IMG/VR virus record: IMGVR_UViG_3300032245_001860 | Coordinates: 251,853-315,852 of that record | Length of the DNA: 64,000 nucleotides | Direction: 5' to 3' (one strand) | Shown here: in pieces, positions 1 to 64,000 of the stretch | Layout: each line of letters opens with the position of its first letter | Numbering within the stretch: the first letter of the stretch is position 1 | Program-made: the position numbers and the translations under genes | The notes under the pieces: model-generated | Seen by the model: only the letters and a program-made list of their open reading frames with translations | Told to the model about the DNA's origin: nothing | Databases searched by the model: none

Positions 1-11
1 CCAAAGGTGAT

Positions 12-1685
12 TTGCTTGTTGGAGCTGGTGGAACATTTGTCAAACTTCCAGTAGGTTCTGATTCATATGTTTTAGTTTCAAGTTCTTCAACAGATGCTGG
101 AGTAGCTTGGACAACACCTACAAGCATAGGAAGCACAACTATTGGTACTCCGACAGATGGTCTGTACACTGATGGATTCTTTACTTCTTGGACAAATTCT
201 ACCACAATTGCTAATGCTTTAGATGACATAAATGAATTACTTTCTCAAATAGCTCCTGCAAGACCAGGATATTTGACAAGTACAAGTTTGACAGCAACTT
301 CTGTACCAACTTATTACACTGTTGGAATTTCTGCTGGATTAGGCACTGAATGGTATCAGGCTGGATATGGCACAGGTTCCAGCATCACAAGATATTATTT
401 GTCAGGTGCTCATACATTATCTACAGCAAATACATCAACAGCATTCTCTGCTGGAACTTTGACAACTTCAACATATGGAACTATCTATTTCAATAGATAT
501 AATTATTTGACTCCTGGCGGTGGCGGGGTAGGCACAATTGACTTGACTACCAATTATGCTATCAACTACACTAATAACAACCTTAGATTGACAGCTTTAG
601 GTGCATATAATACAATTTGGACCAAAGCTAATGCACAAATAAATGCCTACACTCAGCCAAACTCGGGTTATGAGGGTGTTTATATTGCTCATACAGAAAA
701 TAGTCAATTTACAAATACATATGAAATGTGGAAAGATTCATGGTCATCTTCGAATCCAAGTCCATCTTTCTCTCAATCTGCCACAGCTTCTACATATTCA
801 CAAACTTTAAGATTTCTTTCTGGTATTGGTTACTATACTACTGGAACTGGTTTTAGTGTTTATTTTAAGGGAGCAGCTGGAATATTTAGCAGTTGTTATA
901 ATACCACTCAAGTTTATGCAATTTCTGCAACAGGTTTAGTTACAGCTACTGGCACAACTTCAAACCCACATTATGCAGGAGAACTTGATAAATCAGGCAA
1001 TAATCACGTTAGAGTTACATTAAACTCTGCAAGTGCATCTTCATTCAACAAATATATTACAGCAACAATATACAAAGCGCATGGCACAACTGCTGCATCA
1101 AATGCAATTATAGGTAGAGCAATTAATACATATACTACAACTTCCACTGACACATTTGAAGGATTCCAAGACGAAGCAAGAAGACTTGTAATTGGCACAG
1201 GTATCGCATTTACATCAAATATTGATATGGCAAACGGGAATTTGCAGGTCAGATCTGGAACATTAAGTTATCCTCTTGCTGCAGATTATGATACTGAATA
1301 TGGTGGAACACACACATTTACAGGTGATCAAGAATACCAAAGATATTTTTACAAAACATCTGCAAGTACTGGACAGCTTTCTTTAGGTGGTTTTACGGCT
1401 TCTAATATTTCAGCGTATGGCACAGGAAGTGTGAATTTACTTCTTTATTTAGAAAGCGACAACAAATATTTTGATTTAGGAGTTTTGCAAGGATCTAATG
1501 CAAATGACGGTTCTTCAAGAGCTCAAGCTATTTCTGCAAAGGTAGCGACATCAGGAAGTGGTGTCTCATGGTCCTTTGGAGTTTATAGCACTGGTGTAAG
1601 TGGAGCTGGAAATTCTGGCAGATATCGTGCAATTGTTATTTATAAAAATAACACCTATTCAATGACAAGTATAACGAGTTCATAA
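12..1685 (+). CDS. Virion structural/tail-associated protein (5' end outside window)
   Basis: Frame is open to the window edge (KGDLLVGAGGTF, a module repeated in the downstream fibres); Ser/Thr/Gly-rich. Confidence 0.75.
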   Translation: MLVGAGGTFVKLPVGSDSYVLVSSSSTDAGVAWTTPTSIGSTTIGTPTDGLYTDGFFTSWTNSTTIANALDDINELLSQIAPARPGYLTSTSLTATSVPTYYTVGISAGLGTEWYQAGYGTGSSITRYYLSGAHTLSTANTSTAFSAGTLTTSTYGTIYFNRYNYLTPGGGGVGTIDLTTNYAINYTNNNLRLTALGAYNTIWTKANAQINAYTQPNSGYEGVYIAHTENSQFTNTYEMWKDSWSSSNPSPSFSQSATASTYSQTLRFLSGIGYYTTGTGFSVYFKGAAGIFSSCYNTTQVYAISATGLVTATGTTSNPHYAGELDKSGNNHVRVTLNSASASSFNKYITATIYKAHGTTAASNAIIGRAINTYTTTSTDTFEGFQDEARRLVIGTGIAFTSNIDMANGNLQVRSGTLSYPLAADYDTEYGGTHTFTGDQEYQRYFYKTSASTGQLSLGGFTASNISAYGTGSVNLLLYLESDNKYFDLGVLQGSNANDGSSRAQAISAKVATSGSGVSWSFGVYSTGVSGAGNSGRYRAIVIYKNNTYSMTSITSS

Positions 1686-1686
1686 T

Positions 1687-4600
1687 ATGTCCTGGTCACA
1701 ACAAGATTTAAGTTTCAAAAAGCTATCTAATAAAAGAGTAACCACAAGCACTGGCAAAGGTTTACCTGAAGAAAAAGGTGCGTCTACTCTTGAACTATAT
1801 TTACCAGATATAAAAACAGAATTAATACCAGGAACAGGCAACACAGCTACTGGTTTGAATGGTGTTTTGTATTATTATGGTCCGACTGCTGCATTTGGGC
1901 AAACATTAGTAGTTGATACATCTGTACCTGGAAACTTAACTTGGTTTGCTTCATCTGGTTATGGAAATACCACTACAGCAAATGATGGTTCTGCTGGATC
2001 TGAATCACAAAGATTATTTAATTGGGTTTCAGATAAATATGATGCTTTTGGCACTGTATCTGGCGCTGGTTATGAAATTAAGCTTTATGATGCTTCTAAT
2101 AACTTAATTACAAAATCAGATGCTTCTAACTGGTTATTTGACTATCAAACTGGCATTCTTATGTTCAATAATGCCACTTTATCAAATGGCAATCCAGTTT
2201 CTACATCAGGACCATATAAGATTGTCGGATGGAGATATGTTGGTCAAAAAGGCATAATTCCAGCGTATTATGGTGGTTCTGGATATACAACATACACAAA
2301 GGGTGACCTTTTAGTTGGTGCTGGTGGAACATTTATTAAATTAAATGTTGGTTCTGATAATTATGTTCTTTCAGCTGACTCAACCACAGCATCTGGTTTG
2401 AAATGGGTTGTTAACTCTGGATCTGGTTCTGGCATTTCTGTTCTCAATGGACTTTCTGCAACTACCCAATTTTTTGCAGTAGGTACAAGTGGAAGTTTAT
2501 TTAATATATCTTCATCTGGATCTACTCATACATTCAATATTCCAATTGCTGGATCAGGTGCAACAGGTTTAGTTTCGACAGGTTCTCAGACTTTTGCTGG
2601 TCAAAAAACATTTACTTCTCCAATTTTAGGAGATCTTTCTGGTACTGCAACGACTGCTGGATTTGCCACAACAGCTGCTACAGCTCAAGGAGTTTTATCA
2701 TCAATCACTGGACAGGCTGTAGATTTAAGTATTGGTCTTATAAGTGGTACAGCGTTATCATACAGTAGTAACCTTTATTATAATCCAGCATCAGGTAGAT
2801 TGGCAGCTGTAAGTTATACTGGTTCATGGGCCGGTAGTACAATCACAGGATTTTATGGTGGTACAGGATACACAACATACACCAAGGGTGATATTTTAGT
2901 TGGCGCAGGTGGAACATTTATTAAGTTAGGTGTTGGAACTGATACCTATGTTTTAACAGCATCATCTTCATCTGCAACAGGTTTGACTTGGTCTCCTACT
3001 GCTGCTACTGGTATTACAACTCTTAATTCTCTTACAGCAACTCAACAATATTTCTCAACAGGCACATCTGGATCCACATTTAATATTTCATCTTCTGGAT
3101 CTACACATACATTTAATATACCGATAGCTGGTACTGGTACTACTGGATTAGTTTCTACTCTTGCTCAAACATTTGCAGGAGCCAAAACATTTACAGGCGA
3201 TGTAGTTATAACATCATCGACAGCTTCAACCTACATGGCAAATGGAGCTTTGACTGTAAATGGTGGAGTTGGAATATCTGGCCAGCTTTCATTCAATCAA
3301 GCTGCCATGGGATATACAGGGATTGCAACAAACCCTGTAATGGCATTTATAGGAAGCACCAATACAGCTCCTATAACAATGACTGTTCTTTCTGATGGAT
3401 CTCTTCTCTGGGAAGGCAGCTCAGGAAAACTATTTGGAATCAATAACAATCTTTCATCAGGTTGGATTTTCAATGTTGGAGATATTTCAGGTCTTCCAAT
3501 ACTTAGAGCAAATGCAGATGGCACTATTGCTATGGCTGAGTTTGCTGCAAATGTTGGCATTGGTCTTTCAAATCCATCATACAAACTTCATGTTGTAGGT
3601 GATACTAATCTTTCATCTGGTTATGTTTACAGAATTAATGGTACTTCGGTTTTATCATCTACACAAGTTTTAGGACTCACTGTAAACTCTGGAAATATTA
3701 CATCAGGAGCTTGGTCAGGAACAGCAATATCAGTTCCTTATGGTGGCACTGGTCTTACATCTTACACAGTTGGTGATATTCTTTATGCTTCTGGTTCAGC
3801 AACTATTGGTAGATTAGCTGCTGGAACTGCTGGATCTATTCTTATTTCTGCTGGAGCTGGAGCAACTCCATATTATAGCAGTCCAGCATTATTTGTATCG
3901 GGAAATGCCACAACAGCTGCAAACATAAATATAGTTGCAACAACCACTGGAACTCTTTATCCTTTATTTTCAAATGTCTCTACAACTGCTTCTGGAGTTG
4001 GAGTATCTGTTGACTCAGCAATATCTTATAATGCTGCTACAGATACATTATCTGCTGGTAAATTTAGTGGTTTAGCATCTGGTACAGCAGCAACATTTAC
4101 TAATATTTATGGAACATTAACTGGTGTTGCTACAACAGCAACTAACGTAAACACTGTTTCTGCAACAGGTACAAATGCTTCACATTACTTGTTATTCTCA
4201 CCAGTAAATGGCGGTTCAGGTGTAGCTTTATCAAGTGGAGCTGGCATCACATTCAATCCATCTATTGGTCAATTAGGTTTAGGTAATGGATCAGCTATCA
4301 TAAATGGTTTGTTGTTGGGCACAAGTTCTAATACCATAACAACAACTTCAGGAAATCTTACACTTAATGCTGGTGGTGGTACTGTTCTTGTCGCTGGAAA
4401 TCTAAATGTCCAAGGTACAGCAACTTATATTGATTCTACTACTCAAACAATTACAGACCCAGTTGTAGTTCTTGGCTCTGGAGCAGGCGGAACACATACA
4501 AATGTAACTGACACACAAGATAGAGGAATTGAATACAGAAGATTCTCAGGTTCTGCTATCACTGGTTTCTTTGGTCTATCAAATGCTTCAGGTAGATTTA

Positions 4601-7600
4601 CTTTCATACCAAATGCAAATGTAACAGCTAACAATACATACACTGGCTCTATTGGTGTCATTGAAGCTAATATAACTGGCTCTGCAATAACAGCCACTAA
4701 TTTTTATGGAACATTTGTTGGAAATTCTGCAAGTGCTACGACTGCTGGACTTGCTACCACTGCTCAAAACCTCAACATTACAACTACAGCAACAGGAACA
4801 CTTTACCCATTATTTACAAGTGTTTCTACTACAGCTTCTGGTGTTGCTGTTTCTGTTGACGGTACAGATATTTCTTACGATGCTGCTACAAATACTCTTA
4901 CAGCTGGAAAGTTTAGTGGTTTAGCATCTGGTAGTGCTGCAACATTTACAAATTTCTATGGAACGCTTACTGGAAATGTCACTGGTACATCAACAACTTC
5001 ACAAAATGTAAATATAGTTTCTGCAACTACTGGAACATTCTACCCATTATTTAGTAATATTTCCACTACTGCATCTGGTGTGGCTATTTCTGTTGACAGT
5101 GGATTATCATGGAATTCTGCAACAGACACATTGACTGCTGGTACATTCTCAGGAAATCTTTCAGCCACAGCAGCTACAGCAACAAATTTCTATGGTACTT
5201 TTGTTGGTTCTGCTACAACTTCAACAAGTTTGAATGTTGTTTTAGCTGGTACAAACGCAAGTCATCCTATATTATTCACTCCTACAGCTGGATCTGCATC
5301 GGGAGTAGCTGTTTCAACAGAATCTTCATTTGTTTACAACCCTTCTACTGATATTCTTTCGGTATCTGGTTTAGCTGTTACATCAACAACCGCCTCTACA
5401 AACTCTTCAACTGGCGCTTTGATTGTTACTGGCGGAGTTGGTATTGGTCAATCAGTAAATATTAGTGGACGAGTTGGAATAGGCACCAATTTACTAAATG
5501 CCGCATTAAACATTCAAGTTCCATCTACTACTACATCTGGCATCATTTTGAGAGGAAATGGTTCTCAAACATCTGATGCTATTACTTATTACAGCTCTAC
5601 TGGTAGCACCCAATTCGCTGTAGATGCAAATGGACGTGTCAGACTTACTGGCATGGATGGTATCTGGAACAATAAAGTCCAGCAAAATATATTTGATGTT
5701 TCTGATGGAAGAGTAAACTGGAATCTTACTACTTGGCAATATTCATCTATTTTTTGGGTTACGGCAAATGCAAGTATTACACAAGCATCTGGCCAACTAC
5801 AATTTACCAATAGTGGCACAACATCTGTAACAGGTGTTGGTGTTGTTGCAACTGGCTGGGATACTGGTGGAGCGAACAGAGTATTTGGAATTGTTTCTCC
5901 TTCAGGTAGTGAAAGAACATATTTTAAAGGTTATGGAAACCTTGTAATTAATCCTAATAATCCAAACGCATTGCATACTGGTTGGAATACCATGGATTTA
6001 ATTACCTTGGATATTTCTGGTACGGCAAATACCTACGTAGGAAATATCATTTTAGGTAAAGTTGAAGGCACAGAGAGATTTTCAGTTGGTCCATTCGGTA
6101 ACACAAAGATTACAGTTGGTTCTGCCACCACTGCAACAGGTTTATTAGTAAAAGCAGTAGCATCACAATCTGGCAATATAATAGAAACTCAAGCTTCCAC
6201 AGGTGTAACAAACTTCTATGTTTCACCAACAGGAGGCGGCTCATTCTCTGATAATCTTGAAATAAGATCAGCTAAAGAAGTTAGATTTAACAACTCTGGA
6301 AATACATTCTACACAGGTTTTAAAGCTGGATCAAATGCATCTAACACCACTTACACTTTACCTATTGCATTCCCAGGATCAGGCACATCAGTATTGCAAT
6401 CTGATTCTTCTGGTGCTTTATCTTGGGTAGGTGTAGTTGGAAGTGCATCTACAGCGCAAAACATAAATATAGTTGCAGCAAATACAAACTCTGCTCATCA
6501 ATTAGTATTTACTCCAGCAAGTGGTTCAGGTTCAGGTGTTGCAGTTTCTTCAAGAACAACATTAAACTTCAATCCTTCTACTGATATTCTTTCAGTTTCT
6601 GGTTTAGCAGTCACAGCATCCACAGCTTCAACTAACTCTTCTACTGGCGCTCTGATAGTAACTGGCGGAGTTGGTATTGGCGGAACAATTTACACTGCTA
6701 CTGATCTTAATGTAGGAAATTCAACTACTGGAAGATTGTATTTTAGCCAAGCAACATTAGGATCTGCTGGAACTACTGTCATTCCTTCGATGGCGTTTAT
6801 TGGAACAACAAACTCTCCAATAACTTTATCTGTTCTTACTGATAACTCACTTTCATTTGATGGTAGTTCAGGTCAGTTATTTTCTATAAATAACAACCTT
6901 TCTACAGGTTGGATATTTGCTGTAAACGATATATCTGGTTTACCATTAATCAGAGCAAACGCCGATGGTACTGTTGCCATGGGAGAGTTTGCTGGAAATA
7001 TTGGTATTGGAATTTCAAATCCATCATACAAGTTACATGTTGTTGGAGATACAAATCTTTCTTCTGGATATGTATACAGAATTAATGGTACTTCAGTTTT
7101 ATCTGCAACTTCATTAGGTACTGGGGTCACTAATTCTTCACTTACTGCTGTTGGGACAATTACTACTGGTACATGGGCAGGAAGTACAATTACTGGCCTT
7201 TATGGCGGTACTGGATACACTAACTATACTGCTGGTGATATTCTTGTTGGAGCTGGCGGAACCTTCATCAAATTAAATGCTGGCTCTTCCAACTATGTAT
7301 TGACATCAAATGGATCTGGCACAATACCATCTTGGCAAGCAGTTCCTCCGTCTGCTGCATCTTCTGTTGCAGTATCACCTACCACAACCAATTCTTCTTT
7401 CTCTATTACAGTAGTTAATAGTGCAAGTGGCTCAGGTTTAGGTCTCTCTACAATTGCATCTTTTGTAATCAATCCATCCACTGGCATACTTTCAGTTTCT
7501 GGTTTAGCAGTCACATCATCTACTTCATCTACAAGTTATTCTACTGGTGCCTTAATTGTCACAGGTGGTGTAGGAATAGGAGGAAGTTTATACACTTCTT

Positions 7601-9009
7601 CTTCATTCGCAGATTCTATATCAGGTGTAGTCCTAAATAATGGTGTAATAACTTCTGGTTCATGGGCTGGAAGTACAATAACTGGACTTTATGGTGGAAC
7701 AGGTTATACCACATATACAAAAGGTGACATTTTAGTAGGTGCAGGTGGAACATTTGTCAAGTTTGCAGTTGGCACTAACAATTATGTTCTTGCAGCTAAT
7801 TCTGCTTCTGGTTCCGGTCTAACATGGAGAACTGCAAGTTCTGCAACAGCAACTACTTCTGTTGCACCATCTAATCCGCTTACTGGTGATTTCTGGTACG
7901 ACACATCAGATGGTAGTTTAAGCGTCTATTATAATGATGGAGACACTTCGCAATGGGTTGAAGTTGCTGGAGCTTTCACAGGCAATGTAGGTTCTGGTAA
8001 CATTTACAATATACCTTATTACAATGCTACTGGTATAGCAATTACAGGTTCAACAAACTTTACAAATGTTGGCACTGGAATTTCAATTCTTTACACAACA
8101 GGTTCAACTTCAACATCTACTGGTGCATTAGTAGTTTCAGGTGGTGTTGGTATTGGTGGAAGTATATACACTTCTTCTTCTTATGCTGCATCAATATCTG
8201 GAGTTGTATTAAACAATAGTGTCATCACTTCTGGTACATGGGCTGGATCTACAATAACAGCAAGATATGGAGGCACTGGGTATACCACTTATACTACTGG
8301 TGACATACTTGTTGGAGCAGGAAGTACATTTATCAAGGTTGGATCAGGTTCAACCAATTATGTGTTATCTTCCAATCCTATGTATCCTGCAGGTGTTGGT
8401 TGGACTTGGGTTTCAGCTGTTGGAGTAGGAACTAATCCTCCATCTACCACACACGATTCTGATCTTTGGTGGAATGCTACTGATGGAAGTTTAAATTTCT
8501 ATTACAATGATGGTGATACCAGTCAATGGGTAGAAATAGCTGGCGGATCAGGAATTGATTTGTCACAACCAGTTCATATTACATCAACTGTTGGTTCTAC
8601 AAATGTTTCCACAGGTGCTTTAATTGTAGATGGTGGAGTTGGTATTCAAGGACAACTTCATACTGCTTCTCTTGTAATCAATGGAACTTATGATGTTGTT
8701 GGATCCAGTGTGACATTGTCTGGAACAGGAGTAAGTCAAGTTATCTATCAATTAGACGCATCTATTTATAGATCAGTCAAATATATGATTCAAACTACCC
8801 ATGGATCAGATTATCAAGTTCAAGAAGCTTTAGTTCTTCAAGATGGTACAGATGCTTATTTGACCCAATATGCCCAATTATTATCTCTCAATAACTTAGT
8901 CTTGGCCACTTACGATGTGGATTTATCAGGAGGATATATGAGGCTTTTGGCAAATCCAGTTTACTCCAATACAACTTTCAAAATATACGGAACAGCAGTG
9001 AGACTATAA
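1687..9009 (+). CDS. Giant modular tail-fibre protein (2440 aa)
   Basis: Repeated TGALxVxGGVGIG, GxWAGSTITGxYGGTGYTTYTKGD, ISGLPxxRANADG and WYDTSDGSLxxYYNDGDTSQWVE modules typical of fibres of large myoviruses. Confidence 0.85.
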   Translation: MSWSQQDLSFKKLSNKRVTTSTGKGLPEEKGASTLELYLPDIKTELIPGTGNTATGLNGVLYYYGPTAAFGQTLVVDTSVPGNLTWFASSGYGNTTTANDGSAGSESQRLFNWVSDKYDAFGTVSGAGYEIKLYDASNNLITKSDASNWLFDYQTGILMFNNATLSNGNPVSTSGPYKIVGWRYVGQKGIIPAYYGGSGYTTYTKGDLLVGAGGTFIKLNVGSDNYVLSADSTTASGLKWVVNSGSGSGISVLNGLSATTQFFAVGTSGSLFNISSSGSTHTFNIPIAGSGATGLVSTGSQTFAGQKTFTSPILGDLSGTATTAGFATTAATAQGVLSSITGQAVDLSIGLISGTALSYSSNLYYNPASGRLAAVSYTGSWAGSTITGFYGGTGYTTYTKGDILVGAGGTFIKLGVGTDTYVLTASSSSATGLTWSPTAATGITTLNSLTATQQYFSTGTSGSTFNISSSGSTHTFNIPIAGTGTTGLVSTLAQTFAGAKTFTGDVVITSSTASTYMANGALTVNGGVGISGQLSFNQAAMGYTGIATNPVMAFIGSTNTAPITMTVLSDGSLLWEGSSGKLFGINNNLSSGWIFNVGDISGLPILRANADGTIAMAEFAANVGIGLSNPSYKLHVVGDTNLSSGYVYRINGTSVLSSTQVLGLTVNSGNITSGAWSGTAISVPYGGTGLTSYTVGDILYASGSATIGRLAAGTAGSILISAGAGATPYYSSPALFVSGNATTAANINIVATTTGTLYPLFSNVSTTASGVGVSVDSAISYNAATDTLSAGKFSGLASGTAATFTNIYGTLTGVATTATNVNTVSATGTNASHYLLFSPVNGGSGVALSSGAGITFNPSIGQLGLGNGSAIINGLLLGTSSNTITTTSGNLTLNAGGGTVLVAGNLNVQGTATYIDSTTQTITDPVVVLGSGAGGTHTNVTDTQDRGIEYRRFSGSAITGFFGLSNASGRFTFIPNANVTANNTYTGSIGVIEANITGSAITATNFYGTFVGNSASATTAGLATTAQNLNITTTATGTLYPLFTSVSTTASGVAVSVDGTDISYDAATNTLTAGKFSGLASGSAATFTNFYGTLTGNVTGTSTTSQNVNIVSATTGTFYPLFSNISTTASGVAISVDSGLSWNSATDTLTAGTFSGNLSATAATATNFYGTFVGSATTSTSLNVVLAGTNASHPILFTPTAGSASGVAVSTESSFVYNPSTDILSVSGLAVTSTTASTNSSTGALIVTGGVGIGQSVNISGRVGIGTNLLNAALNIQVPSTTTSGIILRGNGSQTSDAITYYSSTGSTQFAVDANGRVRLTGMDGIWNNKVQQNIFDVSDGRVNWNLTTWQYSSIFWVTANASITQASGQLQFTNSGTTSVTGVGVVATGWDTGGANRVFGIVSPSGSERTYFKGYGNLVINPNNPNALHTGWNTMDLITLDISGTANTYVGNIILGKVEGTERFSVGPFGNTKITVGSATTATGLLVKAVASQSGNIIETQASTGVTNFYVSPTGGGSFSDNLEIRSAKEVRFNNSGNTFYTGFKAGSNASNTTYTLPIAFPGSGTSVLQSDSSGALSWVGVVGSASTAQNINIVAANTNSAHQLVFTPASGSGSGVAVSSRTTLNFNPSTDILSVSGLAVTASTASTNSSTGALIVTGGVGIGGTIYTATDLNVGNSTTGRLYFSQATLGSAGTTVIPSMAFIGTTNSPITLSVLTDNSLSFDGSSGQLFSINNNLSTGWIFAVNDISGLPLIRANADGTVAMGEFAGNIGIGISNPSYKLHVVGDTNLSSGYVYRINGTSVLSATSLGTGVTNSSLTAVGTITTGTWAGSTITGLYGGTGYTNYTAGDILVGAGGTFIKLNAGSSNYVLTSNGSGTIPSWQAVPPSAASSVAVSPTTTNSSFSITVVNSASGSGLGLSTIASFVINPSTGILSVSGLAVTSSTSSTSYSTGALIVTGGVGIGGSLYTSSSFADSISGVVLNNGVITSGSWAGSTITGLYGGTGYTTYTKGDILVGAGGTFVKFAVGTNNYVLAANSASGSGLTWRTASSATATTSVAPSNPLTGDFWYDTSDGSLSVYYNDGDTSQWVEVAGAFTGNVGSGNIYNIPYYNATGIAITGSTNFTNVGTGISILYTTGSTSTSTGALVVSGGVGIGGSIYTSSSYAASISGVVLNNSVITSGTWAGSTITARYGGTGYTTYTTGDILVGAGSTFIKVGSGSTNYVLSSNPMYPAGVGWTWVSAVGVGTNPPSTTHDSDLWWNATDGSLNFYYNDGDTSQWVEIAGGSGIDLSQPVHITSTVGSTNVSTGALIVDGGVGIQGQLHTASLVINGTYDVVGSSVTLSGTGVSQVIYQLDASIYRSVKYMIQTTHGSDYQVQEALVLQDGTDAYLTQYAQLLSLNNLVLATYDVDLSGGYMRLLANPVYSNTTFKIYGTAVRL

Positions 9010-9010
9010 A

Positions 9011-9862
9011 ATGGCAGTTATTAGAAACTTTAGGTTACCTGTAGGAATTGGTGTTAGCGCTGACTATATTGAAACCTTTGGTGTTATTCAATCAATTAAT
9101 ACAAACACAGGCTCAATTGTAGCTCGTGGTGGTATTGGAGTTAGCGGCAATATTTATATGGGAGGCAATCTCTCAGTAGGTTCATCTGTCATAGGTGGTA
9201 CATGGGCTGGAAATACTGTCGCTGGAAGATATGGCGGAACAGGATATACAACATATACAAAAGGTGATTTATTAGTAGGGGCAGGTTCCACATTTATCAA
9301 AGTTGGAATTGGAGCATCTCATCAAGTACTAAGTTATTCTCCCACAGCTTCTTCTGGATTAGGTTGGACTGATTTGTCTATAGCTTTTCCAATTTCCACT
9401 AATTATGGAACATTTTATAGTACACAAACCCAAACTGTTCATGGTGCCAATACTATAACCCCTATAACTGTCAATAATACATACGAAGCTGCTAATATTC
9501 AAATATATGGTGGAGCTGGAACATCTTCAAGGATACAAATAAATTCAACAGGTGTTTATAATATTCAGTTTTCTTTTCAGATGAATTTATCATCTGGAAC
9601 CCAGCCAGCAGTAGCTGATTTTTGGTTTAGAATTAATGGAGCTGATATTCCTTGGTCAAATAGTAAACAAACAATTCAAGGCAAAGATAATCAGCACATT
9701 TTAGCATTGAATTTTGTTTCTTCTTTTAATTCAGGACAATATTTTGAAATTATGATGAATAGTCCAGACAGTAATTTCACATTAGAAGGTACTGGAGCAA
9801 CAACTGGACCAACAAGACCAGGAACCCCAAGTGTCATATACACAGTGACAAAAGTATTATAA
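9011..9862 (+). CDS. Short fibre protein with C1q/TNF-like C-terminal head
   Basis: Shared fibre module followed by YGTFYSTQTQ...STGVYNIQFSFQ...WFRING jelly-roll pattern. Confidence 0.65.
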   Translation: MAVIRNFRLPVGIGVSADYIETFGVIQSINTNTGSIVARGGIGVSGNIYMGGNLSVGSSVIGGTWAGNTVAGRYGGTGYTTYTKGDLLVGAGSTFIKVGIGASHQVLSYSPTASSGLGWTDLSIAFPISTNYGTFYSTQTQTVHGANTITPITVNNTYEAANIQIYGGAGTSSRIQINSTGVYNIQFSFQMNLSSGTQPAVADFWFRINGADIPWSNSKQTIQGKDNQHILALNFVSSFNSGQYFEIMMNSPDSNFTLEGTGATTGPTRPGTPSVIYTVTKVL

Positions 9863-9875
9863 ATAGAGAGAAAAA

Positions 9876-12800
9876 ATGGCAGACTTAAATTTTCCCTTAA
9901 ATCCACAAGTAAATGACTACTATACCTTGAATGGTAAAACATTTAGGTATGATGGCTCAAAATGGCGCTTTGCTACACAGAGTATAGTTACAGTAAATTC
10001 TGGAAGTGCATTGACATCATTAAATAGTCTAACAAATTCTGCCCAAGATTTTTCTGTTGGTGTTTCTGGTTCTTTATTTAATATTTCTTCTGCTGGTAAC
10101 ACTCATACATTTAATATCCCAATTGCTGGTTCTGGTTCCACTGGTTTAATTTCTACTGGCGTTCAAACAATATCTGGCGCAAAAACATTTACTTCTTCAA
10201 TTGTTGGAGATTTGACTGGTACTGCTACTACTGCAATAAATTTAAATACAGTTTCAGCAGCTTCAAATGCTACACACTATGTTTTGTTTTCTCCAGCAAA
10301 TGGTGGAAGTGGCGTTGCTGTTTCTTCTGATACAGGACTTACGTTCAATCCATCATCAAATACTGTTTCACTTTCTACACTGTCAGCCACAACTGTCAAC
10401 ACATCTACAGCAAGTGTATCAGGTTCTACTGCCTCAACAAATACATCTACTGGTGCATTAGTAGTTACTGGTGGAGTTGGCATAGGCCAATCTATTTCTA
10501 TTGGTGGAAGATTGCAGTTGTTCAATGGTTCTAACTATACAGCTTTCGTTTCATCTGCATCAGGAAATACAGTTTATACTTTACCAGCAACAACCCCAGC
10601 TACAGGTACTTCTGTTTTGCAATCAGACACAACAGGAACTTTGTCATGGGTAGCTATGACTGCTACAGGTGGTGCATCAGGTAATACTGCAGCAAATGTA
10701 AATGTTAATTCTGCTTCAACAAATGCAAGTCATTTTTTAATTTTTAGTCCAACAGCAACTGGATCTGGAGTAGCATTATCATCAGAATCAGCTTTAGTTT
10801 ACAATCCATCTACGGACATATTGTCAGTATCTGGATTAGCAGTAACATCAGGAACTTCTTCTACTTCTTCTTCAACTGGTTCGCTTATTGTTTCAGGTGG
10901 CGTTGGAATTGGTGGCACACTTTTTGTAGGAAACACTATAGGTGTAAACTCTGGCGCTTCTGGATTGTTGTTGCAAAAATTAGTTGGGGGCAATTATGGT
11001 GCAATTTACTCTGCGGGTGTAACTCCAAGCGCAACAAACTACACAATGATTACTGATGGTACTTCAGTTAACTTTAATGGTACTGGTGGAGTTTATTTTA
11101 ATATCAGTAATTCAAATAAAATTCAAGTTACCACTAATAACATTAATATTGTTCCTACAGCAGGTTCTTCATCTACTTCTACTGGATCTTTGACAGTGGC
11201 AGGTGGTGTTGGTATTGGAGGTAGTTTATTTGTTACTTCTGCTACTAATATATCAGGAGTAATAATAAATTCAGGAGTTATTACTGGTTCTTTAACAGGA
11301 ACTGCAACATCAGCTGGTTTTGCAACAACTGCTGGGTTAGCCACGACCGCAGGACTTGCTACAACTGCTGGATTTGCTACAACAGCAACAAATATCAATG
11401 TTGTTTTAGCTTCATCTAATGCAAGTCATCCAGTTTTATTTACTCCAACTTCAGGTTCAGCATCTGGTTTAGCAGTATCTTCAAACAGCACACTCGTATA
11501 CAATCCGTCAACAGACTTGTTGTCAGTATCTGGTGTAGCAATAACTGTTTCTACCGCTTCTACATCAACTTCCACTGGTGCATTAGTTGTTACAGGTGGT
11601 GTTGGCATAGGGCAATCTGTATCTGTCGGTGGTAGATTACAGATGTTTAATGGAGCAAATTACACAGCATTTGTTTCATCTGCATCTGGCAATACTGTAT
11701 ATACTTTACCTGCAACTTCCCCAGCTACAGGTACTTCAGTATTACAGTCAACTTCTGCTGGTGTATTAAGTTGGGTTGCTATGACGAGTAGTTCTTCTGG
11801 AAATACTGCTCAAAATATTGCTATTAATACTGCTGGAAATGTTAATGTTTTCCATCCAATTCTATTTACACCATCTTCTTTATCTGCTGGTTCTGCTGTT
11901 TCAAGTGATACAACTATAACTTTTAACCCTTCTACTGAAACATTAAATGTTTCTGGTTTAGCAATTACTTCTGGTACTGCTTCTACAAATACAACAACTG
12001 GAGCATTGGTAGTAAGAGGAGGTCTTGGTGTAACTGGTCAATTAACTTTTGCTACAGCGTCACTTGGATTTACTGGTATCACATCAAACCCATCCATGTC
12101 ATTTATTGGAAATACTTCAAGTGCTCCAATCACTATGACTGTCCTAACTGACAATTCACTCAACTGGGAAGGTTCACAAGGATCAGTATTTTCTATTGAT
12201 AGCAATTTATCTTCTGGTGAAATTTTCTCTGTCAGTGATATATCTGGTTTACCTATAATTTCTGCTTCTGCTGGTCAAACTGTAAATATCAATGAATTTG
12301 GTGGATATACACAAATTGGTAATGGGTCAATAAACTCATCTTCTACATCTACTGGTTCTCTTGTTATTGCTGGCGGTTTAGGATTCACTGGAAATGCTTT
12401 TATAGGCGGCACTACCACTATTGTAAATGGAGCGAACAGCACTTCTACTGGTTCTGGATCTTTAGTTGTCAGAGGTGGAATTGGAATTACTGGCAACGCT
12501 TTTATAGGCGGTACTACTTCTGTAACAAGCACATCAGCTTCTATAAATACTGGCTCCGGCGCATTAGTAGTTTCGGGAGGTGTAGGTATTGGACAGTCTG
12601 CTTCAGTTGGTGGCAGATTACAAATGTTCAACGGTGCGAATTATACTGCTTTTGTTTCATCTGCATCTGGTAATACAGTTTATACTTTACCAGCTACATC
12701 TCCCGCAACAGGATCTTCAGTATTAATTTCTTCTTCTGCTGGTGTATTGAGTTGGGCATCACTTACTGCTGTTGGTTATACTGCTTCTGGAACAGCTGAT

Positions 12801-14564
12801 GGAACAGTCCAATTTAAATCTGGAAGTGGTTTTGCTGGTACAAATAGTTTATTCTTTGATACAAACTTACTTGGATTAAGAGTTTCAGGTTTCCCCGGAG
12901 GCAATACACCTTCGTCAACAGATGCTGTGTTGAAACTTGAAGCAACTGTAGGCTCATTCAATGGAAGTGTGAATGGTACTTATATTGCAGTAAATGCTCC
13001 TACTGGATTTGCTGGAGATTTAATGAATCTTCAAGTCAACGCAATCTCAAGGTTCAGGATTGATAATACAGGTGCTGCCACTGCTGGTACGTTTAATTTT
13101 AGTGGTACATCTTCAATCACAAATGGATTGAATAGTTCTTCTACAACTACAGGAACATTAACTGTTGCTGGTGGTGTTGGATTTACTGGTAATGCCTTTA
13201 TTGGTGGAACTGTTAATATTACAAATACAACATTGCCTGGATATGGATCTACTACTTCTGGTGCATTAGTTGTTGCTGGTGGAGTTGGCATTGGTGGAAG
13301 TGTTTATATTGGTGGTCAGATTGGTGTAGGTGGAACTCTTGACTATAATGCGCCTGGCAATGTTGCATATTTTGCTGGCAATTCTAATTCATACACTCAA
13401 GTTATAGTTCATAATCATAATGCTGGTAATAATGCATCATCTGACTATATTGTAAGTAATGATAGCACAACAGATACCACTTTCTTTGGCGACTTTGGCA
13501 TGAACTCTTCTGGCTGGGCTGCTACAACATCTGCTTACAATACAGCAAATGCGGTTTATTTAGCATCCAACTCTGGTGATCTTGCTATCGGAACTCTTAC
13601 AACTAATCCAATCAGATTTTTCTATAATAATGGTACTTCTGATGCTGTAGTTTTTGGTGCAACAGCTGCAACCGTAAACTATGGCACAAACTCTACATCA
13701 ACAACTTCTGGTGCATTGCAAGTCAAGGGTGGTTTGGGTATCACTGGAAACGCATTCATTGGTGGTACTACTTCAATTACAAATACAACTGCTTCAACTT
13801 CAATTGCTTCAGGTGCTTTGGTTGTATCTGGTGGTGCTGGTATTGCTCAAACATTATTTGTTGGTGGAAGCATATCAAATGCAAATTATTTCTATTCTGG
13901 TGGAAATAATTTTGCTAAATCAGGTCAGGCTCAAGGCGATATTCTTCTCGATAATAACGCAAATGACACTCCTGGTGTTTTGTATTATTACAGAAATAAT
14001 ACTAACTTTGGTACTGATGTATTCGCAACTGGTATTGGGTCAACAAGATATAGAATTGTCAAAGACTTAAATGAATCTGGTGGATCTGAACTTTGGAGCA
14101 TTGACAGAACTGGTGTTGTAACTCAAACTGCTTGGGCTCCTGGTGAAATTATCAAAATGACAGTGCTTGTAGGCGCTGACCTGACAGGAGGTAGTACAAC
14201 AACAATTAGTACCACATCTGATACTGATGTTGCATCATATTCGTATACACCAGTTTCTTCAAACTCATATTTAGTGATCGAATTTACAACAAGATATTCT
14301 GTAGCTGGTGCAGCAGCAGACGATTTTGTTTCAAGAATAGCTGTTGATGGAGCAGAACAAAGTTACAATGTTCAAGTTTGGATCAATGGTGCTGGTGGTG
14401 GCACAAGATCTGGCACCTTATTCCCATTGATGGCAAGATACACGAATTCCAATACTACTGCCAAAACAATTTCAGTAACTGTCAGAAGAGGCACTTCTGA
14501 CGATAATGCAACAGTTTACAAAGATACAACCACTGTAATGAAAATCACGGAAATTGGCAGATAA
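9876..14564 (+). CDS. Tail-fibre protein (1562 aa)
   Basis: N-terminal LNFPxNP...F/WRY/WDGxxW motif; many GALVVxGGVGIG repeats; three copies of RLQxFNGxNYTAFVSSASGNTVYTLPAT. Confidence 0.85.
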   Translation: MADLNFPLNPQVNDYYTLNGKTFRYDGSKWRFATQSIVTVNSGSALTSLNSLTNSAQDFSVGVSGSLFNISSAGNTHTFNIPIAGSGSTGLISTGVQTISGAKTFTSSIVGDLTGTATTAINLNTVSAASNATHYVLFSPANGGSGVAVSSDTGLTFNPSSNTVSLSTLSATTVNTSTASVSGSTASTNTSTGALVVTGGVGIGQSISIGGRLQLFNGSNYTAFVSSASGNTVYTLPATTPATGTSVLQSDTTGTLSWVAMTATGGASGNTAANVNVNSASTNASHFLIFSPTATGSGVALSSESALVYNPSTDILSVSGLAVTSGTSSTSSSTGSLIVSGGVGIGGTLFVGNTIGVNSGASGLLLQKLVGGNYGAIYSAGVTPSATNYTMITDGTSVNFNGTGGVYFNISNSNKIQVTTNNINIVPTAGSSSTSTGSLTVAGGVGIGGSLFVTSATNISGVIINSGVITGSLTGTATSAGFATTAGLATTAGLATTAGFATTATNINVVLASSNASHPVLFTPTSGSASGLAVSSNSTLVYNPSTDLLSVSGVAITVSTASTSTSTGALVVTGGVGIGQSVSVGGRLQMFNGANYTAFVSSASGNTVYTLPATSPATGTSVLQSTSAGVLSWVAMTSSSSGNTAQNIAINTAGNVNVFHPILFTPSSLSAGSAVSSDTTITFNPSTETLNVSGLAITSGTASTNTTTGALVVRGGLGVTGQLTFATASLGFTGITSNPSMSFIGNTSSAPITMTVLTDNSLNWEGSQGSVFSIDSNLSSGEIFSVSDISGLPIISASAGQTVNINEFGGYTQIGNGSINSSSTSTGSLVIAGGLGFTGNAFIGGTTTIVNGANSTSTGSGSLVVRGGIGITGNAFIGGTTSVTSTSASINTGSGALVVSGGVGIGQSASVGGRLQMFNGANYTAFVSSASGNTVYTLPATSPATGSSVLISSSAGVLSWASLTAVGYTASGTADGTVQFKSGSGFAGTNSLFFDTNLLGLRVSGFPGGNTPSSTDAVLKLEATVGSFNGSVNGTYIAVNAPTGFAGDLMNLQVNAISRFRIDNTGAATAGTFNFSGTSSITNGLNSSSTTTGTLTVAGGVGFTGNAFIGGTVNITNTTLPGYGSTTSGALVVAGGVGIGGSVYIGGQIGVGGTLDYNAPGNVAYFAGNSNSYTQVIVHNHNAGNNASSDYIVSNDSTTDTTFFGDFGMNSSGWAATTSAYNTANAVYLASNSGDLAIGTLTTNPIRFFYNNGTSDAVVFGATAATVNYGTNSTSTTSGALQVKGGLGITGNAFIGGTTSITNTTASTSIASGALVVSGGAGIAQTLFVGGSISNANYFYSGGNNFAKSGQAQGDILLDNNANDTPGVLYYYRNNTNFGTDVFATGIGSTRYRIVKDLNESGGSELWSIDRTGVVTQTAWAPGEIIKMTVLVGADLTGGSTTTISTTSDTDVASYSYTPVSSNSYLVIEFTTRYSVAGAAADDFVSRIAVDGAEQSYNVQVWINGAGGGTRSGTLFPLMARYTNSNTTAKTISVTVRRGTSDDNATVYKDTTTVMKITEIGR

Positions 14565-15256
14565 TGGGAACGAAATATAATCCAAGTATTGTGAGAAATG
14601 GATTAGTATATTATATTGATGCTGCAAACTCCAGAAGTTATAGTGGGTCTGGAATTACTGCTTATGAACTCAAATTAAGTGGAATTGGTGGAACTTTAGT
14701 AAATGGAGTTGGATTCAGTAGTGCAAACAATGGAAGTTTTATTTTTGATGGTACAAATGACTATATCCAAATTCCAGTGAGTTATATTCCTTCAGGTAAT
14801 GAAGTTTCAGTTTGCTTATGGAATTTTGGAACTACAGCGCAAACTTCTTCAGTGTTTTCAGCGCATTCAGCTGATGAATTTAGAACAATTAACATACACC
14901 TGCCTTGGAACGACAATGTAGTTTATTGGGATGCTGGATTTTCTGCCGGAACATATGACAGAATAAATACTGCAACTTTGACAAATACTCAATGGCAGGG
15001 TTGGCATCATTGGGCATTTATAAAAAATGCAACGACTGGTGTCATGGAATTGTATTTAGATGGTGTCTTAAATGTTTCTGGAACATCAAAAACACGCACT
15101 ATGCCTACCCCATCTCAAGCTTTCATTGGTAGATTTCAAATATCATCACCACTATATCATATAGGAAGAGTATCACTTCTTCATCTTTACAATCGTGCAT
15201 TGACAGCTCAAGAAGTATTGCAAAATTATAATGCCACAAAGAAGAGGTACATTTAA
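14564..15256 (+). CDS. LamG/concanavalin A-like lectin domain protein (array copy 1)
   Basis: DAANSRSYSGSG start, FDGTNDY, WHHWAF, YNRALTAQEVLQNYNA end. Confidence 0.85.
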   Translation: MGTKYNPSIVRNGLVYYIDAANSRSYSGSGITAYELKLSGIGGTLVNGVGFSSANNGSFIFDGTNDYIQIPVSYIPSGNEVSVCLWNFGTTAQTSSVFSAHSADEFRTINIHLPWNDNVVYWDAGFSAGTYDRINTATLTNTQWQGWHHWAFIKNATTGVMELYLDGVLNVSGTSKTRTMPTPSQAFIGRFQISSPLYHIGRVSLLHLYNRALTAQEVLQNYNATKKRYI

Positions 15257-15888
15257 TGGGCCTCAAACATCATCCAAGAATAGTAACAAATGGAATGTTT
15301 CTTTACTATGATGCTGCTAATACAAGAAGTTATAGCGGTAGTGGTGTAACTATCAACAATTTGTTTTCAGGTTTTGGATGTACTCTTGTTAATGGCCCCA
15401 CATACTCATCAAATAATGCTGGTTATTTTTCTTTTGATGGTACTAATGATTATGCTCAACTCACTCTACCAGCACTTACAAATTGGAGTTTTTCATTCTG
15501 GATCTATAACCATACAGTTCCTGTCTCTGAAAAACAATTATTATCTACATCTGGCGATGTTGTTGGCTTGAGTATGATAAGCACCAAATATAATATATGG
15601 AATGGTGCTACTAACGTCACTGGTGCATCTGTAGCGCAAAGTACTTGGTCTAATGTTGTTTTTATTAATGTAAGTGGTATAGCAAGTACTATTTACATTG
15701 ATGGAGCTCTTGATAGAAGATTTTCCACAAGCAACAGTATAAGCGCTGGTTCTGCTCAACTTATGGCTATTCTTTCAACTTTAAGAAACACTCAAGCTTA
15801 TTTAGGCAGTTTTTTAGGATACAACAGAGCTTTGTCATCTCAAGAAGTTTTACAAAATTATAATGCCACTAAAAAGAGGTATCAATAA
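15256..15888 (+). CDS. LamG-like protein (copy 2)
   Basis: Same conserved termini; TAATG stop/start overlap. Confidence 0.85.
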   Translation: MGLKHHPRIVTNGMFLYYDAANTRSYSGSGVTINNLFSGFGCTLVNGPTYSSNNAGYFSFDGTNDYAQLTLPALTNWSFSFWIYNHTVPVSEKQLLSTSGDVVGLSMISTKYNIWNGATNVTGASVAQSTWSNVVFINVSGIASTIYIDGALDRRFSTSNSISAGSAQLMAILSTLRNTQAYLGSFLGYNRALSSQEVLQNYNATKKRYQ

Positions 15889-16619
15889 TGGGCGTAAAAT
15901 CTGGACCAAGAATTATAAAGGATTCATTGATAATTCATCTTGATGCTTCAGTGTCCAGAGCTTATAGTGGCTCTGGCAACACTTGGTATGATATAAGTGG
16001 AAATAATAATCATGGATATTTAGTTAATACTCCGACATTTAACTCGTCAGGCGCAGCAAGTAATTTTTCATTTAATGGAACTGACGAATACGTTGATATC
16101 ACCACGTCACCAAATACATTTTCATATAACAGATCGAGTTTTACAGTATTGGGATGGGTAAGATTCACTTCATTGCCAAATCCTTTTTATGCTGGGACTA
16201 TAATTGGAAAATGGAATATTGGTTCTGATCAATTCAATGAATTTATATTAAATACACAAGATGAAACAAGAACATTTGTCTTAGGTGTTGATTTTGATGA
16301 TTCGCTGTCTCCAAATAATGCTGTTAGCGATATTGTTACAACAAATACAACTTACACTACAAATATTTGGTATCATGTTTGTGGTACTTTTAATAATGGT
16401 GTCTCCTCAATTTATCTTAATGGTATATTAGAAAATTCTGCAACAAGTGCATACACAACAATAAGAACAGATAACACAGCTTATTTAAGATCTGCACTAT
16501 TTTACACTAATTTATATTCTGTAGGTCAAAGATCAATAATACAGATGTACAATCGTGCGTTAACAGCTCAAGAAGTATTGCAAAATTACAATGCTACAAA
16601 GAGGAGGTATGGTCTCTAA
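15888..16619 (+). CDS. LamG-like protein (copy 3)
   Basis: WYHVCGTF...IYLNG, YNRALTAQEV. Confidence 0.85.
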   Translation: MGVKSGPRIIKDSLIIHLDASVSRAYSGSGNTWYDISGNNNHGYLVNTPTFNSSGAASNFSFNGTDEYVDITTSPNTFSYNRSSFTVLGWVRFTSLPNPFYAGTIIGKWNIGSDQFNEFILNTQDETRTFVLGVDFDDSLSPNNAVSDIVTTNTTYTTNIWYHVCGTFNNGVSSIYLNGILENSATSAYTTIRTDNTAYLRSALFYTNLYSVGQRSIIQMYNRALTAQEVLQNYNATKRRYGL

Positions 16620-17326
16620 TGGGCATTGATGTTGGACCTATTGAAGTAGTAGATGGATTAGTATTTCATATAGATGCTGGAAATACAAGAAGCTATTCTG
16701 GTTCTGGTATTACTGTTAATGCTTTGGTAGGTATTGGGGCCACTTTAGTAAATGGAACAGGATTCAGTACTTCAAACTCTGGGTATTTTTCGCTTGATGG
16801 TACAAATGATTATATTAATGTACCAAGTGGATTTACCAATTATTTCAAAAGTAATGATAATTGGACTGTAGATTTATGGGTCAAGCTTCTTTCGCAAACA
16901 GCAGGTGAGCCAGTGTTGGTTTCAGCAGGACCTTCAATAGGTTACTTTGATTTGTTTTTAGAAGTTGGAGATAATCAAATATATTTTGCTGCAGGACGTG
17001 GTTCAAATTCTGGATATATTCAAAATCAAAATGTATCAAGTACTTTAGGATACAATTTGACTACTGGTTTTTTCAATATAGTATTTATAAAAAACGGCAC
17101 TTCATCTGGCAGTGTTTATGTTAATTCAATAAATATTCCAATGTCAGTAAGTGGCTCAGGTCTTTCAAGTATGCCAAGTATCAATGAAGACTTAAGAATT
17201 GGAACATTTAAACAGTCAGGTTTTGAATTGCATGGATTTATTCCTCAAGTCCAAATATATAACAAAGCTTTATCAGCCTCAGAAGTTATTCAAAATTATA
17301 ATGCCACAAAAGGGAGATATAAATAA
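16619..17326 (+). CDS. LamG-like protein (copy 4)
   Basis: Conserved termini, YNKALSASEV. Confidence 0.85.
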   Translation: MGIDVGPIEVVDGLVFHIDAGNTRSYSGSGITVNALVGIGATLVNGTGFSTSNSGYFSLDGTNDYINVPSGFTNYFKSNDNWTVDLWVKLLSQTAGEPVLVSAGPSIGYFDLFLEVGDNQIYFAAGRGSNSGYIQNQNVSSTLGYNLTTGFFNIVFIKNGTSSGSVYVNSINIPMSVSGSGLSSMPSINEDLRIGTFKQSGFELHGFIPQVQIYNKALSASEVIQNYNATKGRYK

Positions 17327-17988
17327 TGGGACTTGATCATTCTCCCTTAATTGTGACTGATGGATTGTCAGTATATCTTGATGCCGGAAACACAAGAAGC
17401 TATTCTGGATCTGGCACAACAGTATATGACTTGAGTGGATCTGGAAACACATCTGCGCTAACAAATGGGCCAACATATTCTTCTTCAAATTTAGGTTATT
17501 TTGTGTTAGATGGAACAAATGATTATATAAATGTAAATTCTCTCTCAAATATTTTATCAAAGACAGCGTACACTAAAATTGCTTATTTTTATGTAACAAG
17601 TTTTTCTACTGCCAATAATATTGTTAGTGGTGGAGTTTCAGGCGAACATGCATTTTGGTTAGCAGCTTCAAATAGATTGTATGGCGGTCACAATGGTGCA
17701 TGGACCACTGTAACAGGAGGTACAATTCTTTCTTTGAATACATGGTATTTTGGCGCAATATCATATAGTAGTTCAACTGGATGGAAGCTTTACTTAAATG
17801 GAAGAGAAGATGCTTCAAGTGCAAATACAACTACTTTCAATGGCAATCAAGAAATATTGATTGGTGCTTACGGTGCTGGAAATTACTTTACTGGAAGAAT
17901 ATCCAATGTTCAAGTTTACAACAGAGTATTATCCGCTACAGAAATAGTACAAAATTACAATGCTACTAAAAAAAGGTATGGGCTTTAA
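17326..17988 (+). CDS. LamG-like protein (copy 5)
   Basis: WYFGAISY...LYLNG, YNRVLSATEI. Confidence 0.85.
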   Translation: MGLDHSPLIVTDGLSVYLDAGNTRSYSGSGTTVYDLSGSGNTSALTNGPTYSSSNLGYFVLDGTNDYINVNSLSNILSKTAYTKIAYFYVTSFSTANNIVSGGVSGEHAFWLAASNRLYGGHNGAWTTVTGGTILSLNTWYFGAISYSSSTGWKLYLNGREDASSANTTTFNGNQEILIGAYGAGNYFTGRISNVQVYNRVLSATEIVQNYNATKKRYGL

Positions 17989-18668
17989 TGGGCATTGATT
18001 ATAATAATGTTATCGTCACTGATGGATTAGCTGTTTATTTAGATGCAGCAAATTCAAGAAGCTATTCAGGCTCTGGAAATACTTGGTACAATTTAATTTC
18101 CGGGGCTATTGGTGGAACTATTGTAGGAGTAGGTTATTCTACTTTAAGTGGTGGGTATTTTAATTTTACAGGAAGTCAATATATGACTTTTGCTTCTACT
18201 CCACCAATAGGACAGTCAACTTTGTCTTCTACTGTTGAAATTATATCTTACAGGAATTCAGCTGGTCCATTTGAAGTTATGTTAGGAGGTGGCCCATATA
18301 GCTTGAATCAAAGTTACTGGTTTGGTCATCGTGCAAATAACAATAATTTTATGATGGCTCATTGGGCTAATGACTCTGATAGTGCTACCCCAACAACAAA
18401 TATAGCTTGGAATCAATATGTTGCTGTTTTTGATAATAGTATAGGAAGAAGAGCTACATATTATAACAGTGCAATCTTGAATAATGAAGCATCTGGTGTG
18501 AACAATACATCTAATTCAAGTTATTTTTTAGGAGCATATAGAGAATCAGGTGGATCTCCTCAATATCATTATAGTGGGAGAATAGCTTCATTGAAAATTT
18601 ACAATAGAGTTTTATCACAAGCAGAAATCACACAAAATTATAATGCCATGAAAGCAAGGTTTAGATAA
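17988..18668 (+). CDS. LamG-like protein (copy 6)
   Basis: Conserved termini, YNRVLSQAEI. Confidence 0.85.
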   Translation: MGIDYNNVIVTDGLAVYLDAANSRSYSGSGNTWYNLISGAIGGTIVGVGYSTLSGGYFNFTGSQYMTFASTPPIGQSTLSSTVEIISYRNSAGPFEVMLGGGPYSLNQSYWFGHRANNNNFMMAHWANDSDSATPTTNIAWNQYVAVFDNSIGRRATYYNSAILNNEASGVNNTSNSSYFLGAYRESGGSPQYHYSGRIASLKIYNRVLSQAEITQNYNAMKARFR

Positions 18669-19996
18669 TGGGAATATCTGCTGGACCCAATTCTATTTCT
18701 GATACTCTGGCATTTCATATTGATCCAGCTAACCCAAGATCGTATCCAGGCTCAGGAAATACAATTTATGATTTATCAGGCAATGGAAATACAAGTTTCT
18801 TTACCAATGGTGCATTTTACCAGAACTATTCAAAAGGTGCAGTAAATGTAGATGGAAATGATGACTATATTTCAACTCCTTTGTTCAATCTTACATCTCC
18901 AGTCACTGTTTCTGTATGGGTGAAGAATGTAATTAATGATTCTCCTGTTTTTAGTGCTTCTGGTCCTGGAGTTACCTACGGAAACAATGAGGTTATTCAT
19001 TATTTTAGTGGTAAAAGCATTCTAATCGCTGGAAATCCTGCTGCTGGAAAATATTTTCAATTTCCGCAATTGAATTTGAACCAATGGTCTAATTTAGTGA
19101 TGACCAGAGACGCCAGCAACAATATGTCAGTATATCTAAATGGAATAGGTTCTACATCAAACACACAATCATATTCTAACACCTTACAAATGAACCAGAT
19201 AGGAAGATATTCTGCATTTACCAATATATATAATGCAAAAGGCTCAATTGGTGAAGTAAAGATTTATAATCGTGCTTTATCAGCTTCAGAAGTTTTGCAA
19301 AATTATAATGCTTCCATAAAAAGATATTCACCAGAAGAAAATATTGTTACTAATGGGTTAGTACTTAATTTAGACGCTGCAAATTATCTTTCTTATGCTG
19401 GTTCTGGAAATACAGCATTTGATTTGAGTGGTTTTGGAAATACTGCAACTCTGGTTAATGGCACTGGATTTACTGGAACAAATGGTGGAACGTTTCTTTT
19501 CGATGCTACTAATGATTATATTAGTATAGGCACTGCTTCTTCTGTAAAACCAACACAATTAACTTTTGCATGTTTATTTAAAATAAATGCAATAACATCG
19601 GTCAATGTAATAGCTGGAAAGCAAGGTGTTGGTAATGGTGCTGCATCTTACGCTTTAGTAGTACAAAATGGACAATTACATTTCAGGATAAGTAATTCAA
19701 GTGGCACAGAATACAATGCGTCAACTGCTTTTTCAAATACATCAAGTTATAATTATGCAGTTGGGGCTTATGATGGTTCAAATTTAATACTTTATCTCAA
19801 TGGGGCATCTGTAGGTGGTTCTTCCGTAGCTATTTCAATTGCATATTCTGACTCATATCCTTTGTTAATGGGTTATTATGCCAACTCGATTGCTACTAAT
19901 ATGAGTATTGGTTCTTTAAAACTATACAATCGAGTTTTATCTGCCCAAGAAATTCAACAAAACTTTAATGCTTTACGTGAGCGGTATAACATTTAA
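18668..19996 (+). CDS. Double LamG-like protein (copy 7, two fused units)
   Basis: Two complete units joined at KRYSPEENIVTNGLVLNLDA. Confidence 0.85.
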   Translation: MGISAGPNSISDTLAFHIDPANPRSYPGSGNTIYDLSGNGNTSFFTNGAFYQNYSKGAVNVDGNDDYISTPLFNLTSPVTVSVWVKNVINDSPVFSASGPGVTYGNNEVIHYFSGKSILIAGNPAAGKYFQFPQLNLNQWSNLVMTRDASNNMSVYLNGIGSTSNTQSYSNTLQMNQIGRYSAFTNIYNAKGSIGEVKIYNRALSASEVLQNYNASIKRYSPEENIVTNGLVLNLDAANYLSYAGSGNTAFDLSGFGNTATLVNGTGFTGTNGGTFLFDATNDYISIGTASSVKPTQLTFACLFKINAITSVNVIAGKQGVGNGAASYALVVQNGQLHFRISNSSGTEYNASTAFSNTSSYNYAVGAYDGSNLILYLNGASVGGSSVAISIAYSDSYPLLMGYYANSIATNMSIGSLKLYNRVLSAQEIQQNFNALRERYNI

Positions 19997-19998
19997 TT

Positions 19999-20685
19999 AT
20001 GGGACTTGCACATTCTCCAGCTGTAATTGTCGATGGTTTAGTATTGTATCTTGATGCATCCAATTCAAGGAGCTACTCTGGATCTGGACTTACTGTAAAT
20101 GGGTTGGTTAGCGGTATTGGTGGATCTCTTATAAATGGGGTTGGATTTACAAGCTCAAATAGTGGAAGTTTTGTTTTTGATGGCACTAATGATGGTATGT
20201 ATTTCTCTACATATAATTTTTCAACTGGTGATTTTACTATGGAAGTTTGGTTGAAATTGAATGCATATCCACCTACTGCCAATTCAGCTATTATAGCTAA
20301 TAGAAACGGCACAACTGACGATGGATGGCTTTTTGATATAAATAGTAACCAAAAAGCCAGATTAGTTTTTCAAAATAATGCTGGCACTGTTTACACTATT
20401 GAAACTTTAGATATTATAAATTTGAATCAATGGACAAATCTCACTGCTATAAGATCAAATACTTCCTTATCATTTTACAGAAATAGTATATTTCAAGCAA
20501 GTACATCCTTTCCGTCAAACTACAATATTAATTCGCCAATATCAAATGATTATGTAGGTAGATATCAAAGTTCAAGTGGTTTTTTGAGTGGAAATATATC
20601 GAAAATACAATACTACAACAGAGCCTTATCATCCACAGAAGTCCTCCAAAATTATAACACTACAAGAAAGAGATTTGGATTGTAA
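19999..20685 (+). CDS. LamG-like protein (copy 8)
   Basis: Conserved termini, FTMEVWLK, YNRALSSTEV. Confidence 0.85.
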   Translation: MGLAHSPAVIVDGLVLYLDASNSRSYSGSGLTVNGLVSGIGGSLINGVGFTSSNSGSFVFDGTNDGMYFSTYNFSTGDFTMEVWLKLNAYPPTANSAIIANRNGTTDDGWLFDINSNQKARLVFQNNAGTVYTIETLDIINLNQWTNLTAIRSNTSLSFYRNSIFQASTSFPSNYNINSPISNDYVGRYQSSSGFLSGNISKIQYYNRALSSTEVLQNYNTTRKRFGL

Positions 20686-21398
20686 TGGCAGTAGGATATA
20701 ACCCAAGCATTGTATCAGATGGATTAGCTTTGTATATAGATGCTGCTAATCAAAGAAGTTATTCTGGATCTGGAAATACTTGGTACGACCTTTCTGCAAA
20801 TTTAAACCATGCACAAAAAATTAATTCTCCAAATTACATAAATAATGCTGGAATTGGTTTTACATTTGATGGAAATGGAACTAATTATTTTGATCTTGAT
20901 AGTAAGTCATCCTTAGTAAATGGCAATGCAGGAACTGTTGGTGGATGGGTTAGATTTAATTCTGCCCCAAATAATGCCAACTATGTTTTTGTCAGTTATG
21001 GTGGAAATGCATATGGCGGAGGTTTTTTGCTTATATATACAGGATTAGATGGTGCAAATAGAGGACTTACATTTCAAGCTTTTGGTGGAAGTATAAGTCC
21101 TTCGGTTGATTGCGGTATTAGCTATGCTGCATCATCAATATACGCTGGACAAGACATTCATATGGTTGCAACTTGGACCACATCTGAAGTCAAACTTTAT
21201 TTAAACGGACAGCTCAAAGCTACAGCTGCAAACAATGCTGCAATTCCTTCAAAATCTACATTGAGAATAAGTAGTGAAGGCGGTAGATCAAGAGGTGTTA
21301 ATGGCAACGTATACACTTGCTCAATCTACAATCGTGCCCTTTCACAACAAGAAATTCTCCAAAATTTCAATGCTACAAGATTTAGATATGGAATATAA
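20685..21398 (+). CDS. LamG-like protein (copy 9)
   Basis: Conserved termini, HMVATW...LYLNG. Confidence 0.85.
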   Translation: MAVGYNPSIVSDGLALYIDAANQRSYSGSGNTWYDLSANLNHAQKINSPNYINNAGIGFTFDGNGTNYFDLDSKSSLVNGNAGTVGGWVRFNSAPNNANYVFVSYGGNAYGGGFLLIYTGLDGANRGLTFQAFGGSISPSVDCGISYAASSIYAGQDIHMVATWTTSEVKLYLNGQLKATAANNAAIPSKSTLRISSEGGRSRGVNGNVYTCSIYNRALSQQEILQNFNATRFRYGI

Positions 21399-21482
21399 GA
21401 CATTTTACATTCCATGAAGAAATATTTTATAACACAAATAGCGAATAAATAAGAGAAAAGAAAAAATTCTTTAGGTTTCTTT

Positions 21483-22241
21483 ATGGCAGCACTTAATTTC
21501 CCAACATCCCCAGTAACAAATCAGATTTACACAGCTAATGGTAAATCTTGGAGATGGGACGGCACTGCATGGAAAACCTATAATACCCTAAGCATTTCAG
21601 GAGGAGGAACTGGACTAACATCTATAACCACCGGAAATGCTTTTTTATCCTCTAATTCAGCAGGTACAGCTCTTACATATAGAACATTTACAGCTGGATC
21701 TGGAATGCAAATTACTATATCTGCTAATGATGTTACTTTTGCAGCAACAGGAGTAACAGCAGGAACAGTAACAGGAACAGGTACCTCAGGATATGTACCT
21801 GTTTGGACAGCTTCAGGAACAGCACTTACTAATTCGCTTATAAATCAAGTTGGATCTGTCGTTAATGTAAATGGATCTATTAAAGCAGTAACTAAAAGCT
21901 TTAAGATTGATCACCCATTAGACCCAAAAAATAAATATCTGGAGCATGGATCCCTTGAAGGACCAGAACATGGAGTTTATCAAAGGGGAACAGCATCAGG
22001 CTACAAAGAAGTGGAAGTTCTAATGCCTGATTACTTCGTTGCACTATGCGAAGACAATTATTCAATCCAAATCACATCAAGAATCAATGCACACCTTTAC
22101 GTTTCTCAAAGTAACAAAAATGGTTTTAAAGTGAAAAGGATTGGAGGGTTAATTTTCAGTAATCAATATATTGAGTTCGATTATTTTATTGTTGGAGAAA
22201 GAAAAGACGTAAAAATTGAACTAATACAATCTAAAAAGTAG
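21483..22241 (+). CDS. Short fibre protein with KSFxIDHP/LEGPE C-terminal domain
   Basis: N-terminus matches ORF 9876; C-terminus KSFKIDHP...HGSLEGPEHGVYQRG. Confidence 0.7.
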   Translation: MAALNFPTSPVTNQIYTANGKSWRWDGTAWKTYNTLSISGGGTGLTSITTGNAFLSSNSAGTALTYRTFTAGSGMQITISANDVTFAATGVTAGTVTGTGTSGYVPVWTASGTALTNSLINQVGSVVNVNGSIKAVTKSFKIDHPLDPKNKYLEHGSLEGPEHGVYQRGTASGYKEVEVLMPDYFVALCEDNYSIQITSRINAHLYVSQSNKNGFKVKRIGGLIFSNQYIEFDYFIVGERKDVKIELIQSKK

Positions 22242-22256
22242 TTTAGGGGCAAAGTT

Positions 22257-25200
22257 ATGGCAAACGAACCGGAAAATTTCGCAGATAAAGTTATCAATTC
22301 ATTGATAAAACAATCAAAAGCAGTAGATTTAACTGCTGAAGAAGTGGCTGCTCAATCAGCAGATCCAGTACCTTCTGGAGATTTTGTTGCTTATGGAGCC
22401 CCGTCTGGAGGCGGTACAGGCCCAGGTGCAGGTGGTAATAAAGATATTGTTATCATTCCAGGCTATACTGGAACTGCTGCAACTTCTGTATCTCAAATTA
22501 ACTTTTATTGGTCTGCTCCCAATACACCAGATGCCACTGGTGTTGATAACAATATCCGTGCTACTATCTATAACTTTGCCACTAACCCTGGATCAGGTGT
22601 AACAAGATCTGTATTAGCATTTGGTGGATACGACGGAGCAAATCAATATAAACCAACACCTACGTATGGTGGTGGTACTGGTATCACATCTAAAATCTTT
22701 ATTGATCCATTTTTAGGTAAAATTGATACTGATTTTATTGGATTCAATAGCACTGGTGTAGCATCAACAACTGATGTAGGTACCATGTCTTACGATACCA
22801 CTCAAAATAGAATTAGAGTTGGTACTGGAGCTGGATCTGCAAAAACAGTTGCTTACACAGATGATGTGTCATCAGTAGCTGGTTTAGCTACTACAGCTCA
22901 AAATGTAAATATTGTCACTACTAATACTGGCACATTCTATCCACTATTTACAAGTTCTTCGACAACTGCTTCGGGAGCAGCAGTCTCTATAGATGGTACT
23001 GATATTTCCTATAACGCTGCAACTAATGTACTTACTGCTGGTCAATTCAGTGGACTTCACACTGGTGCTGCTGCTACATTTACAAATATTTATGGTCCAT
23101 TAACTGGTACCGCAACAACTGCACAAAATGTTTTTGTAACTAACCAAACTACTGGTACCTTCTATCCTGCATTATCAGTTTCTTCTGCCACAGCTAACGG
23201 CATAGCATTAGGTGTTGACGCAAATCTTTCTTTTGATGCTGCCACTAATGTTCTTACTGCAGGTCAATTTAGTGGCTTAGCTACAGGAGCTGCTGCTACA
23301 TTTACAAATATTTATGGTGCATTGACTGGTATAGCTACAACTGCTGGTTTGGCTACAACATCACAAAACGTAAATATTGTTACTGCTGCTACTGGTACAT
23401 TCTATCCTTTATTTACCAGTGCATCCACAACTGCATCTGGTGTTGCAGTATCTATCGATGGTACTGATGTTTCTTATAACTTTGCAACTAACACATTTAC
23501 TGCTGGTACTTTCTCTGGAAACTTATCTGCTACTGCTGCTACCGCTACAAACTTCTTTGGCACACTAACAGGGAACGTTACTGGTACAGCAACAACAGCT
23601 CAAAATGTCAATGTAGTATCTGGTGCAACTGGTACATTCTATCCATTATTTACAAGTGCTTCAGCAACTGCATCAGGTGTAGCAGTATCGATCAACAGTA
23701 CAAATATATCTTACAATTTTGCTACAAATACACTTACAGCTGGTACTTTCTCTGGAAACTTGTCAGCAACAGCTGCAACCGCTACTAACTTCTATGGTAC
23801 TCTCACAGGCAATGTAACAGGTACAGCTACAACATCACAAAATGTATATGTTACAGCACAAACTACTGGAACATTCTATCCAACATTCTCTGTATCTTCA
23901 TCAACAGCAAATGGAATTGCTCTTGGAGTAGATGCTCAACTTTCATTTGATGCTGCTACAAATACCTTAACATCTGGCAAATTTGATGGTTTGCATTCAG
24001 GTTCTGCTGCAACATTCACAAATATTTATGGAACTCTCACAGGAAATGTAACTGGTACTGCTACTACTGCACTTAATTTATCTTTACAATCCACTTCACA
24101 AAATGCAAGCCATTTAGTGCCATTTACCTTAAACTCAGCTACATCAGGAAGTGCGTTATCTACAAACGCTGGTTTCTCTTATAACCCAAATACTGGAGTA
24201 TTAACTGTTGGAACTGTCACTGGTACTATCTCTGGTATTGCTTCAACTTCTGCAAGTGCATTAGTTGCAGCTGCAGCGTCTAATAGTACTCATGCAGTTA
24301 TATTTAGCACTCCTACAACATCAACTGGTCAAGCTGGTGTAGCTTTATCATCAAGCTCTAATATAACTTACAATCCTTCTGGCAATGGAACTTTCTCATT
24401 AGGTTCAGGTCAGGCCACAATTAATGGTCTTACATTAGGCGCAACATCTAATACAATAACTACTTCTTCAGGCAACTTGACTCTTAATGCAAGTGGTGGG
24501 ACTGTCGTTATTGCTGCTAACTTAAATGTCCAAGGTACTGCAACATATATTGATTCAACAACTCAAACCATAACTGATCCTGTTATAGTACTTGGTTCTG
24601 GTGCAGGTGGTACTCATACCAATGTAACAGATACTGTAGATAGAGGTGTTGAGTTTAGAAGATTCTCAGGATCCGCAATCACTGGATTCTTTGGTCAATC
24701 TAATGCTTCTGGTAGATTTACATTCATTCCGAATGCAAATGTGACAGCTGCAAATACATACACTGGTTCTGTTGGTGTAATAGAAGCCAACTTAACTGGT
24801 ACTGCTGTTACTGCGACTAACTTCTTTGGTCCTTTAGTTGGAAATGCAGCTTCTGCTACAACTGCAGGTTTAGCTACAACAGCTCAAAATCTTAATATCG
24901 TAGCAACTACAACTGGAACACTTTATCCTTTATTTGCAAGTGTTTCAACTACTGCATCTGGTGTAGCAGTTTCTGTAGATGGAACTGATATTTCCTATAA
25001 CGCAGCCACCAATACTCTTACAGCTGGTCAGTTCAGTGGACTTCATACTGGTACTGCAGCTACGTTCACTAATATCTATGGTCCTTTGACAGGAACTGCA
25101 ACTACAGCTCAAAATGCTTATGTAACAGCTCAAACAACAGGTACATACTACCCTGTATTTACCAACACTTCTTCAACCACCAATGGTGTTGTATTAAGTG

Positions 25201-26924
25201 TTGAATCAACACTTACATGGGATGCAGCTACCAATACTCTTACTTCTGGCAAGTTCAGCGGATTGGCATCTGGTACTGCTGCAACATTTACAAACTTCTA
25301 CGGAACACTTAATGGTAGCATGACAGGTACAGCTACCACTTCACAAAATGTAAATATAGTAACTACCAACACTGGTACATTCTATCCATTATTTACAAGT
25401 TCTTCAACCACTGCATCCGGCGTTGCGGTATCTATAGATGGTACTGATATTTCCTACAATGCAGCTACTAACGTACTTACAGCTGGACAATTTAGTGGAT
25501 TAGCTACTGGTACTGCAGCTACGTTTACAAATATTTATGGCACTCTCACAGGTAATGTCACTGGTACTTCTACAACTTCCCAAAATGTAAATATAGTAAC
25601 TGCTGCTACTGGTACATTCTACCCATTGTTTACAAGCGCATCAACAACAGCTTCTGGTGTTGCTGTGTCTATCGATGGTACTGATGTTTCCTACAACTTT
25701 GCTACCAATACATTTACTGCAGGTACTTTCTCTGGAAACTTATCTGCTACTGCAGCAACTGCTACTAACTTCTTTGGAACATTTAATGGAAGTTTAGCAG
25801 GATCAGCTACTACATCCCAAAATGTAAATATTGTCACTACAAACACTGGTACTTTCTATCCGTTGTTTACAAGTGCATCTACCACTGCATCTGGTGTAGC
25901 TGTATCTATTGATGGTACTGATATTTCCTATAATGCAGCAACCAACGTTCTTACAGCTGGTCAATTTAGTGGATTACATACAGGTACTGCGTTCACAGCT
26001 ACTACATCTTTCTACGGACCATTGGCAGGTACTGCAACAACAGCACAAAATGTATTTGTAACTAACCAAACAACTGGTACCTTCTACCCAACCTTGTCTG
26101 TATCTTCTGCTACAGCAAATGGTATAGCCCTTGGAGTAGATGCTAACCTTTCATTTGATGCAGCTACTAATGTACTTACTGCTGGTCAGTTCAGTGGTTT
26201 AGCTACAGGAACTGCTGCAACATTTACTAATATTTATGGAACATTGGTAGGTACAGCAACAAGTGCAGCTAACTTGAATGTTGTAGCTGCTGCATCTGCT
26301 GGTGCACATTACCTTCTTATGTCACCAACAGCATCAGGTTCTGGTATTGCAGTATCTACTGATGCACAATTATCTTACGTTCCAAGTACAGATACTCTTA
26401 CAGTTTCAAATATCAACAATACAACTGTTACTGCAGCTGCTGATTTATCAGCAGGAACATATTTGACAATCAAAACTACTTCTGGTGATGACAACTCAAC
26501 TACAGACTTCTTTATCAGAGGTATAACATCTGGATCTGTATCCAAGTTCTCTGTTGATGCAAATGGTAACTTGAGAGCTACAACCAAAAGCTTTGATATT
26601 GAGCACCCAACTAAGCCAGGCATGAGACTTGTATATGGTGTTCTTGAAGGCCCAGAGCATGGCGTATATCATAGAGGTACTGTTGAAGGTAAGGGTGAAT
26701 TAAAGGTTATGCTCCCAGAATATTGGAGCAAGCTTGTTTGCCCAGATTATTCAGTCCAACTTACTCCATGGGGCAACTATAGTGTTCATATCGTTGAAAA
26801 GTCAACAGAATACTTTACAATTAAGCTTAATGGCAATGCTATAGCAAGAGCTATTAAGAATATCAAGGTTGACTATATAGTACATGGTTCGAGATTGGAT
26901 GCACCATTAGAAACAGAACAATAA
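22257..26924 (+). CDS. Repeat-rich tail-fibre protein (1555 aa)
   Basis: About 14 repeats of ~75-80 aa (TTxQNVxxVTxxTGTFYP...); KSFDIEHP/LEGPE C-terminal domain. Confidence 0.85.
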   Translation: MANEPENFADKVINSLIKQSKAVDLTAEEVAAQSADPVPSGDFVAYGAPSGGGTGPGAGGNKDIVIIPGYTGTAATSVSQINFYWSAPNTPDATGVDNNIRATIYNFATNPGSGVTRSVLAFGGYDGANQYKPTPTYGGGTGITSKIFIDPFLGKIDTDFIGFNSTGVASTTDVGTMSYDTTQNRIRVGTGAGSAKTVAYTDDVSSVAGLATTAQNVNIVTTNTGTFYPLFTSSSTTASGAAVSIDGTDISYNAATNVLTAGQFSGLHTGAAATFTNIYGPLTGTATTAQNVFVTNQTTGTFYPALSVSSATANGIALGVDANLSFDAATNVLTAGQFSGLATGAAATFTNIYGALTGIATTAGLATTSQNVNIVTAATGTFYPLFTSASTTASGVAVSIDGTDVSYNFATNTFTAGTFSGNLSATAATATNFFGTLTGNVTGTATTAQNVNVVSGATGTFYPLFTSASATASGVAVSINSTNISYNFATNTLTAGTFSGNLSATAATATNFYGTLTGNVTGTATTSQNVYVTAQTTGTFYPTFSVSSSTANGIALGVDAQLSFDAATNTLTSGKFDGLHSGSAATFTNIYGTLTGNVTGTATTALNLSLQSTSQNASHLVPFTLNSATSGSALSTNAGFSYNPNTGVLTVGTVTGTISGIASTSASALVAAAASNSTHAVIFSTPTTSTGQAGVALSSSSNITYNPSGNGTFSLGSGQATINGLTLGATSNTITTSSGNLTLNASGGTVVIAANLNVQGTATYIDSTTQTITDPVIVLGSGAGGTHTNVTDTVDRGVEFRRFSGSAITGFFGQSNASGRFTFIPNANVTAANTYTGSVGVIEANLTGTAVTATNFFGPLVGNAASATTAGLATTAQNLNIVATTTGTLYPLFASVSTTASGVAVSVDGTDISYNAATNTLTAGQFSGLHTGTAATFTNIYGPLTGTATTAQNAYVTAQTTGTYYPVFTNTSSTTNGVVLSVESTLTWDAATNTLTSGKFSGLASGTAATFTNFYGTLNGSMTGTATTSQNVNIVTTNTGTFYPLFTSSSTTASGVAVSIDGTDISYNAATNVLTAGQFSGLATGTAATFTNIYGTLTGNVTGTSTTSQNVNIVTAATGTFYPLFTSASTTASGVAVSIDGTDVSYNFATNTFTAGTFSGNLSATAATATNFFGTFNGSLAGSATTSQNVNIVTTNTGTFYPLFTSASTTASGVAVSIDGTDISYNAATNVLTAGQFSGLHTGTAFTATTSFYGPLAGTATTAQNVFVTNQTTGTFYPTLSVSSATANGIALGVDANLSFDAATNVLTAGQFSGLATGTAATFTNIYGTLVGTATSAANLNVVAAASAGAHYLLMSPTASGSGIAVSTDAQLSYVPSTDTLTVSNINNTTVTAAADLSAGTYLTIKTTSGDDNSTTDFFIRGITSGSVSKFSVDANGNLRATTKSFDIEHPTKPGMRLVYGVLEGPEHGVYHRGTVEGKGELKVMLPEYWSKLVCPDYSVQLTPWGNYSVHIVEKSTEYFTIKLNGNAIARAIKNIKVDYIVHGSRLDAPLETEQ
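22888..26410 (+). repeat. Intragenic ~225-240 bp tandem repeats (~14 units, interrupted by one central domain; boundaries approximate)
   Basis: Protein units nearly identical; DNA units differ mainly at synonymous sites. Confidence 0.85.
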
Positions 26925-27181
26925 TGCATAAATTCAGAATTTATTTGCCAACAAATAAAAATGCAGCTTGGCTTGTAATTGAGGAAGGAAATATAAATAT
27001 TGAAGCTGGAATCAGATTCATATACAACTTCCTCGATTACAACGAGCAAACTCTTGACCGAAATTTATTTATAATTAACGGTGATGATTTTGCAGCAATA
27101 GGACGAAGTGGTAAAGATACAAGAATTGCAATATTAGAGTTATTGATGGAAACCACTGGTGCAATTTTAGTGAAGGAATAA
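26924..27181 (+). CDS. Small hypothetical protein, possible fibre chaperone
   Basis: TAATG-coupled to the fibre gene; ordinary globular composition. Confidence 0.6.
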   Translation: MHKFRIYLPTNKNAAWLVIEEGNINIEAGIRFIYNFLDYNEQTLDRNLFIINGDDFAAIGRSGKDTRIAILELLMETTGAILVKE

Positions 27182-27187
27182 TATTAG

Positions 27188-30100
27188 ATGGCAACAGATG
27201 TCATTATTGACCCAGCCAATGGTCAGATATATTGGAATGATGGCACTGGATCACCTCAATCTATTTCTATCGGTGGTAATGCTCAAGATGTAATTAATGT
27301 TACAGGCTATAGTGCTGCCTTTTCACCTGGATCTACACCTGCAGCATCTGTAGCAGGAGTTCTTGTAAAATTTACTGATGCAGCAACTGGAACCCTAACT
27401 CCTGGCACTAATGCTTACGAGTTAGGGTCTGGTTCTTTAAGATGGAAAATATTTGGCACTACCACAAATATTTCCGATAATGCTTCTGCTTTAGGTACTA
27501 ACACCTTTTCATTAACTACTGGTTTAGTGCAAGTCAATGGCGGAATTGCAATCTCAGGCAATGTTGGCATTGGACGAACACTATTTTATTATAATCCAAA
27601 CGACCCAAGATATTTTGTAGGCTTTAGATCTTCTGCTTCTTTAGCGAGTACACAGGATTATATATTGCCACTCGCCTATCCAGCTACAGGATCTTCTGTT
27701 TTACAATCTGACACTGCTGGTACTTTGACATGGGTTCCTATGACAACCAGTGGAGCAGCATCTGGTGTTACTGCACAAAATATAAATATTGTAAGTGCAA
27801 CTACTGGAACATTTTTTCCTTTATTCACTAATACATCATCTACAGCTAATGGTATTTCGGGTGTAGCAGTTTCTGTCGATAGTAATTTCTCTTTTGATGC
27901 TGCAAGTAATGTATTAGTTGTTGATGGTGCTACTTTAGGAGGCTTGGGATTAACTACCACTCTTGCTTCTTTTGATATTGGCAACACATCATCAATAGCT
28001 CAAACTTTAAACTTTTCAAATACAACTACTGGACAAGTTCAATATAATTTTGGCACTGCTTCTGCAAGTGCTTCTACAGCTACATTCTTTGGATCAGTCA
28101 ACTCCAATAGAATGATCTTAAATGTAAACTCTGCTGGTAACTTATATATCCAAACAAACCAAGTTAACGCAAGAGTCAGATTATTTCAAAACAATACAAC
28201 TGGTAACGTATCTATATTTGGCACTGGTGGTGGAACCTTATACTTAGGTGAAGATACCATCACAAATAATGCTGATATTTCTATCAGAGGATCAGTTCTT
28301 AATGGTGGTGGTGGAAATGTTAGAGCTGCTATATTCACACTTTCTACAGCAACCTCAAATGGGTCAGGTATTGGCGGAACTTTAGTTTTTCAAACAAGTA
28401 CATCAGGCAATGCTACAGCTAATTTGCCTAATGCTCTCAGAACAAGATTGAGAATTGAAGGTGCTGCAACTGGTACTTCAAACCTTGAAAGTATTATAAT
28501 TTTAGGTGATGCCACTTCTGGCACTGCTTGGTCATCATATTTAAGAGGGGTTGATGCTTCTGGTACTGATGTTGAAGCTGGCGAAATTCAAATTCAAGCA
28601 GGTAGATCAACAGGTACAGGAGCTGCAAGAGGAATAAGCTTTTATGTTTCTCCTTCTGGTACAACTTCCTCTACCATAAATGCTGCAAGTCAAATAGCAA
28701 GATTTTCCTCAACTGGTTTTACTATTTACTCAACTACTAATGCTACATCTACCACTTCAGGAGCATTGATTGTTACTGGTGGTGTTGGTATTGGTGGCTC
28801 TATATTCTTAGGGAGCCAATTAACTCAAACTTATACTCCTGTAACAGGTGCAGGATTAGATCATTCTGTGTTTTTGCAGAGTAACCCATTTCCTACCAAT
28901 GTCGGTGCAGTAATTCAAGTTGGATTTGGAACTGCTTGGGATGGGTCTACTGCTGGATTTTTTAATGGATCTCCTAATGGTACATGGTTAGGAATTAGTG
29001 CTGCAACAGCAAACACAGCTGATTTCTTAAGTTTTCAAGAAAATGGAACATCGAGATTTACTGTAGGTGCTGGCGGAACAACAAGAATTGCAGCTACAAA
29101 TACAGCAACATCCACTACTTCTGGAGCTTTAATTGTTTCTGGTGGTGTGGGTATTAATGGAAATGCATTTATTGGCGGAACTACTACGATAACAAACACC
29201 ACCTCTTCAACTGGTAATTCAACTGGTGCGTTTGTTGTATATGGTGGCACAAATATTGGCGGTAATGCATTCATCGGTGGCACCACTGTAGTTCTCAATA
29301 CGACAACTTCAACAAGTACAGGTACTGGCGCTTTAGTTGTTAGAGGTGGCGCAGGAGTAGCTGGTACATTAAATGTTGGGACTAACGTAGTTGTAGGAGC
29401 TCTCAATTATGCAGCAACAAATGTTTTGGGAGCATTCCAATCAAGTGTCAATAGCTTTAATCAGTTTATTGTCCAAAATACGAATAATGGTTCGTCTGCT
29501 TCCGCTGACTTTGTTTTAAATAATGATTTATCTTCTGACGCAGCATATTATGCAAATTTGGGAATGAATTCCAGTGGCTGGGCAACTACAACATCGCCTT
29601 TCAATACAGCTAATGCAACTTATTTAACTGCAACTACTGGAGATCTTGTTTTAGGTACAACTACTGCTAATGCTATTAGAATTGGTACTGGCGGGACAAT
29701 ATTTGATACAATTAATATCAATGCTGCTGGTACTGCTGTATCTATAACACCAGCTACAGCGTCTGGAACCACATCTACTGGTGCATTAACAATAGTTGGT
29801 GGTGTAGGTATTGGCGGAAGTGTCAATATTGGCAAAACTCTCAATTTATGGAATCCTGCTTACACATTCTCAACCAATTTAGCATCTGGCGCAGTTACAG
29901 CAACTACAACTTATATTTTACCAACTGCATACCCCTCTGGTACTGGAACTTCATATCTTTCAGCAAGTACAACAGGTGTAATGGCTTGGGTAGCAGCTCC
30001 TACAAGTGGAGGCGGTACTCCTGGTGGTTCTACAAGACAAATTCAGTACAACAATGCTTCATCTTTTGCTGGCGCTGGTGGATTTGAATTTACAACAGGT

Positions 30101-30583
30101 GGTATAGCAAATACTGTTTCAATATTTTCAACTTCTGGAACAGGATATACAGGTGGACTGTGGATCAATACAATAAATGGTTCAACTACAAGGGTTGGTA
30201 TTGGACTTTCAAACCCACAATTTGAACTTGAAATTAATGGTGAAATATCAGCTACCAATAAAAGCTTTGTAATTGATCATCCTACTAAGCCTGACATGAA
30301 ACTCCGATATGGCTCATTAGAAGGCCCTGAAAATGGAGTTTATGTCAGAGGAATATTAATTGGCAATAATATCATAGAGACACCTGATTATTGGGTTGGT
30401 TTAGTTGATCCTAACACATTTACTGTGAATCTTACTCCAATAGGAAAATTTGCTCATTTATATGTTGAAAAAATAGAAGATTATAAAGTTTATGTTGGCA
30501 ATAGTAGCGCAACTAATATCCATTGTTTTTATACTATCTGGGCTGAAAGAAAAGATATTCCTAAACTTGTGACGGAGTATTAG
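27188..30583 (+). CDS. Tail-fibre protein (1131 aa)
   Basis: GALIVxGGVGI repeats; KSFVIDHP...GSLEGPENGVYVRG C-terminus. Confidence 0.85.
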   Translation: MATDVIIDPANGQIYWNDGTGSPQSISIGGNAQDVINVTGYSAAFSPGSTPAASVAGVLVKFTDAATGTLTPGTNAYELGSGSLRWKIFGTTTNISDNASALGTNTFSLTTGLVQVNGGIAISGNVGIGRTLFYYNPNDPRYFVGFRSSASLASTQDYILPLAYPATGSSVLQSDTAGTLTWVPMTTSGAASGVTAQNINIVSATTGTFFPLFTNTSSTANGISGVAVSVDSNFSFDAASNVLVVDGATLGGLGLTTTLASFDIGNTSSIAQTLNFSNTTTGQVQYNFGTASASASTATFFGSVNSNRMILNVNSAGNLYIQTNQVNARVRLFQNNTTGNVSIFGTGGGTLYLGEDTITNNADISIRGSVLNGGGGNVRAAIFTLSTATSNGSGIGGTLVFQTSTSGNATANLPNALRTRLRIEGAATGTSNLESIIILGDATSGTAWSSYLRGVDASGTDVEAGEIQIQAGRSTGTGAARGISFYVSPSGTTSSTINAASQIARFSSTGFTIYSTTNATSTTSGALIVTGGVGIGGSIFLGSQLTQTYTPVTGAGLDHSVFLQSNPFPTNVGAVIQVGFGTAWDGSTAGFFNGSPNGTWLGISAATANTADFLSFQENGTSRFTVGAGGTTRIAATNTATSTTSGALIVSGGVGINGNAFIGGTTTITNTTSSTGNSTGAFVVYGGTNIGGNAFIGGTTVVLNTTTSTSTGTGALVVRGGAGVAGTLNVGTNVVVGALNYAATNVLGAFQSSVNSFNQFIVQNTNNGSSASADFVLNNDLSSDAAYYANLGMNSSGWATTTSPFNTANATYLTATTGDLVLGTTTANAIRIGTGGTIFDTININAAGTAVSITPATASGTTSTGALTIVGGVGIGGSVNIGKTLNLWNPAYTFSTNLASGAVTATTTYILPTAYPSGTGTSYLSASTTGVMAWVAAPTSGGGTPGGSTRQIQYNNASSFAGAGGFEFTTGGIANTVSIFSTSGTGYTGGLWINTINGSTTRVGIGLSNPQFELEINGEISATNKSFVIDHPTKPDMKLRYGSLEGPENGVYVRGILIGNNIIETPDYWVGLVDPNTFTVNLTPIGKFAHLYVEKIEDYKVYVGNSSATNIHCFYTIWAERKDIPKLVTEY

Positions 30584-30584
30584 T

Positions 30585-31316
30585 ATGGGTCACTATTTTA
30601 ACCCCAATATTCCAAAAGAAAATTTTCATTGGGCAGTTGATGCAGCAAATATTCGTTCTTATAATGGAACTGGAACTGTCTGGTTTGATGTTGTTGATGC
30701 TAACAATTTAACTTTGACTAATACTCCAACATTCTCATCTTTAGGAGCAACTTCTAATTTTGCTTTCAATGGCTCAACGCAATATGCAGTAAATTCTTCT
30801 TTGATTAGTCCAGCTTTAATTCAAGGACCAATTACTGTCAATGTAATTTTTTCTCCAAATACTCTTACTGGCACCCAAAATGTATTTTCTTTATTTGACA
30901 ATGTAAACAGGGCATTGCAAATTGGTTACAACGGAACAACAGGAGCTGTTTGGAAGTTTGGCGGAACATCATTAGTAACTTACAATTATGCTGGTGTTGG
31001 AACAGTATGGCATGTTACATACACATGTGATGGATCTAATAATTCCAAAGTTTATGTAAATGGTCAATTAAATAACTCTGGTGTTGTCGCTACTGATACA
31101 GGTACACCAGTTTATTACACTGTTGGTACTTATGGCGCTGGTGTAGGCCAGTTTTTTAATGGCAAAGTATATTATGCTTCTATACATAAAAAAGTATTTA
31201 CAGATAGAGAAGTGGCTTCTATGTGGCATGCGCTAAGAAGAAGATATGGTTATGCAGGAATTGGTATTACGCCTGTTGGTGATGCTGTCGTTGGCGGACT
31301 CCAAGGAGGCCAATAA
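30585..31316 (+). CDS. LamG-like protein (second array, copy 1)
   Basis: DAANIRSY, WHVTYT...VYVNG. Confidence 0.8.
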   Translation: MGHYFNPNIPKENFHWAVDAANIRSYNGTGTVWFDVVDANNLTLTNTPTFSSLGATSNFAFNGSTQYAVNSSLISPALIQGPITVNVIFSPNTLTGTQNVFSLFDNVNRALQIGYNGTTGAVWKFGGTSLVTYNYAGVGTVWHVTYTCDGSNNSKVYVNGQLNNSGVVATDTGTPVYYTVGTYGAGVGQFFNGKVYYASIHKKVFTDREVASMWHALRRRYGYAGIGITPVGDAVVGGLQGGQ

Positions 31317-31984
31317 TGGGTGGTGGTGTTGGTCCAGTAGGACAAGCATTAGAAAATGTTGTTGTGAGAATTGATGCTGTTAACGCCAATTCATATTCAG
31401 GATCGGGAACAACTATTAACTCTTTACTTAATTCACAAACATTAAGCTCAAGTGGTGTGACTTTCATATCGGCAAAAGGCGAAAGCGTGTTTGTTTTTGG
31501 TGGCTCAGGATATGTTACATCATCTAATAATACTGGAGTATCAGGAACTCAAAACAAAACCATGGCAGCATGGGTTAGATTTGGAACTAAAGGCACTCAA
31601 GGAAGTATGTCAACAGGTGCAAATGGTGCAGGTACAGGGATGGCATTGGCAACTTCAAGCAGTGTCATATTGTTAGGTTATGGCAATTCTGGCACATTAA
31701 CTACATATTCTTATAATGCTCATCAATGGTATTACTTGGTATATACAAGTAGCTTAGTTTCTGGCTCAACCCATAATATTCAGTTGTATGTAAATGGTGG
31801 TTTAGCTCATTCTGCATTAGTTCCAAATATCAACTTGACAAATAATTCTCTACGAATTGGTTGTGACAATAGTGGTTTTGGCATGAGTGGTTTCATCTCA
31901 AGAGCAAATTTTTACAATAAAAGTTTATCGCCAAGAGAAATACAAAAGAACTATCAAAATTATAAAAATAGGTTTGGATTATAA
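31316..31984 (+). CDS. LamG-like protein (second array, copy 2)
   Basis: WYYLVYT...LYVNG, YNKSLSPREI. Confidence 0.8.
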   Translation: MGGGVGPVGQALENVVVRIDAVNANSYSGSGTTINSLLNSQTLSSSGVTFISAKGESVFVFGGSGYVTSSNNTGVSGTQNKTMAAWVRFGTKGTQGSMSTGANGAGTGMALATSSSVILLGYGNSGTLTTYSYNAHQWYYLVYTSSLVSGSTHNIQLYVNGGLAHSALVPNINLTNNSLRIGCDNSGFGMSGFISRANFYNKSLSPREIQKNYQNYKNRFGL

Positions 31985-31985
31985 A

Positions 31986-32672
31986 ATGGGACAAAAAGGC
32001 GGACCTAACATACCATTTGAAAATTTACAATTTGTCTTTGATCCAAGACACCCAAGCTCGTTGTCAGGAAATTATATAACTTTAATTGATTCAATAATAG
32101 GAAGCGCTACAGGAGCTACTCTTTCTGGAAGTGGAACAACTTTAGGAATAAATTTCTCAGCAATTTCTGATACTTTAAATTTTGGAAATATATCAAAAAT
32201 TAACCTGACTGCAAACCTTACAGTTATGGGATGGATTTATCCTAAAAGTTTTGGAGGTGGAAGCAGTGGAAGGATATTTGATAAGTTCAAGACTACCGTT
32301 CCTCAATCAGGATTTGCTTTATGGATTGATAATGCTATAGGAACAAATGCAATTGTTTATGGTACTGGGTGGACTGTTAGTACTACAGTGGCAAGATTGA
32401 GTAACCAAGTAAATTTAAATACTTGGCAACACTTTGCTGCTGTGCACAGCGGAACAACTGTTACATTTTATAAAAATGGCTCTTCTATAGGTTCAAGTTC
32501 AAGTATTACAGCTCCTACATCAGGAAGTGTTAATGCATGTATTGGAAATAACGCTGGTGGAACAAATAATTTTGATGGAATTTTAGGTGCAGTGAGAATT
32601 TACAGTCGTGCACTGTCTGCAACAGAAATATTGCAAACCTACAATTCTACAAAATCAAAATTTGGTTTATAA
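31986..32672 (+). CDS. LamG-like protein (second array, copy 3; start moved to MGQKGG)
   Basis: WQHFAAV...FYKNG, YSRALSATEI; paralogues start with MG. Confidence 0.8.
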   Translation: MGQKGGPNIPFENLQFVFDPRHPSSLSGNYITLIDSIIGSATGATLSGSGTTLGINFSAISDTLNFGNISKINLTANLTVMGWIYPKSFGGGSSGRIFDKFKTTVPQSGFALWIDNAIGTNAIVYGTGWTVSTTVARLSNQVNLNTWQHFAAVHSGTTVTFYKNGSSIGSSSSITAPTSGSVNACIGNNAGGTNNFDGILGAVRIYSRALSATEILQTYNSTKSKFGL

Positions 32673-32701
32673 AATTATTTATAATATAAGAGTACAAACA
32701 A

Positions 32702-33970
32702 ATGGCAGATTCAGATAAAAATATAAGAATTACAACCAACAAAAATAAGGCAGATCCGGCAAAACCTACAATAGTTTTTAGTGGATCTTCTGCTGGTTCG
32801 TCTGTCATCACTTTAGAAGTATTAAATGATAATACTTTATCATTTGTGTCAAATGAAGGTCAAATCTTTTCATTAGACTCAAATCTTACAGTTGGAACTA
32901 TTTGGTCTGTTAATGATGTCTCAGGTGTTCCTTTAATTAGAGCCAGCGCTGGGGGCACTATTAACATGGCTGAGTATGGTGCAAATGTTGGCGTTGGTGA
33001 ATCTAATCCTCTTCATAAATTAAGTGTAAAGGGTGCTTTAGCAATTGGAAGCACCAATACCAACAACTACACTATCTTTAGATTTCCAGCTGCAGGTACT
33101 GGACAAACTTATATTCTTCCAAGTAATTATCCTGGCACTGGTGTTTCAGTTTTGCAATCTGACACTGCGGGAAACCTTTTGTGGGTAGCAGCTGCAACAG
33201 GTGGTGGTTCTGGAAGTGTAAACTCTGGTACTGCTGGAAGTGTTGCGTTTTACCCAGCTAACGGAACTGCTGTTAGTGGCACAAGTTTGATACAACTTGC
33301 AAGTACTGGCACAGCTGTATCTATTTATGCAAACTTAGATTTGTATGCACAAAACGACCTTAGATTGTGGAATTCAGGAAGTTCAAACTTCACTGGACTA
33401 CAAGCTGGAGCAAACCCAACCAGTTACACATTAACTTTCCCGGCATCAGCACCAGGAGCTGGCGCTGGCTTTTCAATGCTTATGACTGATTCTACTGGGA
33501 ACATGTCATTTGGTGGATTTATTCAAGGTACAGGCACTTCGCTTCTTGTTTCAGGAACTGGTGTTACAATAAGAAACAGAAGACCATTATTATTGACTTT
33601 TGCTTCTGGTTATACTCCTGCTACTGGTACAACCGCTGATGATGTAGTTCTAAGATTGCCTGAATCTTTTACAGATGGAACAACATCAGTGACGTGGGTG
33701 CCAAGAAGAGCATTTATTAGAACTGAAACTTTTTCAGCTGGTTCAACTTTGATCAATTTGCAATATTCGACGGGTACTGGTGTATTTACGTCTGTCAACC
33801 TTATAGGAGGAGCTGGTTTATCAGTTGGTGGTGCTGGTATTGCTGAATCAAGCACAACAAACTTTACAGCTTCAACTTTAACATCAGGTACTAAGTTAAG
33901 AGTCAACTTTAGCTCTATCAACGCTGCTCACTCTGACTTTTTGATATATCTGCAATTAGAAGAATTATAA
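32702..33970 (+). CDS. Fibre/virion structural protein
   Basis: Shares the DNxLSF...VNDVSGVPLIRASAG and LQSDTAG modules with the upstream fibres. Confidence 0.75.
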   Translation: MADSDKNIRITTNKNKADPAKPTIVFSGSSAGSSVITLEVLNDNTLSFVSNEGQIFSLDSNLTVGTIWSVNDVSGVPLIRASAGGTINMAEYGANVGVGESNPLHKLSVKGALAIGSTNTNNYTIFRFPAAGTGQTYILPSNYPGTGVSVLQSDTAGNLLWVAAATGGGSGSVNSGTAGSVAFYPANGTAVSGTSLIQLASTGTAVSIYANLDLYAQNDLRLWNSGSSNFTGLQAGANPTSYTLTFPASAPGAGAGFSMLMTDSTGNMSFGGFIQGTGTSLLVSGTGVTIRNRRPLLLTFASGYTPATGTTADDVVLRLPESFTDGTTSVTWVPRRAFIRTETFSAGSTLINLQYSTGTGVFTSVNLIGGAGLSVGGAGIAESSTTNFTASTLTSGTKLRVNFSSINAAHSDFLIYLQLEEL

Positions 33971-35505
33971 TGAAAGTACATTTACAAAGATATAGAATAC
34001 CACAAACTTTTGGTGGAGCTTTGAGATTTCTAACTGATCCGGGTTTTGGACCAGTGCAATGTGTATTAGGTTTCCATGTAAATACTGGAACAGTTTTGAA
34101 CACAGGTGATGCATCAAGCAATTCTAAAGGATTTATGATTGGTCATGCAGGAACTTCCGGATCTTCTGCAGCTCCAACTACTCTAATGTGCTCATCTGGT
34201 ATAGCGCATAGTAATAATTTGGCTTCAACCCAAACTACATTAAGTACAAGAAATTCTGACTGGCTTACTCAAGATAGTAATAGAACTACAAGAGTCAGAT
34301 TTACAAATATTGTGTTGGGTACAGATGAAATTACCCTGGCCAATTCTGGTAAGGCTGCAGTAGGTACAACTTTTGATGACTTAATTCTCGTTATGTTTGG
34401 CGGGACTGGTTTATCTTCTGCTACAAATTACAATACTCTAAACCAAACATTAAATGCACTTAGAAACCAAACAGGACTTACATTTCGTCCGGATGTTGTG
34501 ATTGGTTCTTGGTGTATGGATACAGCAGGTAATACAAGTGTAGCAGGACAATCAAAATTTGGGTTTGGAGCAGTTGGTCGCACTAACAATTCTGATTCTG
34601 TATATATCGTCTACAGTGGAAACAATGCAGTAACACCAGTAGCTTGTAAAGCTGGAATTGGAACTGACATGTTATGGAAAAGAATATCAGCTTTCGGTAC
34701 TGCTACAAACACTGCTTCAGCCGCATCTGGAGGCGGAGTTACAGCCTTTAATGCTGATGGTTTTGATGTTCAAACTTATAATTCTGCACAAGCGGCAGCT
34801 ACTTATCAATATAACTTCACAGCCTTGAAATGTGATGAGAGAATAAAAACAGGTTATTTTTTTACTCCAACAGGAACTGGCAGTACTTTTGTCAACTTAG
34901 GATTTGTACCTCAGTTTGTAATGGGAGCTTCTTGTGGTTCAAGTATAATGCAATCTCAACCTGAAACAAACTTAGAAGCTCCATCATTAAGTTTATGGTT
35001 TGCACAAGGCAGTACATCTTCAAAATTTATTGAGGGCAAGGGCACAATTACAACATCGACTGCTAACGTGACTGGAACTGGTACAGGCTCTTCATTCTTA
35101 GCTCAAATTTCTCAAGGCGATAGTATATATAATATTAATTACCAATTAGTGGGCACAGTGGCAAGTGTTGCATCTACTACTTCATTAGCTTTTACAGCCA
35201 ATGCAGCCTTAACTTTATCCTCTCAAAACTATTTTATTACAAGAACAACCAATTACACATTATACTTTGGTGATCAAATTGGTAATGCAGTACAAAAAGC
35301 ATTTTGCGGTATTGCAACGTCAGCTCCAGCATTGGCAATATCATCAGGTACAGCTGTTTCAACAATTACAGCTGGACAAGTTGTTACATTTCAAGGCGAT
35401 AATGGTTTTACTATAAACTACACAAATCAATATAGATTTCCACAATTAAATTGGTACATGGCAATAGAAGCTGAGCCAAGACAAAAAAGAAGACAGTCAG
35501 GATAA
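33970..35505 (+). CDS. Virion structural protein, probably tail-associated
   Basis: LTFRPDVV and LGFVPQFV (GFxP) repeats; end of the structural block. Confidence 0.65.
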   Translation: MKVHLQRYRIPQTFGGALRFLTDPGFGPVQCVLGFHVNTGTVLNTGDASSNSKGFMIGHAGTSGSSAAPTTLMCSSGIAHSNNLASTQTTLSTRNSDWLTQDSNRTTRVRFTNIVLGTDEITLANSGKAAVGTTFDDLILVMFGGTGLSSATNYNTLNQTLNALRNQTGLTFRPDVVIGSWCMDTAGNTSVAGQSKFGFGAVGRTNNSDSVYIVYSGNNAVTPVACKAGIGTDMLWKRISAFGTATNTASAASGGGVTAFNADGFDVQTYNSAQAAATYQYNFTALKCDERIKTGYFFTPTGTGSTFVNLGFVPQFVMGASCGSSIMQSQPETNLEAPSLSLWFAQGSTSSKFIEGKGTITTSTANVTGTGTGSSFLAQISQGDSIYNINYQLVGTVASVASTTSLAFTANAALTLSSQNYFITRTTNYTLYFGDQIGNAVQKAFCGIATSAPALAISSGTAVSTITAGQVVTFQGDNGFTINYTNQYRFPQLNWYMAIEAEPRQKRRQSG

Positions 35506-35506
35506 T

Positions 35507-36319
35507 ATGAGAATAGTAGCAGTTCAATTAAATCTTAAAAATTGTGAGAGCTACAAAGTTTTTTATGATTTTTTAGAAAATGATGTATTCAAAAATCTGC
35601 CTGAAAATTGCGATTTATTAGTTTTTCCCGAAAATATAAACTTATCATTGTTCTTCTTAAAAAATGACCTAAAATCACTTAATCTGAGGTCATTTTATGA
35701 AAGATTTATTGATAGGATTCTTTCAATGTTAAATCTTTCATTGATTTTGAAATATGAAGATCTTGATTATCAAAAATCTGTAATATTATCTGCATTTCAA
35801 GATTTGGCAAAAAAATATAATGTAAATGAAATTACCGGAAGTTTTTATAACAAAACTCTAAGTGGTATATACAATTCAATTTATGCAATAGATAGAAATG
35901 GCTATCTTTTAGGCTCTGGATCTAAAAAAGATTTAGTGGGATTAGAAAAAGCACTTAAAATAAAATCAGAAAATCAAAATAAAGTAATAAACTTTGATTT
36001 TGGCAGAGTAGGTTTATCTGTTTGTTTTGATTTAAACGACAAAGATTATATTTCGCAATATAAATGTGATGTTCTTGTAGCTCCTTCAAATGGTTGGAGA
36101 TTATTCCCAGGATATCCATTTGATCCTTTAATTGAAACTCCACAAATTGAAAGAGCTAAAGAAAACAATTTTGCAATTATTAGACCTTATTGCGCAGGGT
36201 GGTTAGGTCCATTATATTTTGCTGGAAGAAGTATGATTGTTGATAAAATGGGCAATATTGTCAATCAATCAAAAACAAGAACTCAAACAGAATTATTGGT
36301 CTCTGACATCGACATTTGA
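35507..36319 (+). CDS. Carbon-nitrogen hydrolase (nitrilase superfamily)
   Basis: MRIVAVQ, DLLVFPE, SKK, GLSVCFD (Glu-Lys-Cys triad), FAGRSMIVD. Confidence 0.85.
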   Translation: MRIVAVQLNLKNCESYKVFYDFLENDVFKNLPENCDLLVFPENINLSLFFLKNDLKSLNLRSFYERFIDRILSMLNLSLILKYEDLDYQKSVILSAFQDLAKKYNVNEITGSFYNKTLSGIYNSIYAIDRNGYLLGSGSKKDLVGLEKALKIKSENQNKVINFDFGRVGLSVCFDLNDKDYISQYKCDVLVAPSNGWRLFPGYPFDPLIETPQIERAKENNFAIIRPYCAGWLGPLYFAGRSMIVDKMGNIVNQSKTRTQTELLVSDIDI

Positions 36320-36505
36320 TTGAATTTCTACACTTGTATTTCTTTTCATGCCTTCATTAGGTGTTGTTTCTTTCACTGTAAATCCAGGAATTTTATCTAA
36401 GAATTTCATAAGATCCAGGCATTCTTTACCACTTGTTCCTTTGGGGACAACTTCTACTTTTCCATTACTGCTAATCTTAATTTCTAATTCCACTTCTTTT
36501 GACAT
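36293..36505 (-). CDS. DUF2997-family protein
   Basis: IKISSNGKVEVVPKGTSGKEC pattern; adjacent to DUF1257. Confidence 0.75.
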   Translation of the reverse strand: MSKEVELEIKISSNGKVEVVPKGTSGKECLDLMKFLDKIPGFTVKETTPNEGMKRNTSVEIQSNVDVRDQ

Positions 36506-36930
36506 TAGATTATTTTCCTTGCAACAATATTTAAGTCTGTTATCCTTCTTTGCAATAAAGCTTCATCTTCAACATTAACTTTAATTTTAAAGCCATTTTT
36601 TGCAAGTGCTTCTTCTAATACAACTTTGACATAAGACTGGATGATGCGATCATGCATTTTATGAGCTTGATCATAATCAGAAACGATCATTTCATATTTT
36701 TTATTTTCAGCATCCCATAAAAAACCAATATCATTTGATGCGCCAGTAAAATGATTAACTTGCTCTTTAGGAATTACGATATTTGCTTTTTCATTTCTTT
36801 TATCGCCTTTATATCCTGTTAATTGCTCTGGTTCTGAATAGCAAACAGGATTGAATCCCAAAGAATTTAAGGCATCCAAAAGAGATTTCTTATCAACAAT
36901 TTCACATTCAATCTTCTTGTAAGCAGACAT
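36505..36930 (-). CDS. DUF1257/Ycf35-family protein
   Basis: LLDALNSLG...GYKG...NDIGF...YEMIVSDYD. Confidence 0.8.
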   Translation of the reverse strand: MSAYKKIECEIVDKKSLLDALNSLGFNPVCYSEPEQLTGYKGDKRNEKANIVIPKEQVNHFTGASNDIGFLWDAENKKYEMIVSDYDQAHKMHDRIIQSYVKVVLEEALAKNGFKIKVNVEDEALLQRRITDLNIVARKII

Positions 36931-37247
36931 TATAATTCGTCACTTTCTTCTTCATCTTCTTCATCAACTTCAAGAATCTGATAGTTTAGCCATTCAAGAG
37001 TGTCGCTAATAGTTTCTCTAAGTTTGATGATTCCAGCCACAGCAATTCCATGGCCTTCGTTGATGTTAGTAACTAAATTATAACCTTCTAAAATAACTTC
37101 AGTAGCTTCTAATGATTTTGCCAGTCTTTCAGTAAGTTCTTCTGGGTCTAAATTTCTGATATTTTCAAGATGTTTTTTATATTCTTCTTGAAGTTGTAAT
37201 TCTTTTTCAGTGTCCATATTGATAGATTCCATAAGTTGTGTCCTCAA
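36930..37247 (-). CDS. Hypothetical acidic protein (start uncertain)
   Basis: TAATG-coupled to the DUF1257 gene. Confidence 0.6.
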   Translation of the reverse strand: MRTQLMESINMDTEKELQLQEEYKKHLENIRNLDPEELTERLAKSLEATEVILEGYNLVTNINEGHGIAVAGIIKLRETISDTLEWLNYQILEVDEEDEEESDEL

Positions 37248-37286
37248 AGTAAATTGTACAAGCTTAATGAATATAGAGGTATGAAT

Positions 37287-37652
37287 ATGAATAATTATTT
37301 TGTTGTTTTAAGTTGTTTGTGTTTACTGTCTGCTCCGGTTAAGGCTTTTTCACAACCAATTCAACCAATTGTCCAAGTAGATGAAAAGCCAAAGAAAGAA
37401 ATATTAATTAGCATTCGCAGCAAGTTTTACAGAAATCCAGTTCAAGTGATTGAGGGGTTTTTCAAACAAGCTGGAATTTATGATTTTTCTATCGAAGATG
37501 ATGAAAAGTTAGAAAAGATGGATGTTGGAAATTTTCAATTCAAAAATAAAACAGTTGATCAAGCTATCAAAAGATTATCTTCTGAATACAAAATAGTTTT
37601 TGAAATTGAAGAAGTGGGAAAAGATAAAGTTTACAAAGTCAAAATGAGGTAA
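37287..37652 (+). CDS. Exported STN/secretin-N0-like domain protein
   Basis: GAGG RBS; signal peptide ending VKA; PVQVIEGFFKQAGI...FKNKTVDQAIKRL resembles the next gene. Confidence 0.6.
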   Translation: MNNYFVVLSCLCLLSAPVKAFSQPIQPIVQVDEKPKKEILISIRSKFYRNPVQVIEGFFKQAGIYDFSIEDDEKLEKMDVGNFQFKNKTVDQAIKRLSSEYKIVFEIEEVGKDKVYKVKMR

Positions 37653-37657
37653 GTTAA

Positions 37658-38287
37658 ATGAAAAAATTGTTAGCTCTTTTGGTTGTTTTATGTGCATGTA
37701 ATATTTCTTATGCACAAAACATTAAAGTTGATTTGAAAGATGCTCCAGTAAGAACAACACTTGAAGCTATGTTTAAAGACGCTGGAATTAAAAATTATGT
37801 CATTGATAATTCTGTATCTGGATTTATCACAATGACTTTAGAAGATATACCTTTTGAAAACGCACTCAAAATTGTAATGAGAAATTCTTTTCCTCCACTT
37901 ACATATACTAAAGAAAATGATGTATGGATTGTTAAAGAAAGAAAGATTACAGAATACAAACAACCAGCTCCAGCTATTACGGTTGAAGAGCCAAGAGGAG
38001 CAATATTTGAAAGAATACCATTAACATTTATTGATCCTTTAGATTTAATGAGCGCTTTTGGTAACATTCTGTACATAAGACAATTTGGAAGATCGGATGG
38101 CATGTATGGAAGTGGTATGGGTGGCCTTGGCGGTGGCAATAATAACAGCTTTCTCGGAAGCAATGGAGGCCTTGGATTGGGCAGTGGTAATGGAATGGGC
38201 GGAGGAGCAATGGGAGGCCTTGGCGGTGCTTTCGGTGGAGGAATGAATGGTGGAATAGGTGGATTTGGTGGCGGAAGGAATTTCTAA
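37658..38287 (+). CDS. Exported secretin N-terminal (STN/N0) domain protein with Gly-rich tail, no barrel
   Basis: Signal peptide; IKVDLKDAPVRTTLE...VIDNSVSGFITMTLEDIPFENALKIV (PilQ/GspD N0 pattern); IPLTFIDP; GGxGG tail. Confidence 0.75.
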   Translation: MKKLLALLVVLCACNISYAQNIKVDLKDAPVRTTLEAMFKDAGIKNYVIDNSVSGFITMTLEDIPFENALKIVMRNSFPPLTYTKENDVWIVKERKITEYKQPAPAITVEEPRGAIFERIPLTFIDPLDLMSAFGNILYIRQFGRSDGMYGSGMGGLGGGNNNSFLGSNGGLGLGSGNGMGGGAMGGLGGAFGGGMNGGIGGFGGGRNF

Positions 38288-38556
38288 TGTCACATTTTTA
38301 TTTAAGAAAATCATACACTTTTTCAGAAACAGATGAAATGATGCTTGATATTAGAAAAGAAATGTCAAATTTCCTCACCAAAGAAGAAGCTGAATTCATT
38401 TTAAATAGAAGATATGCTCTTATAGATCCACCTCCTTTTAAAAACAATGAATTAGATATGCTGCAAGATAAAGTTTATGATTTAGAAAGAAAATTGCAAA
38501 TCGCATTAATTGAAATTGAAAAACTCAAGAATGTAAAAAAACATTCGAGTCCATAA
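38287..38556 (+). CDS. Hypothetical protein with C-terminal coiled coil
   Basis: TAATG-coupled ORF. Confidence 0.6.
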   Translation: MSHFYLRKSYTFSETDEMMLDIRKEMSNFLTKEEAEFILNRRYALIDPPPFKNNELDMLQDKVYDLERKLQIALIEIEKLKNVKKHSSP

Positions 38557-39098
38557 TGAATAACTATATAATCTTTTATCCAAAAGATATTGACAATAAT
38601 GACGAACCAAAAGAAACTGTTTTATGGGAAGTAAAATATCACTTGCATAGCAGTATGATAGATTTGCCTGATTATTTGTTAAGTTTATTGGAAGCAGATC
38701 AAAAACAAGCATATCCTATTAGTAAATGGCACTACGAATTTGCTAATTTAGGTATGCAGTTAATTTATGACTACGTGTATGCAAAAGAATATGCATATTT
38801 TTTAGATAACATTCCATTTTTTACTGCAACATTGTCAGCTTTGGATTTAAATAGATTCAACAACCAGATAGTGGTCAAACAAAAAGTTGGAAAAAAGCTT
38901 CTCAAAGAAATGAAGCTTAGAAACCAAGGAGTTATGCATCCTGAAAAGTTTCACAAAAAAATGATTGAATTAACAGATATATCAGATGAAAAATTCTTGA
39001 TACATGAAGAAATATGTGACACTTTATTGAATTTAGAAAATTTATGTGAAAAATGTGTGCAGTACGAAAGTCTGATTGAATGGAAATCTATATGTTAG
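38556..39098 (+). CDS. Hypothetical protein
   Basis: TAATG-coupled 180-aa ORF. Confidence 0.65.
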   Translation: MNNYIIFYPKDIDNNDEPKETVLWEVKYHLHSSMIDLPDYLLSLLEADQKQAYPISKWHYEFANLGMQLIYDYVYAKEYAYFLDNIPFFTATLSALDLNRFNNQIVVKQKVGKKLLKEMKLRNQGVMHPEKFHKKMIELTDISDEKFLIHEEICDTLLNLENLCEKCVQYESLIEWKSIC

Positions 39099-39109
39099 AG
39101 GTGATTTAA

Positions 39110-39562
39110 ATGAGTTGGTATAGATTAGCACAGCAACCAGACAATTGGTCTAATATCTTAAAAGGCAATCAGCCAGGTACAGCATCGAACCCAAAAGGAA
39201 TTCTTGTGAGTTATGCTGATTATCAAAAATTAAAATCTTTTGGTACTGGTAGTGGACCTATTAGTGTTTTAGATAAAGATACAAATCAATATGTAACTGT
39301 TATACATGGTGGCTTAACTCCTGACAATAAATTTGGTTTTGCAGATGGCAAGGGTGGATTTGTTTTTCCTAATGAAGAAGATGACTGGGCTACTAAATTA
39401 GGCGTAAATCCATCAAACTTCATAGTTTCTTGTTATGAAGGGTCTGCAAATGCTGGAGACTTTAAAGCTGCTACAAACTACCAAGGCAAACTTGAAATGT
39501 CAATGCCTCAGACAGTAACAGACACTACTCAAGATGTTAGAATTAACGTTTCAGGTGCATAA
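39110..39562 (+). CDS. Hypothetical protein (MSWYRLAQ start)
   Basis: GAGGTG RBS; contains HGG and VSCY motifs. Confidence 0.7.
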   Translation: MSWYRLAQQPDNWSNILKGNQPGTASNPKGILVSYADYQKLKSFGTGSGPISVLDKDTNQYVTVIHGGLTPDNKFGFADGKGGFVFPNEEDDWATKLGVNPSNFIVSCYEGSANAGDFKAATNYQGKLEMSMPQTVTDTTQDVRINVSGA

Positions 39563-39582
39563 AATACCTGTACAATTCTAAA

Positions 39583-40203
39583 ATGATTTCTTTATGTATT
39601 ACTCATCGAGTTGACGAGGATATATCTTGGGTTGAAGATATTTATGGTGATTTATTAATTTATAATAAAGGAGACGAATGGGATCTTCCATATCCTTGTC
39701 ATGAGTCTCCCAAGATACCTAATGAAGTTGATACTTTTTTAAGGGGCATTATTGAAGCTTATGATATTATGCCAAATTATAGATTTGTTTACCTTCTAAG
39801 ACCTAATTGCAGACACTTTGATGAAGATGTTACATCTTATATAAGCATAAATCAATACAATCAAGTTAATGATAATGAGATAGTTCCACTTGCTGATAAA
39901 TTTTTTGATTTCAATTTAGATCAAGCTAAAAAAACTCTTAATGAGAATCAAATATTAGTATTAGATTCTGTATTAGATATTATGAGTAAGTTAGGGATTA
40001 ATTTGAATGATAAGACCTATTCATGCTCATATGGTTCTCAGTATTTTTTTAGTAGCCAGTTTGTAATCAATAAACCCAAAGAATGGTGGATTGCTGTGCA
40101 TAGTATAGCTAATCAAATATATGAAAGTTTTGGAAATGATGTTTCTTATATATTTGAAATTTTGTGGCCAATGATTCTAAGACATTCTTTAATTCAAGAA
40201 TAA
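39583..40203 (+). CDS. DUF3431-like protein, divergent copy
   Basis: IYNKG, GSQY, KPKEWW, FEILWP present; GRE and QGNPFDH absent. Confidence 0.7.
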   Translation: MISLCITHRVDEDISWVEDIYGDLLIYNKGDEWDLPYPCHESPKIPNEVDTFLRGIIEAYDIMPNYRFVYLLRPNCRHFDEDVTSYISINQYNQVNDNEIVPLADKFFDFNLDQAKKTLNENQILVLDSVLDIMSKLGINLNDKTYSCSYGSQYFFSSQFVINKPKEWWIAVHSIANQIYESFGNDVSYIFEILWPMILRHSLIQE

Positions 40204-40214
40204 TGTGAGTAATT

Positions 40215-40919
40215 ATGAATAATATTTTTGTTCCAAATAATTATATAAAATTAAGTTCTATAAAAGTTTCTAAAGACATAGAAGAAGCTTACAAGGAAAA
40301 TAAAGGTTTTGAAGTTAAGTTAGAATTTAATGATTTACCATATGGTGAAAATGCCTTGTCTAAATCAATAGATGAAGAAACTATGAATCTACACCATGAC
40401 AAACATCATAAGAAATATTTTGATAATTTAATGGAAGCCCTGTCAGATCAAAACATAGACAATTTGAATGTGAATGATGTATTGTCTAATCTTGAAAAAT
40501 ATCCCAAGTCAATAAGAGAAAAGATTAGAAATAATGGTGGTGGTCACTTTAACCATGAGTTTTTTTGGAATCTAATGTCTCCAACACCTAAAACAAAACC
40601 TGAAGGTAAATTACTTCAAATGATTGAGAATCAATTTCAATCATTTGAAAATTTTAAAGAAGAATTTATTCAAACTGGCTTAGATAGATTCGGATCAGGC
40701 TGGGTATGGCTTTGCGTAAACAATGGAAAATTAAAATTGTCATCTATGCCAAATCAAGATAATCCAATAATTGAGAAATGCGGAGTGCCTTTGGTTGGAT
40801 GTGATGTTTGGGAACATGCATATTACTTAAAATATAAGAATGACAGAGAGGCATACTTAAAAGCCTGGTTTGATGTTTTAAACTGGGATTTTCCTGAAAA
40901 AATTATATCAAAATTGTAA
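40215..40919 (+). CDS. sodA: Fe/Mn superoxide dismutase, probably Mn-type
   Basis: HHDKHH, NNGGGHFNH, FGSGWVWL, NQD, DVWEHAYY. Confidence 0.95.
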   Translation: MNNIFVPNNYIKLSSIKVSKDIEEAYKENKGFEVKLEFNDLPYGENALSKSIDEETMNLHHDKHHKKYFDNLMEALSDQNIDNLNVNDVLSNLEKYPKSIREKIRNNGGGHFNHEFFWNLMSPTPKTKPEGKLLQMIENQFQSFENFKEEFIQTGLDRFGSGWVWLCVNNGKLKLSSMPNQDNPIIEKCGVPLVGCDVWEHAYYLKYKNDREAYLKAWFDVLNWDFPEKIISKL

Positions 40920-40937
40920 ATTTGTATAATTTTTTTT

Positions 40938-41600
40938 ATGAAAGACAGATTGGTTGTAATTGCAAGATATAATGAAAATTTAGATTGGTTAAAAAATCTA
41001 AATAATCCTTTTATGGTCTACAATAAAGGCCAAGAATTTCCATATGAAATAATTAGAAAAGACATTCCTAATAAGGGTAGAGAAGCAGAGACATATATTA
41101 GATCAATCATTGAAAATTATTCTGTGCTGAGTCAATATAAATATATGGTTTTCTTGCAAGGAAATCCATTTGATCATTGCCAGGATTTATACAACAAAAT
41201 AAATTCATATGATAATGAAAATACTTTTGATTACTTATCTGAATTAAATGGCGAAGTGCAATTTGATAAAATTTTATACTTAAGAGATCATTCTGTTTCT
41301 TTAATTGATTGTTTATTGAATCAAAGTTATGTAAATCAATCAGGTGCAGTAAAAACACTTTTATTGTTAAATCTAATCGGTATCAAATTACAATCTTGTC
41401 AATGGAGTTATGCATGTGGTGCTCAATATATAGTTCCAACCAAAATAATTCTAAATAAATCTATAGAATGGTGGATGCATTTTTATAGAATTTTTCAATG
41501 CTATTCTACTTCAGCCCCTAATGACTTTGCTTACATATTGGAATTGACTTGGCCGATTATATGGAATTTTTCTGACAATACAAAGGAAGAATCATATTAA
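40938..41600 (+). CDS. DUF3431-like putative glycosyltransferase
   Basis: VIARYNE, YNKG, NKGREAETY, FLQGNPFDH, GAQYIV, LELTWP. Confidence 0.8.
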   Translation: MKDRLVVIARYNENLDWLKNLNNPFMVYNKGQEFPYEIIRKDIPNKGREAETYIRSIIENYSVLSQYKYMVFLQGNPFDHCQDLYNKINSYDNENTFDYLSELNGEVQFDKILYLRDHSVSLIDCLLNQSYVNQSGAVKTLLLLNLIGIKLQSCQWSYACGAQYIVPTKIILNKSIEWWMHFYRIFQCYSTSAPNDFAYILELTWPIIWNFSDNTKEESY

Positions 41601-41643
41601 TGCAAATAATAAGTATATAAGAGATTTTCGGAGATCAAAAAAA

Positions 41644-42018
41644 ATGAATTTTGTTACTAATTTACTTACAATGCATAATCAATTCAAAGTTTATCATTGG
41701 CAAACACAAAGAAAAGTCGGAAGTTTTGCTCAACATAATGCTTTTGGCACAGCATATGATGATTTAACTGATCACATTGATGATTTTATTGAGATATATC
41801 AAGGTAAACGTGGTGCAATAATTGGTAAAAATGGCTTTACAATTAATCTACAAAATCTTGATGATAATCCTGTTGCTTTTGTTGATGAATTCATTAGCTA
41901 TTTAACTCAACATGTAACAGAAGCGCTTGATCCTGTTGCTGACACTGATTTATTAAATATTAGAGATGAAATGCTTGGTATTTTGAACCAGACAAAGTAC
42001 CGTTTAAATATGAAGTAG
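41644..42018 (+). CDS. Dps/ferritin-like four-helix protein (DUF5856-like)
   Basis: HWQT...AQHNAFGTAYDDL..HIDDFIE; LLNIRDEM. Confidence 0.75.
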   Translation: MNFVTNLLTMHNQFKVYHWQTQRKVGSFAQHNAFGTAYDDLTDHIDDFIEIYQGKRGAIIGKNGFTINLQNLDDNPVAFVDEFISYLTQHVTEALDPVADTDLLNIRDEMLGILNQTKYRLNMK

Positions 42019-42393
42019 ATGAATCAACTTAATGAAAAAATTGCCATCATTTTTACTAAATGTTTTGGCAATATGTTTACATTCTGGGCATTTTGTGGCT
42101 GGGCATTTTTACCATTGATTCCAGTTTTATCTAATTACAAAGAAACAATTTTATACATAAGCAGCGGGTTTATACAACTCGCTGCTCTTCCTTTAATAAT
42201 GGTTGGTCAAGAAGTTTTAGGTCGTGATTCTGAAAAAAGATCTTTAAAAGACCATGAAATGATACAAACTCAATTTTATAGAATGGAAGATGCAATGGAT
42301 AAATTAGGCTTGATATTAGAAGAAATAAGAGAATTGCATTTACATACACATAAAATGCTCAAGAAAGATAATGATGTCCCAGAAGACTTATAA
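42019..42393 (+). CDS. DUF1003-like membrane protein
   Basis: Two hydrophobic segments; FIQLAALPLIMVGQ. Confidence 0.6.
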   Translation: MNQLNEKIAIIFTKCFGNMFTFWAFCGWAFLPLIPVLSNYKETILYISSGFIQLAALPLIMVGQEVLGRDSEKRSLKDHEMIQTQFYRMEDAMDKLGLILEEIRELHLHTHKMLKKDNDVPEDL

Positions 42394-42616
42394 TAGTTAT
42401 TATGATTCTGATGGTGTAAAAGCAATGGTCGCTAAAAAATTAGCAACTTTAGAACTTTCCAATGGTGAGATGAAAAAAAGCTTAGAGTTTTCTCTCAATC
42501 TTGATACAGAGCAATTAAAAAATATATATAAAAACCTGTCCAAAAATCAGCAAAAAACCAAATTTGGACAGGCTATAAAAATGATCATAGAAATCAAAGA
42601 AGAGTTTTATTTATAA
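42371..42616 (+). CDS. Hypothetical protein
   Basis: 81-aa ORF continuing the operon. Confidence 0.5.
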   Translation: MMSQKTYNSYYDSDGVKAMVAKKLATLELSNGEMKKSLEFSLNLDTEQLKNIYKNLSKNQQKTKFGQAIKMIIEIKEEFYL

Positions 42617-42987
42617 CCACAACCCCCGCAAGTGTCGTACTCTTCTCCTTCTATAGAGAAACTTTTGTTACATCCACAAGTTTTTGCAGCGTTTGGATTT
42701 TCTACCTTAAATCCAGATTGCATTCCATTTTCTTGATAATCTATAACACATCCATTGACATATTTTGCTGAACTATATTCTACTGCAATTTTTATATCTT
42801 TATCATAAACTATAATGTCATCGATTTCAGGCTCACCTTCTGCTAAAGCAAGTCCATATTGTAATCCTGAACATCCTCCACCAGACACATAAAAAGCAAG
42901 ATAAGCATCAGAAACAGATTGATCTTCTATAGTGTTCAAAATAATTTTAGCTGCAGTTTCAGTTAAAGAAATATTTAAATCATTCAT
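42607..42987 (-). CDS. iscA: A-type Fe-S cluster carrier (HesB/IscA/ErpA)
   Basis: GGGCSGLQY, GFKVENPNA, CGCNKSF. Confidence 0.92.
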   Translation of the reverse strand: MNDLNISLTETAAKIILNTIEDQSVSDAYLAFYVSGGGCSGLQYGLALAEGEPEIDDIIVYDKDIKIAVEYSSAKYVNGCVIDYQENGMQSGFKVENPNAAKTCGCNKSFSIEGEEYDTCGGCGYK

Positions 42988-42989
42988 AT

Positions 42990-43865
42990 TTACCTCAAAA
43001 TTTCAAACCTTGTTGCATGTATTACTGGTCTCACTAAAACTAAATCAAGTGCTGTGTCAACTAAAACTTGAGCAGTAATATCAGTTTCAGGCTCTACAGA
43101 ATCAGTATGCACTATTAAACCCTTTTTATGTTCTCCAACCACAATCTTTTGAGCAAAATATAACAGTGAAGCTTCTTTACTCTCAGCAATCTGAAATTTT
43201 TTCAACCAAGAGCTGACCCAATCTTGCTCAACAATGCTATTATTCTTTTTAACAACCCAGTTTTCTGGGTGTAATAATGCTAAATCATATCTTGTCGAAA
43301 GTGATTTTACATCTTCCATGTCATCAGCATTTGTAGCTTTTATGCAAAGTTCACCATCAAAGTTATCAATTAAAGTCTTTGTAACTTTTAATGGTTCTTC
43401 AATTTTAACATGGTAATCATGAAGCATTTCATTGAGTAATGTTTCAGCTTTGCCATAATTTTCATTTTGCAAAGCATCATCAAGCTCATAATGAATATCT
43501 AAAGTGGAAGCTAATTTCTTTAGATAATCTATAACTTCTTCTTCAGAAAGTAAAATTATATCTGTATCTTGAGTTCTTGCTAATTTTGGTTCTATAATTC
43601 TAAATTTGAATAAATCTTCAATGATAATTTTATAATAGCCCCAAGCTTGATGGTTGATATTTAGGAAACATTCATGTATGAGATTTCCATTTGACCCAAA
43701 AACATCTGTTGGTATAATTTGCATAAATGAATTTTGTTCTGGATCTACTAAGCCAAGAGAAGTTGTTTCAGTTCCTAATCTCATAGCACATCGAACAATA
43801 TCTTGATTATCTTCAACCCAAATGGCAATTCCTGCTTCTAAGGCATATTCTGGTGTTTTTTCCAT
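42990..43865 (-). CDS. Hypothetical protein
   Basis: 291-aa ORF with TATAAT 6 nt upstream of ATG. Confidence 0.7.
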   Translation of the reverse strand: MEKTPEYALEAGIAIWVEDNQDIVRCAMRLGTETTSLGLVDPEQNSFMQIIPTDVFGSNGNLIHECFLNINHQAWGYYKIIIEDLFKFRIIEPKLARTQDTDIILLSEEEVIDYLKKLASTLDIHYELDDALQNENYGKAETLLNEMLHDYHVKIEEPLKVTKTLIDNFDGELCIKATNADDMEDVKSLSTRYDLALLHPENWVVKKNNSIVEQDWVSSWLKKFQIAESKEASLLYFAQKIVVGEHKKGLIVHTDSVEPETDITAQVLVDTALDLVLVRPVIHATRFEILR

Positions 43866-43891
43866 AAAACTATTATACGTTAGAACTCATT

Positions 43892-44611
43892 TTAAATATC
43901 TTTGTGTTCAATGTGCAATTCTTCTATTTTTTTAAGAAATTTGTCTATGGTTCTGATAGATGGGTTTTCAATGGTAATCTCATGTAGATTGGGTTTGTTA
44001 GCTTCTTTATTTAAAACTATAATACTATCGTAATAAACAATCGATTCTAAATTTTTAGTGAAATAAGTATGATCAATTTCTATAGAGTTTCGGGAATTTA
44101 ATTGATCAATAATATTTTTAGTATGTTCAATGAAGCTTTTTGGATTTTTATAACCACCATCATCATAAAATTTAAAATAAGATGTATGGCAATCCTCTAC
44201 AAGATATATTCCATTATCAGATAGTAAATGTTCAAAAGCAAAATTTAAAGTTTGGATTTGATGATTGTTTTTATGACTTCCATCATCAAGAATTACATCA
44301 AATTTGCCATATTTAGCAGCAATTTTTTCAAGAAAATCAATGTCTGATTGATCTCCTATTTCAATTTTGATATTATTTTTTTCAAGATTTTTGCACTCAG
44401 GTTCAATATCTATTCCAAGAATTTGTGAGTTTTCTCCAAAGCAATAAGCCCACATATCTAAAGACCCGCCTTTCCAAACACCAATTTCAAGAAATTTGAT
44501 ATCTTTGTCTACAAATTTTCCAAAGTGTTTATTGTAGATATCTAAGTAATGGGTCCACTTATGAATGCTTCTATGAGTTCTGTTGTAAAAAAAATCTTCA
44601 AACTTATTCAT
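43892..44611 (-). CDS. Class I SAM-dependent methyltransferase of the type found in glycan clusters (start moved to MNKFED)
   Basis: HKWxHY, LEIGVWKGGSL, GIDI, GDQSD, DVILDDGSH, YLVED; TATAAT 7 nt before this ATG. Confidence 0.85.
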   Translation of the reverse strand: MNKFEDFFYNRTHRSIHKWTHYLDIYNKHFGKFVDKDIKFLEIGVWKGGSLDMWAYCFGENSQILGIDIEPECKNLEKNNIKIEIGDQSDIDFLEKIAAKYGKFDVILDDGSHKNNHQIQTLNFAFEHLLSDNGIYLVEDCHTSYFKFYDDGGYKNPKSFIEHTKNIIDQLNSRNSIEIDHTYFTKNLESIVYYDSIIVLNKEANKPNLHEITIENPSIRTIDKFLKKIEELHIEHKDI

Positions 44612-44632
44612 GAAAATAATTATACTGTTAAA

Positions 44633-44664
44633 TGAAAAGGGACAGGATGAGATCAATCCTGTCC
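44633..44664 (-). terminator. Intrinsic terminator ending the ncRNA
   Basis: GGACAGGAT-tgatctc-ATCCTGTCC followed by CTTTTCATTT on the minus strand. Confidence 0.8.
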
Positions 44665-45395
44665 AAGCAGTTTCGTTTACAGGATTACGATACTCGCAAC
44701 TTATATCTTGCCTGTTGATCCACTTAAAAAAGTCAAACTGCACAACCGCCTTATTATACTGGTGGCATTTCCAGTCTTATATTAGGTCTTTTACTGAAAT
44801 TACATAATAAATCGTTAAAATAATAGGTAACAATTTATTTTTTTTACTTGTTGCAAAAGTGTATTTTCATAAGCCAGGTTGTTTATTCCTAATACGAGAT
44901 ATGTCTATTTCTTGGGTAGATAAAGCCGTCAAATCTTCATCTTAACACGCCAGTTGCGCTTGCTTTCGTCATAAGCTATACCCGCTCTCTACAGAAGTGT
45001 GCATATCTTGTTGCTCCTGAATAAGGAATACAACTCACTTCAATGTCTACTGCATCACGAAGCAAGTAGACCTGATTTCAAGATTCTATTAGTTTTGAAA
45101 TTTATAGAAACTAATAAACCTTTAATCATGCTATACAGCCCTTGACCGTGACTTCTCGGACCATATAACTACCTTTATTTTCTTAGACTTTAATGCCGCT
45201 GATTGATACATATATTCAGCGTTTATATGTATGTTTTCATCTCCATCATAGTTCCAGGTTTCGGGCCTGAAACTCACAGAAAACAGGCTTGCTTGAACGA
45301 CCATTACTGGCGGGAGCAGTAGAGAATTGCTTTATCCCTTTTTTATATCTCACGATGTCAAGCCACCGAAATTGTTATTCAATTGTTAAAATACA
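44633..45395 (-). ncRNA. Large (~760 nt) structured ncRNA, GOLLD/ROOL-like size class; family not confirmed
   Basis: No credible ORF; consensus promoter upstream and terminator downstream; many helices. Confidence 0.75.
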
Positions 45396-45401
45396 AATAT
45401 T

Positions 45402-45429
45402 ATTATATTGTTATTGATATTTTTGTCAA
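45402..45429 (-). promoter_or_regulatory. Consensus sigma70 promoter driving the ncRNA
   Basis: TTGACA-N16-TATAAT on the minus strand. Confidence 0.85.
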
Positions 45430-46145
45430 TCACCTTTTGAAGGGTCATATTCAAAAATCAATGGCCATAAATTTTCAAATGTTCCTGACATTCTGATACC
45501 TGTCCCAATTGGATTATTAGCAATCACAATCAATTTATATAAACATGCCCACCATTCGTAAGGCTTATTTATAATCTTTGAAACTGGTACAATATGTTGA
45601 GCTCCAGAACCCCATTGATACGATCTTCCTTTATATGGGATATCCATCATTTTGCAAACAAAAGAAACTAAAGCGAGATCAGTTGCTACAATTTCAGATT
45701 CTTCAATATGATCGTCATAAATTAATGGGCATGTTATTTTTTCTTCTGGGCAAAATATTTTTCTGATTAAAATATTATAAAAACCATTTATGTAAAAATC
45801 ATCATCATTTGCAAATTCAAAAGGATTACAATGTGTGGTTAGAGGCATATAAGTGTCTTTATTAGCATTATTTATTATATCAATTGTATTTGCACAATGG
45901 TCAAATGGGTGTCCTTGTAAAAAAATTACAGTTTCTAATAAATGCAATTGATCATAATTTTCTAAAATACCACGAAGAAATGCTTCTGCTTCTCGCCCAA
46001 TATTAGGAGAATCTATTTTATGAATTTCAGGCCAAAGCCAGTCCTCTCCATGATTATATATAATATAATATGTCTTGAGATTTTTTATCCATTGAATGTC
46101 TTCATCATATCTGCATACTATAGTTAGCTTTTTGTAGTCTTGCAT
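45426..46145 (-). CDS. DUF3431-like putative glycosyltransferase
   Basis: VCRYDE, NIGREAEAF, FLQGHPFDH, GAQHIVP, FENLWP. Confidence 0.8.
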   Translation of the reverse strand: MQDYKKLTIVCRYDEDIQWIKNLKTYYIIYNHGEDWLWPEIHKIDSPNIGREAEAFLRGILENYDQLHLLETVIFLQGHPFDHCANTIDIINNANKDTYMPLTTHCNPFEFANDDDFYINGFYNILIRKIFCPEEKITCPLIYDDHIEESEIVATDLALVSFVCKMMDIPYKGRSYQWGSGAQHIVPVSKIINKPYEWWACLYKLIVIANNPIGTGIRMSGTFENLWPLIFEYDPSKGD

Positions 46146-46191
46146 ATATTTTTTATAAAACAATTGGCATTTGTATTTTGGATATATGAAA

Positions 46192-46605
46192 TTAATTTGC
46201 TTTCCATTTATCCGGAATATATATTTTTACAATATCTGATGACCACTTTTTTCCTTCATCACCACCATATAATCGCCATTCCCAGTAAGTAGGATTTTCA
46301 TCATTTTTAGAGTGGTTGAATCGTTTTTCAAAAGTATATTTATGAATCTTCAATACATCTTTTAATTCAAGGTATGATCTATTTGATAAGTCTCTTGCTA
46401 TATCATAATCTTTTTGAGACCCAAAATTAATCTTTCCTAAGCGTTTTTTGTAAGCTTCTTCTGCTATTTTTCTTATTTCATAAGGAATAAAAATTTTCTT
46501 ATCCATTATTGATTCTTTTGAAGCAAATTTGTTAAAAACTGTATCAGATAATTTAAATAGCTGTTTTGAATCAAGAATTTTGCAGAGGTTTATAATTTTG
46601 TTCAT
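46192..46605 (-). CDS. Hypothetical phage protein with leader motif and W.L[WY]GGD.G..W domain
   Basis: N-terminal IINLCKILDSKQLFKLSD; C-terminal WEWRLYGGDEGKKW. Confidence 0.7.
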   Translation of the reverse strand: MNKIINLCKILDSKQLFKLSDTVFNKFASKESIMDKKIFIPYEIRKIAEEAYKKRLGKINFGSQKDYDIARDLSNRSYLELKDVLKIHKYTFEKRFNHSKNDENPTYWEWRLYGGDEGKKWSSDIVKIYIPDKWKAN

Positions 46606-46653
46606 ACAGTATATATATATAATAAAATAAAAAAATACCTTCGGAGGTACAAA

Positions 46654-47286
46654 ATGCCGATAACACTTTCAGATGCTCTCATATTTACTCTTGCTTGGGA
46701 AGGAGGATTTACTAATCACCCTCTTGACCCTGGTGGAGCTACAAATTTTGGTATCATTCAAACAAGATATGATGAATATCGCAAATTCAAAAAACTGAAA
46801 ACCCAAACAGTAAAGCTTATTACCAAAGAAGAATACACAGAAATTTATGATAAATATTATTGGGATCCAGTAAGAGCTCAATATTTGTTGGGACCTTTAG
46901 GGCTTGCATTATTTGATACAGCAGTAAATTTGGGTGTAGGTGGAGCTCTAAGCAGATTGCAGTCTTCCATGAAATTGCCTGTCACTGGTAAATGGACCCA
47001 AAACATAAGTGACAAAATACATGATGCTAATCAATTGGATATAGCAATCAATATTTGTAAGCTAAGAATAGCAAAAAGATATGCAAGGGTCAAACAAAGA
47101 CCAGATCAAGTTGTCTTCTTAAAAGGATGGCTCAATAGAGATAATGCTTTATTGAGAAAAGTCAAATCTTTAGGTGGAATTTCTGTTTTGTCTATTGAGC
47201 CAGGTTACGATTTTGATTTAGAAGAGATTACTAATGAGTTTAATACAGATCTTCTGAAGGAACTGGAAGCTTTTGATTTGGATTAG
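46654..47286 (+). CDS. Endolysin, glycoside hydrolase family 108 with peptidoglycan-binding tail
   Basis: EGGFTNHPLDPGGATNFGI, FDTAVNLG, FLKGWLNR. Confidence 0.9.
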   Translation: MPITLSDALIFTLAWEGGFTNHPLDPGGATNFGIIQTRYDEYRKFKKLKTQTVKLITKEEYTEIYDKYYWDPVRAQYLLGPLGLALFDTAVNLGVGGALSRLQSSMKLPVTGKWTQNISDKIHDANQLDIAINICKLRIAKRYARVKQRPDQVVFLKGWLNRDNALLRKVKSLGGISVLSIEPGYDFDLEEITNEFNTDLLKELEAFDLD

Positions 47287-47974
47287 GTTGGTGATTCCAA
47301 ATAGATAGCCACACTCTTTCGCAATATGCAGCTATTTCATCACCTGGATTTATAGACTTCCAATCTTTAATCAATGTGTAAAATTCAGTCCACCATTCAA
47401 AATTTTTAGATTTGATATATGATGTGGGCACTATATATTGCGCTCCAGCAGAATAGGTAATTTCCTTAGAAGATAAATCTAATCCTAACATTTGGGCAAA
47501 AAATACAGAAGTGCTAATTTCTAAACCTCTGTCATCATTTAAGTCTATGTCTCCAGACAATTTTGTAAATGTTGCTGAAGGGGCAAATTGCTTTCTGAAA
47601 AGTTTACATATTGTTGCAGCTTCAAAATTAAAGTACGCTCTGTCACTTGGAAGTTTGTAAGTGACCATTGAATTTGCTAAAAATACAATTTCATTTGAAT
47701 TGTATTCGTTTATGGATTCGACTGGGTCATCATCATGGTCAAAAGGATTCCCTTGAATGAAAATAACACAATCATAATCATCCAGCATTTCATAGCATTC
47801 GACAATAGCTCTTGCGTAAGTTTCACACTCTCTGCCATAATTTTCAATATCAACTCTTGGAATATCTTCCCAAGGCCAATTTTCGCCTTTATTATAGATT
47901 AATATATCTCCATCTAATTCTTTAGACCATTCAATGTCCTCATTGTATCTTGCTATAATTGTTAATTTTTTCAT
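47240..47974 (-). CDS. DUF3431-like putative glycosyltransferase
   Basis: IARYNE, NYGRECETY, FIQGNPFDH, GAQYIVP, ERVW; ATGA overlap start. Confidence 0.8.
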   Translation of the reverse strand: MKKLTIIARYNEDIEWSKELDGDILIYNKGENWPWEDIPRVDIENYGRECETYARAIVECYEMLDDYDCVIFIQGNPFDHDDDPVESINEYNSNEIVFLANSMVTYKLPSDRAYFNFEAATICKLFRKQFAPSATFTKLSGDIDLNDDRGLEISTSVFFAQMLGLDLSSKEITYSAGAQYIVPTSYIKSKNFEWWTEFYTLIKDWKSINPGDEIAAYCERVWLSIWNHQPNPNQKLPVPSEDLY

Positions 47975-48684
47975 AAGTCTGAGTGTTGCCAAATTAATGG
48001 CCAAATCCTTTCTAAAATATATGTCCAAGCAATTTCATTCTTTTCTTTGCACAAATAATAAAATAAGTAATGAAGATTTTTCCACCATTCTAATGATTTG
48101 TTGGTAATTAAAAACGAGGGAACTGTGTATTGTGCCCCAACAGCCCAATAATTATCTTTATCTTGATGATCTAATCCCAAGATTGTACACATTGTCACAT
48201 TGTCTAAAAACCAATTTTTATTTGGTTCTTGATTTGTCACAGTGTTAGTATTCAAATCTAATTTTTGATATTTAGGAATAAATTCTTCATTCAAGTGATC
48301 TAAGTTCAGCATGCAATTTATTATGGAAGGATGAATATTGAATATTCTTCTATTGTCATTGTAAATATCTCTATTAATTGAATTAGACAAAGCAAGTATT
48401 TCATTTTTTTCATTATTGTTGATCATTTGAATAATATCTGGGCAATGATCAAAAGGATTTCCTTGCACAAAAGATATCAAATCATAATCTTTGAAAACTT
48501 CATAAAATTCAATAACGGCTCTGACAAAAGTTTCACCTTCTCTGCCATAATTTTCAATGTTTATTCTGGGAATATTTTCATAAGGCCAATCATCACCTTT
48601 ATTATAAATAACAATATCTCCAGACAATTCTTTAGACCATTCAATGTTTTCATTGAATCTTGCAATAATTGTTAGCTTTTTCAT
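47971..48684 (-). CDS. DUF3431-like putative glycosyltransferase
   Basis: IARFNE, NYGREGETF, FVQGNPFDH, GAQY, LERIWP; ATGA overlap start. Confidence 0.8.
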   Translation of the reverse strand: MKKLTIIARFNENIEWSKELSGDIVIYNKGDDWPYENIPRINIENYGREGETFVRAVIEFYEVFKDYDLISFVQGNPFDHCPDIIQMINNNEKNEILALSNSINRDIYNDNRRIFNIHPSIINCMLNLDHLNEEFIPKYQKLDLNTNTVTNQEPNKNWFLDNVTMCTILGLDHQDKDNYWAVGAQYTVPSFLITNKSLEWWKNLHYLFYYLCKEKNEIAWTYILERIWPLIWQHSDL

Positions 48685-49394
48685 AAGTCTTTGTGATCCA
48701 AAATTAGAGGCCAAATACGTTCTAATGCATATGTCCAAGATTCAATTTGTTTATATTTGGAAATATATTCGAAAATCATATGCAAATTTTCCCACCATTG
48801 TTTACTTTTATACTTAATATTTTTTATTGGTACTATATATTGACCACCATTAGCCCATTCAACAATCTTATTTTGATAATCTATATCTAATATAGAGCAC
48901 AATCCCATGGTTTCTTCAAATAAAAAGAAATCTGTGTTTGATTGATTTCTACTTAATTCATTTGGATTGCAGTAATCAATCTTTGATTTGAATGACTTAT
49001 CTTCAATTTGAAGTAAAATATTTATGATTGAAAAATGTTTACCATTGATGAAGTCATCTGACGGGTATTGGTCTTTAGAAACAAAATCAGATATTTTTAC
49101 AATAGAGTTCTTGAATGAAAAATTTATAACTTTTTTGAAATCTTTGCAATGCTCTTGTGGATTACCTTGCAAAAAAACTACATTGTCATAATGGTCTAAA
49201 TTTTCATAAAATTCTATGATAGCCCTGACAAAAGTTTCACCTTCTCGGCCATAGTTTTCAGTATCTATTCTTGGTATATCTTTCCATGGCCAATCTGTGC
49301 CTTTATTATAGATGACAATATCTCCATCTAAATCTCTTGCCCATTTAATATCTTCATTATATCTGGCAACTATAATCAAGTTTTTGGGACTCAT
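48681..49394 (-). CDS. DUF3431-like putative glycosyltransferase
   Basis: VARYNE, NYGREGETF, FLQGNPQEH, GGQY, LERIWP. Confidence 0.8.
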   Translation of the reverse strand: MSPKNLIIVARYNEDIKWARDLDGDIVIYNKGTDWPWKDIPRIDTENYGREGETFVRAIIEFYENLDHYDNVVFLQGNPQEHCKDFKKVINFSFKNSIVKISDFVSKDQYPSDDFINGKHFSIINILLQIEDKSFKSKIDYCNPNELSRNQSNTDFFLFEETMGLCSILDIDYQNKIVEWANGGQYIVPIKNIKYKSKQWWENLHMIFEYISKYKQIESWTYALERIWPLILDHKDL

Positions 49395-49411
49395 GAAATT
49401 ATTTTACAAGA

Positions 49412-49437
49412 AAGGTGACTGTCAATTTATCTGTAAA
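49412..49437 (+). promoter_or_regulatory. Putative phage promoter WAGG-N16/17-TGTAA
   Basis: Same motif at 51903, 52261, 56682 (+) and 63239 (-). Confidence 0.5.
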
Positions 49438-49468
49438 TATATAAGTAACAGTACTCAGGAGTTTTATA

Positions 49469-50002
49469 ATGTCAGAAAAAAGAATTATATTATGCTCACA
49501 ATTGATTGAACAAGCTAATAGTTTTGATTCAAAAGGTGATCATGAAAAAGCAGATCAACTTACAAAAGTAGCCAAACAATTATCTAATAAAGAAATATCA
49601 GTTCGTGAAGCTCTGAATTTTGGAAGAATGTTAGGCGGTCTTACTGGTGGACTTGCTGGGTATGCTTTGGCTCCAATGTTTGCAAGACAAAAGGGTGGAT
49701 TGCAATATTCAATGCAAATTCTTCAAAAGAAATACCCACAATTATATACCCAACTATTACCTGAGTTTACAGCAATACAAAATATTGAAAATTCTATACA
49801 GCCAAGAAAAAATGCTCTTACTACAAAGGTAATGCAAGCAATTCAATCAGGTTCATATACAAACACACCTGTTGCAACTCCTCCTCCTGTACAAGCAACC
49901 ACAACTCCAGCTGCAACCACAACTCCTGCACCAGTAGCAGCTTCTGCTGTAAAAGTCAATCCAGTTGTCACTCCTGCTAATATTGCTGTAACAAAAGGTT
50001 AA
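49469..50002 (+). CDS. Leader-family hypothetical protein
   Basis: LIEQANSFDSKGDHEKADQL...VREA; Pro/Thr/Ala-rich tail. Confidence 0.75.
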   Translation: MSEKRIILCSQLIEQANSFDSKGDHEKADQLTKVAKQLSNKEISVREALNFGRMLGGLTGGLAGYALAPMFARQKGGLQYSMQILQKKYPQLYTQLLPEFTAIQNIENSIQPRKNALTTKVMQAIQSGSYTNTPVATPPPVQATTTPAATTTPAPVAASAVKVNPVVTPANIAVTKG

Positions 50003-50011
50003 GGTAAATTA

Positions 50012-50755
50012 ATGGATAAAGTCGCATTTTGTAAAAATCTTGAAGAAGTTGCAAACAAACTTGATGATTTAGGTCTTCATAAACAAGCAGATATATGTAC
50101 TGAAGACATCAAGAGAGTTGCATCTGGAGAAATGTCAACAAGAGAAGCTTTCATTAAATTAAAACTTCCTAATGTTGGCAAAATGCTTGGTTTAGGAAAT
50201 TTTGAAAAATCTTTTTTGAGACCATTTTACAAACCATTCCTATTGGCAGCTGCTGTTTATTATGGTGGACCTCAATTATTGAAAGCTTTGAAACTTGATC
50301 CAAAAATATTAACAAATCGCCAGCTATTCAATCAGAAATTAACTCAAATGTTTGGCAAGCAAGGGGCTGCAATAGCTGCAAATATAGCCAAAGATGTTCA
50401 AACTAAGATGCAACAAAAAGCTGTTCAATTGGGTGCACAGGCAGTTTCTGGTGTGGCAGGTCAACAATCTGGTGCTGTAGACCCTTCAAGAGCAGCACAA
50501 CAACCTGGACAACAAGCTCAACAACCATCATACACTAACATGCAGATGGATGTTCAACAAGTTTATCAACAATATCTTACAAATAAGAGTCAAACAGCTC
50601 CACAAATGCAAGCGGTTATAAATAATAAGAAAACTGCAATTTACAATTATATGACTGGAACTATGAAAGCTACTCCGCAAGTTGCACAACAACAAGCTAC
50701 TACATTTGAAAAATTAGTAAAATCCTATTTAAATAACGCAGGTTTAAAAATATAA
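50012..50755 (+). CDS. Leader-family hypothetical protein, Gln-rich
   Basis: LEEVANKLDDLGLHKQAD...TREA. Confidence 0.75.
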   Translation: MDKVAFCKNLEEVANKLDDLGLHKQADICTEDIKRVASGEMSTREAFIKLKLPNVGKMLGLGNFEKSFLRPFYKPFLLAAAVYYGGPQLLKALKLDPKILTNRQLFNQKLTQMFGKQGAAIAANIAKDVQTKMQQKAVQLGAQAVSGVAGQQSGAVDPSRAAQQPGQQAQQPSYTNMQMDVQQVYQQYLTNKSQTAPQMQAVINNKKTAIYNYMTGTMKATPQVAQQQATTFEKLVKSYLNNAGLKI

Positions 50756-51321
50756 TGGAAAAAGCATTAGAATATTTAGCAGATTTAGCTAATGAATTAG
50801 ATTCACAAAACGCACATAGATTAGCAGATAGCATTACAGCTCAATTAAAACAAGCATCAAAAGATTGGGACCATGAATACGATATGGTCAGAAATCAAAT
50901 GGAAACAGCTGAAAGAGCTATTGATGGTATTGAAGATGTTATTGGTGAAGATGGTGAAGGCAATTTGATGGCTTGGGTACAGTCAAAGATTACTAACGCT
51001 GTCGAAATGTTAGATGGAGTTTCTGACTATTTACAAAGCCAACATAAAACAGCTTCAGACAAAAATAAAGGTAAGAAATTAGGTAAACCTTTCCGTACTC
51101 CTGGTGGTCCTAAGAAATTTTCTGTTTATGTTAAAAATGACAAAGGCAATGTAGTCAAGGTTAACTTTGGAGATCCTAATATGGAGATCAAGAGAGATGA
51201 CCCAAAAAGAAGAAAAAACTTTAGAGCAAGACACAATTGCGATAATCCAGGACCTCGCACCAAAGCAAAATATTGGTCATGCAAGATGTGGTCAAAAAAG
51301 AATGTATCTGATTTGACTTAG
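50755..51321 (+). CDS. Leader-family protein with basic Cys-containing module
   Basis: LADLANELDSQNAHRLAD; KPFRTPGGPKKF...VNFGD...FRARHNC...YWSCKMW, a module I recognise from large-phage hypothetical proteins. Confidence 0.8.
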   Translation: MEKALEYLADLANELDSQNAHRLADSITAQLKQASKDWDHEYDMVRNQMETAERAIDGIEDVIGEDGEGNLMAWVQSKITNAVEMLDGVSDYLQSQHKTASDKNKGKKLGKPFRTPGGPKKFSVYVKNDKGNVVKVNFGDPNMEIKRDDPKRRKNFRARHNCDNPGPRTKAKYWSCKMWSKKNVSDLT

Positions 51322-51323
51322 AA

Positions 51324-51352
51324 AAAAAAGAGGACTGTAAAGTCCTCTTTTT
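51324..51352. terminator. Bidirectional intrinsic terminator
   Basis: AAAAAGAGGAC-loop-GTCCTCTTTTT between convergent genes. Confidence 0.85.
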
Positions 51353-51355
51353 AGT

Positions 51356-51862
51356 TTAAACTATATAAAAATCCCATTCATCGTAATCATTTTTTGCAAA
51401 ATTGTTCATCATTGCATGAAAACTATATTTTGGACATCTTGGCTTAGAAAGTAATTTCATATTAGCTTGATCTAATGTTTTCCAAGCTTTATGTCCATTG
51501 CATCTTTTGCAGCAAGTAACTAAGTTTTCCCAAGTATGAGTTCCACCTAAATGTCTTGGATAAACGTGGTCTAATGTAAGTTCGTTATTTCTAACACCGC
51601 AATATTGACATGTGTAATTGTCTCTGTTATAAATGCCTAATCTTGAAACTTTATATTCTCTTGTGAATTTTCTTTTTACTTGATAATTTAGTCTAAGAAC
51701 TGTAGGTCTTTGGATGAATTCACCACTGATTGTTAATAAAAAATCATCTTCTAAAATATGTAAAGGTTCAGCTTTACCTTTTAGCATCATATTCACTGCT
51801 TTTCTCATTGTGCAAATAGACAATGGTTCATAATCAGCATTGAGCAATAAGACTCGATTCAT
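51356..51862 (-). CDS. HNH endonuclease (McrA-like)
   Basis: VLLLNADYEPL, RDNYTCQYCG, TLDHVYP, CCKRCNGHK. Confidence 0.9.
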   Translation of the reverse strand: MNRVLLLNADYEPLSICTMRKAVNMMLKGKAEPLHILEDDFLLTISGEFIQRPTVLRLNYQVKRKFTREYKVSRLGIYNRDNYTCQYCGVRNNELTLDHVYPRHLGGTHTWENLVTCCKRCNGHKAWKTLDQANMKLLSKPRCPKYSFHAMMNNFAKNDYDEWDFYIV

Positions 51863-51948
51863 AATTCAATTATACCTCCAATGTTTTCTGCAAGCTTATT
51901 TGTAGGTACTAAAATCATAATTATGTAAAATTATTTTTGAGGTAAATT

Positions 51949-52257
51949 ATGAACTTAGATACATTTAATTTCAACGACACAATAGAGTCAGAAACCAGAC
52001 CCGTACTTGTTAAATTTTGGGCATCTTGGTGTGGTCCCTGCAAAGCTTATGCCCCAACCTTTGAAAAATTTGCAGAAGAAAATCCTGATGTTGCTTGTTT
52101 CTCTGTAGATTGTGAAGAAAGTAAAGATTTAGTAGAAGAGTTTCACATTATGTCTATACCTGTAACTTTACTTTTTAAAAATGGTGAAAATGTAACTCAA
52201 AAACAAGGCAAATTGACAGCAAATGATCTAAGCCAATTAGTAGCTGAGCACAAATAA
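51949..52257 (+). CDS. trxA: Thioredoxin
   Basis: FWASWCGPCK, IMSIP. Confidence 0.93.
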   Translation: MNLDTFNFNDTIESETRPVLVKFWASWCGPCKAYAPTFEKFAEENPDVACFSVDCEESKDLVEEFHIMSIPVTLLFKNGENVTQKQGKLTANDLSQLVAEHK

Positions 52258-52317
52258 TAATAGGTTTTATAACCCTATATTTGTAATATATTTAGTATTA
52301 CTCCCAAGGATTGTCAA

Positions 52318-53850
52318 ATGGATAAAAAAATATTAGATAACTTGAATGAAATTTCAATGGTTTTTGAAGATTTAGGTATGGATAAGCAAGCAGATATTGT
52401 TAATGAAATTTTTCTTAAAGTCGCTAAAAAGAAAGCTAAAAAGAAGAATGTCCCAACCAATCCTTCTTTGTGGTCAGAATGTAAAGCTTGGGCTAAAAGA
52501 ACATTTGATGTATATCCTTGCGTACCATTAGATTCTATGGCACTAACTAAAAAAGGTTGGGCTGAATATTCTGATTTGAATATTGGGGATGAAATTCTTA
52601 CTTACAATCAAAAGATAGATAAACTTGAATGGAAACCTATTATTGATCTACATTTCTACGAAGATGCTCCTACTTTAAGCTTAAAAAAATTGCAAACAAA
52701 TTTTAAAGTAAGGTGTACTCCTGATCACAAGTGGGTTTTGAAAACATATAATTCAAAATATCCTGACAGTTTAGTACAAGCAAAAAATATTACAAAAAGA
52801 ATGAGTCTAAAAACAGCTGCTGAAATAGTTGATGACGTAAACGAAAATTTAAATTTATCTAATTGGAGAAAAGGTGACGATTGGGTTGAAAATGTCTTAA
52901 AAATGTCAAAAACTCAATTAGAAGCTTTTTTTGCAGCTGGTATTGTTTATGATGGCAATGATAAAGGTTTGTCATCATTGAATAGAAGCACTTATGGTTT
53001 TTCTCAGAAAAATATAAATCATGGTGAAGCTATGGAAATTGCTGCTGTACTTTTAGGATACAGAGTTTCGTTTGTTCAGAAAATGCACAATATGGAAATG
53101 AAATCATGGACATTTATCAAACGTGATTCTGAAAGCACTGGCAATCTTATTATTGAAGAAGATTTAAATTGTGATGTTTGGTGCCCTCAAACTGAAAACA
53201 ATACTTGGGTCATGAAACAAGGAAGAATTATTACCATTACTGGAAATAGTGCCTACGCCAATGGTGCTGCAGCCAAAAGATATAAATCAAAGGGCGGCGG
53301 ATGGAAAAAAGCAAGCTCTGATTCTAACATGAGATTAGCTCAGGAAGTTACAGAAACACCAATCACTTCTTTTAATCTTCCTGGTGGCGAATCTGATCAA
53401 GCTTTTGAAAAAAATCCACAATCAATATATCAACAAGCTATCAATCAAATTAAGAATTTAATTGTTTCAAATAAAAGAAAAGATGCTAATGATGTGTTTT
53501 CATATTATTTTAATGGCACAGATTTAAGTCCAGCTCAAAAAACAGCATTGCAAAATCAATACAATTCTATTTTGGATAGATTTACAAGCAAAGACAAAGA
53601 CTTTAATTTATCTAATCCTATGGCTCAACAATACCTATTAGAAGAAGACACAAAAGCAAATACTTATGTAGCTAATTTTATCAAGAGATTAGGAATACCC
53701 AAGGCTCAAATAACTAATAATTCAAAAGCATTCAGTGATATCTCAAAATTGATATCAACGATTAAGGATATTAATATCAGATACAAAGCTATTGATGTCC
53801 TTAAGGGTATTGTAAATATGAATTCTCAAACCTCAAGAGTAAAACCATAA
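52318..53850 (+). CDS. Leader-family protein with DUF5872-like motif, interrupted by an intein
   Basis: Exteins rejoin as KRTFDVYP|SAYANGAAAKRYKSKGGGW. Confidence 0.85.
   Translation: MDKKILDNLNEISMVFEDLGMDKQADIVNEIFLKVAKKKAKKKNVPTNPSLWSECKAWAKRTFDVYPCVPLDSMALTKKGWAEYSDLNIGDEILTYNQKIDKLEWKPIIDLHFYEDAPTLSLKKLQTNFKVRCTPDHKWVLKTYNSKYPDSLVQAKNITKRMSLKTAAEIVDDVNENLNLSNWRKGDDWVENVLKMSKTQLEAFFAAGIVYDGNDKGLSSLNRSTYGFSQKNINHGEAMEIAAVLLGYRVSFVQKMHNMEMKSWTFIKRDSESTGNLIIEEDLNCDVWCPQTENNTWVMKQGRIITITGNSAYANGAAAKRYKSKGGGWKKASSDSNMRLAQEVTETPITSFNLPGGESDQAFEKNPQSIYQQAINQIKNLIVSNKRKDANDVFSYYFNGTDLSPAQKTALQNQYNSILDRFTSKDKDFNLSNPMAQQYLLEEDTKANTYVANFIKRLGIPKAQITNNSKAFSDISKLISTIKDINIRYKAIDVLKGIVNMNSQTSRVKP
52519..53247 (+). 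mobile_element. Intein (243 aa) with remnant LAGLIDADG-like region
   Basis: Cys1 (CVPLDS), block B CTPDHKW, AFFAAGIVYDG, block F DVWCPQT, terminal ITGN followed by Ser+1. Confidence 0.9.
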
Positions 53851-54149
53851 TGGCATTTCAAAAAGATCAAGAGTTAGACAGTGGATTTACTGGAAACTAT
53901 TGGAGATTGTCTGCTGTAAATGTTTACTGTGAAGGCGATCCAGCAGTTTCTATCAGTATGTTTTTATATAAAGATAGAAATGCCAGATTGCAAGGAAAAT
54001 CATCAATATCAGATATGTTGATTCAAATTCCACTATCATCTATTGATTCGACATTCTCATATGATTTTAGAGCTTGTATCTATAACAGATTGAAACAATT
54101 GGAATATTGGCAAGATGCAATAGATGTTATTGAAGAAGATGGTTCATAA
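53850..54149 (+). CDS. Hypothetical protein, paralogue of the next gene
   Basis: GNYWR...ARLQGKS...FSYDFRACIY. Confidence 0.7.
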   Translation: MAFQKDQELDSGFTGNYWRLSAVNVYCEGDPAVSISMFLYKDRNARLQGKSSISDMLIQIPLSSIDSTFSYDFRACIYNRLKQLEYWQDAIDVIEEDGS

Positions 54150-54161
54150 GGAAATAAAAAA

Positions 54162-54731
54162 ATGGCTTTTGAATTAAATAGAGATTTACCCTCAGGTGTA
54201 TCAGGAAATTATTGGAAGATTAGCTCTGCATTAGTTGCTTGTAGTACAGATTATCCAACTTGTGATGTTTATTTAGAATTGTTTTTGACAAGACAAGCAA
54301 GATTAGATGGGAAATCATCATTGCTGACACAAGTTGTAGGAGTTCCATTAGCAATAGTAGATATGTCATTCTCATATGATTTCAGAGCTTGTTTATATAA
54401 TACTATAAAGTCATTTCCTGAATGGACATCCGCTGTAGATATATTTGATGACCCTAATCACGTTCCTGTTGCTAATAATGTAAATTTGGTCACCGATTTT
54501 GAAACTGCTAAAAATATTACTTTTTCAGCATATGACAATTTCAATGCTCCTATTACAATCAGCGTTGTAGATCAGCCAACTAATGGAGTAATCACAGAAA
54601 GCAATGGAGTATTTACTTACACTCCTAATGCTGGTTACTCAGGTTCTGATCTTGCTACATACAAGGCATCAAATAGTCAATTTGATAGTACTCCGGCAAA
54701 TATTAATATCACAGTAAATCCAGGTGCATAA
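54162..54731 (+). CDS. Paralogous domain fused to an Ig/cadherin-like (Big_9-type) domain
   Basis: GNYWK...FSYDFRACLY; PTNG...FTYTPNAGYSGSD..TYKAS. Confidence 0.75.
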   Translation: MAFELNRDLPSGVSGNYWKISSALVACSTDYPTCDVYLELFLTRQARLDGKSSLLTQVVGVPLAIVDMSFSYDFRACLYNTIKSFPEWTSAVDIFDDPNHVPVANNVNLVTDFETAKNITFSAYDNFNAPITISVVDQPTNGVITESNGVFTYTPNAGYSGSDLATYKASNSQFDSTPANINITVNPGA

Positions 54732-54732
54732 T

Positions 54733-55269
54733 ATGGAAAAAGAATCAAAGTGGACACAAAAATATAAAGATTCTATCGATTGCAGCAAACCACAAAAAGG
54801 CTTCAGTCAAAGAGCCCATTGCCAAGGAAAAAAGAAAAAGAAAAAATCTAAGGCATCTGTTTTGGAAACCTTGAATAAGATAGCAATTCAGCTTGAAAAT
54901 TCTGGTAAGTTTTCATTAGCATCAGAAGTCAATGACGTTTTTATTAAGGTAGCAAATAAATTCAAACCAGAATATAAAGTTCCTTTTCCTATGAATCTTG
55001 ATGACGCTTTAAACAATTATGATTCAAGCAATTATGAAGTTGATGTTGAAGGCGATTGGGAAGAAACTGAGCCTATTTCAGATTTTAGAGAAGAAGCTTC
55101 GGATGATTTACTTCATTCACCAGCAGCAGTCGATGATAATCACTTAATTTTCTATAACGAAGATGAAGATCATGTTGAAGTAATGAATATGGTTCCTAAA
55201 CATCATTTAGATAGTTTACATAAAAATCCAAGCAAACAAACTAAATTCATAAAAAGAGCCGAAGACTAA
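54733..55269 (+). CDS. Hypothetical protein: basic Cys module plus internal leader motif
   Basis: KWTQKYKDSIDC..QKGFSQRAHCQG; LNKIAIQLENSG. Confidence 0.75.
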   Translation: MEKESKWTQKYKDSIDCSKPQKGFSQRAHCQGKKKKKKSKASVLETLNKIAIQLENSGKFSLASEVNDVFIKVANKFKPEYKVPFPMNLDDALNNYDSSNYEVDVEGDWEETEPISDFREEASDDLLHSPAAVDDNHLIFYNEDEDHVEVMNMVPKHHLDSLHKNPSKQTKFIKRAED

Positions 55270-55292
55270 AAAGGGGAGCAATGCTCCCCTTG
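55269..55292. terminator. Intrinsic terminator between convergent genes
   Basis: Inverted repeat AAGGGGAGCA/TGCTCCCCTT. Confidence 0.8.
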
Positions 55293-56141
55293 TTATTTAT
55301 TTCTAATCAATAGTTCAGTTGCTGGTTTTGCTTCATAACCATCATCTGTCTTCTTTCTTCTTCCTGCTGTGTAAGTAACAGGGAATTTATCCACTAAAAG
55401 ACCAGTATTATCAAAGAAACCATCTTCTATATCTCTGTTGCATAAAAACACGTCAGATTGCTTATTTGACCTTACAAAATTCAGTAGTTTATTTTGATCA
55501 TCATCTGAAAACTCTTGACCGTAAGAAGTAAACGATCCTCTGTATGGTGGATCTAAAAATATAAAATGTTCAGGCTCATCTACAGCATAACTTACTGCAT
55601 CAGACCAATCACCAGAAAGCACTGATGCAGTTTGCAATTTGTCATGCCACCATTCAACTACTTCTTTTTCATACACTTTATCTTTTTGATTTAGTAAACC
55701 AGATGGCGTTCCGTATCTATTGTTTGTATTGATATTAAGTTGATAGATACCATTAAAACCTGTTTTCATTAAAAAATAAAGTACAGCTGCTTCTTTGACA
55801 GTATCCCAAGCTGCATAATCATAAGCATGTTGATGTCTTAAAGAATAATAGTAATCTTTTCTACCAGCTTTATCTAATGGTAAATATTCTTTTGACATTT
55901 CATCCATAAAATTAATGAAATCTTCGTGATTATCTCTGATCGTTTTGTATATACGAACAATATCACTGTTGACATCATTGATGATAAGATGCTTTGGATT
56001 ATAATGTTCAACTACATGAATGAACATTGCTCCACCGCCAAAAAATGGTTCTATATAAGTTTTGACCGATTTTGGCATGAATGGCTTATAATGCTTAAGC
56101 ATTTTATTCTTACCGCCAGCCCAAATAAATAAAGGTTTCAT
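55293..56141 (-). CDS. DNA adenine N6-methyltransferase, Dam/D12 (alpha) class
   Basis: WAGGK, EPFFGGGA, IND, FLDPPY. Confidence 0.92.
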   Translation of the reverse strand: MKPLFIWAGGKNKMLKHYKPFMPKSVKTYIEPFFGGGAMFIHVVEHYNPKHLIINDVNSDIVRIYKTIRDNHEDFINFMDEMSKEYLPLDKAGRKDYYYSLRHQHAYDYAAWDTVKEAAVLYFLMKTGFNGIYQLNINTNNRYGTPSGLLNQKDKVYEKEVVEWWHDKLQTASVLSGDWSDAVSYAVDEPEHFIFLDPPYRGSFTSYGQEFSDDDQNKLLNFVRSNKQSDVFLCNRDIEDGFFDNTGLLVDKFPVTYTAGRRKKTDDGYEAKPATELLIRNK

Positions 56142-56665
56142 TAATTTTCCTTACCCAAATACGCCATCATTATACTTTCAATTTCTTGTTCTGTAAATCC
56201 ATTCTCATTCAGAAAAAATACACAGCTTAATGGATCTAACTTTTTCATTGTCTCTGAAAACTTATGTAATATTTTTCCTTCACAACATCCACTTCCAGAT
56301 AAAAATGTAATATATTTTACTTGTGGATTTAACATTTTGCAAAGTATATAGTTTTTGCCCCATCTTTCTATTGCATTCCCATCTTGGCCTTGATGCTTGC
56401 TTTCAAATACATAACAAAGATTTCTCTGCTTGCCTCTTGGTTGATCAAACCAAAATCCGCCATCAGGTACACAACCTAAACTAACATCAAGATTGACAAA
56501 TTCTGGAAGTTTTCTTTTGCCATTTTTATCGTTGTAATGTTCTTTTTCAAAATAATATTTGCTGCGTAGAGATGATGCAATTTTGTTCATTGCTTTTTTA
56601 GTGTTATCATCTAAGCTTTTTGATTCACGGGTAGTTGCGATATCACCCCTGCCACCTTTACTCAT
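56141..56665 (-). CDS. EcoRI/MunI-like type II restriction endonuclease
   Basis: PDGG...ESKHQG...GNAIER; TAATG-coupled to the methyltransferase. Confidence 0.75.
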   Translation of the reverse strand: MSKGGRGDIATTRESKSLDDNTKKAMNKIASSLRSKYYFEKEHYNDKNGKRKLPEFVNLDVSLGCVPDGGFWFDQPRGKQRNLCYVFESKHQGQDGNAIERWGKNYILCKMLNPQVKYITFLSGSGCCEGKILHKFSETMKKLDPLSCVFFLNENGFTEQEIESIMMAYLGKEN

Positions 56666-56743
56666 AAAAAATACCTCAAAGTAGGTGAAAAATATACACC
56701 CCTGTAAAAGTATATCATAAGTTTAAATATAAAGGCAATACTT

Positions 56744-57547
56744 ATGGATAAATGGCGAATAATTGAAGCTAAAAATCATGGTGGATTGGATGATTGGTTT
56801 AACAAAGAAAAATGGGTAGATGTCTCTCGTCCTAAAAAGAAAGGCAAAGGATATGAGCCTTGTGGACGTGGCGATACTTCAAAAGGAAAAAAACCAGTTT
56901 GCACTCCTGCTAATAAAGCTAAGAATCTTACCGAAAAAGAACGCAAAAACAGAATTCGCCAAAAAAGAAAAAAAGAAAAAGAACCAAATCCGGACAAGAA
57001 GCCAAATAATACAACATATTCTCCTGGCGCTGGTGGAAAATCAAATGTTTCTGAAACCAACAATATAAGATTTGTTGGAAGTATAATTCCATTATCGGAA
57101 TTACGTCCAAAACAACCTAAATTTGTTAAAATTGCAATCTTAGGCGAAGAAGATGAAATCCCATCTACTGAAATATCTGGAATGTTTTCAGAACAAGATG
57201 ATAAAATATCAGCTATGGCAGAACAAATTCAAGAAGAAGCATTTACAAAACTTGCTGAAATACTATCTCATCAAATGGGTTTAAGTGGTCCTGACGCTCC
57301 TTCAATAAGCTCTATAAAGTATTATGAAAATCCAGTTCAAGAAGAAATGACTGAACAAGAATACCTTAGATTTATACGTCATAAAAGTGCTGTAATTCGT
57401 AGCATGCATAAACAAGCTAAAGAAAATTCAGATTCTAAAATGTATGAAATTACATACAAAATGGCAGTCAATGGTTCTAATCCTTTTAATTATTCGGATA
57501 TTGTAAAAGTAGTTAGGGAAGTTTTAGAAAATTCAAATTCCAATTAA
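56744..57547 (+). CDS. Hypothetical protein with basic DUF5872-like module
   Basis: GGLDDWFNKEKWVDV...PCGR...PVCTP; KFVKIA, then an acidic domain. Confidence 0.7.
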   Translation: MDKWRIIEAKNHGGLDDWFNKEKWVDVSRPKKKGKGYEPCGRGDTSKGKKPVCTPANKAKNLTEKERKNRIRQKRKKEKEPNPDKKPNNTTYSPGAGGKSNVSETNNIRFVGSIIPLSELRPKQPKFVKIAILGEEDEIPSTEISGMFSEQDDKISAMAEQIQEEAFTKLAEILSHQMGLSGPDAPSISSIKYYENPVQEEMTEQEYLRFIRHKSAVIRSMHKQAKENSDSKMYEITYKMAVNGSNPFNYSDIVKVVREVLENSNSN

Positions 57548-57566
57548 AACGAATAAAAAGGATTAC

Positions 57567-58238
57567 ATGGAAACTATTTTTATTATTAAGAATTTTAAAA
57601 GAACAAAAGATTGTGTCTTGACTATTAAGAGTATTAGGCATTTTTGTGATAATGAAATACATATTCTACATTTATTTAATGAAAGTATTGACGAATACAA
57701 AACATCAGAACTTTCATATAATGAAGAATTAATGAGTATGGGTGTAATCCAATTTTTTGGTAAAACAAAGTATAATTGTGGTCCAGGTTGTTTAAGTCCA
57801 GTGAATGGTTTGTATTATTCTGAGGGATTGAATTATTGTTCTGAAATTTTTAAGGGTCAAAACAAAAAAGTAATATTTTTAGATGAAAATCATTTTTTCA
57901 CTACAGGTGAAACAATTAAATTTTTATTAGATAATGATTATGATTTTGCTTATGGAACTTGGGGCGATCCTACACTTAGTGGTGAAGATGAAAATACGTT
58001 GCCTAATTGCTCATTATTAGGTTTTAATTTTTTTAATTTAAAACATTTATTTCCTATCCAAGAAGTCATAATGTTTTGTGAACCTCTAATCAGTCAAGAA
58101 ATTCTTGCTAAAATCACAGACAAATCTCGTATTTATAAAATACCAACCAGAATAAGAGACAATTATTGTGGAGATGGTTTTTGGACTAATGATTATGATC
58201 AAATGTATGATGCTTTGCAAAAAAGTGGAATCGTATAA
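57567..58238 (+). CDS. Putative GT-A fold glycosyltransferase
   Basis: FKR..CVLTIKSI, GLNY, VIFLDENH (DxD-like position). Confidence 0.55.
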   Translation: METIFIIKNFKRTKDCVLTIKSIRHFCDNEIHILHLFNESIDEYKTSELSYNEELMSMGVIQFFGKTKYNCGPGCLSPVNGLYYSEGLNYCSEIFKGQNKKVIFLDENHFFTTGETIKFLLDNDYDFAYGTWGDPTLSGEDENTLPNCSLLGFNFFNLKHLFPIQEVIMFCEPLISQEILAKITDKSRIYKIPTRIRDNYCGDGFWTNDYDQMYDALQKSGIV

Positions 58239-58265
58239 AAAAATATTATTATAAGGAAAAATAAA

Positions 58266-58847
58266 ATGATCAAGTTTGCATCACATGTTATTGAAGTAGG
58301 AAAATTATTTCCTAAATCTGGCAAACAACAAAAGTTTGTCAAAGTTGCTATGGGGCCTGGATTATCTATGCTTGCTGGTGGTTTAGAAAAAGCTGTTGAA
58401 CAGTTGGCTTCTAAACTTCATGAAAAATGGGCAGAAGGTTTTAGAGCTGGTGAAATGGCTAAGGGCAATGAAAACCCTACCAGAATGAAAGATGATGGTA
58501 TGGGCGGACAGGTAGATATTCTTAATACATCCTATGCAGAATTACCAGCAAAATGGCAAGCAGAAAATAAAGCACAAGCAGAATCAGCCATTGGATTAGT
58601 AGCAAAAGATATGCCTGGAGCAATGGATAATCTTGAAAATTTAGCAGCTCAAGTTCACGAGCAATGGTTGTCAAGAAACTCCTGGGCTAAAGATGGTCCT
58701 TTAGGTGTTGCTTATTCTGAATTACCTGAAGAAGAGAAGCAAAAAGATAGGGATGTTATTACTTCAGCTCATGAAATTCTTAGCCAAATGATGGGCGGAG
58801 AAGAAGATGTAATGCCTGAAGAAACTGAAGAACCAAGTGAATTTTAA
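58266..58847 (+). CDS. Tandem RyR-repeat domain protein
   Basis: LASKLHEKW...SYAELP and LAAQVHEQW...AYSELPEEEKQKDR. Confidence 0.75.
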   Translation: MIKFASHVIEVGKLFPKSGKQQKFVKVAMGPGLSMLAGGLEKAVEQLASKLHEKWAEGFRAGEMAKGNENPTRMKDDGMGGQVDILNTSYAELPAKWQAENKAQAESAIGLVAKDMPGAMDNLENLAAQVHEQWLSRNSWAKDGPLGVAYSELPEEEKQKDRDVITSAHEILSQMMGGEEDVMPEETEEPSEF

Positions 58848-59272
58848 TATTTAGAAATAAATATCTTTTTATTCAACAATAAATCCCAAACCAGTGCAAG
58901 TCGTCCTTTTAAAGATAATTGCACTGGTTTTTCTATGTAATCTTCCAAAATATTTTCTAAAAGTTCTTCAGCACTATTGACAGCGTTTGGGTTATAATCA
59001 TTGGTAGCAGAGTCAATTACAAACTCATAATATTTAATGGCTTTTTTATCAGAAGGAGAATATGCTTCTAAAAATTGTTCCATGGTAAAAGTATAGATGT
59101 TGTTAAAAACATCAAAAGCAACCCATATATTTGGATCTATTTCCAAAAAGGCTTCAGTGTTAGGTATTTTTACTAATTCTGGCTCAAAACAATATCTCGC
59201 TTCAATTTGCTGAGGTTGTTTTGATGATAAATTATTATGAAAACTGAAATAATGCTGGCTATAAGAGTTCAT
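58844..59272 (-). CDS. Hypothetical protein
   Basis: 142-aa ORF. Confidence 0.6.
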   Translation of the reverse strand: MNSYSQHYFSFHNNLSSKQPQQIEARYCFEPELVKIPNTEAFLEIDPNIWVAFDVFNNIYTFTMEQFLEAYSPSDKKAIKYYEFVIDSATNDYNPNAVNSAEELLENILEDYIEKPVQLSLKGRLALVWDLLLNKKIFISKY

Positions 59273-59294
59273 AGATATATTAATTGTACATAAA

Positions 59295-59870
59295 TCAAAC
59301 TGTGTTTTGAAATTTTTCTTTTATTTTAATCAAGGCTTTATTAGCTGTCATGTTTGCAAATTGCCTTGATACACCATAAATATTTGCTACTTCTTTGAAT
59401 GTATATCCTTCAATGTAAATCAAAGAAAGTATATTTTTTTCTTTATCTGACAATATGGATAAATATTCTTCTGTCAATATTTTGTTAATCACTAAAGAAT
59501 CTGTGATAGAAGATGTTTTACATTTTTCATTTATGTAGTTTTCTTGAAATATTTCAGAATCTACAATTTCAGGTATTTTGCTTAAATCTGAAAATGCAGC
59601 ATTAGGTATTTTTATTAAACCAGTGTCGTATCTTGTGTAATGACTAAGATAAAAATTTATATAGTTGTAAATGTGAGTAATAAGCTTGACATTCTTTGCA
59701 GGATCAAAAGTCCTGAATGCCTTAATTGCTCCAAGTTTAGCCTCTTGAACTAAATCTTCTAAAGCATATTTGCCATGATATCTTTTATGGACAAAATGAG
59801 CATGTTTCATTATCAGTTTGTTGTATTGTAAGAGCATTTTTTCTTCAGCTTTATCTTGCTTAGTTTTCAA
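59295..59870 (-). CDS. Sigma70-family RNA polymerase sigma factor
   Basis: EDLVQEAKLGAIKAFRTFDP (region 2); GYTFKEVANIYGVSRQ (region 4 HTH). Confidence 0.88.
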   Translation of the reverse strand: MKTKQDKAEEKMLLQYNKLIMKHAHFVHKRYHGKYALEDLVQEAKLGAIKAFRTFDPAKNVKLITHIYNYINFYLSHYTRYDTGLIKIPNAAFSDLSKIPEIVDSEIFQENYINEKCKTSSITDSLVINKILTEEYLSILSDKEKNILSLIYIEGYTFKEVANIYGVSRQFANMTANKALIKIKEKFQNTV

Positions 59871-60468
59871 TTTTTGCTACCCTTGCATATGATTTCCAAA
59901 CTTCTAAATCAAAATCAGCTACATTCTTTTCATTAAGTTTACACCAAAATAAAAACTTATCTTCCCAAAATCTGTAAGTCAAAGGAATTACGGGTGTAGA
60001 TTTTGGCGCACGATCATCTATATTTTCTTTTATAAACTTGAGAATATGTGTATCTAATATTGCAATTTTATCTTTGTAAAATGTGTCAGAATGTAAAAGA
60101 AAAAATCTACTTGTTTTCATTCCAACACCAGGAATTTCTTCTAATATTTTTGGTGTCATTTTACTCAAATTATATTCACGTTCAGATATATATTTAAATC
60201 CAGAATAGATTTTCTTATACTGACCAAGTTTTGCTTTTTTAATTTCTTCAAACAAAATGCCGTGTTGTTCAGCGCTTTTTATTATTTGAAAGGGATTTAT
60301 ATTTTCTGGCATCATCAATCTTTTATTTACTGATGAAAGAAAATCTTGTAGTTTTTGAGCTTGAATATAAGCTGTTTTTCCTGCTACTACTATACAAAAT
60401 AACAGAAACTCTTCAAGCTCATTTTTTGTGCGATTATAGTTAGTAATGTTATATGGATCTATCATCAT
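59860..60468 (-). CDS. HhH DNA glycosylase/AP lyase, 8-oxoguanine (Ogg-like) type
   Basis: LEEIPGVGMKTSRFFL, IAILDTHI, FDLEVW. Confidence 0.75.
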   Translation of the reverse strand: MMIDPYNITNYNRTKNELEEFLLFCIVVAGKTAYIQAQKLQDFLSSVNKRLMMPENINPFQIIKSAEQHGILFEEIKKAKLGQYKKIYSGFKYISEREYNLSKMTPKILEEIPGVGMKTSRFFLLHSDTFYKDKIAILDTHILKFIKENIDDRAPKSTPVIPLTYRFWEDKFLFWCKLNEKNVADFDLEVWKSYARVAKIEN

Positions 60469-61096
60469 CAGAATCCTCTTCTGACATTGTATCACTTATT
60501 TCAAAAAAATCAAATATACTAAAACTATCTTCCCATTTGACAATTGATTTTTCAGCTGACTTCCATTCACTTTCATAATCTGGTTCAGGTTGTGGTCTCT
60601 TTATCTCATCTGCTAAATGTTTGATATCATCCCAATTTAAATCGTTGACCCAAGAAAGAAATTCTTCATCATTCTTTAGTAAATCATCATCAAAGTTAAT
60701 AGCAAAATCAGAATCTGGTGTGGTTCTTATTGCTATTAAATCTAATATTTTTATGATCCATCTGCTACCGTCTGAAAATCCAAATTCTACATCTCTTGAA
60801 AGCGGTTCATTTCTTTTTTCATGAAATGTTTTGAATTCTTCAACCCAAGTTCCAAAAAGATCTATAAAAACTTCATCATTCTTGGCTTTTTCAAATAAAA
60901 AACTTTTTATCTCTGATTTAGTAATTCCAAAAATAATGTCATAATTGTCAGTTTCTTCTATGGCAGTATTTCTTGAAAGATATTGATGAGTCATAGATGT
61001 AAGTAAAGTTTCAGTTTCTAATTCAAAAATTGAACTTCCTAACTTAACTTCAAAATAATCAGGTAAAACTCTACTCAGACTTGTTTGTGTCGTCAT
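60449..61096 (-). CDS. Hypothetical acidic protein
   Basis: 215-aa ORF in operon. Confidence 0.65.
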   Translation of the reverse strand: MTTQTSLSRVLPDYFEVKLGSSIFELETETLLTSMTHQYLSRNTAIEETDNYDIIFGITKSEIKSFLFEKAKNDEVFIDLFGTWVEEFKTFHEKRNEPLSRDVEFGFSDGSRWIIKILDLIAIRTTPDSDFAINFDDDLLKNDEEFLSWVNDLNWDDIKHLADEIKRPQPEPDYESEWKSAEKSIVKWEDSFSIFDFFEISDTMSEEDSDDDRSI

Positions 61097-61397
61097 CTTT
61101 TAGTGCTTCTTCAATCTTGTATGGATCAACAAAATACATTTGTTGATATACTTCTGTATCATCATGCTGCAACATTTTAACTCTGCCCAATCTTTGCCCA
61201 ATATCTTTTAGAAATCTTTGAGGTTTTCTTCTGTTGATTTTAATCTTTGGTTTCCAATCAAGTTTTCCATCACAGAAAAAACCAGTCCAGATAGTTACAT
61301 CATTAGAGTCGCTAATTAGTTGCCAACCAGCTAAAAGTTCTTCTATTGCAACTGCTTGAGCTTTAGTCAAATTATCAATTGAAATATTTACTTTCAT
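61071..61397 (-). CDS. Hypothetical protein
   Basis: Start moved to MKVNI. Confidence 0.6.
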   Translation of the reverse strand: MKVNISIDNLTKAQAVAIEELLAGWQLISDSNDVTIWTGFFCDGKLDWKPKIKINRRKPQRFLKDIGQRLGRVKMLQHDDTEVYQQMYFVDPYKIEEALKDDDTNKSE

Positions 61398-61416
61398 GAT
61401 GATTTTATACAAATAT

Positions 61417-62601
61417 TTAATTATCTTCAAATAATCTTCCAGGATCTCCAAAGGAAATTCTGTCTGGTAAATTGTATTTTTGCTGATAAATATAATCTGA
61501 ATTCCAATTCAAATCAAACAATTGCAAGTTCATATCTTCAATTTTTATAGTTCTTGTAAATCTAACACCTACTAATAATGGAATAGCTTTAAGTTCAAGT
61601 TCAGGCATAGAATTCCATAAACCTAAAGCTATTTTTGTCCAGAACTTAAAATCACAAGAAGCAATTGTAATTGGTGAAGAAACTTTGAATGTTTTTCTTC
61701 TTTTTGTTTCAGTGTTGCGCCAAGACATATAAATAGTAATTCTTTTTGCACCAACTCTATGTTTTTGCAATCTGTCTATAGCTTTGTAAAGTAATGATTC
61801 AAATACCTCAAAAGCTCCTAAATCATCTCTTTTGCTGGGTGGTAAAACATGTGTATGGCCAAAAGACTTAGGTATTTCATTGTTAGATAAGCCATAATCA
61901 CATTGCAAAGAGCCACGAATCATATGCCACCACCGAGCACCTATGATACTGCCCCAAGCCTTCTTAAGTTTAAGTTCATCAATGTTATATAAATCTTCAA
62001 CAGTCTTGATATATGATTTATTTAATCTGGCTTCCATTCTTTCAGCTATGCCAGGAAGATCAGTAAGTTCAAGTTGTTTTATTTTATTTTCAGCATCTTT
62101 GCCATAATAAGTAAAACCATTTGGCTTATTCATATCTGCTGCAACTTTTGCTAAAAACACATTTCTTGCAACACCAATGGAGCAAGTAATAGTTTCTCCA
62201 ATTGCATCCATCAAATCAAGTTTCAATAAACCAGCTAATATCTCACAATCAAAATCATCTTCTTCATTTATATGACAAGACATTTCATCTATTGAAAGCA
62301 CTTGTATCTTAGTAAAATGTTTACTTAAAACTTCTAATATTTGATTGTGTATTTCAACATATCTTTTAGGTCTGGCCTCACAAACAATGATTCCAGGGAT
62401 TTTTTCTTTTGCGACACTAACTCTTGTGCCAGTCTTTACTCCTAACCTTTTTGCCTGATAAGAAGCAGCAATGGCACAAGTGTAGTCTGAAATACAAGGC
62501 ACAACTATCAAAGGTTTGTTTCTATATTCTTTGTTGTCTTGTTGCTCTACTGAAGCGTAAAAAGAATCAAAGTCTATAAATAATCTTCTATATAATGCCA
62601 T
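61417..62601 (-). CDS. dinB: Y-family DNA polymerase (DinB/UmuC-like)
   Basis: IDFDSFYASVEQ, AASYQAK..GVK, SIDE, SIGVA.N.FLAK. Confidence 0.92.
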   Translation of the reverse strand: MALYRRLFIDFDSFYASVEQQDNKEYRNKPLIVVPCISDYTCAIAASYQAKRLGVKTGTRVSVAKEKIPGIIVCEARPKRYVEIHNQILEVLSKHFTKIQVLSIDEMSCHINEEDDFDCEILAGLLKLDLMDAIGETITCSIGVARNVFLAKVAADMNKPNGFTYYGKDAENKIKQLELTDLPGIAERMEARLNKSYIKTVEDLYNIDELKLKKAWGSIIGARWWHMIRGSLQCDYGLSNNEIPKSFGHTHVLPPSKRDDLGAFEVFESLLYKAIDRLQKHRVGAKRITIYMSWRNTETKRRKTFKVSSPITIASCDFKFWTKIALGLWNSMPELELKAIPLLVGVRFTRTIKIEDMNLQLFDLNWNSDYIYQQKYNLPDRISFGDPGRLFEDN

Positions 62602-62612
62602 AAAGCATTATA

Positions 62613-62981
62613 TTAGATTTCTGATTCATCTGCCATGAAAACAATTGCCATTTTATTATCTATCATTTCCCTGTTAAGATTTACCCATTTGTCATCAACT
62701 TTGTAATTAACTTTACCAAGCCATCTTCCAAACTTTTCTTTTTTATCCATGATAGTTTCAATGACAATATTTTTATCAAGAATTCGTTCTGATACATATA
62801 CTTGAGATGCTTTACCAGCTTCTTCAGATTCTCCATGTAGCTCTGGTGCATTAATTCCAAAAAATCTGAACTTTTGATCATTAAGCGTAATTCCAAAGCC
62901 TAAATCAATGTCACATGTAATTGTATCTCCATCGTGAACTTCTTTTACTTTTGCGCTGTAATGATATTTTAAATTTTCCAT
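62613..62981 (-). CDS. Thermonuclease (SNase) family protein
   Basis: DGDTI..DIDLGF, RFFGINAPE, KFGRWL. Confidence 0.88.
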   Translation of the reverse strand: MENLKYHYSAKVKEVHDGDTITCDIDLGFGITLNDQKFRFFGINAPELHGESEEAGKASQVYVSERILDKNIVIETIMDKKEKFGRWLGKVNYKVDDKWVNLNREMIDNKMAIVFMADESEI

Positions 62982-62996
62982 AATAATCTCCTAAAT

Positions 62997-63023
62997 GAAA
63001 AGCCCTTCTTTGCAGAAGGGCTT
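62997..63023 (-). terminator. Intrinsic terminator
   Basis: AAGCCCTTCT-4nt-AGAAGGGCTT followed by TT on the minus strand. Confidence 0.75.
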
Positions 63024-63033
63024 AGGTAAAAAT

Positions 63034-63183
63034 TTACATGACGGGTGGGGTTGGTGGCTTGGGAACTTGATCACAGGCAATCTTCAATGTTGCAACGACA
63101 GCATATACAAATACTGCAAACGCTACATATTTGACCACTGGACCAATCTTGCTCTTCATGTCCTTTGGGTCGTATGTTCCCAT
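63034..63183 (-). CDS. 49-aa single-pass membrane peptide (absent from the ORF track)
   Basis: AAAGGAGG RBS; MGTYDPKDMKSKIGPVVKYVAFAVFVYAVVATLKIACDQVPKPPTPPVM; followed by a terminator. Confidence 0.7.
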   Translation of the reverse strand: MGTYDPKDMKSKIGPVVKYVAFAVFVYAVVATLKIACDQVPKPPTPPVM

Positions 63184-63225
63184 TTTTTCCTCCTTTCATG
63201 TAGATATTTACCTATTACAGATTAC

Positions 63226-64000
63226 TTAGAACATTCCTTCGCTTACGAGAACTTTCTCATTTGCTACAGGCTTTTCAACAATTAATGTTTCTGTTGTTAA
63301 AACTAAACCTGCAATAGAAGCTGCATTTTGAATTGCTGATCTTGTTACCTTAGCCGGATCAATAATTCCGCTTTCAATCATGTTTACATACTTACCAGTA
63401 CGTGCGTCTAAGCCTTCACCATTTGACTTATTATTTACAGTGTCAACTACAACATCTGCACTAATACCAGCATTAAAAGCTATCTGTCTGATTGGTTCTT
63501 GCAAAGCTCTTTTTACAATATCAAATCCAACTTTTTCATCTTCCTCAATCAGATTGTTTTCTAATGCTTGAGAAATATGAAGTAAGGTCGTACCACCTCC
63601 AGGAACAATACCCTCTTCAACTGCAGCTCTGGTAGCAGCTAAAGCATCTTCATATCGATACTTCTTTTCAATGAGCTCTGCTTCAGTGCTTGCTCCAACC
63701 TTGATTACAGCCACTCCACCTGAAAGTTTTGCAATTCTTTCATTAAGCACTTTAGCTTCATAATCACTTTCTACTTGAGACAATGTAGCTTTTACTTGAA
63801 GAATGCGATCTTCAATAGCTTCTTCCTTGCCATAGCCTTCAATGATTGTTGTTGATTCTTTGCTTACAATGATAGACTTGCAGCTTCCAAGGTGATCAAT
63901 ATTTGCATTTGAAAGATCAATACCCATTTCAGCAGAAACTACAGTTCCTCCAGTCAATGCTGCAATATCATATAAATAATCTTTCTTTTGATTGCTAAAA
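63226..64000 (-). CDS. groEL: Chaperonin GroEL, C-terminal part (5' end outside window)
   Basis: ERIAKLSGGVAVIKVGA, EDALAATRAAVEEGIVPGGG, GIIDPAKVTRSA. Confidence 0.96.
   Translation of the reverse strand, partial: FSNQKKDYLYDIAALTGGTVVSAEMGIDLSNANIDHLGSCKSIIVSKESTTIIEGYGKEEAIEDRILQVKATLSQVESDYEAKVLNERIAKLSGGVAVIKVGASTEAELIEKKYRYEDALAATRAAVEEGIVPGGGTTLLHISQALENNLIEEDEKVGFDIVKRALQEPIRQIAFNAGISADVVVDTVNNKSNGEGLDARTGKYVNMIESGIIDPAKVTRSAIQNAASIAGLVLTTETLIVEKPVANEKVLVSEGMF

What the first reader, a model, noticed from the sequence alone, without database searches (positions are those of the whole stretch)
39583..49394. Six DUF3431-like paralogues plus a sugar methyltransferase: candidate phage glycan-building system
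Seen: six copies (39583, 40938, 45426, 47240, 47971, 48681) with ARYxE/YNKG/GRE/QGNPFDH/GAQY/ExxW motifs around a variable middle. Three are in tandem with an identical junction (GACTTATGAAAAA). A glycan-type methyltransferase (43892) and a GT-A-like gene (57567) are also present. Inference: a diversified glycosyltransferase set that decorates the very Ser/Thr-rich fibres or capsid, or remodels the host surface. The glycosyltransferase role of DUF3431 is itself only a prediction.
Basis: partly seen in the sequence, partly recalled or inferred. Interest (0 to 1): 0.7.

Follow-up and report, generated by a model that had tools for sequence, protein, structure and literature searches.

The report
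Six phage sugar-transferase paralogues, galactofuranose-linked
A marine jumbo phage carries six diverged copies of an uncharacterised enzyme family (DUF3431) that is predicted to have a glycosyltransferase fold and that sits next to the gene making UDP-galactofuranose in many viruses and bacteria, so the family may be an unrecognised class of galactofuranose transferases.

Summary
The window is the last 64 kb of a 316-kb IMG/VR jumbo-phage record. It encodes exactly six DUF3431 paralogues, 27-47% identical, with conserved ends and a variable middle. Three of them are translationally coupled through ATGA overlaps.

New here: DUF3431 is tied to UDP-galactofuranose supply. The UDP-galactopyranose mutase gene (glf) lies within 10 kb, often abutting, in 26/80 viral and 23/64 bacterial loci from many phyla. 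The phage has its own glf 170 kb away. The nearest outgroup of its six copies is glf-linked. In-frame fusions elsewhere join DUF3431 to other glycosyltransferases, Methyltransf_24 and a sugar epimerase.

Best reading: six soluble glycosyltransferases plus a methyltransferase build a galactofuranose-containing glycan, probably on the Ser/Thr-rich virion proteins. The acceptor is untested. DNA is disfavoured, because no thymidylate-synthase-like or TET/JBP gene was found. The donor is inferred, not shown.

Seen in passing: a roughly 765-nt conserved structured RNA with a GOLLD-like 3' domain lies between two of the genes.

The parts
39583..40203 (+). DUF3431 paralogue A (206 aa). It is the most divergent copy and lacks 8 near-invariant family residues.
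   Evidence: An orthologue with 56-61% identity lies at the syntenic place in related phage contig L095.
40938..41600 (+). DUF3431 paralogue B (220 aa), with a full motif set.
   Evidence: Pfam 38.6 bits; motifs; orthologue in L096 at 45-48% identity.
45426..46145 (-). DUF3431 paralogue C (239 aa from the ATG; the listed TTG start at 46163 is less likely).
   Evidence: (28.2 bits).
47240..47974 (-). DUF3431 paralogue D (244 aa), the last gene of the F-E-D operon. Its 3' end overlaps the convergent GH108 endolysin gene by 47 nt.
   Evidence: 32.6 bits. AlphaFold model pLDDT 90.2, pTM 0.88. GT-A fold matches. It has its own orthologues P0002-P0011.
47971..48684 (-). DUF3431 paralogue E (237 aa). 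ATGA overlaps with F upstream and D downstream.
   Evidence: orthologue P0016.
48681..49394 (-). DUF3431 paralogue F (237 aa), the first gene of the F-E-D operon.
   Evidence: orthologues P0018, P0015, L095_3817 and L096_8053.
49398..49425 (-). Sigma-70-like promoter (TTGACA-16-AATAAT, 11 of 12 matches) directly upstream of F.
   Evidence: This is a consensus match only.
43892..44611 (-). SAM-dependent methyltransferase (Methyltransf_24), the probable glycan O-methyltransferase partner.
   Evidence: Pfam 27.6 bits and phrog_21658 at E 6e-19. Homologues abut DUF3431 in 6 viral loci. Methyltransf_24 lies between DUF3431 and glf in 6 more loci and is fused to DUF3431 in L039. Start revised.
57567..58238 (+). 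A second, unrelated GT-A-fold protein (223 aa) with an invariant L105-D106-E107 (DxD-like) motif.

Best explanation
The six genes encode small, soluble, single-domain enzymes of the DUF3431 family. The family has a GT-A-type (nucleotide-diphospho-sugar transferase) fold.

They are most likely glycosyltransferases. The best-supported donor, at least for the ancestor of the six, is UDP-galactofuranose. The phage can make this itself: it has its own UDP-galactopyranose mutase (genome 122962-124080) and an SDR sugar epimerase (about 51.8 kb).

The conserved N- and C-terminal parts would hold the nucleotide-sugar and catalytic site (E12, YNKG, GRE, QGNPFDH, GAQY, E219). The hypervariable middle would be the acceptor-binding part. 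On this reading each paralogue makes a different linkage or serves a different acceptor.

The neighbouring Methyltransf_24 enzyme would O-methylate the product. This would be like the glycosyltransferase/glycosyltransferase/methyltransferase protein A064R of chlorovirus PBCV-1.

The enzymes have no membrane segment, so they would act in the cytoplasm of the infected cell on a phage-made acceptor. The Ser/Thr-rich virion proteins encoded in the same window are the most plausible candidates.

Shown:
- six paralogues with conserved motifs;
- the predicted fold;
- the fusions and the gene neighbourhoods;
- glf in the phage genome.

Inferred:
- transferase activity;
- the Galf donor;
- the role of the middle segment;
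- the acceptor.
For: Fold:
- The model of D has pLDDT 90.2.
- All Foldseek PDB and Swiss-Prot matches are GT-A or nucleotidyltransferase folds, including GlfT2, GT6, STELLO and WxcX.
- Atlas structure neighbours are GT6, GT2, RgpF and GlfT2-like.

Fusions: DUF3431 occurs in frame with Caps_synth/Gly_transf_sug, Glyco_tranf_2_4, HtrL_YibB, Methyltransf_24 and Epimerase/GDP_Man_Dehyd.

Neighbourhood with glf:
- glf lies within 10 kb in 26/80 viral and 23/64 cellular loci. About half of these abut or overlap. They span Saccharimonadota, Bacteroidota, Balneolota, Cyanobacteriota, Pseudomonadota and Verrucomicrobiota.
- 6 of 7 whole viral records with DUF3431 have glf, against 89 of 50,697 GenBank phage records.
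- In those 6 records DUF3431 is within 1 kb of glf in all, and abuts it in 4. Only 1 of 22 GT2 matches abuts it.

Own genome: glf matches TIGR00031 at 338.6 bits, cut-off 303.75, and there is an SDR epimerase.

Tree:
- The six copies plus the L095/L096 copies form one clade (SH-aLRT 95). Its nearest outgroup (support 90) consists of four glf-linked viral loci.
- D, E, F, A and B each have their own orthologues in other contigs. They are therefore maintained, diverged genes and not recent duplicates.

Other:
- No hydrophobic segment is present.
- The A064R precedent is described in PMC7019647.
Against: - No enzyme of this family has been assayed, and the literature search found none.
- There is no DxD motif, and no residue-level superposition could be made.
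- There is no profile-level similarity to GT2 and no hit to DUF4422/GT111.
- The glf link is not universal. Only 25 of 44 cellular genomes with DUF3431 have glf, and the large giant-virus clade is mostly not glf-linked.
- In this phage glf lies 170 kb from the paralogues.
- Every glf-bearing viral record also has GT2-type genes that could use UDP-Galf.
- The L095 and L096 contigs are too short to tell whether those relatives have glf.
- Nothing here tests the acceptor.
Confidence: 0.5

Rival explanations
1. They are glycosyltransferases, but the six use donors other than UDP-galactofuranose (for example UDP-Glc/Gal, GDP- or dTDP-deoxyhexoses). The phage glf would then feed a different enzyme, such as one of its GT2-type proteins.
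For: - 19 of 44 DUF3431-bearing cellular genomes lack glf.
- The large giant-virus clade is mostly not glf-linked.
- Fusions to a GDP-mannose-dehydratase-like SDR domain suggest deoxy-sugar donors in some members.
- The phage has three GT2-like genes and further sugar genes at 68.7-70.2 kb and 141-147 kb.
- glf is 170 kb away.
Against: - The nearest outgroup of the six copies is entirely glf-linked.
- DUF3431 is far more tightly coupled to glf than GT2 genes are in the same viral genomes.
- The complete record G004 has a DUF3431-methyltransferase fusion abutting glf and only one sub-threshold GT2-like match.
Confidence: 0.25
2. They glycosylate host envelope glycans (lipopolysaccharide, capsule or teichoic-acid precursors) during infection, for example for superinfection exclusion or receptor masking. 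On this reading they do not act on phage proteins.
For: - Bacterial homologues sit in chromosomal regions together with glf, and sometimes occur in multiple copies (L098, L103, L130).
- Structural neighbours include the lipid-linked glycan enzymes ArnC, GtrB, TarP/TarS and RgpF.
Against: - The six proteins have no membrane segment.
- No flippase or polyprenyl-phosphate transferase was recognised next to them.
- The family is also common in giant viruses, sometimes beside the major capsid protein gene.
Confidence: 0.12
3. They glycosylate phage DNA on hydroxylated or hydroxymethylated pyrimidines. This is as proposed for Pootjesviridae, where a phage glf is thought to supply UDP-Galf for DNA hypermodification.
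For: - Precedent in PMC13326640.
- The phage has its own glf.
- The transferases are soluble and cytoplasmic.
- Multiple transferases are typical of oligosaccharide DNA modifications.
Against: - No thymidylate-synthase-family gene (PF00303) and no TET/JBP gene (PF12851) is present in the 316-kb record. The record is only 88% complete.
- The DNA glycosyltransferases described in that paper resemble GT-B enzymes, not GT-A.
- DUF3431 is widespread in bacteria and in eukaryotes, where it is a membrane-anchored protein.
Confidence: 0.08
4. They are not glycosyltransferases. They would be nucleotidyltransferases that activate a sugar phosphate, or non-catalytic nucleotide-sugar-binding proteins.
For: - There is no DxD motif.
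- Copy A has lost eight conserved residues.
Against: - The top VIA hits are glycosyltransferases.
- The strand-1 motif IIARYNED resembles the GT2 'PxYNE' start and not the Gly-rich loop of nucleotidyltransferases. This rests on my own knowledge; the local alignment is not significant.
- UDP-Galf is made from UDP-Galp and needs a transferase, not a nucleotidyltransferase.
- The fusion partners are transferases and sugar-modifying enzymes.
Confidence: 0.05

Closest known systems
GT-A-fold glycosyltransferases of family GT2 (SpsA, hyaluronan synthase, ArnC, TarP/TarS, and the galactofuranosyltransferase GlfT2)
   Same: They share the predicted fold: a Rossmann-like nucleotide-binding half followed by a variable acceptor half. 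A conserved acidic or aromatic motif follows strand 1 directly, and a conserved loop follows the strand that carries DxD in GT2. GlfT2 is among the Foldseek and VIA hits.
   Different: There is no Pfam GT2 hit and no significant profile similarity. There is no DxD; the loop reads QGNPFDH. The proteins are much smaller, with a single domain of about 190-245 aa.
GT111 / DUF4422 (N-terminal domain of Klebsiella WbbM; Kingella PamA)
   Same: This was a former domain of unknown function, found beside glf, that turned out to be a galactofuranosyltransferase of a new CAZy family (PMC12269835). The route of inference is the same as the one proposed here.
   Different: There is no sequence match to PF14393 in the six proteins or in the seven viral records. 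An Atlas feature hit of 0.89 to a cluster in which 15% of members carry DUF4422 is only a lead.
Chlorovirus PBCV-1 capsid glycosylation machinery (A064R and partners)
   Same: The enzymes are virus-encoded, soluble and cytoplasmic. Glycosyltransferases are combined with a glycan methyltransferase and build a virus-specific glycan on a structural protein (PMC7019647). DUF3431 occurs fused to Methyltransf_24 and to other transferases.
   Different: The enzyme families, sugars and host domain all differ. No virion glycan has been shown here.
Glycosylated DNA of Pootjesviridae and T-even-like phages
   Same: A phage-encoded glf plus several phage glycosyltransferases (PMC13326640).
   Different: Those systems need a thymidylate-synthase-like hydroxylase or hydroxymethylase and use GT-B-like transferases. 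Neither was found here.

Membership tests
Pfam DUF3431 (PF11913) | Score at or above the gathering threshold (25 bits) over the whole domain | tested here: met
   B 38.6, D 32.6 and C 28.2 bits pass. F 20.0 and A 18.5 fall below, and E gives no hit at E<=0.01. All six lie inside a DUF3431 clade, and 5 of 6 keep the family's near-invariant residues.
GT-A fold superfamily (nucleotide-diphospho-sugar transferases) | Alpha/beta/alpha Rossmann-like nucleotide-sugar-binding domain | tested here: met
GT-A fold superfamily (nucleotide-diphospho-sugar transferases) | DxD (or variant) metal-binding motif after the fourth strand | tested here: not met
   No DxD is conserved. The loop after strand 69-74 reads Q-G-N-P-F-D-H. 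Whether D79/H80 substitute for it could not be tested, because no coordinates were available for superposition and the ligand co-folding job was not run.
CAZy GT2 (Pfam Glycos_transf_2) | Sequence-profile match to PF00535 or to GT2 homologues | tested here: not met
   No Pfam hit. hhalign probability was <5% against the phage's own GT2 and against an alignment of 10 viral GT2 proteins.
CAZy GT111 (DUF4422 galactofuranosyltransferases) | Sequence match to PF14393 | tested here: not met
   No hit in the six proteins or in 7 viral records. In that search the family's control genomes also gave no hit.
Galactofuranosyltransferases (functional class) | A UDP-Galf supply (glf) in the same genome, and genomic coupling to it | tested here: met
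   The phage's own glf scores 338.6 bits, above the equivalog cut-off. glf abuts or neighbours DUF3431 in 49 of 144 loci. The coupling is not universal: 25 of 44 genomes.
Galactofuranosyltransferases (functional class) | Transfer of Galf from UDP-Galf to an acceptor | not testable with these tools
   This needs an enzyme assay.
Phage DNA glycosylation systems | A thymidylate-synthase-like pyrimidine hydroxylase or hydroxymethylase, or a TET/JBP dioxygenase, in the genome | tested here: not met
   PF00303 and PF12851 gave no match at E<=1 in the 315,852-bp record. The record is estimated to be 88% complete.
GOLLD RNA (Rfam RF02032), for the RNA noticed in passing | Score at or above the gathering threshold (150 bits) | tested here: not met
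   38.3 bits, E 1.9e-8, in a 901-nt search. Only the 3'-terminal helices align well, and two large parts of the model are deleted. The diverged copy in L166 gives no hit.

The most novel reading that the evidence does not exclude
DUF3431 is a previously unrecognised glycosyltransferase family, a candidate new CAZy family, whose core activity is transfer of galactofuranose from UDP-Galf. It would be used by tailed phages, giant viruses, scattered bacteria and, in membrane-anchored form, fungi and algae. This jumbo phage would have expanded it to six specialised enzymes. Together with a methyltransferase, these would assemble a methylated galactofuranose-containing oligosaccharide on its Ser/Thr-rich virion fibres.
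Probability: 0.35. Interest if true: 0.75.

Novelty: new variant of a known kind. Interest (0 to 1): 0.62.

Why it matters
Galactofuranose is absent from mammals but is essential or important in the walls and surface glycans of many bacteria, fungi and protozoa. The enzymes that make and transfer it are therefore studied as drug and diagnostic targets, and the known transferases do not account for all known Galf linkages.

A widespread domain of unknown function would become directly testable as a Galf transferase, with six natural variants in one phage available to compare. This would add a new enzyme family and would assign a function to several hundred viral, bacterial and eukaryotic genes.

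It would also extend virion or other virus-directed glycosylation from mycobacteriophages and giant viruses to marine jumbo phages. That has consequences for how such phages present themselves to hosts and grazers.

Tried and rejected
- Megablast of 39000-50000, and tblastn of copy B, against 50,697 GenBank phage records: no match.
- PHROGs: no family for any of the six. NCBIfam: none for D.
- Profile search of PDB sequences: only chance hits at E about 1.
- Profile comparison of the family with the phage's own GT2, with gene 57567, and with an alignment of ten viral GT2 proteins: no significant similarity. A jackhmmer attempt to enlarge the GT2 set from held loci gave only 7 sequences.
- Ligand co-folding (D + Mn + GDP) was accepted but not folded by the tool, so it is no evidence either way.
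- Literature searches for DUF3431, PF11913 or a new Galf-transferase family found no functional study. The fungal papers only mention the domain.
- The idea that DUF3431 is the only possible Galf transferase in glf-bearing viruses was rejected, because all six such records also have GT2-like matches.
- The idea that the six copies are recent tandem duplicates was rejected, because D, E and F each have their own orthologues elsewhere.
- The idea that the whole family is glf-dependent was rejected.
- For the RNA: the Rfam gathering search of the window and the tRNA scan were empty. The exact-match scan of IMG/VR found no further copy. A batch Rfam search of related loci and a search of the diverged L166 copy found nothing.


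Full report
CONTEXT

The window is the last 64 kb (251853-315852) of a 315,852-bp linear IMG/VR virus record estimated to be 88% complete. The same protein also occurs on a 370-kb contig. GC content is 28-40%.

The first 36 kb of the window encodes giant ORFs of 557-2440 aa with 25-30% Ser+Thr, against a genome mean of 15%. It also holds a family of about 230-aa tandem paralogues that match 'virion structural protein' PHROGs, plus a weak tail-fibre match. A family-A-type DNA polymerase PHROG lies at the far end. Related contigs come from marine and other metagenomes. The element is therefore an uncultured jumbo tailed phage.

THE OBSERVATION

Six ORFs at the stated coordinates are homologous over their full length.
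- A profile built from them finds exactly these six in the genome.
- Three pass the Pfam DUF3431 threshold, two fall just below, and one (E) is missed.
- All six form one clade within the family.
- Pairwise identity is 27-47%. By region it is 46% in the first 92 residues, 17% in a middle segment of 46-82 residues, and 33% in the last 62.
- Across 80 family members the invariant or near-invariant residues are R9, Y10, E12, W16, Y27-N28-K29-G30, N45, G47-R48-E49, T52, Q74-G75-N76-P77-F78-D79-H80, G177, Q179 and E219-R220. Copies B-F keep essentially all of them.
- Copy A has lost Y10, N45, G47, R48, Q74, G75, P77 and H80. It nevertheless has a 56-61% identical orthologue at the syntenic place in a related phage, so it is maintained.
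That 13-mer is found twice against 0.02 expected.
- An 11/12 sigma-70-like promoter lies directly upstream of F.
- None of the six has a hydrophobic segment.

FOLD

With an 80-sequence alignment, AlphaFold2 gives a confident model of D (pLDDT 90.2, pTM 0.88). Confidence is lower (73-88) in the variable middle.
- Foldseek matches to solved structures are weak (E about 1e-3, TM 0.3-0.37). Without exception they are GT-A or nucleotidyltransferase folds: CMP-Kdo synthetase, GlfT2 and GT6 enzymes.
- Against Swiss-Prot models the best matches are STELLO1/2, a polyprenyl-phosphate mannosyltransferase and WxcX (TM 0.5).
- AlphaFold DB clusters return eukaryotic, bacterial and giant-virus DUF3431 proteins (E 1e-12 to 1e-6). 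Some of these are fused to other domains.
- There is no sequence-level link to GT2, none to DUF4422/GT111, and none to any solved structure.
- There is no DxD. By order of secondary-structure elements, the QGNPFDH loop follows the strand that carries DxD in canonical GT-A enzymes. I could not superpose residues to confirm this.

WHAT THE FAMILY DOES ELSEWHERE

The family is large and mostly viral.
- 138 relatives of D were found in the protein collection.
- 365 confirmed loci were found in IMG/VR, many of them giant-virus MAGs and many large phage contigs.
- Atlas clusters are dominated by Uroviricota and Nucleocytoviricota.
- None was found among 50,697 GenBank phage records with copy B as query, and no PHROG exists.
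- In 185,579 prokaryotic species genomes only 64 loci were found, scattered over many phyla.
- Of 64 non-redundant viral loci, 62 have one copy within 10 kb on each side of the match and two have a tandem pair. Six copies is therefore exceptional.

Two kinds of context give a functional link.

(i) In-frame fusions in viral loci. DUF3431 is joined to Caps_synth/Gly_transf_sug, Glyco_tranf_2_4, HtrL_YibB, Methyltransf_24 and an Epimerase/GDP-mannose-dehydratase-type domain.

(ii) Neighbours. The commonest neighbour by far is UDP-galactopyranose mutase.
- With a glf profile, glf lies within 10 kb in 26 of 80 viral loci and 23 of 64 cellular loci. In about half of these the two genes abut or overlap, in either orientation. 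The taxa are Saccharimonadota, Bacteroidota, Balneolota, Prochlorococcus/Synechococcus, Acetobacteraceae, Sphaerotilaceae and several Verrucomicrobiota.
- A random gene in a 4-Mb genome with one or two glf genes would lie that close about 0.5-1% of the time. This figure is my own estimate, not a measured control.
- As an internal control, in the six whole viral records that hold both genes, DUF3431 is within 1 kb of glf in all and abuts it in four. Of 22 GT2-like matches, 7 lie within 10 kb of glf and only one abuts it.
- glf itself is rare in phages: 89 of 50,697 GenBank records.
- Methyltransf_24 is the second recurrent partner. Homologues of this phage's methyltransferase abut DUF3431 in six viral loci. 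A more distant Methyltransf_24 sits between DUF3431 and glf in six others. One locus has the fusion followed by glf.

THIS PHAGE

- Its genome encodes a bona fide glf at 122962-124080. It scores 338.6 bits against TIGR00031, cut-off 303.75.
- It encodes an SDR sugar epimerase/dehydratase whose best, sub-threshold match is GalE.
- It has two tandem GT2-like genes, a further GT2-like gene, and what look like sugar-activation genes at 141-147 kb. The latter were read by eye only.
- In a tree of 144 DUF3431 domains, the six copies and the copies of two related phage contigs form one clade (SH-aLRT 95). Its nearest outgroup (support 90) is four viral loci that are all glf-linked. The glf label is strongly clustered on the tree: 20 changes against 39 in shuffles.
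- The related contigs are syntenic but carry three (L095) or at least three (L096) copies. One gene stands where this phage has F-E-D, and neither has the methyltransferase.
- D, E and F nevertheless each have their own orthologues in other short contigs. The expansion is therefore old within this phage group, and copy number varies between relatives.

LIMITS OF THE GALF INFERENCE

- Only 25 of 44 DUF3431-bearing cellular genomes have glf, against 4 of 14 control genomes. Many of the 44 are incomplete MAGs.
- A large, mostly giant-virus clade is rarely glf-linked.
- Some fusions point to deoxy-sugar chemistry.

The family probably uses more than one donor. The Galf assignment holds best for the sub-lineage to which these six belong.

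THE ACCEPTOR

Nothing tests it.
- Proteins made in the cytoplasm are the simplest target for soluble enzymes. The Ser/Thr-rich structural ORFs are at hand. Virus-encoded cytoplasmic glycosylation of a capsid protein, including a glycan methyltransferase domain, is established for chloroviruses (PMC7019647).
- DNA is a real alternative, because a phage glf has been proposed to feed DNA glycosylation in Pootjesviridae (PMC13326640). Here, though, neither a thymidylate-synthase-family enzyme nor a TET/JBP enzyme is present in the record.
- Host envelope glycans cannot be excluded.

NOVELTY

Virus-encoded glycosylation and GT-A enzymes are well known. A former DUF next to glf has already been shown to be a Galf transferase (GT111; PMC12269835).

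Three things appear to be new:
- the fold assignment of DUF3431;
- its tight genomic coupling to glf and Methyltransf_24 across viruses and bacteria;
- a six-member expansion in a jumbo phage.

No paper in the searchable library assigns the family a function. I am not aware of a CAZy family for it; that rests on my own knowledge and was not checked.

SIDE FINDING

The 'intergenic' stretch between copy C and the methyltransferase is an RNA gene.
- It starts at the only 12/12 sigma-70 promoter of the region, at 45429-45402(-). It ends at an intrinsic terminator at 44664-44640(-).
- About 810 nt are 89-95% identical in five other contigs and about 75% identical in a sixth. The flanking proteins, by contrast, are only 45-60% identical.
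- The consensus fold has 228 pairs, of which 97% of cells are paired. 39 pairs show compensatory changes, against 5-9 when the partners are slid.
- The opposite strand folds worse, and substitutions show no codon periodicity.
- The 3' 215 nt match Rfam GOLLD at 38 bits (E 1.9e-8), far below the gathering score of 150, with good agreement in the terminal helices. It is best described as a divergent GOLLD-like large RNA.

Noticed in passing
window 44632-45395 (- strand); promoter 45402-45429, terminator 44640-44664: A roughly 765-nt highly conserved structured non-coding RNA lies between DUF3431 copy C and the methyltransferase. It has a 12/12 sigma-70 promoter and an intrinsic terminator with compensatory changes. 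It is 89-95% identical in five other metagenomic contigs and about 75% in a sixth. The consensus fold has 39 covarying pairs against 5-9 in slid controls. Its 3' domain matches Rfam GOLLD below threshold (38 bits, E 1.9e-8). It is probably a divergent GOLLD-like RNA of marine jumbo phages.
   Followed up: partly
window 43892-44743 (-): The mechanical methyltransferase ORF starts at a GTG at 44743, but its first 44 codons are the 3' end of the conserved RNA. That stretch is present in relatives that lack the methyltransferase. The real start is probably the ATG at 44611.
   Followed up: yes
window 14564-21398 and 30585-31984 (+): This is a second paralogue expansion. Eleven head-to-tail ORFs hold about twelve copies of a roughly 230-aa module, 23-39% identical to each other; ORF 18668-19996 holds two copies. 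They match 'virion structural protein' phrog_8510/24074 and lie among the Ser/Thr-rich giant ORFs.
   Followed up: partly
window 40215-40919 (+), 41644-42018 (+), 42607-42987 (-): Redox and iron genes are interleaved with the DUF3431 copies: an Fe/Mn superoxide dismutase, a ferritin-like DUF5856 protein and an IscA/ErpA-type Fe-S assembly protein. They are conserved in the syntenic region of related phage contigs, which also carry a thioredoxin.
   Followed up: no
window 46654-47286 (+): A GH108-type endolysin gene sits inside the cluster. Its 3' end overlaps the 3' end of DUF3431 copy D by 47 nt on the opposite strand. The arrangement DUF3431 / GH108 / 137-aa gene / DUF3431 is conserved in relatives.
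   Followed up: no
genome G000:C1 141427-146816 and 68759-70161 (outside the window): The phage carries further sugar-related genes: two tandem GT2-like genes, a third GT2-like gene at 144937-145806, and neighbours that look by eye like a cupin, a HAD-family protein and a GHMP-type kinase. This points to a larger phage-encoded glycan toolkit.
   Followed up: partly
L009 (648-kb contig) and L008: Some DUF3431 relatives lie on very large contigs beside TFIIB-like, TatA/TatC, RCC1-repeat, sulfotransferase and Methyltransf_21 genes. These are probably giant viruses with their own glycan-modifying genes.
   Followed up: no

What the first reader, a model, noticed from the sequence alone, without database searches (positions are those of the whole stretch)
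44633..45429. ~760-nt independently transcribed, highly structured non-coding RNA
Seen: the only long gap without a credible gene in a densely coding window. On the minus strand it starts after TTGACA-N16-TATAAT (45429-45402) and ends at a 9-bp terminator hairpin (44664-44633). Helices include CCA-GUAA-UGG (GNRA loop, ~45301-45310), GUUUCAGG/CCUGGAAC (45251-45273), UAUUAGUUU/AAACUAAUA (45087-45116), GUCUAC/GUAGAC (45045-45071), GUUGUAUUCCU (~45030) able to pair locally or with AGGAAUAAACAAC (~44885), ACUGG/CCAGU (44758-44775), and GCAGUUU/AAACUGC enclosing ACAGG/CCUGU near the 3' end. Established: GOLLD (~800 nt) and ROOL (~600 nt) are giant phage-associated RNAs of unknown function. Inference: a GOLLD-like member or a new large RNA class, strongly expressed by host polymerase. 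No tRNA lies next to it here.
Basis: partly seen in the sequence, partly recalled or inferred. Interest (0 to 1): 0.85.

Follow-up and report, generated by a model that had tools for sequence, protein, structure and literature searches.

The report
Divergent GOLLD RNA in freshwater jumbo phage
The 814-base gene-free gap encodes a real, about 760-nucleotide, highly structured non-coding RNA that is a divergent member of the known phage "GOLLD" giant-RNA family, found in a group of large freshwater phages and present in many lake and river RNA libraries.

Summary
The gap 44612-45425 has a perfect TTGACA-N16-TATAAT on the minus strand, a 9-bp hairpin plus U-tract at 44664-44635, and no conserved ORF. 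I collected 30 full-length homologues from lake, river and marine metagenomes, plus a more distant clade from IMG/VR. They are 66-94% identical and 738-790 nt long. All sit at the same syntenic site in large phage contigs of 166-358 kb.

The 185-pair consensus structure is 98.2% paired, against 37-42% when partners are slid. 51 pairs show compensatory double changes, against 3-13 in the slid controls.

Rfam found nothing at gathering score. Sensitive scans of short stretches do match the GOLLD model (RF02032) over its whole length: E=1e-12 for a relative and 1e-8 for the window, with the GOLLD signature motifs. Models built from this family hit the known GOLLD RNAs of phiCbK and PegLeg at the expected places.

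This lineage differs from typical GOLLDs in three ways. It scores far below Rfam's cut-off, it has no tRNA nearby, and its 5' domain could not be matched to known GOLLDs. Contigs from three metatranscriptomes cover only the RNA, not its flanks.

Function remains unknown. By homology, self-assembly into an RNA cage is the most likely mechanism.

The parts
45402..45429 (-). Sigma-70-type promoter: -35 TTGACA at 45429-45424, 16-nt spacer, -10 TATAAT at 45407-45402. The stop codon of the upstream gene (45428-45426) lies inside the -35 hexamer.
   Evidence: 12/12 match. The TATAAT is conserved at the same distance from the RNA in nearly all of the 27 aligned homologues, while the -35 varies (TTGACA, TTGGAA, ATGGAA).
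44633..45394 (-). GOLLD-family RNA, about 762 nt. The predicted 5' end is near the conserved G at 45394, 8 nt after the -10 box. The 3' end lies in the U-tract after the terminal hairpin.
   Evidence: Homologues are 738-790 nt and 66-94% identical. The structure has 185 pairs, 98.2% paired, with 51 pairs showing double changes. Many conserved G-U pairs fit only the minus strand. There is no conserved ORF. RNA-library contigs lie only within 44649-45369.
45047..45394 (-). 5' domain. A short leader is followed by the closing helix GCUUGAC/GUCAAGC, a three-hairpin junction that includes CCA-GUAA-UGG, the hairpin GUUUCAGG/CCUGGAAC, a hairpin with a possible loop pseudoknot (GCUG...CAGC), the long hairpin 45135-45096, the UAUUAGUUU/AAACUAAUA hairpin and the GUCUAC/GUAGAC hairpin.
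   Evidence: Helices 2-17, many with compensatory changes. The domain is collinear in the distant clade. Model R2, built from it, finds nothing convincing in known GOLLD loci, so homology of this domain to known GOLLD 5' domains is not shown.
44633..45046 (-). 3' domain, homologous to the conserved GOLLD 3' region that the Rfam model RF02032 covers.
   Evidence: the window hit is reported at 44644-44860, 38.3 bits, E=9.6e-9; the whole equivalent domain of L038 aligns to model positions 1-416 at 51.8 bits, E about 1e-12.
44994..45040 (-). First hairpin of the 3' domain: GAAGUG/CACUUC enclosing GUUGU..UCCU/AGGA..GCAAC. It is the most conserved block of the family.
   Evidence: Invariant in clades 1 and 2 and fully compensated in clade 3. 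It aligns to GOLLD model positions 1-53. Model R3 built on it hits the start of phiCbK GOLLD at E=6.8e-4 and the start of PegLeg GOLLD at E=1.6. It has the highest depth in all four runs laid.
44953..44958 (-). CGCAAC in the joining region. It is complementary to the loop GUUGCG at 44700-44695. This is a candidate long-range or inter-molecular kissing contact.
   Evidence: UCGCAA or CGCAAC in the joining region and UUGCGA in the loop are kept in all three clades, although the surrounding sequence and spacing change. Both sides are nearly invariant, so there is no covariation. This is an inference.
44779..44895 (-). Long-range helix GUAUUAGG (44895-44888) / CCUAAUAU (44786-44779). It encloses the variable linker (about 44878-44791), which holds small lineage-specific hairpins and no tRNA.
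   Evidence: Helix 23, with double changes at two pairs. It aligns to the helix that Rfam marks as the GOLLD pseudoknot. The linker differs in length and sequence between clades. ARAGORN finds no tRNA.
44667..44775 (-). 3' core. It contains hairpin ACUGG/CCAGU (44775-44758), helix GCAGUUU/AAACUGC (44741-44735 with 44673-44667), the GUGGAU motif, helix ACAGG/CCUGU (44715-44711 with 44683-44679), and an inserted hairpin with loop GUUGCGA (44700-44694).
   Evidence: Helices 27-31 all have compensatory changes. The signature motifs GUGGAUAA, GG.AA, UAAUCC and AAACGA align to upper-case positions of the GOLLD consensus.
44635..44664 (-). Terminal stem-loop: 9 bp with loop UGAUCUC, at 44664-44640, followed by a U-tract at 44638-44635. 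It equals the last GOLLD hairpin and probably also acts as an intrinsic terminator.
   Evidence: One search lists it as a terminator-like site. Helix 32 has six pairs with double changes. Its loop AAUCUCA matches the GOLLD consensus GUAaUCUCA.
45426..46163 (-). Upstream neighbour: a DUF3431 protein of 245 aa. It is not part of the RNA. It is one of several paralogues that are variably present beside the RNA in relatives.
43892..44611 (-). Downstream neighbour: a class I SAM-dependent methyltransferase of 239 aa. It is not part of the RNA. Relatives carry a different 152-aa gene here, or none.

Best explanation
The gap encodes a divergent member of the GOLLD family of giant ornate phage RNAs. 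It is carried by a lineage of large freshwater phages with contigs of 166-358 kb.

It is made as its own transcript of about 760 nt from a sigma-70-type promoter. It ends at a stem-loop plus U-tract that is at the same time the conserved last hairpin of GOLLD.

Like other GOLLDs it has two parts: a lineage-specific 5' domain, and a 3' domain that carries the family's signature helices and motifs. The two are joined through a long-range helix that encloses a variable linker.

By homology with the GOLLD RNA solved by cryo-EM, which is a closed 14-mer cage whose 3' domains form the rings and whose 5' domains form the caps, it most likely works as a protein-free, self-assembling multimer that accumulates to high levels during infection.

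Shown here: real structure, family relationship, conserved position in the phage genomes, presence in RNA libraries. Inferred: the transcript ends, multimer formation, and any role. What the cage holds or does is unknown for the whole family.

My confidence is about 0.85 that it is a GOLLD relative and about 0.45 that it forms a GOLLD-type cage.
For: Family relationship:
- cmscan with RF02032 GOLLD gives 51.8 bits, E=1.5e-12 and 8.7e-13, over model positions 1-416 in relative L038.
- The window gives 38.3 bits, E=9.6e-9.
- Aligned signature motifs are GUAUUC in the first hairpin, GUGGAUAA, GG.AA...UAAUCC, AAACGA, and the terminal loop AAUCUCA.
- Reciprocal test R3: hit at phiCbK L046 1909-1980(-), E=6.8e-4, exactly where the published GOLLD region starts. 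Hit at PegLeg L048 1549-1608(+), at that region's start.
- Reciprocal test R1: weak hits (E 0.24-0.86) at or near the 3' end of all three published GOLLD regions, on the right strand. The region coordinates come from PMC12286853 supplement 6.

Structure:
- 30 homologues plus a distant clade.
- 98.2% of cells paired, against 37-42% when partners are slid.
- 51 pairs with double changes, against 3-13 when slid.
- 0 of 500 shuffles reach the observed values.

Own transcript:
- Conserved -10 box and covarying terminal hairpin.
- Adjacent genes differ between relatives.
- At least 24 RNA libraries from many studies hold 14-25% of its 31-mers.
- In three RNA runs, contigs lie only within 44649-45369.

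Architecture and mechanism of GOLLD come from PMC12286853.
Against: - All scores are far below Rfam's gathering score (150 bits). The distant clade (L045) gives no GOLLD hit at all, even at E<=10.
- The 5' domain could not be matched to known GOLLD loci.
- Reciprocal hits with R1 are individually not significant. R3 missed the Vibrio phage GOLLD.
- No tRNA is nearby, unlike many GOLLDs.
- The RNA-library evidence comes from unstranded contigs, and DNA carry-over cannot be excluded. Flank coverage is also low in the DNA run, because most relatives there have other flanks, so missing flank coverage in RNA runs is weaker evidence than it looks.
- Multimer formation is untested. The residues that form the inter-chain bridges in the solved GOLLD could not be mapped here.
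Confidence: 0.75

Rival explanations
1. A new class of giant phage RNA that shares only a short 3' module with GOLLD by convergence or recombination. It would have its own fold and function.
For: Scores are a quarter to a third of Rfam's gathering score. Clade 3 gives no hit. The 5' half has no detectable counterpart in phiCbK, PG07 or PegLeg. There is no tRNA association.
Against: The Rfam alignment in L038 spans the whole 416-position model, not one module, at E about 1e-12. The first hairpin and the last 150 nt independently find known GOLLDs at the right places. A variable 5' region and a conserved 3' region are what the literature describes for GOLLD itself (PMC12286853).
Confidence: 0.1
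2. A very long cis-acting leader, such as a riboswitch or attenuator, that controls the downstream gene through the terminal hairpin.
For: The RNA ends in a terminator-like hairpin only about 25 nt before the start codon of the next gene on the same strand.
Against: The downstream gene differs between relatives: a methyltransferase in the window, an unrelated 152-aa gene in most, and F3 directly in clade 3. The RNA is conserved throughout. No alternative anti-terminator pairing is conserved. RNA-library contigs do not run on into the downstream gene. The terminal hairpin is a structural element of GOLLD.
Confidence: 0.03
3. A decayed or unrecognised protein-coding gene, or a set of small ORFs.
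For: A 57-codon ORF (45304-45131) lies in the RNA strand.
Against: The longest ORFs differ in place and strand between homologues. The window's ATG is read as TTG, AAG or GTG in most others. Most gap runs are not multiples of three. Substitutions are compensatory across helices.
Confidence: 0.01
4. A mobile or self-splicing element, such as a group I or II intron or a transposon-guide RNA, inserted between two genes.
For: Its size and rich structure. The neighbouring gene content is variable.
Against: No Rfam intron or ribozyme hit at E<=10. The flanking genes are complete and unrelated to each other. No endonuclease, transposase or reverse transcriptase lies beside it. It sits at the same syntenic position between F0 and F3 in all three clades. 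It occurs once in the window.
Confidence: 0.01

Closest known systems
GOLLD RNA (Rfam RF02032). Examples are env-38, solved by cryo-EM as a 14-mer cage, and the copies in Caulobacter phage phiCbK, Vibrio phage PG07 and Mycobacterium phage PegLeg.
   Same: - Phage-encoded and about 750-800 nt.
- Two-domain layout with a variable linker enclosed by a long-range helix.
- The 3' domain aligns to the whole Rfam model with significant E-values and shares the signature motifs, including the terminal loop AAUCUCA.
- Aquatic occurrence.
- Apparently abundant as RNA.
   Different: - Scores are 38-52 bits against a gathering score of 150, so standard annotation misses it. One clade is not detectable at all.
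- No tRNA lies beside it or inside the linker.
- It has an extra hairpin (loop GUUGCGA) inside a loop of the GOLLD 3' core, and a hairpin ACUGG/CCAGU that the model treats as insertions.
- The 5' domain is not matched to known GOLLDs.
- The terminal stem is lengthened and followed by a U-tract.
- It sits in an accessory-gene island, not a tRNA island.
ROOL RNA (Rfam RF03087)
   Same: A large, ornate, phage- or prophage-encoded RNA of unknown function that forms an RNA-only cage (PMC12286853).
   Different: No Rfam match to ROOL at E<=10 in any of the stretches scanned. ROOL has intertwined 5' and 3' regions and is about 600 nt.
phi29 prohead RNA (pRNA)
   Same: A phage-encoded structured RNA that acts as a homo-oligomer held together by loop-loop pairing. 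This comparison rests on my own knowledge.
   Different: pRNA is about 170 nt, binds the portal and drives DNA packaging. There is no sequence or structure similarity and no link to packaging genes here.

Membership tests
GOLLD RNA (RF02032) | Statistically significant match in sequence and secondary structure to the conserved 3'-region covariance model | tested here: met
   L038: 51.8 bits, E=1.5e-12 and 8.7e-13, model positions 1-416. Window: 38.3 bits, E=9.6e-9. Scaled up to the whole 64-kb window, the window's E-value would still be about 1e-6.
GOLLD RNA (RF02032) | Reaches Rfam's curated gathering score of 150 bits. This is an annotation cut-off, not a biological property. | tested here: not met
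   No hit at gathering score in the window or in 12 related loci. The best scores are 38-52 bits. Clade 3 gives no hit at E<=10. I therefore file it as a divergent relative, not as a typical member.
GOLLD RNA (RF02032) | Signature elements of the 3' region: first hairpin with GUAUU, long-range helix around the linker, GUGGAUAA...GG.AA...UAAUCC...AAAG core, terminal hairpin with loop UAAUCUCA | tested here: met
   All are aligned to the consensus at high posterior probability. The helices are supported by compensatory changes within this family.
GOLLD RNA (RF02032) | Reciprocal detection: a model of this family finds accepted GOLLD RNAs | tested here: inconclusive
   R3 finds the phiCbK start at E=6.8e-4 and the PegLeg start at E=1.6, and misses PG07. 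R1 finds hits at or near the 3' ends of all three, but only at E 0.24-0.86. The positions and strands are right. The scores are weak because the models have an effective sequence number of 1.4-2.
GOLLD RNA (RF02032) | Bipartite build: conserved 3' region, less conserved 5' region, variable linker between them (PMC12286853) | tested here: met
   The 5' domain spans 45394-45047, the linker about 44878-44791, and the 3' domain 45046-44633. The linker differs in length and sequence between clades. The 5' domain is not detectable in other GOLLD loci, which agrees with 'less conserved'.
GOLLD RNA (RF02032) | Encoded by phages or prophages | tested here: met
   The source is an IMG/VR viral contig of 316 kb, and relatives lie on contigs of 166-358 kb. 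The window holds virion-protein and tail-fibre PHROG hits and a lysozyme.
GOLLD RNA (RF02032) | Often next to tRNA genes or with a tRNA in the linker. This is frequent but not obligatory. | tested here: not met
   ARAGORN finds no tRNA in the 64-kb window or in 11 related loci. The control loci phiCbK and PegLeg do have them.
GOLLD RNA (RF02032) | Forms a closed homo-14-mer cage through defined inter-chain bridges | not testable with these tools
   This needs the transcript and mass photometry or cryo-EM. The only hint is a conserved 6-bp complementarity between joining-region CGCAAC and loop GUUGCG. It could correspond to the published L20 with J13/15 kissing bridge.
GOLLD RNA (RF02032) | RNA accumulates during lytic growth | tested here: inconclusive
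   At least 24 metatranscriptome runs hold parts of it, and contigs in three runs cover only the RNA. The data are unstranded contigs from uncultured communities, so neither timing nor the absence of DNA carry-over is shown.
ROOL RNA (RF03087) | Match to the ROOL covariance model | tested here: not met
   No ROOL hit at E<=10 in the window, L038 or L045.

The most novel reading that the evidence does not exclude
This would be a distinct GOLLD subclass. It keeps the ring-forming 3' domain but carries a cap-forming 5' domain unrelated to that of the solved GOLLD. It would then assemble into a cage of different size or symmetry, or work without the tRNA link. GOLLD-type RNAs, including clades that current models cannot see, would be among the most abundant phage transcripts in fresh waters worldwide.
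Probability: 0.3. Interest if true: 0.6.

Novelty: new member of a known kind. Interest (0 to 1): 0.4.

Why it matters
GOLLD is one of the largest bacterial-world RNAs after ribosomal RNA, and it forms a protein-free cage. Its function is still unknown.

This lineage shows that the family reaches well beyond what the Rfam cut-off recovers. It extends into 166-358-kb freshwater phages, where it keeps one fixed genomic position, has its own promoter and lacks any tRNA neighbour. It turns up in RNA libraries from lakes, rivers, estuaries and the sea.

That gives three things:
- New, divergent sequences that sharpen covariation maps of intra- and inter-chain contacts.
- A natural test of which GOLLD features are dispensable, namely tRNA linkage and a particular 5' cap.
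- A reminder that gathering-score scans miss real family members.

It does not by itself reveal the function, and the hosts are uncultured.

Tried and rejected
- Rfam at gathering score on the window and on 12 related loci found nothing. The same was true of an E-value scan on 1.3 kb. The hit appeared only when 800 nt or less was given, because the filters are then laxer.
- blastn and tblastn against GenBank phages, using the RNA, a 20-kb stretch and the upstream protein, found no match.
- Looking for relatives through the flanking proteins in IMG/VR found only the source contig and one unrelated methyltransferase locus.
- Exact 20-25-mers in IMG/VR and in GTDB genomes gave either the source contig or chance hits, shown to be unrelated by alignment or blastn: L005, L006, L020, L022, L039, L040.
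- The single-sequence folding energy does not discriminate between strands.
- The 5'-domain model R2 against known GOLLD loci gave no convincing hit.
- Motifs of this family are absent as literal strings from the published GOLLD alignment text. That file is gapped and truncated, so this says little.
- AU-rich palindromes in the loop of the 45087-45116 hairpin were considered as symmetric kissing loops. I dropped this because such palindromes are expected by chance in AU-only loops.
- The neighbouring proteins F0, F1 and F3 have no Pfam or PHROG family, and F3 gave no useful Atlas lead. The context therefore gives no functional clue.
- The original GOLLD paper (PMC4140389) is not held.

Full report
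WHAT IS THERE

The window is part of IMGVR_UViG_3300032245_001860, a 315,852-bp viral contig. It has about 30-38% G+C and carries giant structural genes, a GH108 lysozyme and PHROG virion and tail hits.

A DUF3431 gene (45426-46163, minus) and a SAM-methyltransferase gene (43892-44611, minus) are separated by 814 nt. This stretch holds no credible ORF and is the largest such gap in the window.

On the minus strand it begins with a perfect TTGACA-N16-TATAAT (45429-45402). It ends with a 9-bp hairpin plus U-tract (44664-44635).

The minimum free energy is lower than that of shuffles, but equally so on both strands (z about -3.7). A single-sequence fold therefore decides nothing.

FINDING RELATIVES

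GenBank phages hold nothing similar, either to the RNA or to its flanks. The k-mer index of public runs was more telling:
- Many freshwater DNA runs hold 40-50% of the region's 31-mers.
- At least 24 RNA libraries hold 14-25% of them. These come from lakes, rivers, estuaries and marine water, and from about 20 studies.

I laid the contigs of three RNA runs and one DNA run on 43900-46100. This showed:
- In the RNA runs, contigs lie only between 44649 and 45369, and none lie on either flanking gene.
- In the DNA run the flanks are covered at 3-12x, while three blocks of the gap reach 60-110x.
- The gap is a mosaic of conserved blocks (about 45369-45247, 45085-44908, 44785-44730) separated by stretches that differ between relatives.

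The RNA is therefore much more widespread than this phage's neighbouring genes.

A 20-mer from the best-conserved block recovered 32 loci from public metagenome assemblies. Thirty of them hold a full-length homologue, 70-94% identical over about 780 nt. Degenerate patterns on invariant 5' positions then recovered one more relative and a distant clade from IMG/VR: L041, and L042-L045. Several other k-mer hits were chance matches: L005, L006, L020, L022, and the two GTDB genomes L039 and L040.

IT IS A STRUCTURED RNA WITH ITS OWN TRANSCRIPTION SIGNALS

The 27-sequence alignment A2 shows a TATAAT at a fixed distance upstream of the conserved body in nearly all members. The terminal hairpin has a stem that changes by paired substitutions while its loop stays.

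RNAalifold predicts 149-185 pairs. Counted on the alignment:
- 98.2% of cells are standard pairs. With the partners slid by 1-3 columns, the figure is 37-42%.
- 51 pairs carry changes on both sides, against 3-13 in the slid controls and 26.7 +/- 2.9 in shuffles.
- 0 of 500 shuffles reach the observed value.
- 23 of the 32 helices have at least one compensated pair.

Many invariant G-U pairs fit only the minus strand. The distant clade keeps the same helices with further double changes. For example, GUUUCAGG/CCUGGAAC becomes GUUUUGCA/UGUGGAAC, and GUUG/CAAC becomes GUCA/UGAC.

No ORF is conserved, and most gaps are not multiples of three. The RNA is 738-790 nt long in the family and about 762 nt in the window (45394-44633).

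The optional long-range pairing of GUUGUAUUCCU with AGGAAUAAACAAC is specific to the window's own clade.

WHAT IT IS

Rfam at gathering score finds nothing in the window or in 12 related loci. An E-value scan of 1.3 kb also failed. When 800 nt or less was given, so that the filters are laxer, the GOLLD model RF02032 appeared:
- L038: 51.8 bits, E=1.5e-12 and 8.7e-13, aligned over model positions 1-416.
- Window: 38.3 bits, E=9.6e-9.

The Rfam model covers only the conserved 3' region of GOLLD. In L038 it spans exactly the 3' half of the RNA. The alignment places these elements:
- the first hairpin (GAAGUGAGUUGUAUUCC...GGAGCAAC...GCACACUUC);
- the long-range helix that Rfam marks as a pseudoknot (GUGUUAGU with ACUAACAU), which encloses the variable linker;
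- the core motifs GUGGAUAA, GG.AA...UAAUCC and AAACGA;
- the last hairpin, with loop UAAUCUCA.

In the solved GOLLD, the loop of the last hairpin (L27) ties seven regions together (PMC12286853).

For a reciprocal test I fetched three accepted GOLLD loci listed in the supplement of that paper: phiCbK, Vibrio phage PG07 and Mycobacterium phage PegLeg. I then searched them with models built only from this family:
- R3, the first hairpin of the 3' domain, hits phiCbK at 1909-1980(-) with E=6.8e-4, precisely at the start of the published region. It hits PegLeg at 1549-1608(+), at that region's start, with E=1.6. It misses PG07.
- R1, the last 154 nt, gives weak hits (E 0.24-0.86) at or near the 3' end of the published region in all three, on the right strand.
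- R2, the 5' domain, gives nothing convincing.

The distant clade gives no Rfam hit at all, although it is collinear with the window RNA.

I conclude that this is a divergent branch of the GOLLD family. The relationship of the 3' domain is well supported. The relationship of the 5' domain to other GOLLDs is open, which agrees with the published description of a 'less conserved 5' region'.

GENOMIC SETTING

In all three clades the RNA lies between the same two genes on the same strand: F0 (137-146 aa; window 46192-46605) and F3 (291 aa; window 42990-43865). The genes that touch it vary:
- none to two DUF3431 paralogues, or a UDP-galactopyranose mutase, upstream;
- a 152-aa gene with a signal-peptide-like N-terminus, the methyltransferase (window only), or nothing, downstream.

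F0, F1 and F3 have no family hit. Nearby genes are of the accessory type, including an IscA-like protein and Fe/Mn superoxide dismutase.

There is no tRNA in the window or in 11 related loci. The control GOLLD loci, by contrast, sit in tRNA islands. The RNA occurs once in the window.

HOW IT PROBABLY WORKS

Shown: a discrete, conserved, highly structured RNA gene of the GOLLD family, with promoter and terminator signals, which is present in RNA libraries.

Inferred from the family (PMC12286853): the solved GOLLD forms a closed 14-mer cage of 380 A. Its 3' domains build the rings, its 5' domains build the caps, and the variable linker points inwards. GOLLD RNA rises during phage lysis. Its cargo and role are unknown, with tRNAs and ribosomes suggested.

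The window RNA has the same domain order and the same 3' elements, so a self-assembling multimer is the most likely mode of action. My confidence in this is about 0.45.

One concrete candidate contact emerged. The loop GUUGCG(A) (44700-44694) and CGCAAC in the joining region after the first 3' hairpin (44958-44953) stay complementary over 5-7 bp in all three clades, even though spacing and context change. This would fit the published kissing bridge between L20 and J13/15. There is no covariation, however, and I could not map the helix numbers.

Rivals are listed with their evidence: a new class with a shared module, a cis-leader, a coding remnant, and a mobile element. None fits the data as well.

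LIMITS

- The RNA-library evidence rests on unstranded assembled contigs. DNA carry-over is not excluded.
- The missing flank coverage is partly explained by relatives having other flanks.
- The transcript ends are predicted, not mapped.
- The homologue set was ascertained with probes from conserved blocks, which makes those blocks look invariant.
- E-values from my own models are rough.
- The host is unknown. The sigma-70-type promoter only suggests a host with that promoter type.

VERDICT

It is a new, divergent member lineage of a known family. That is useful to those studying GOLLD, but it is not a new kind of thing.

Noticed in passing
window 14564-21398 and 30585-32672: A head-to-tail array of nine, plus three further, paralogous genes of about 210-260 aa, 25-39% identical. 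The gene at 18668-19996 is a two-copy fusion and hits a PHROG 'virion structural protein' family. The arrays sit between giant ORFs of 1131-2440 aa.
   Followed up: partly
window 45426-46163 and 47240-48028; L038 4630-5748; L029 4407-5937: DUF3431 paralogues, a UDP-galactopyranose mutase and, in the window only, a SAM-methyltransferase are variably inserted right beside the RNA. The site looks like a hot spot for sugar-modification accessory genes.
   Followed up: partly
window 46192-46605 (F0) and 42990-43865 (F3): These are the two genes that flank the RNA in all three clades. They have no Pfam or PHROG family, and F3 gave no useful Atlas lead. Their constant linkage to a GOLLD RNA may or may not be functional.
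   Followed up: partly
window 45426-45429: The TGA stop codon of the upstream DUF3431 gene lies inside the -35 hexamer of the RNA's promoter.
   Followed up: no
L042-L045 (for example L045 4079-4880): Four IMG/VR contigs, one of 166 kb, carry an identical, much more divergent copy of the RNA. It is collinear with the window RNA and keeps its helices, but it gives no Rfam GOLLD hit at E<=10. Its terminal loop reads AAGUCUAA instead of UAAUCUCA.
   Followed up: partly
L013 6546-7211, L013 5592-5963, window 42607-42987: An Fe/Mn superoxide dismutase and an IscA-like iron-sulphur assembly protein are encoded a few genes downstream of the RNA in this phage lineage.
   Followed up: no
window 51262-51353 (+): Weak match (15 bits, E=0.19) of the 3'-end model R1. 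It is probably only a terminator-like hairpin.
   Followed up: no
window 61417-62601 (-): The gene that hits the PHROG 'DNA polymerase' family resembles DinB/Pol IV of diverse phages, at only 25-32% identity. No close cultured relative of this phage exists in the GenBank phage collection.
   Followed up: partly
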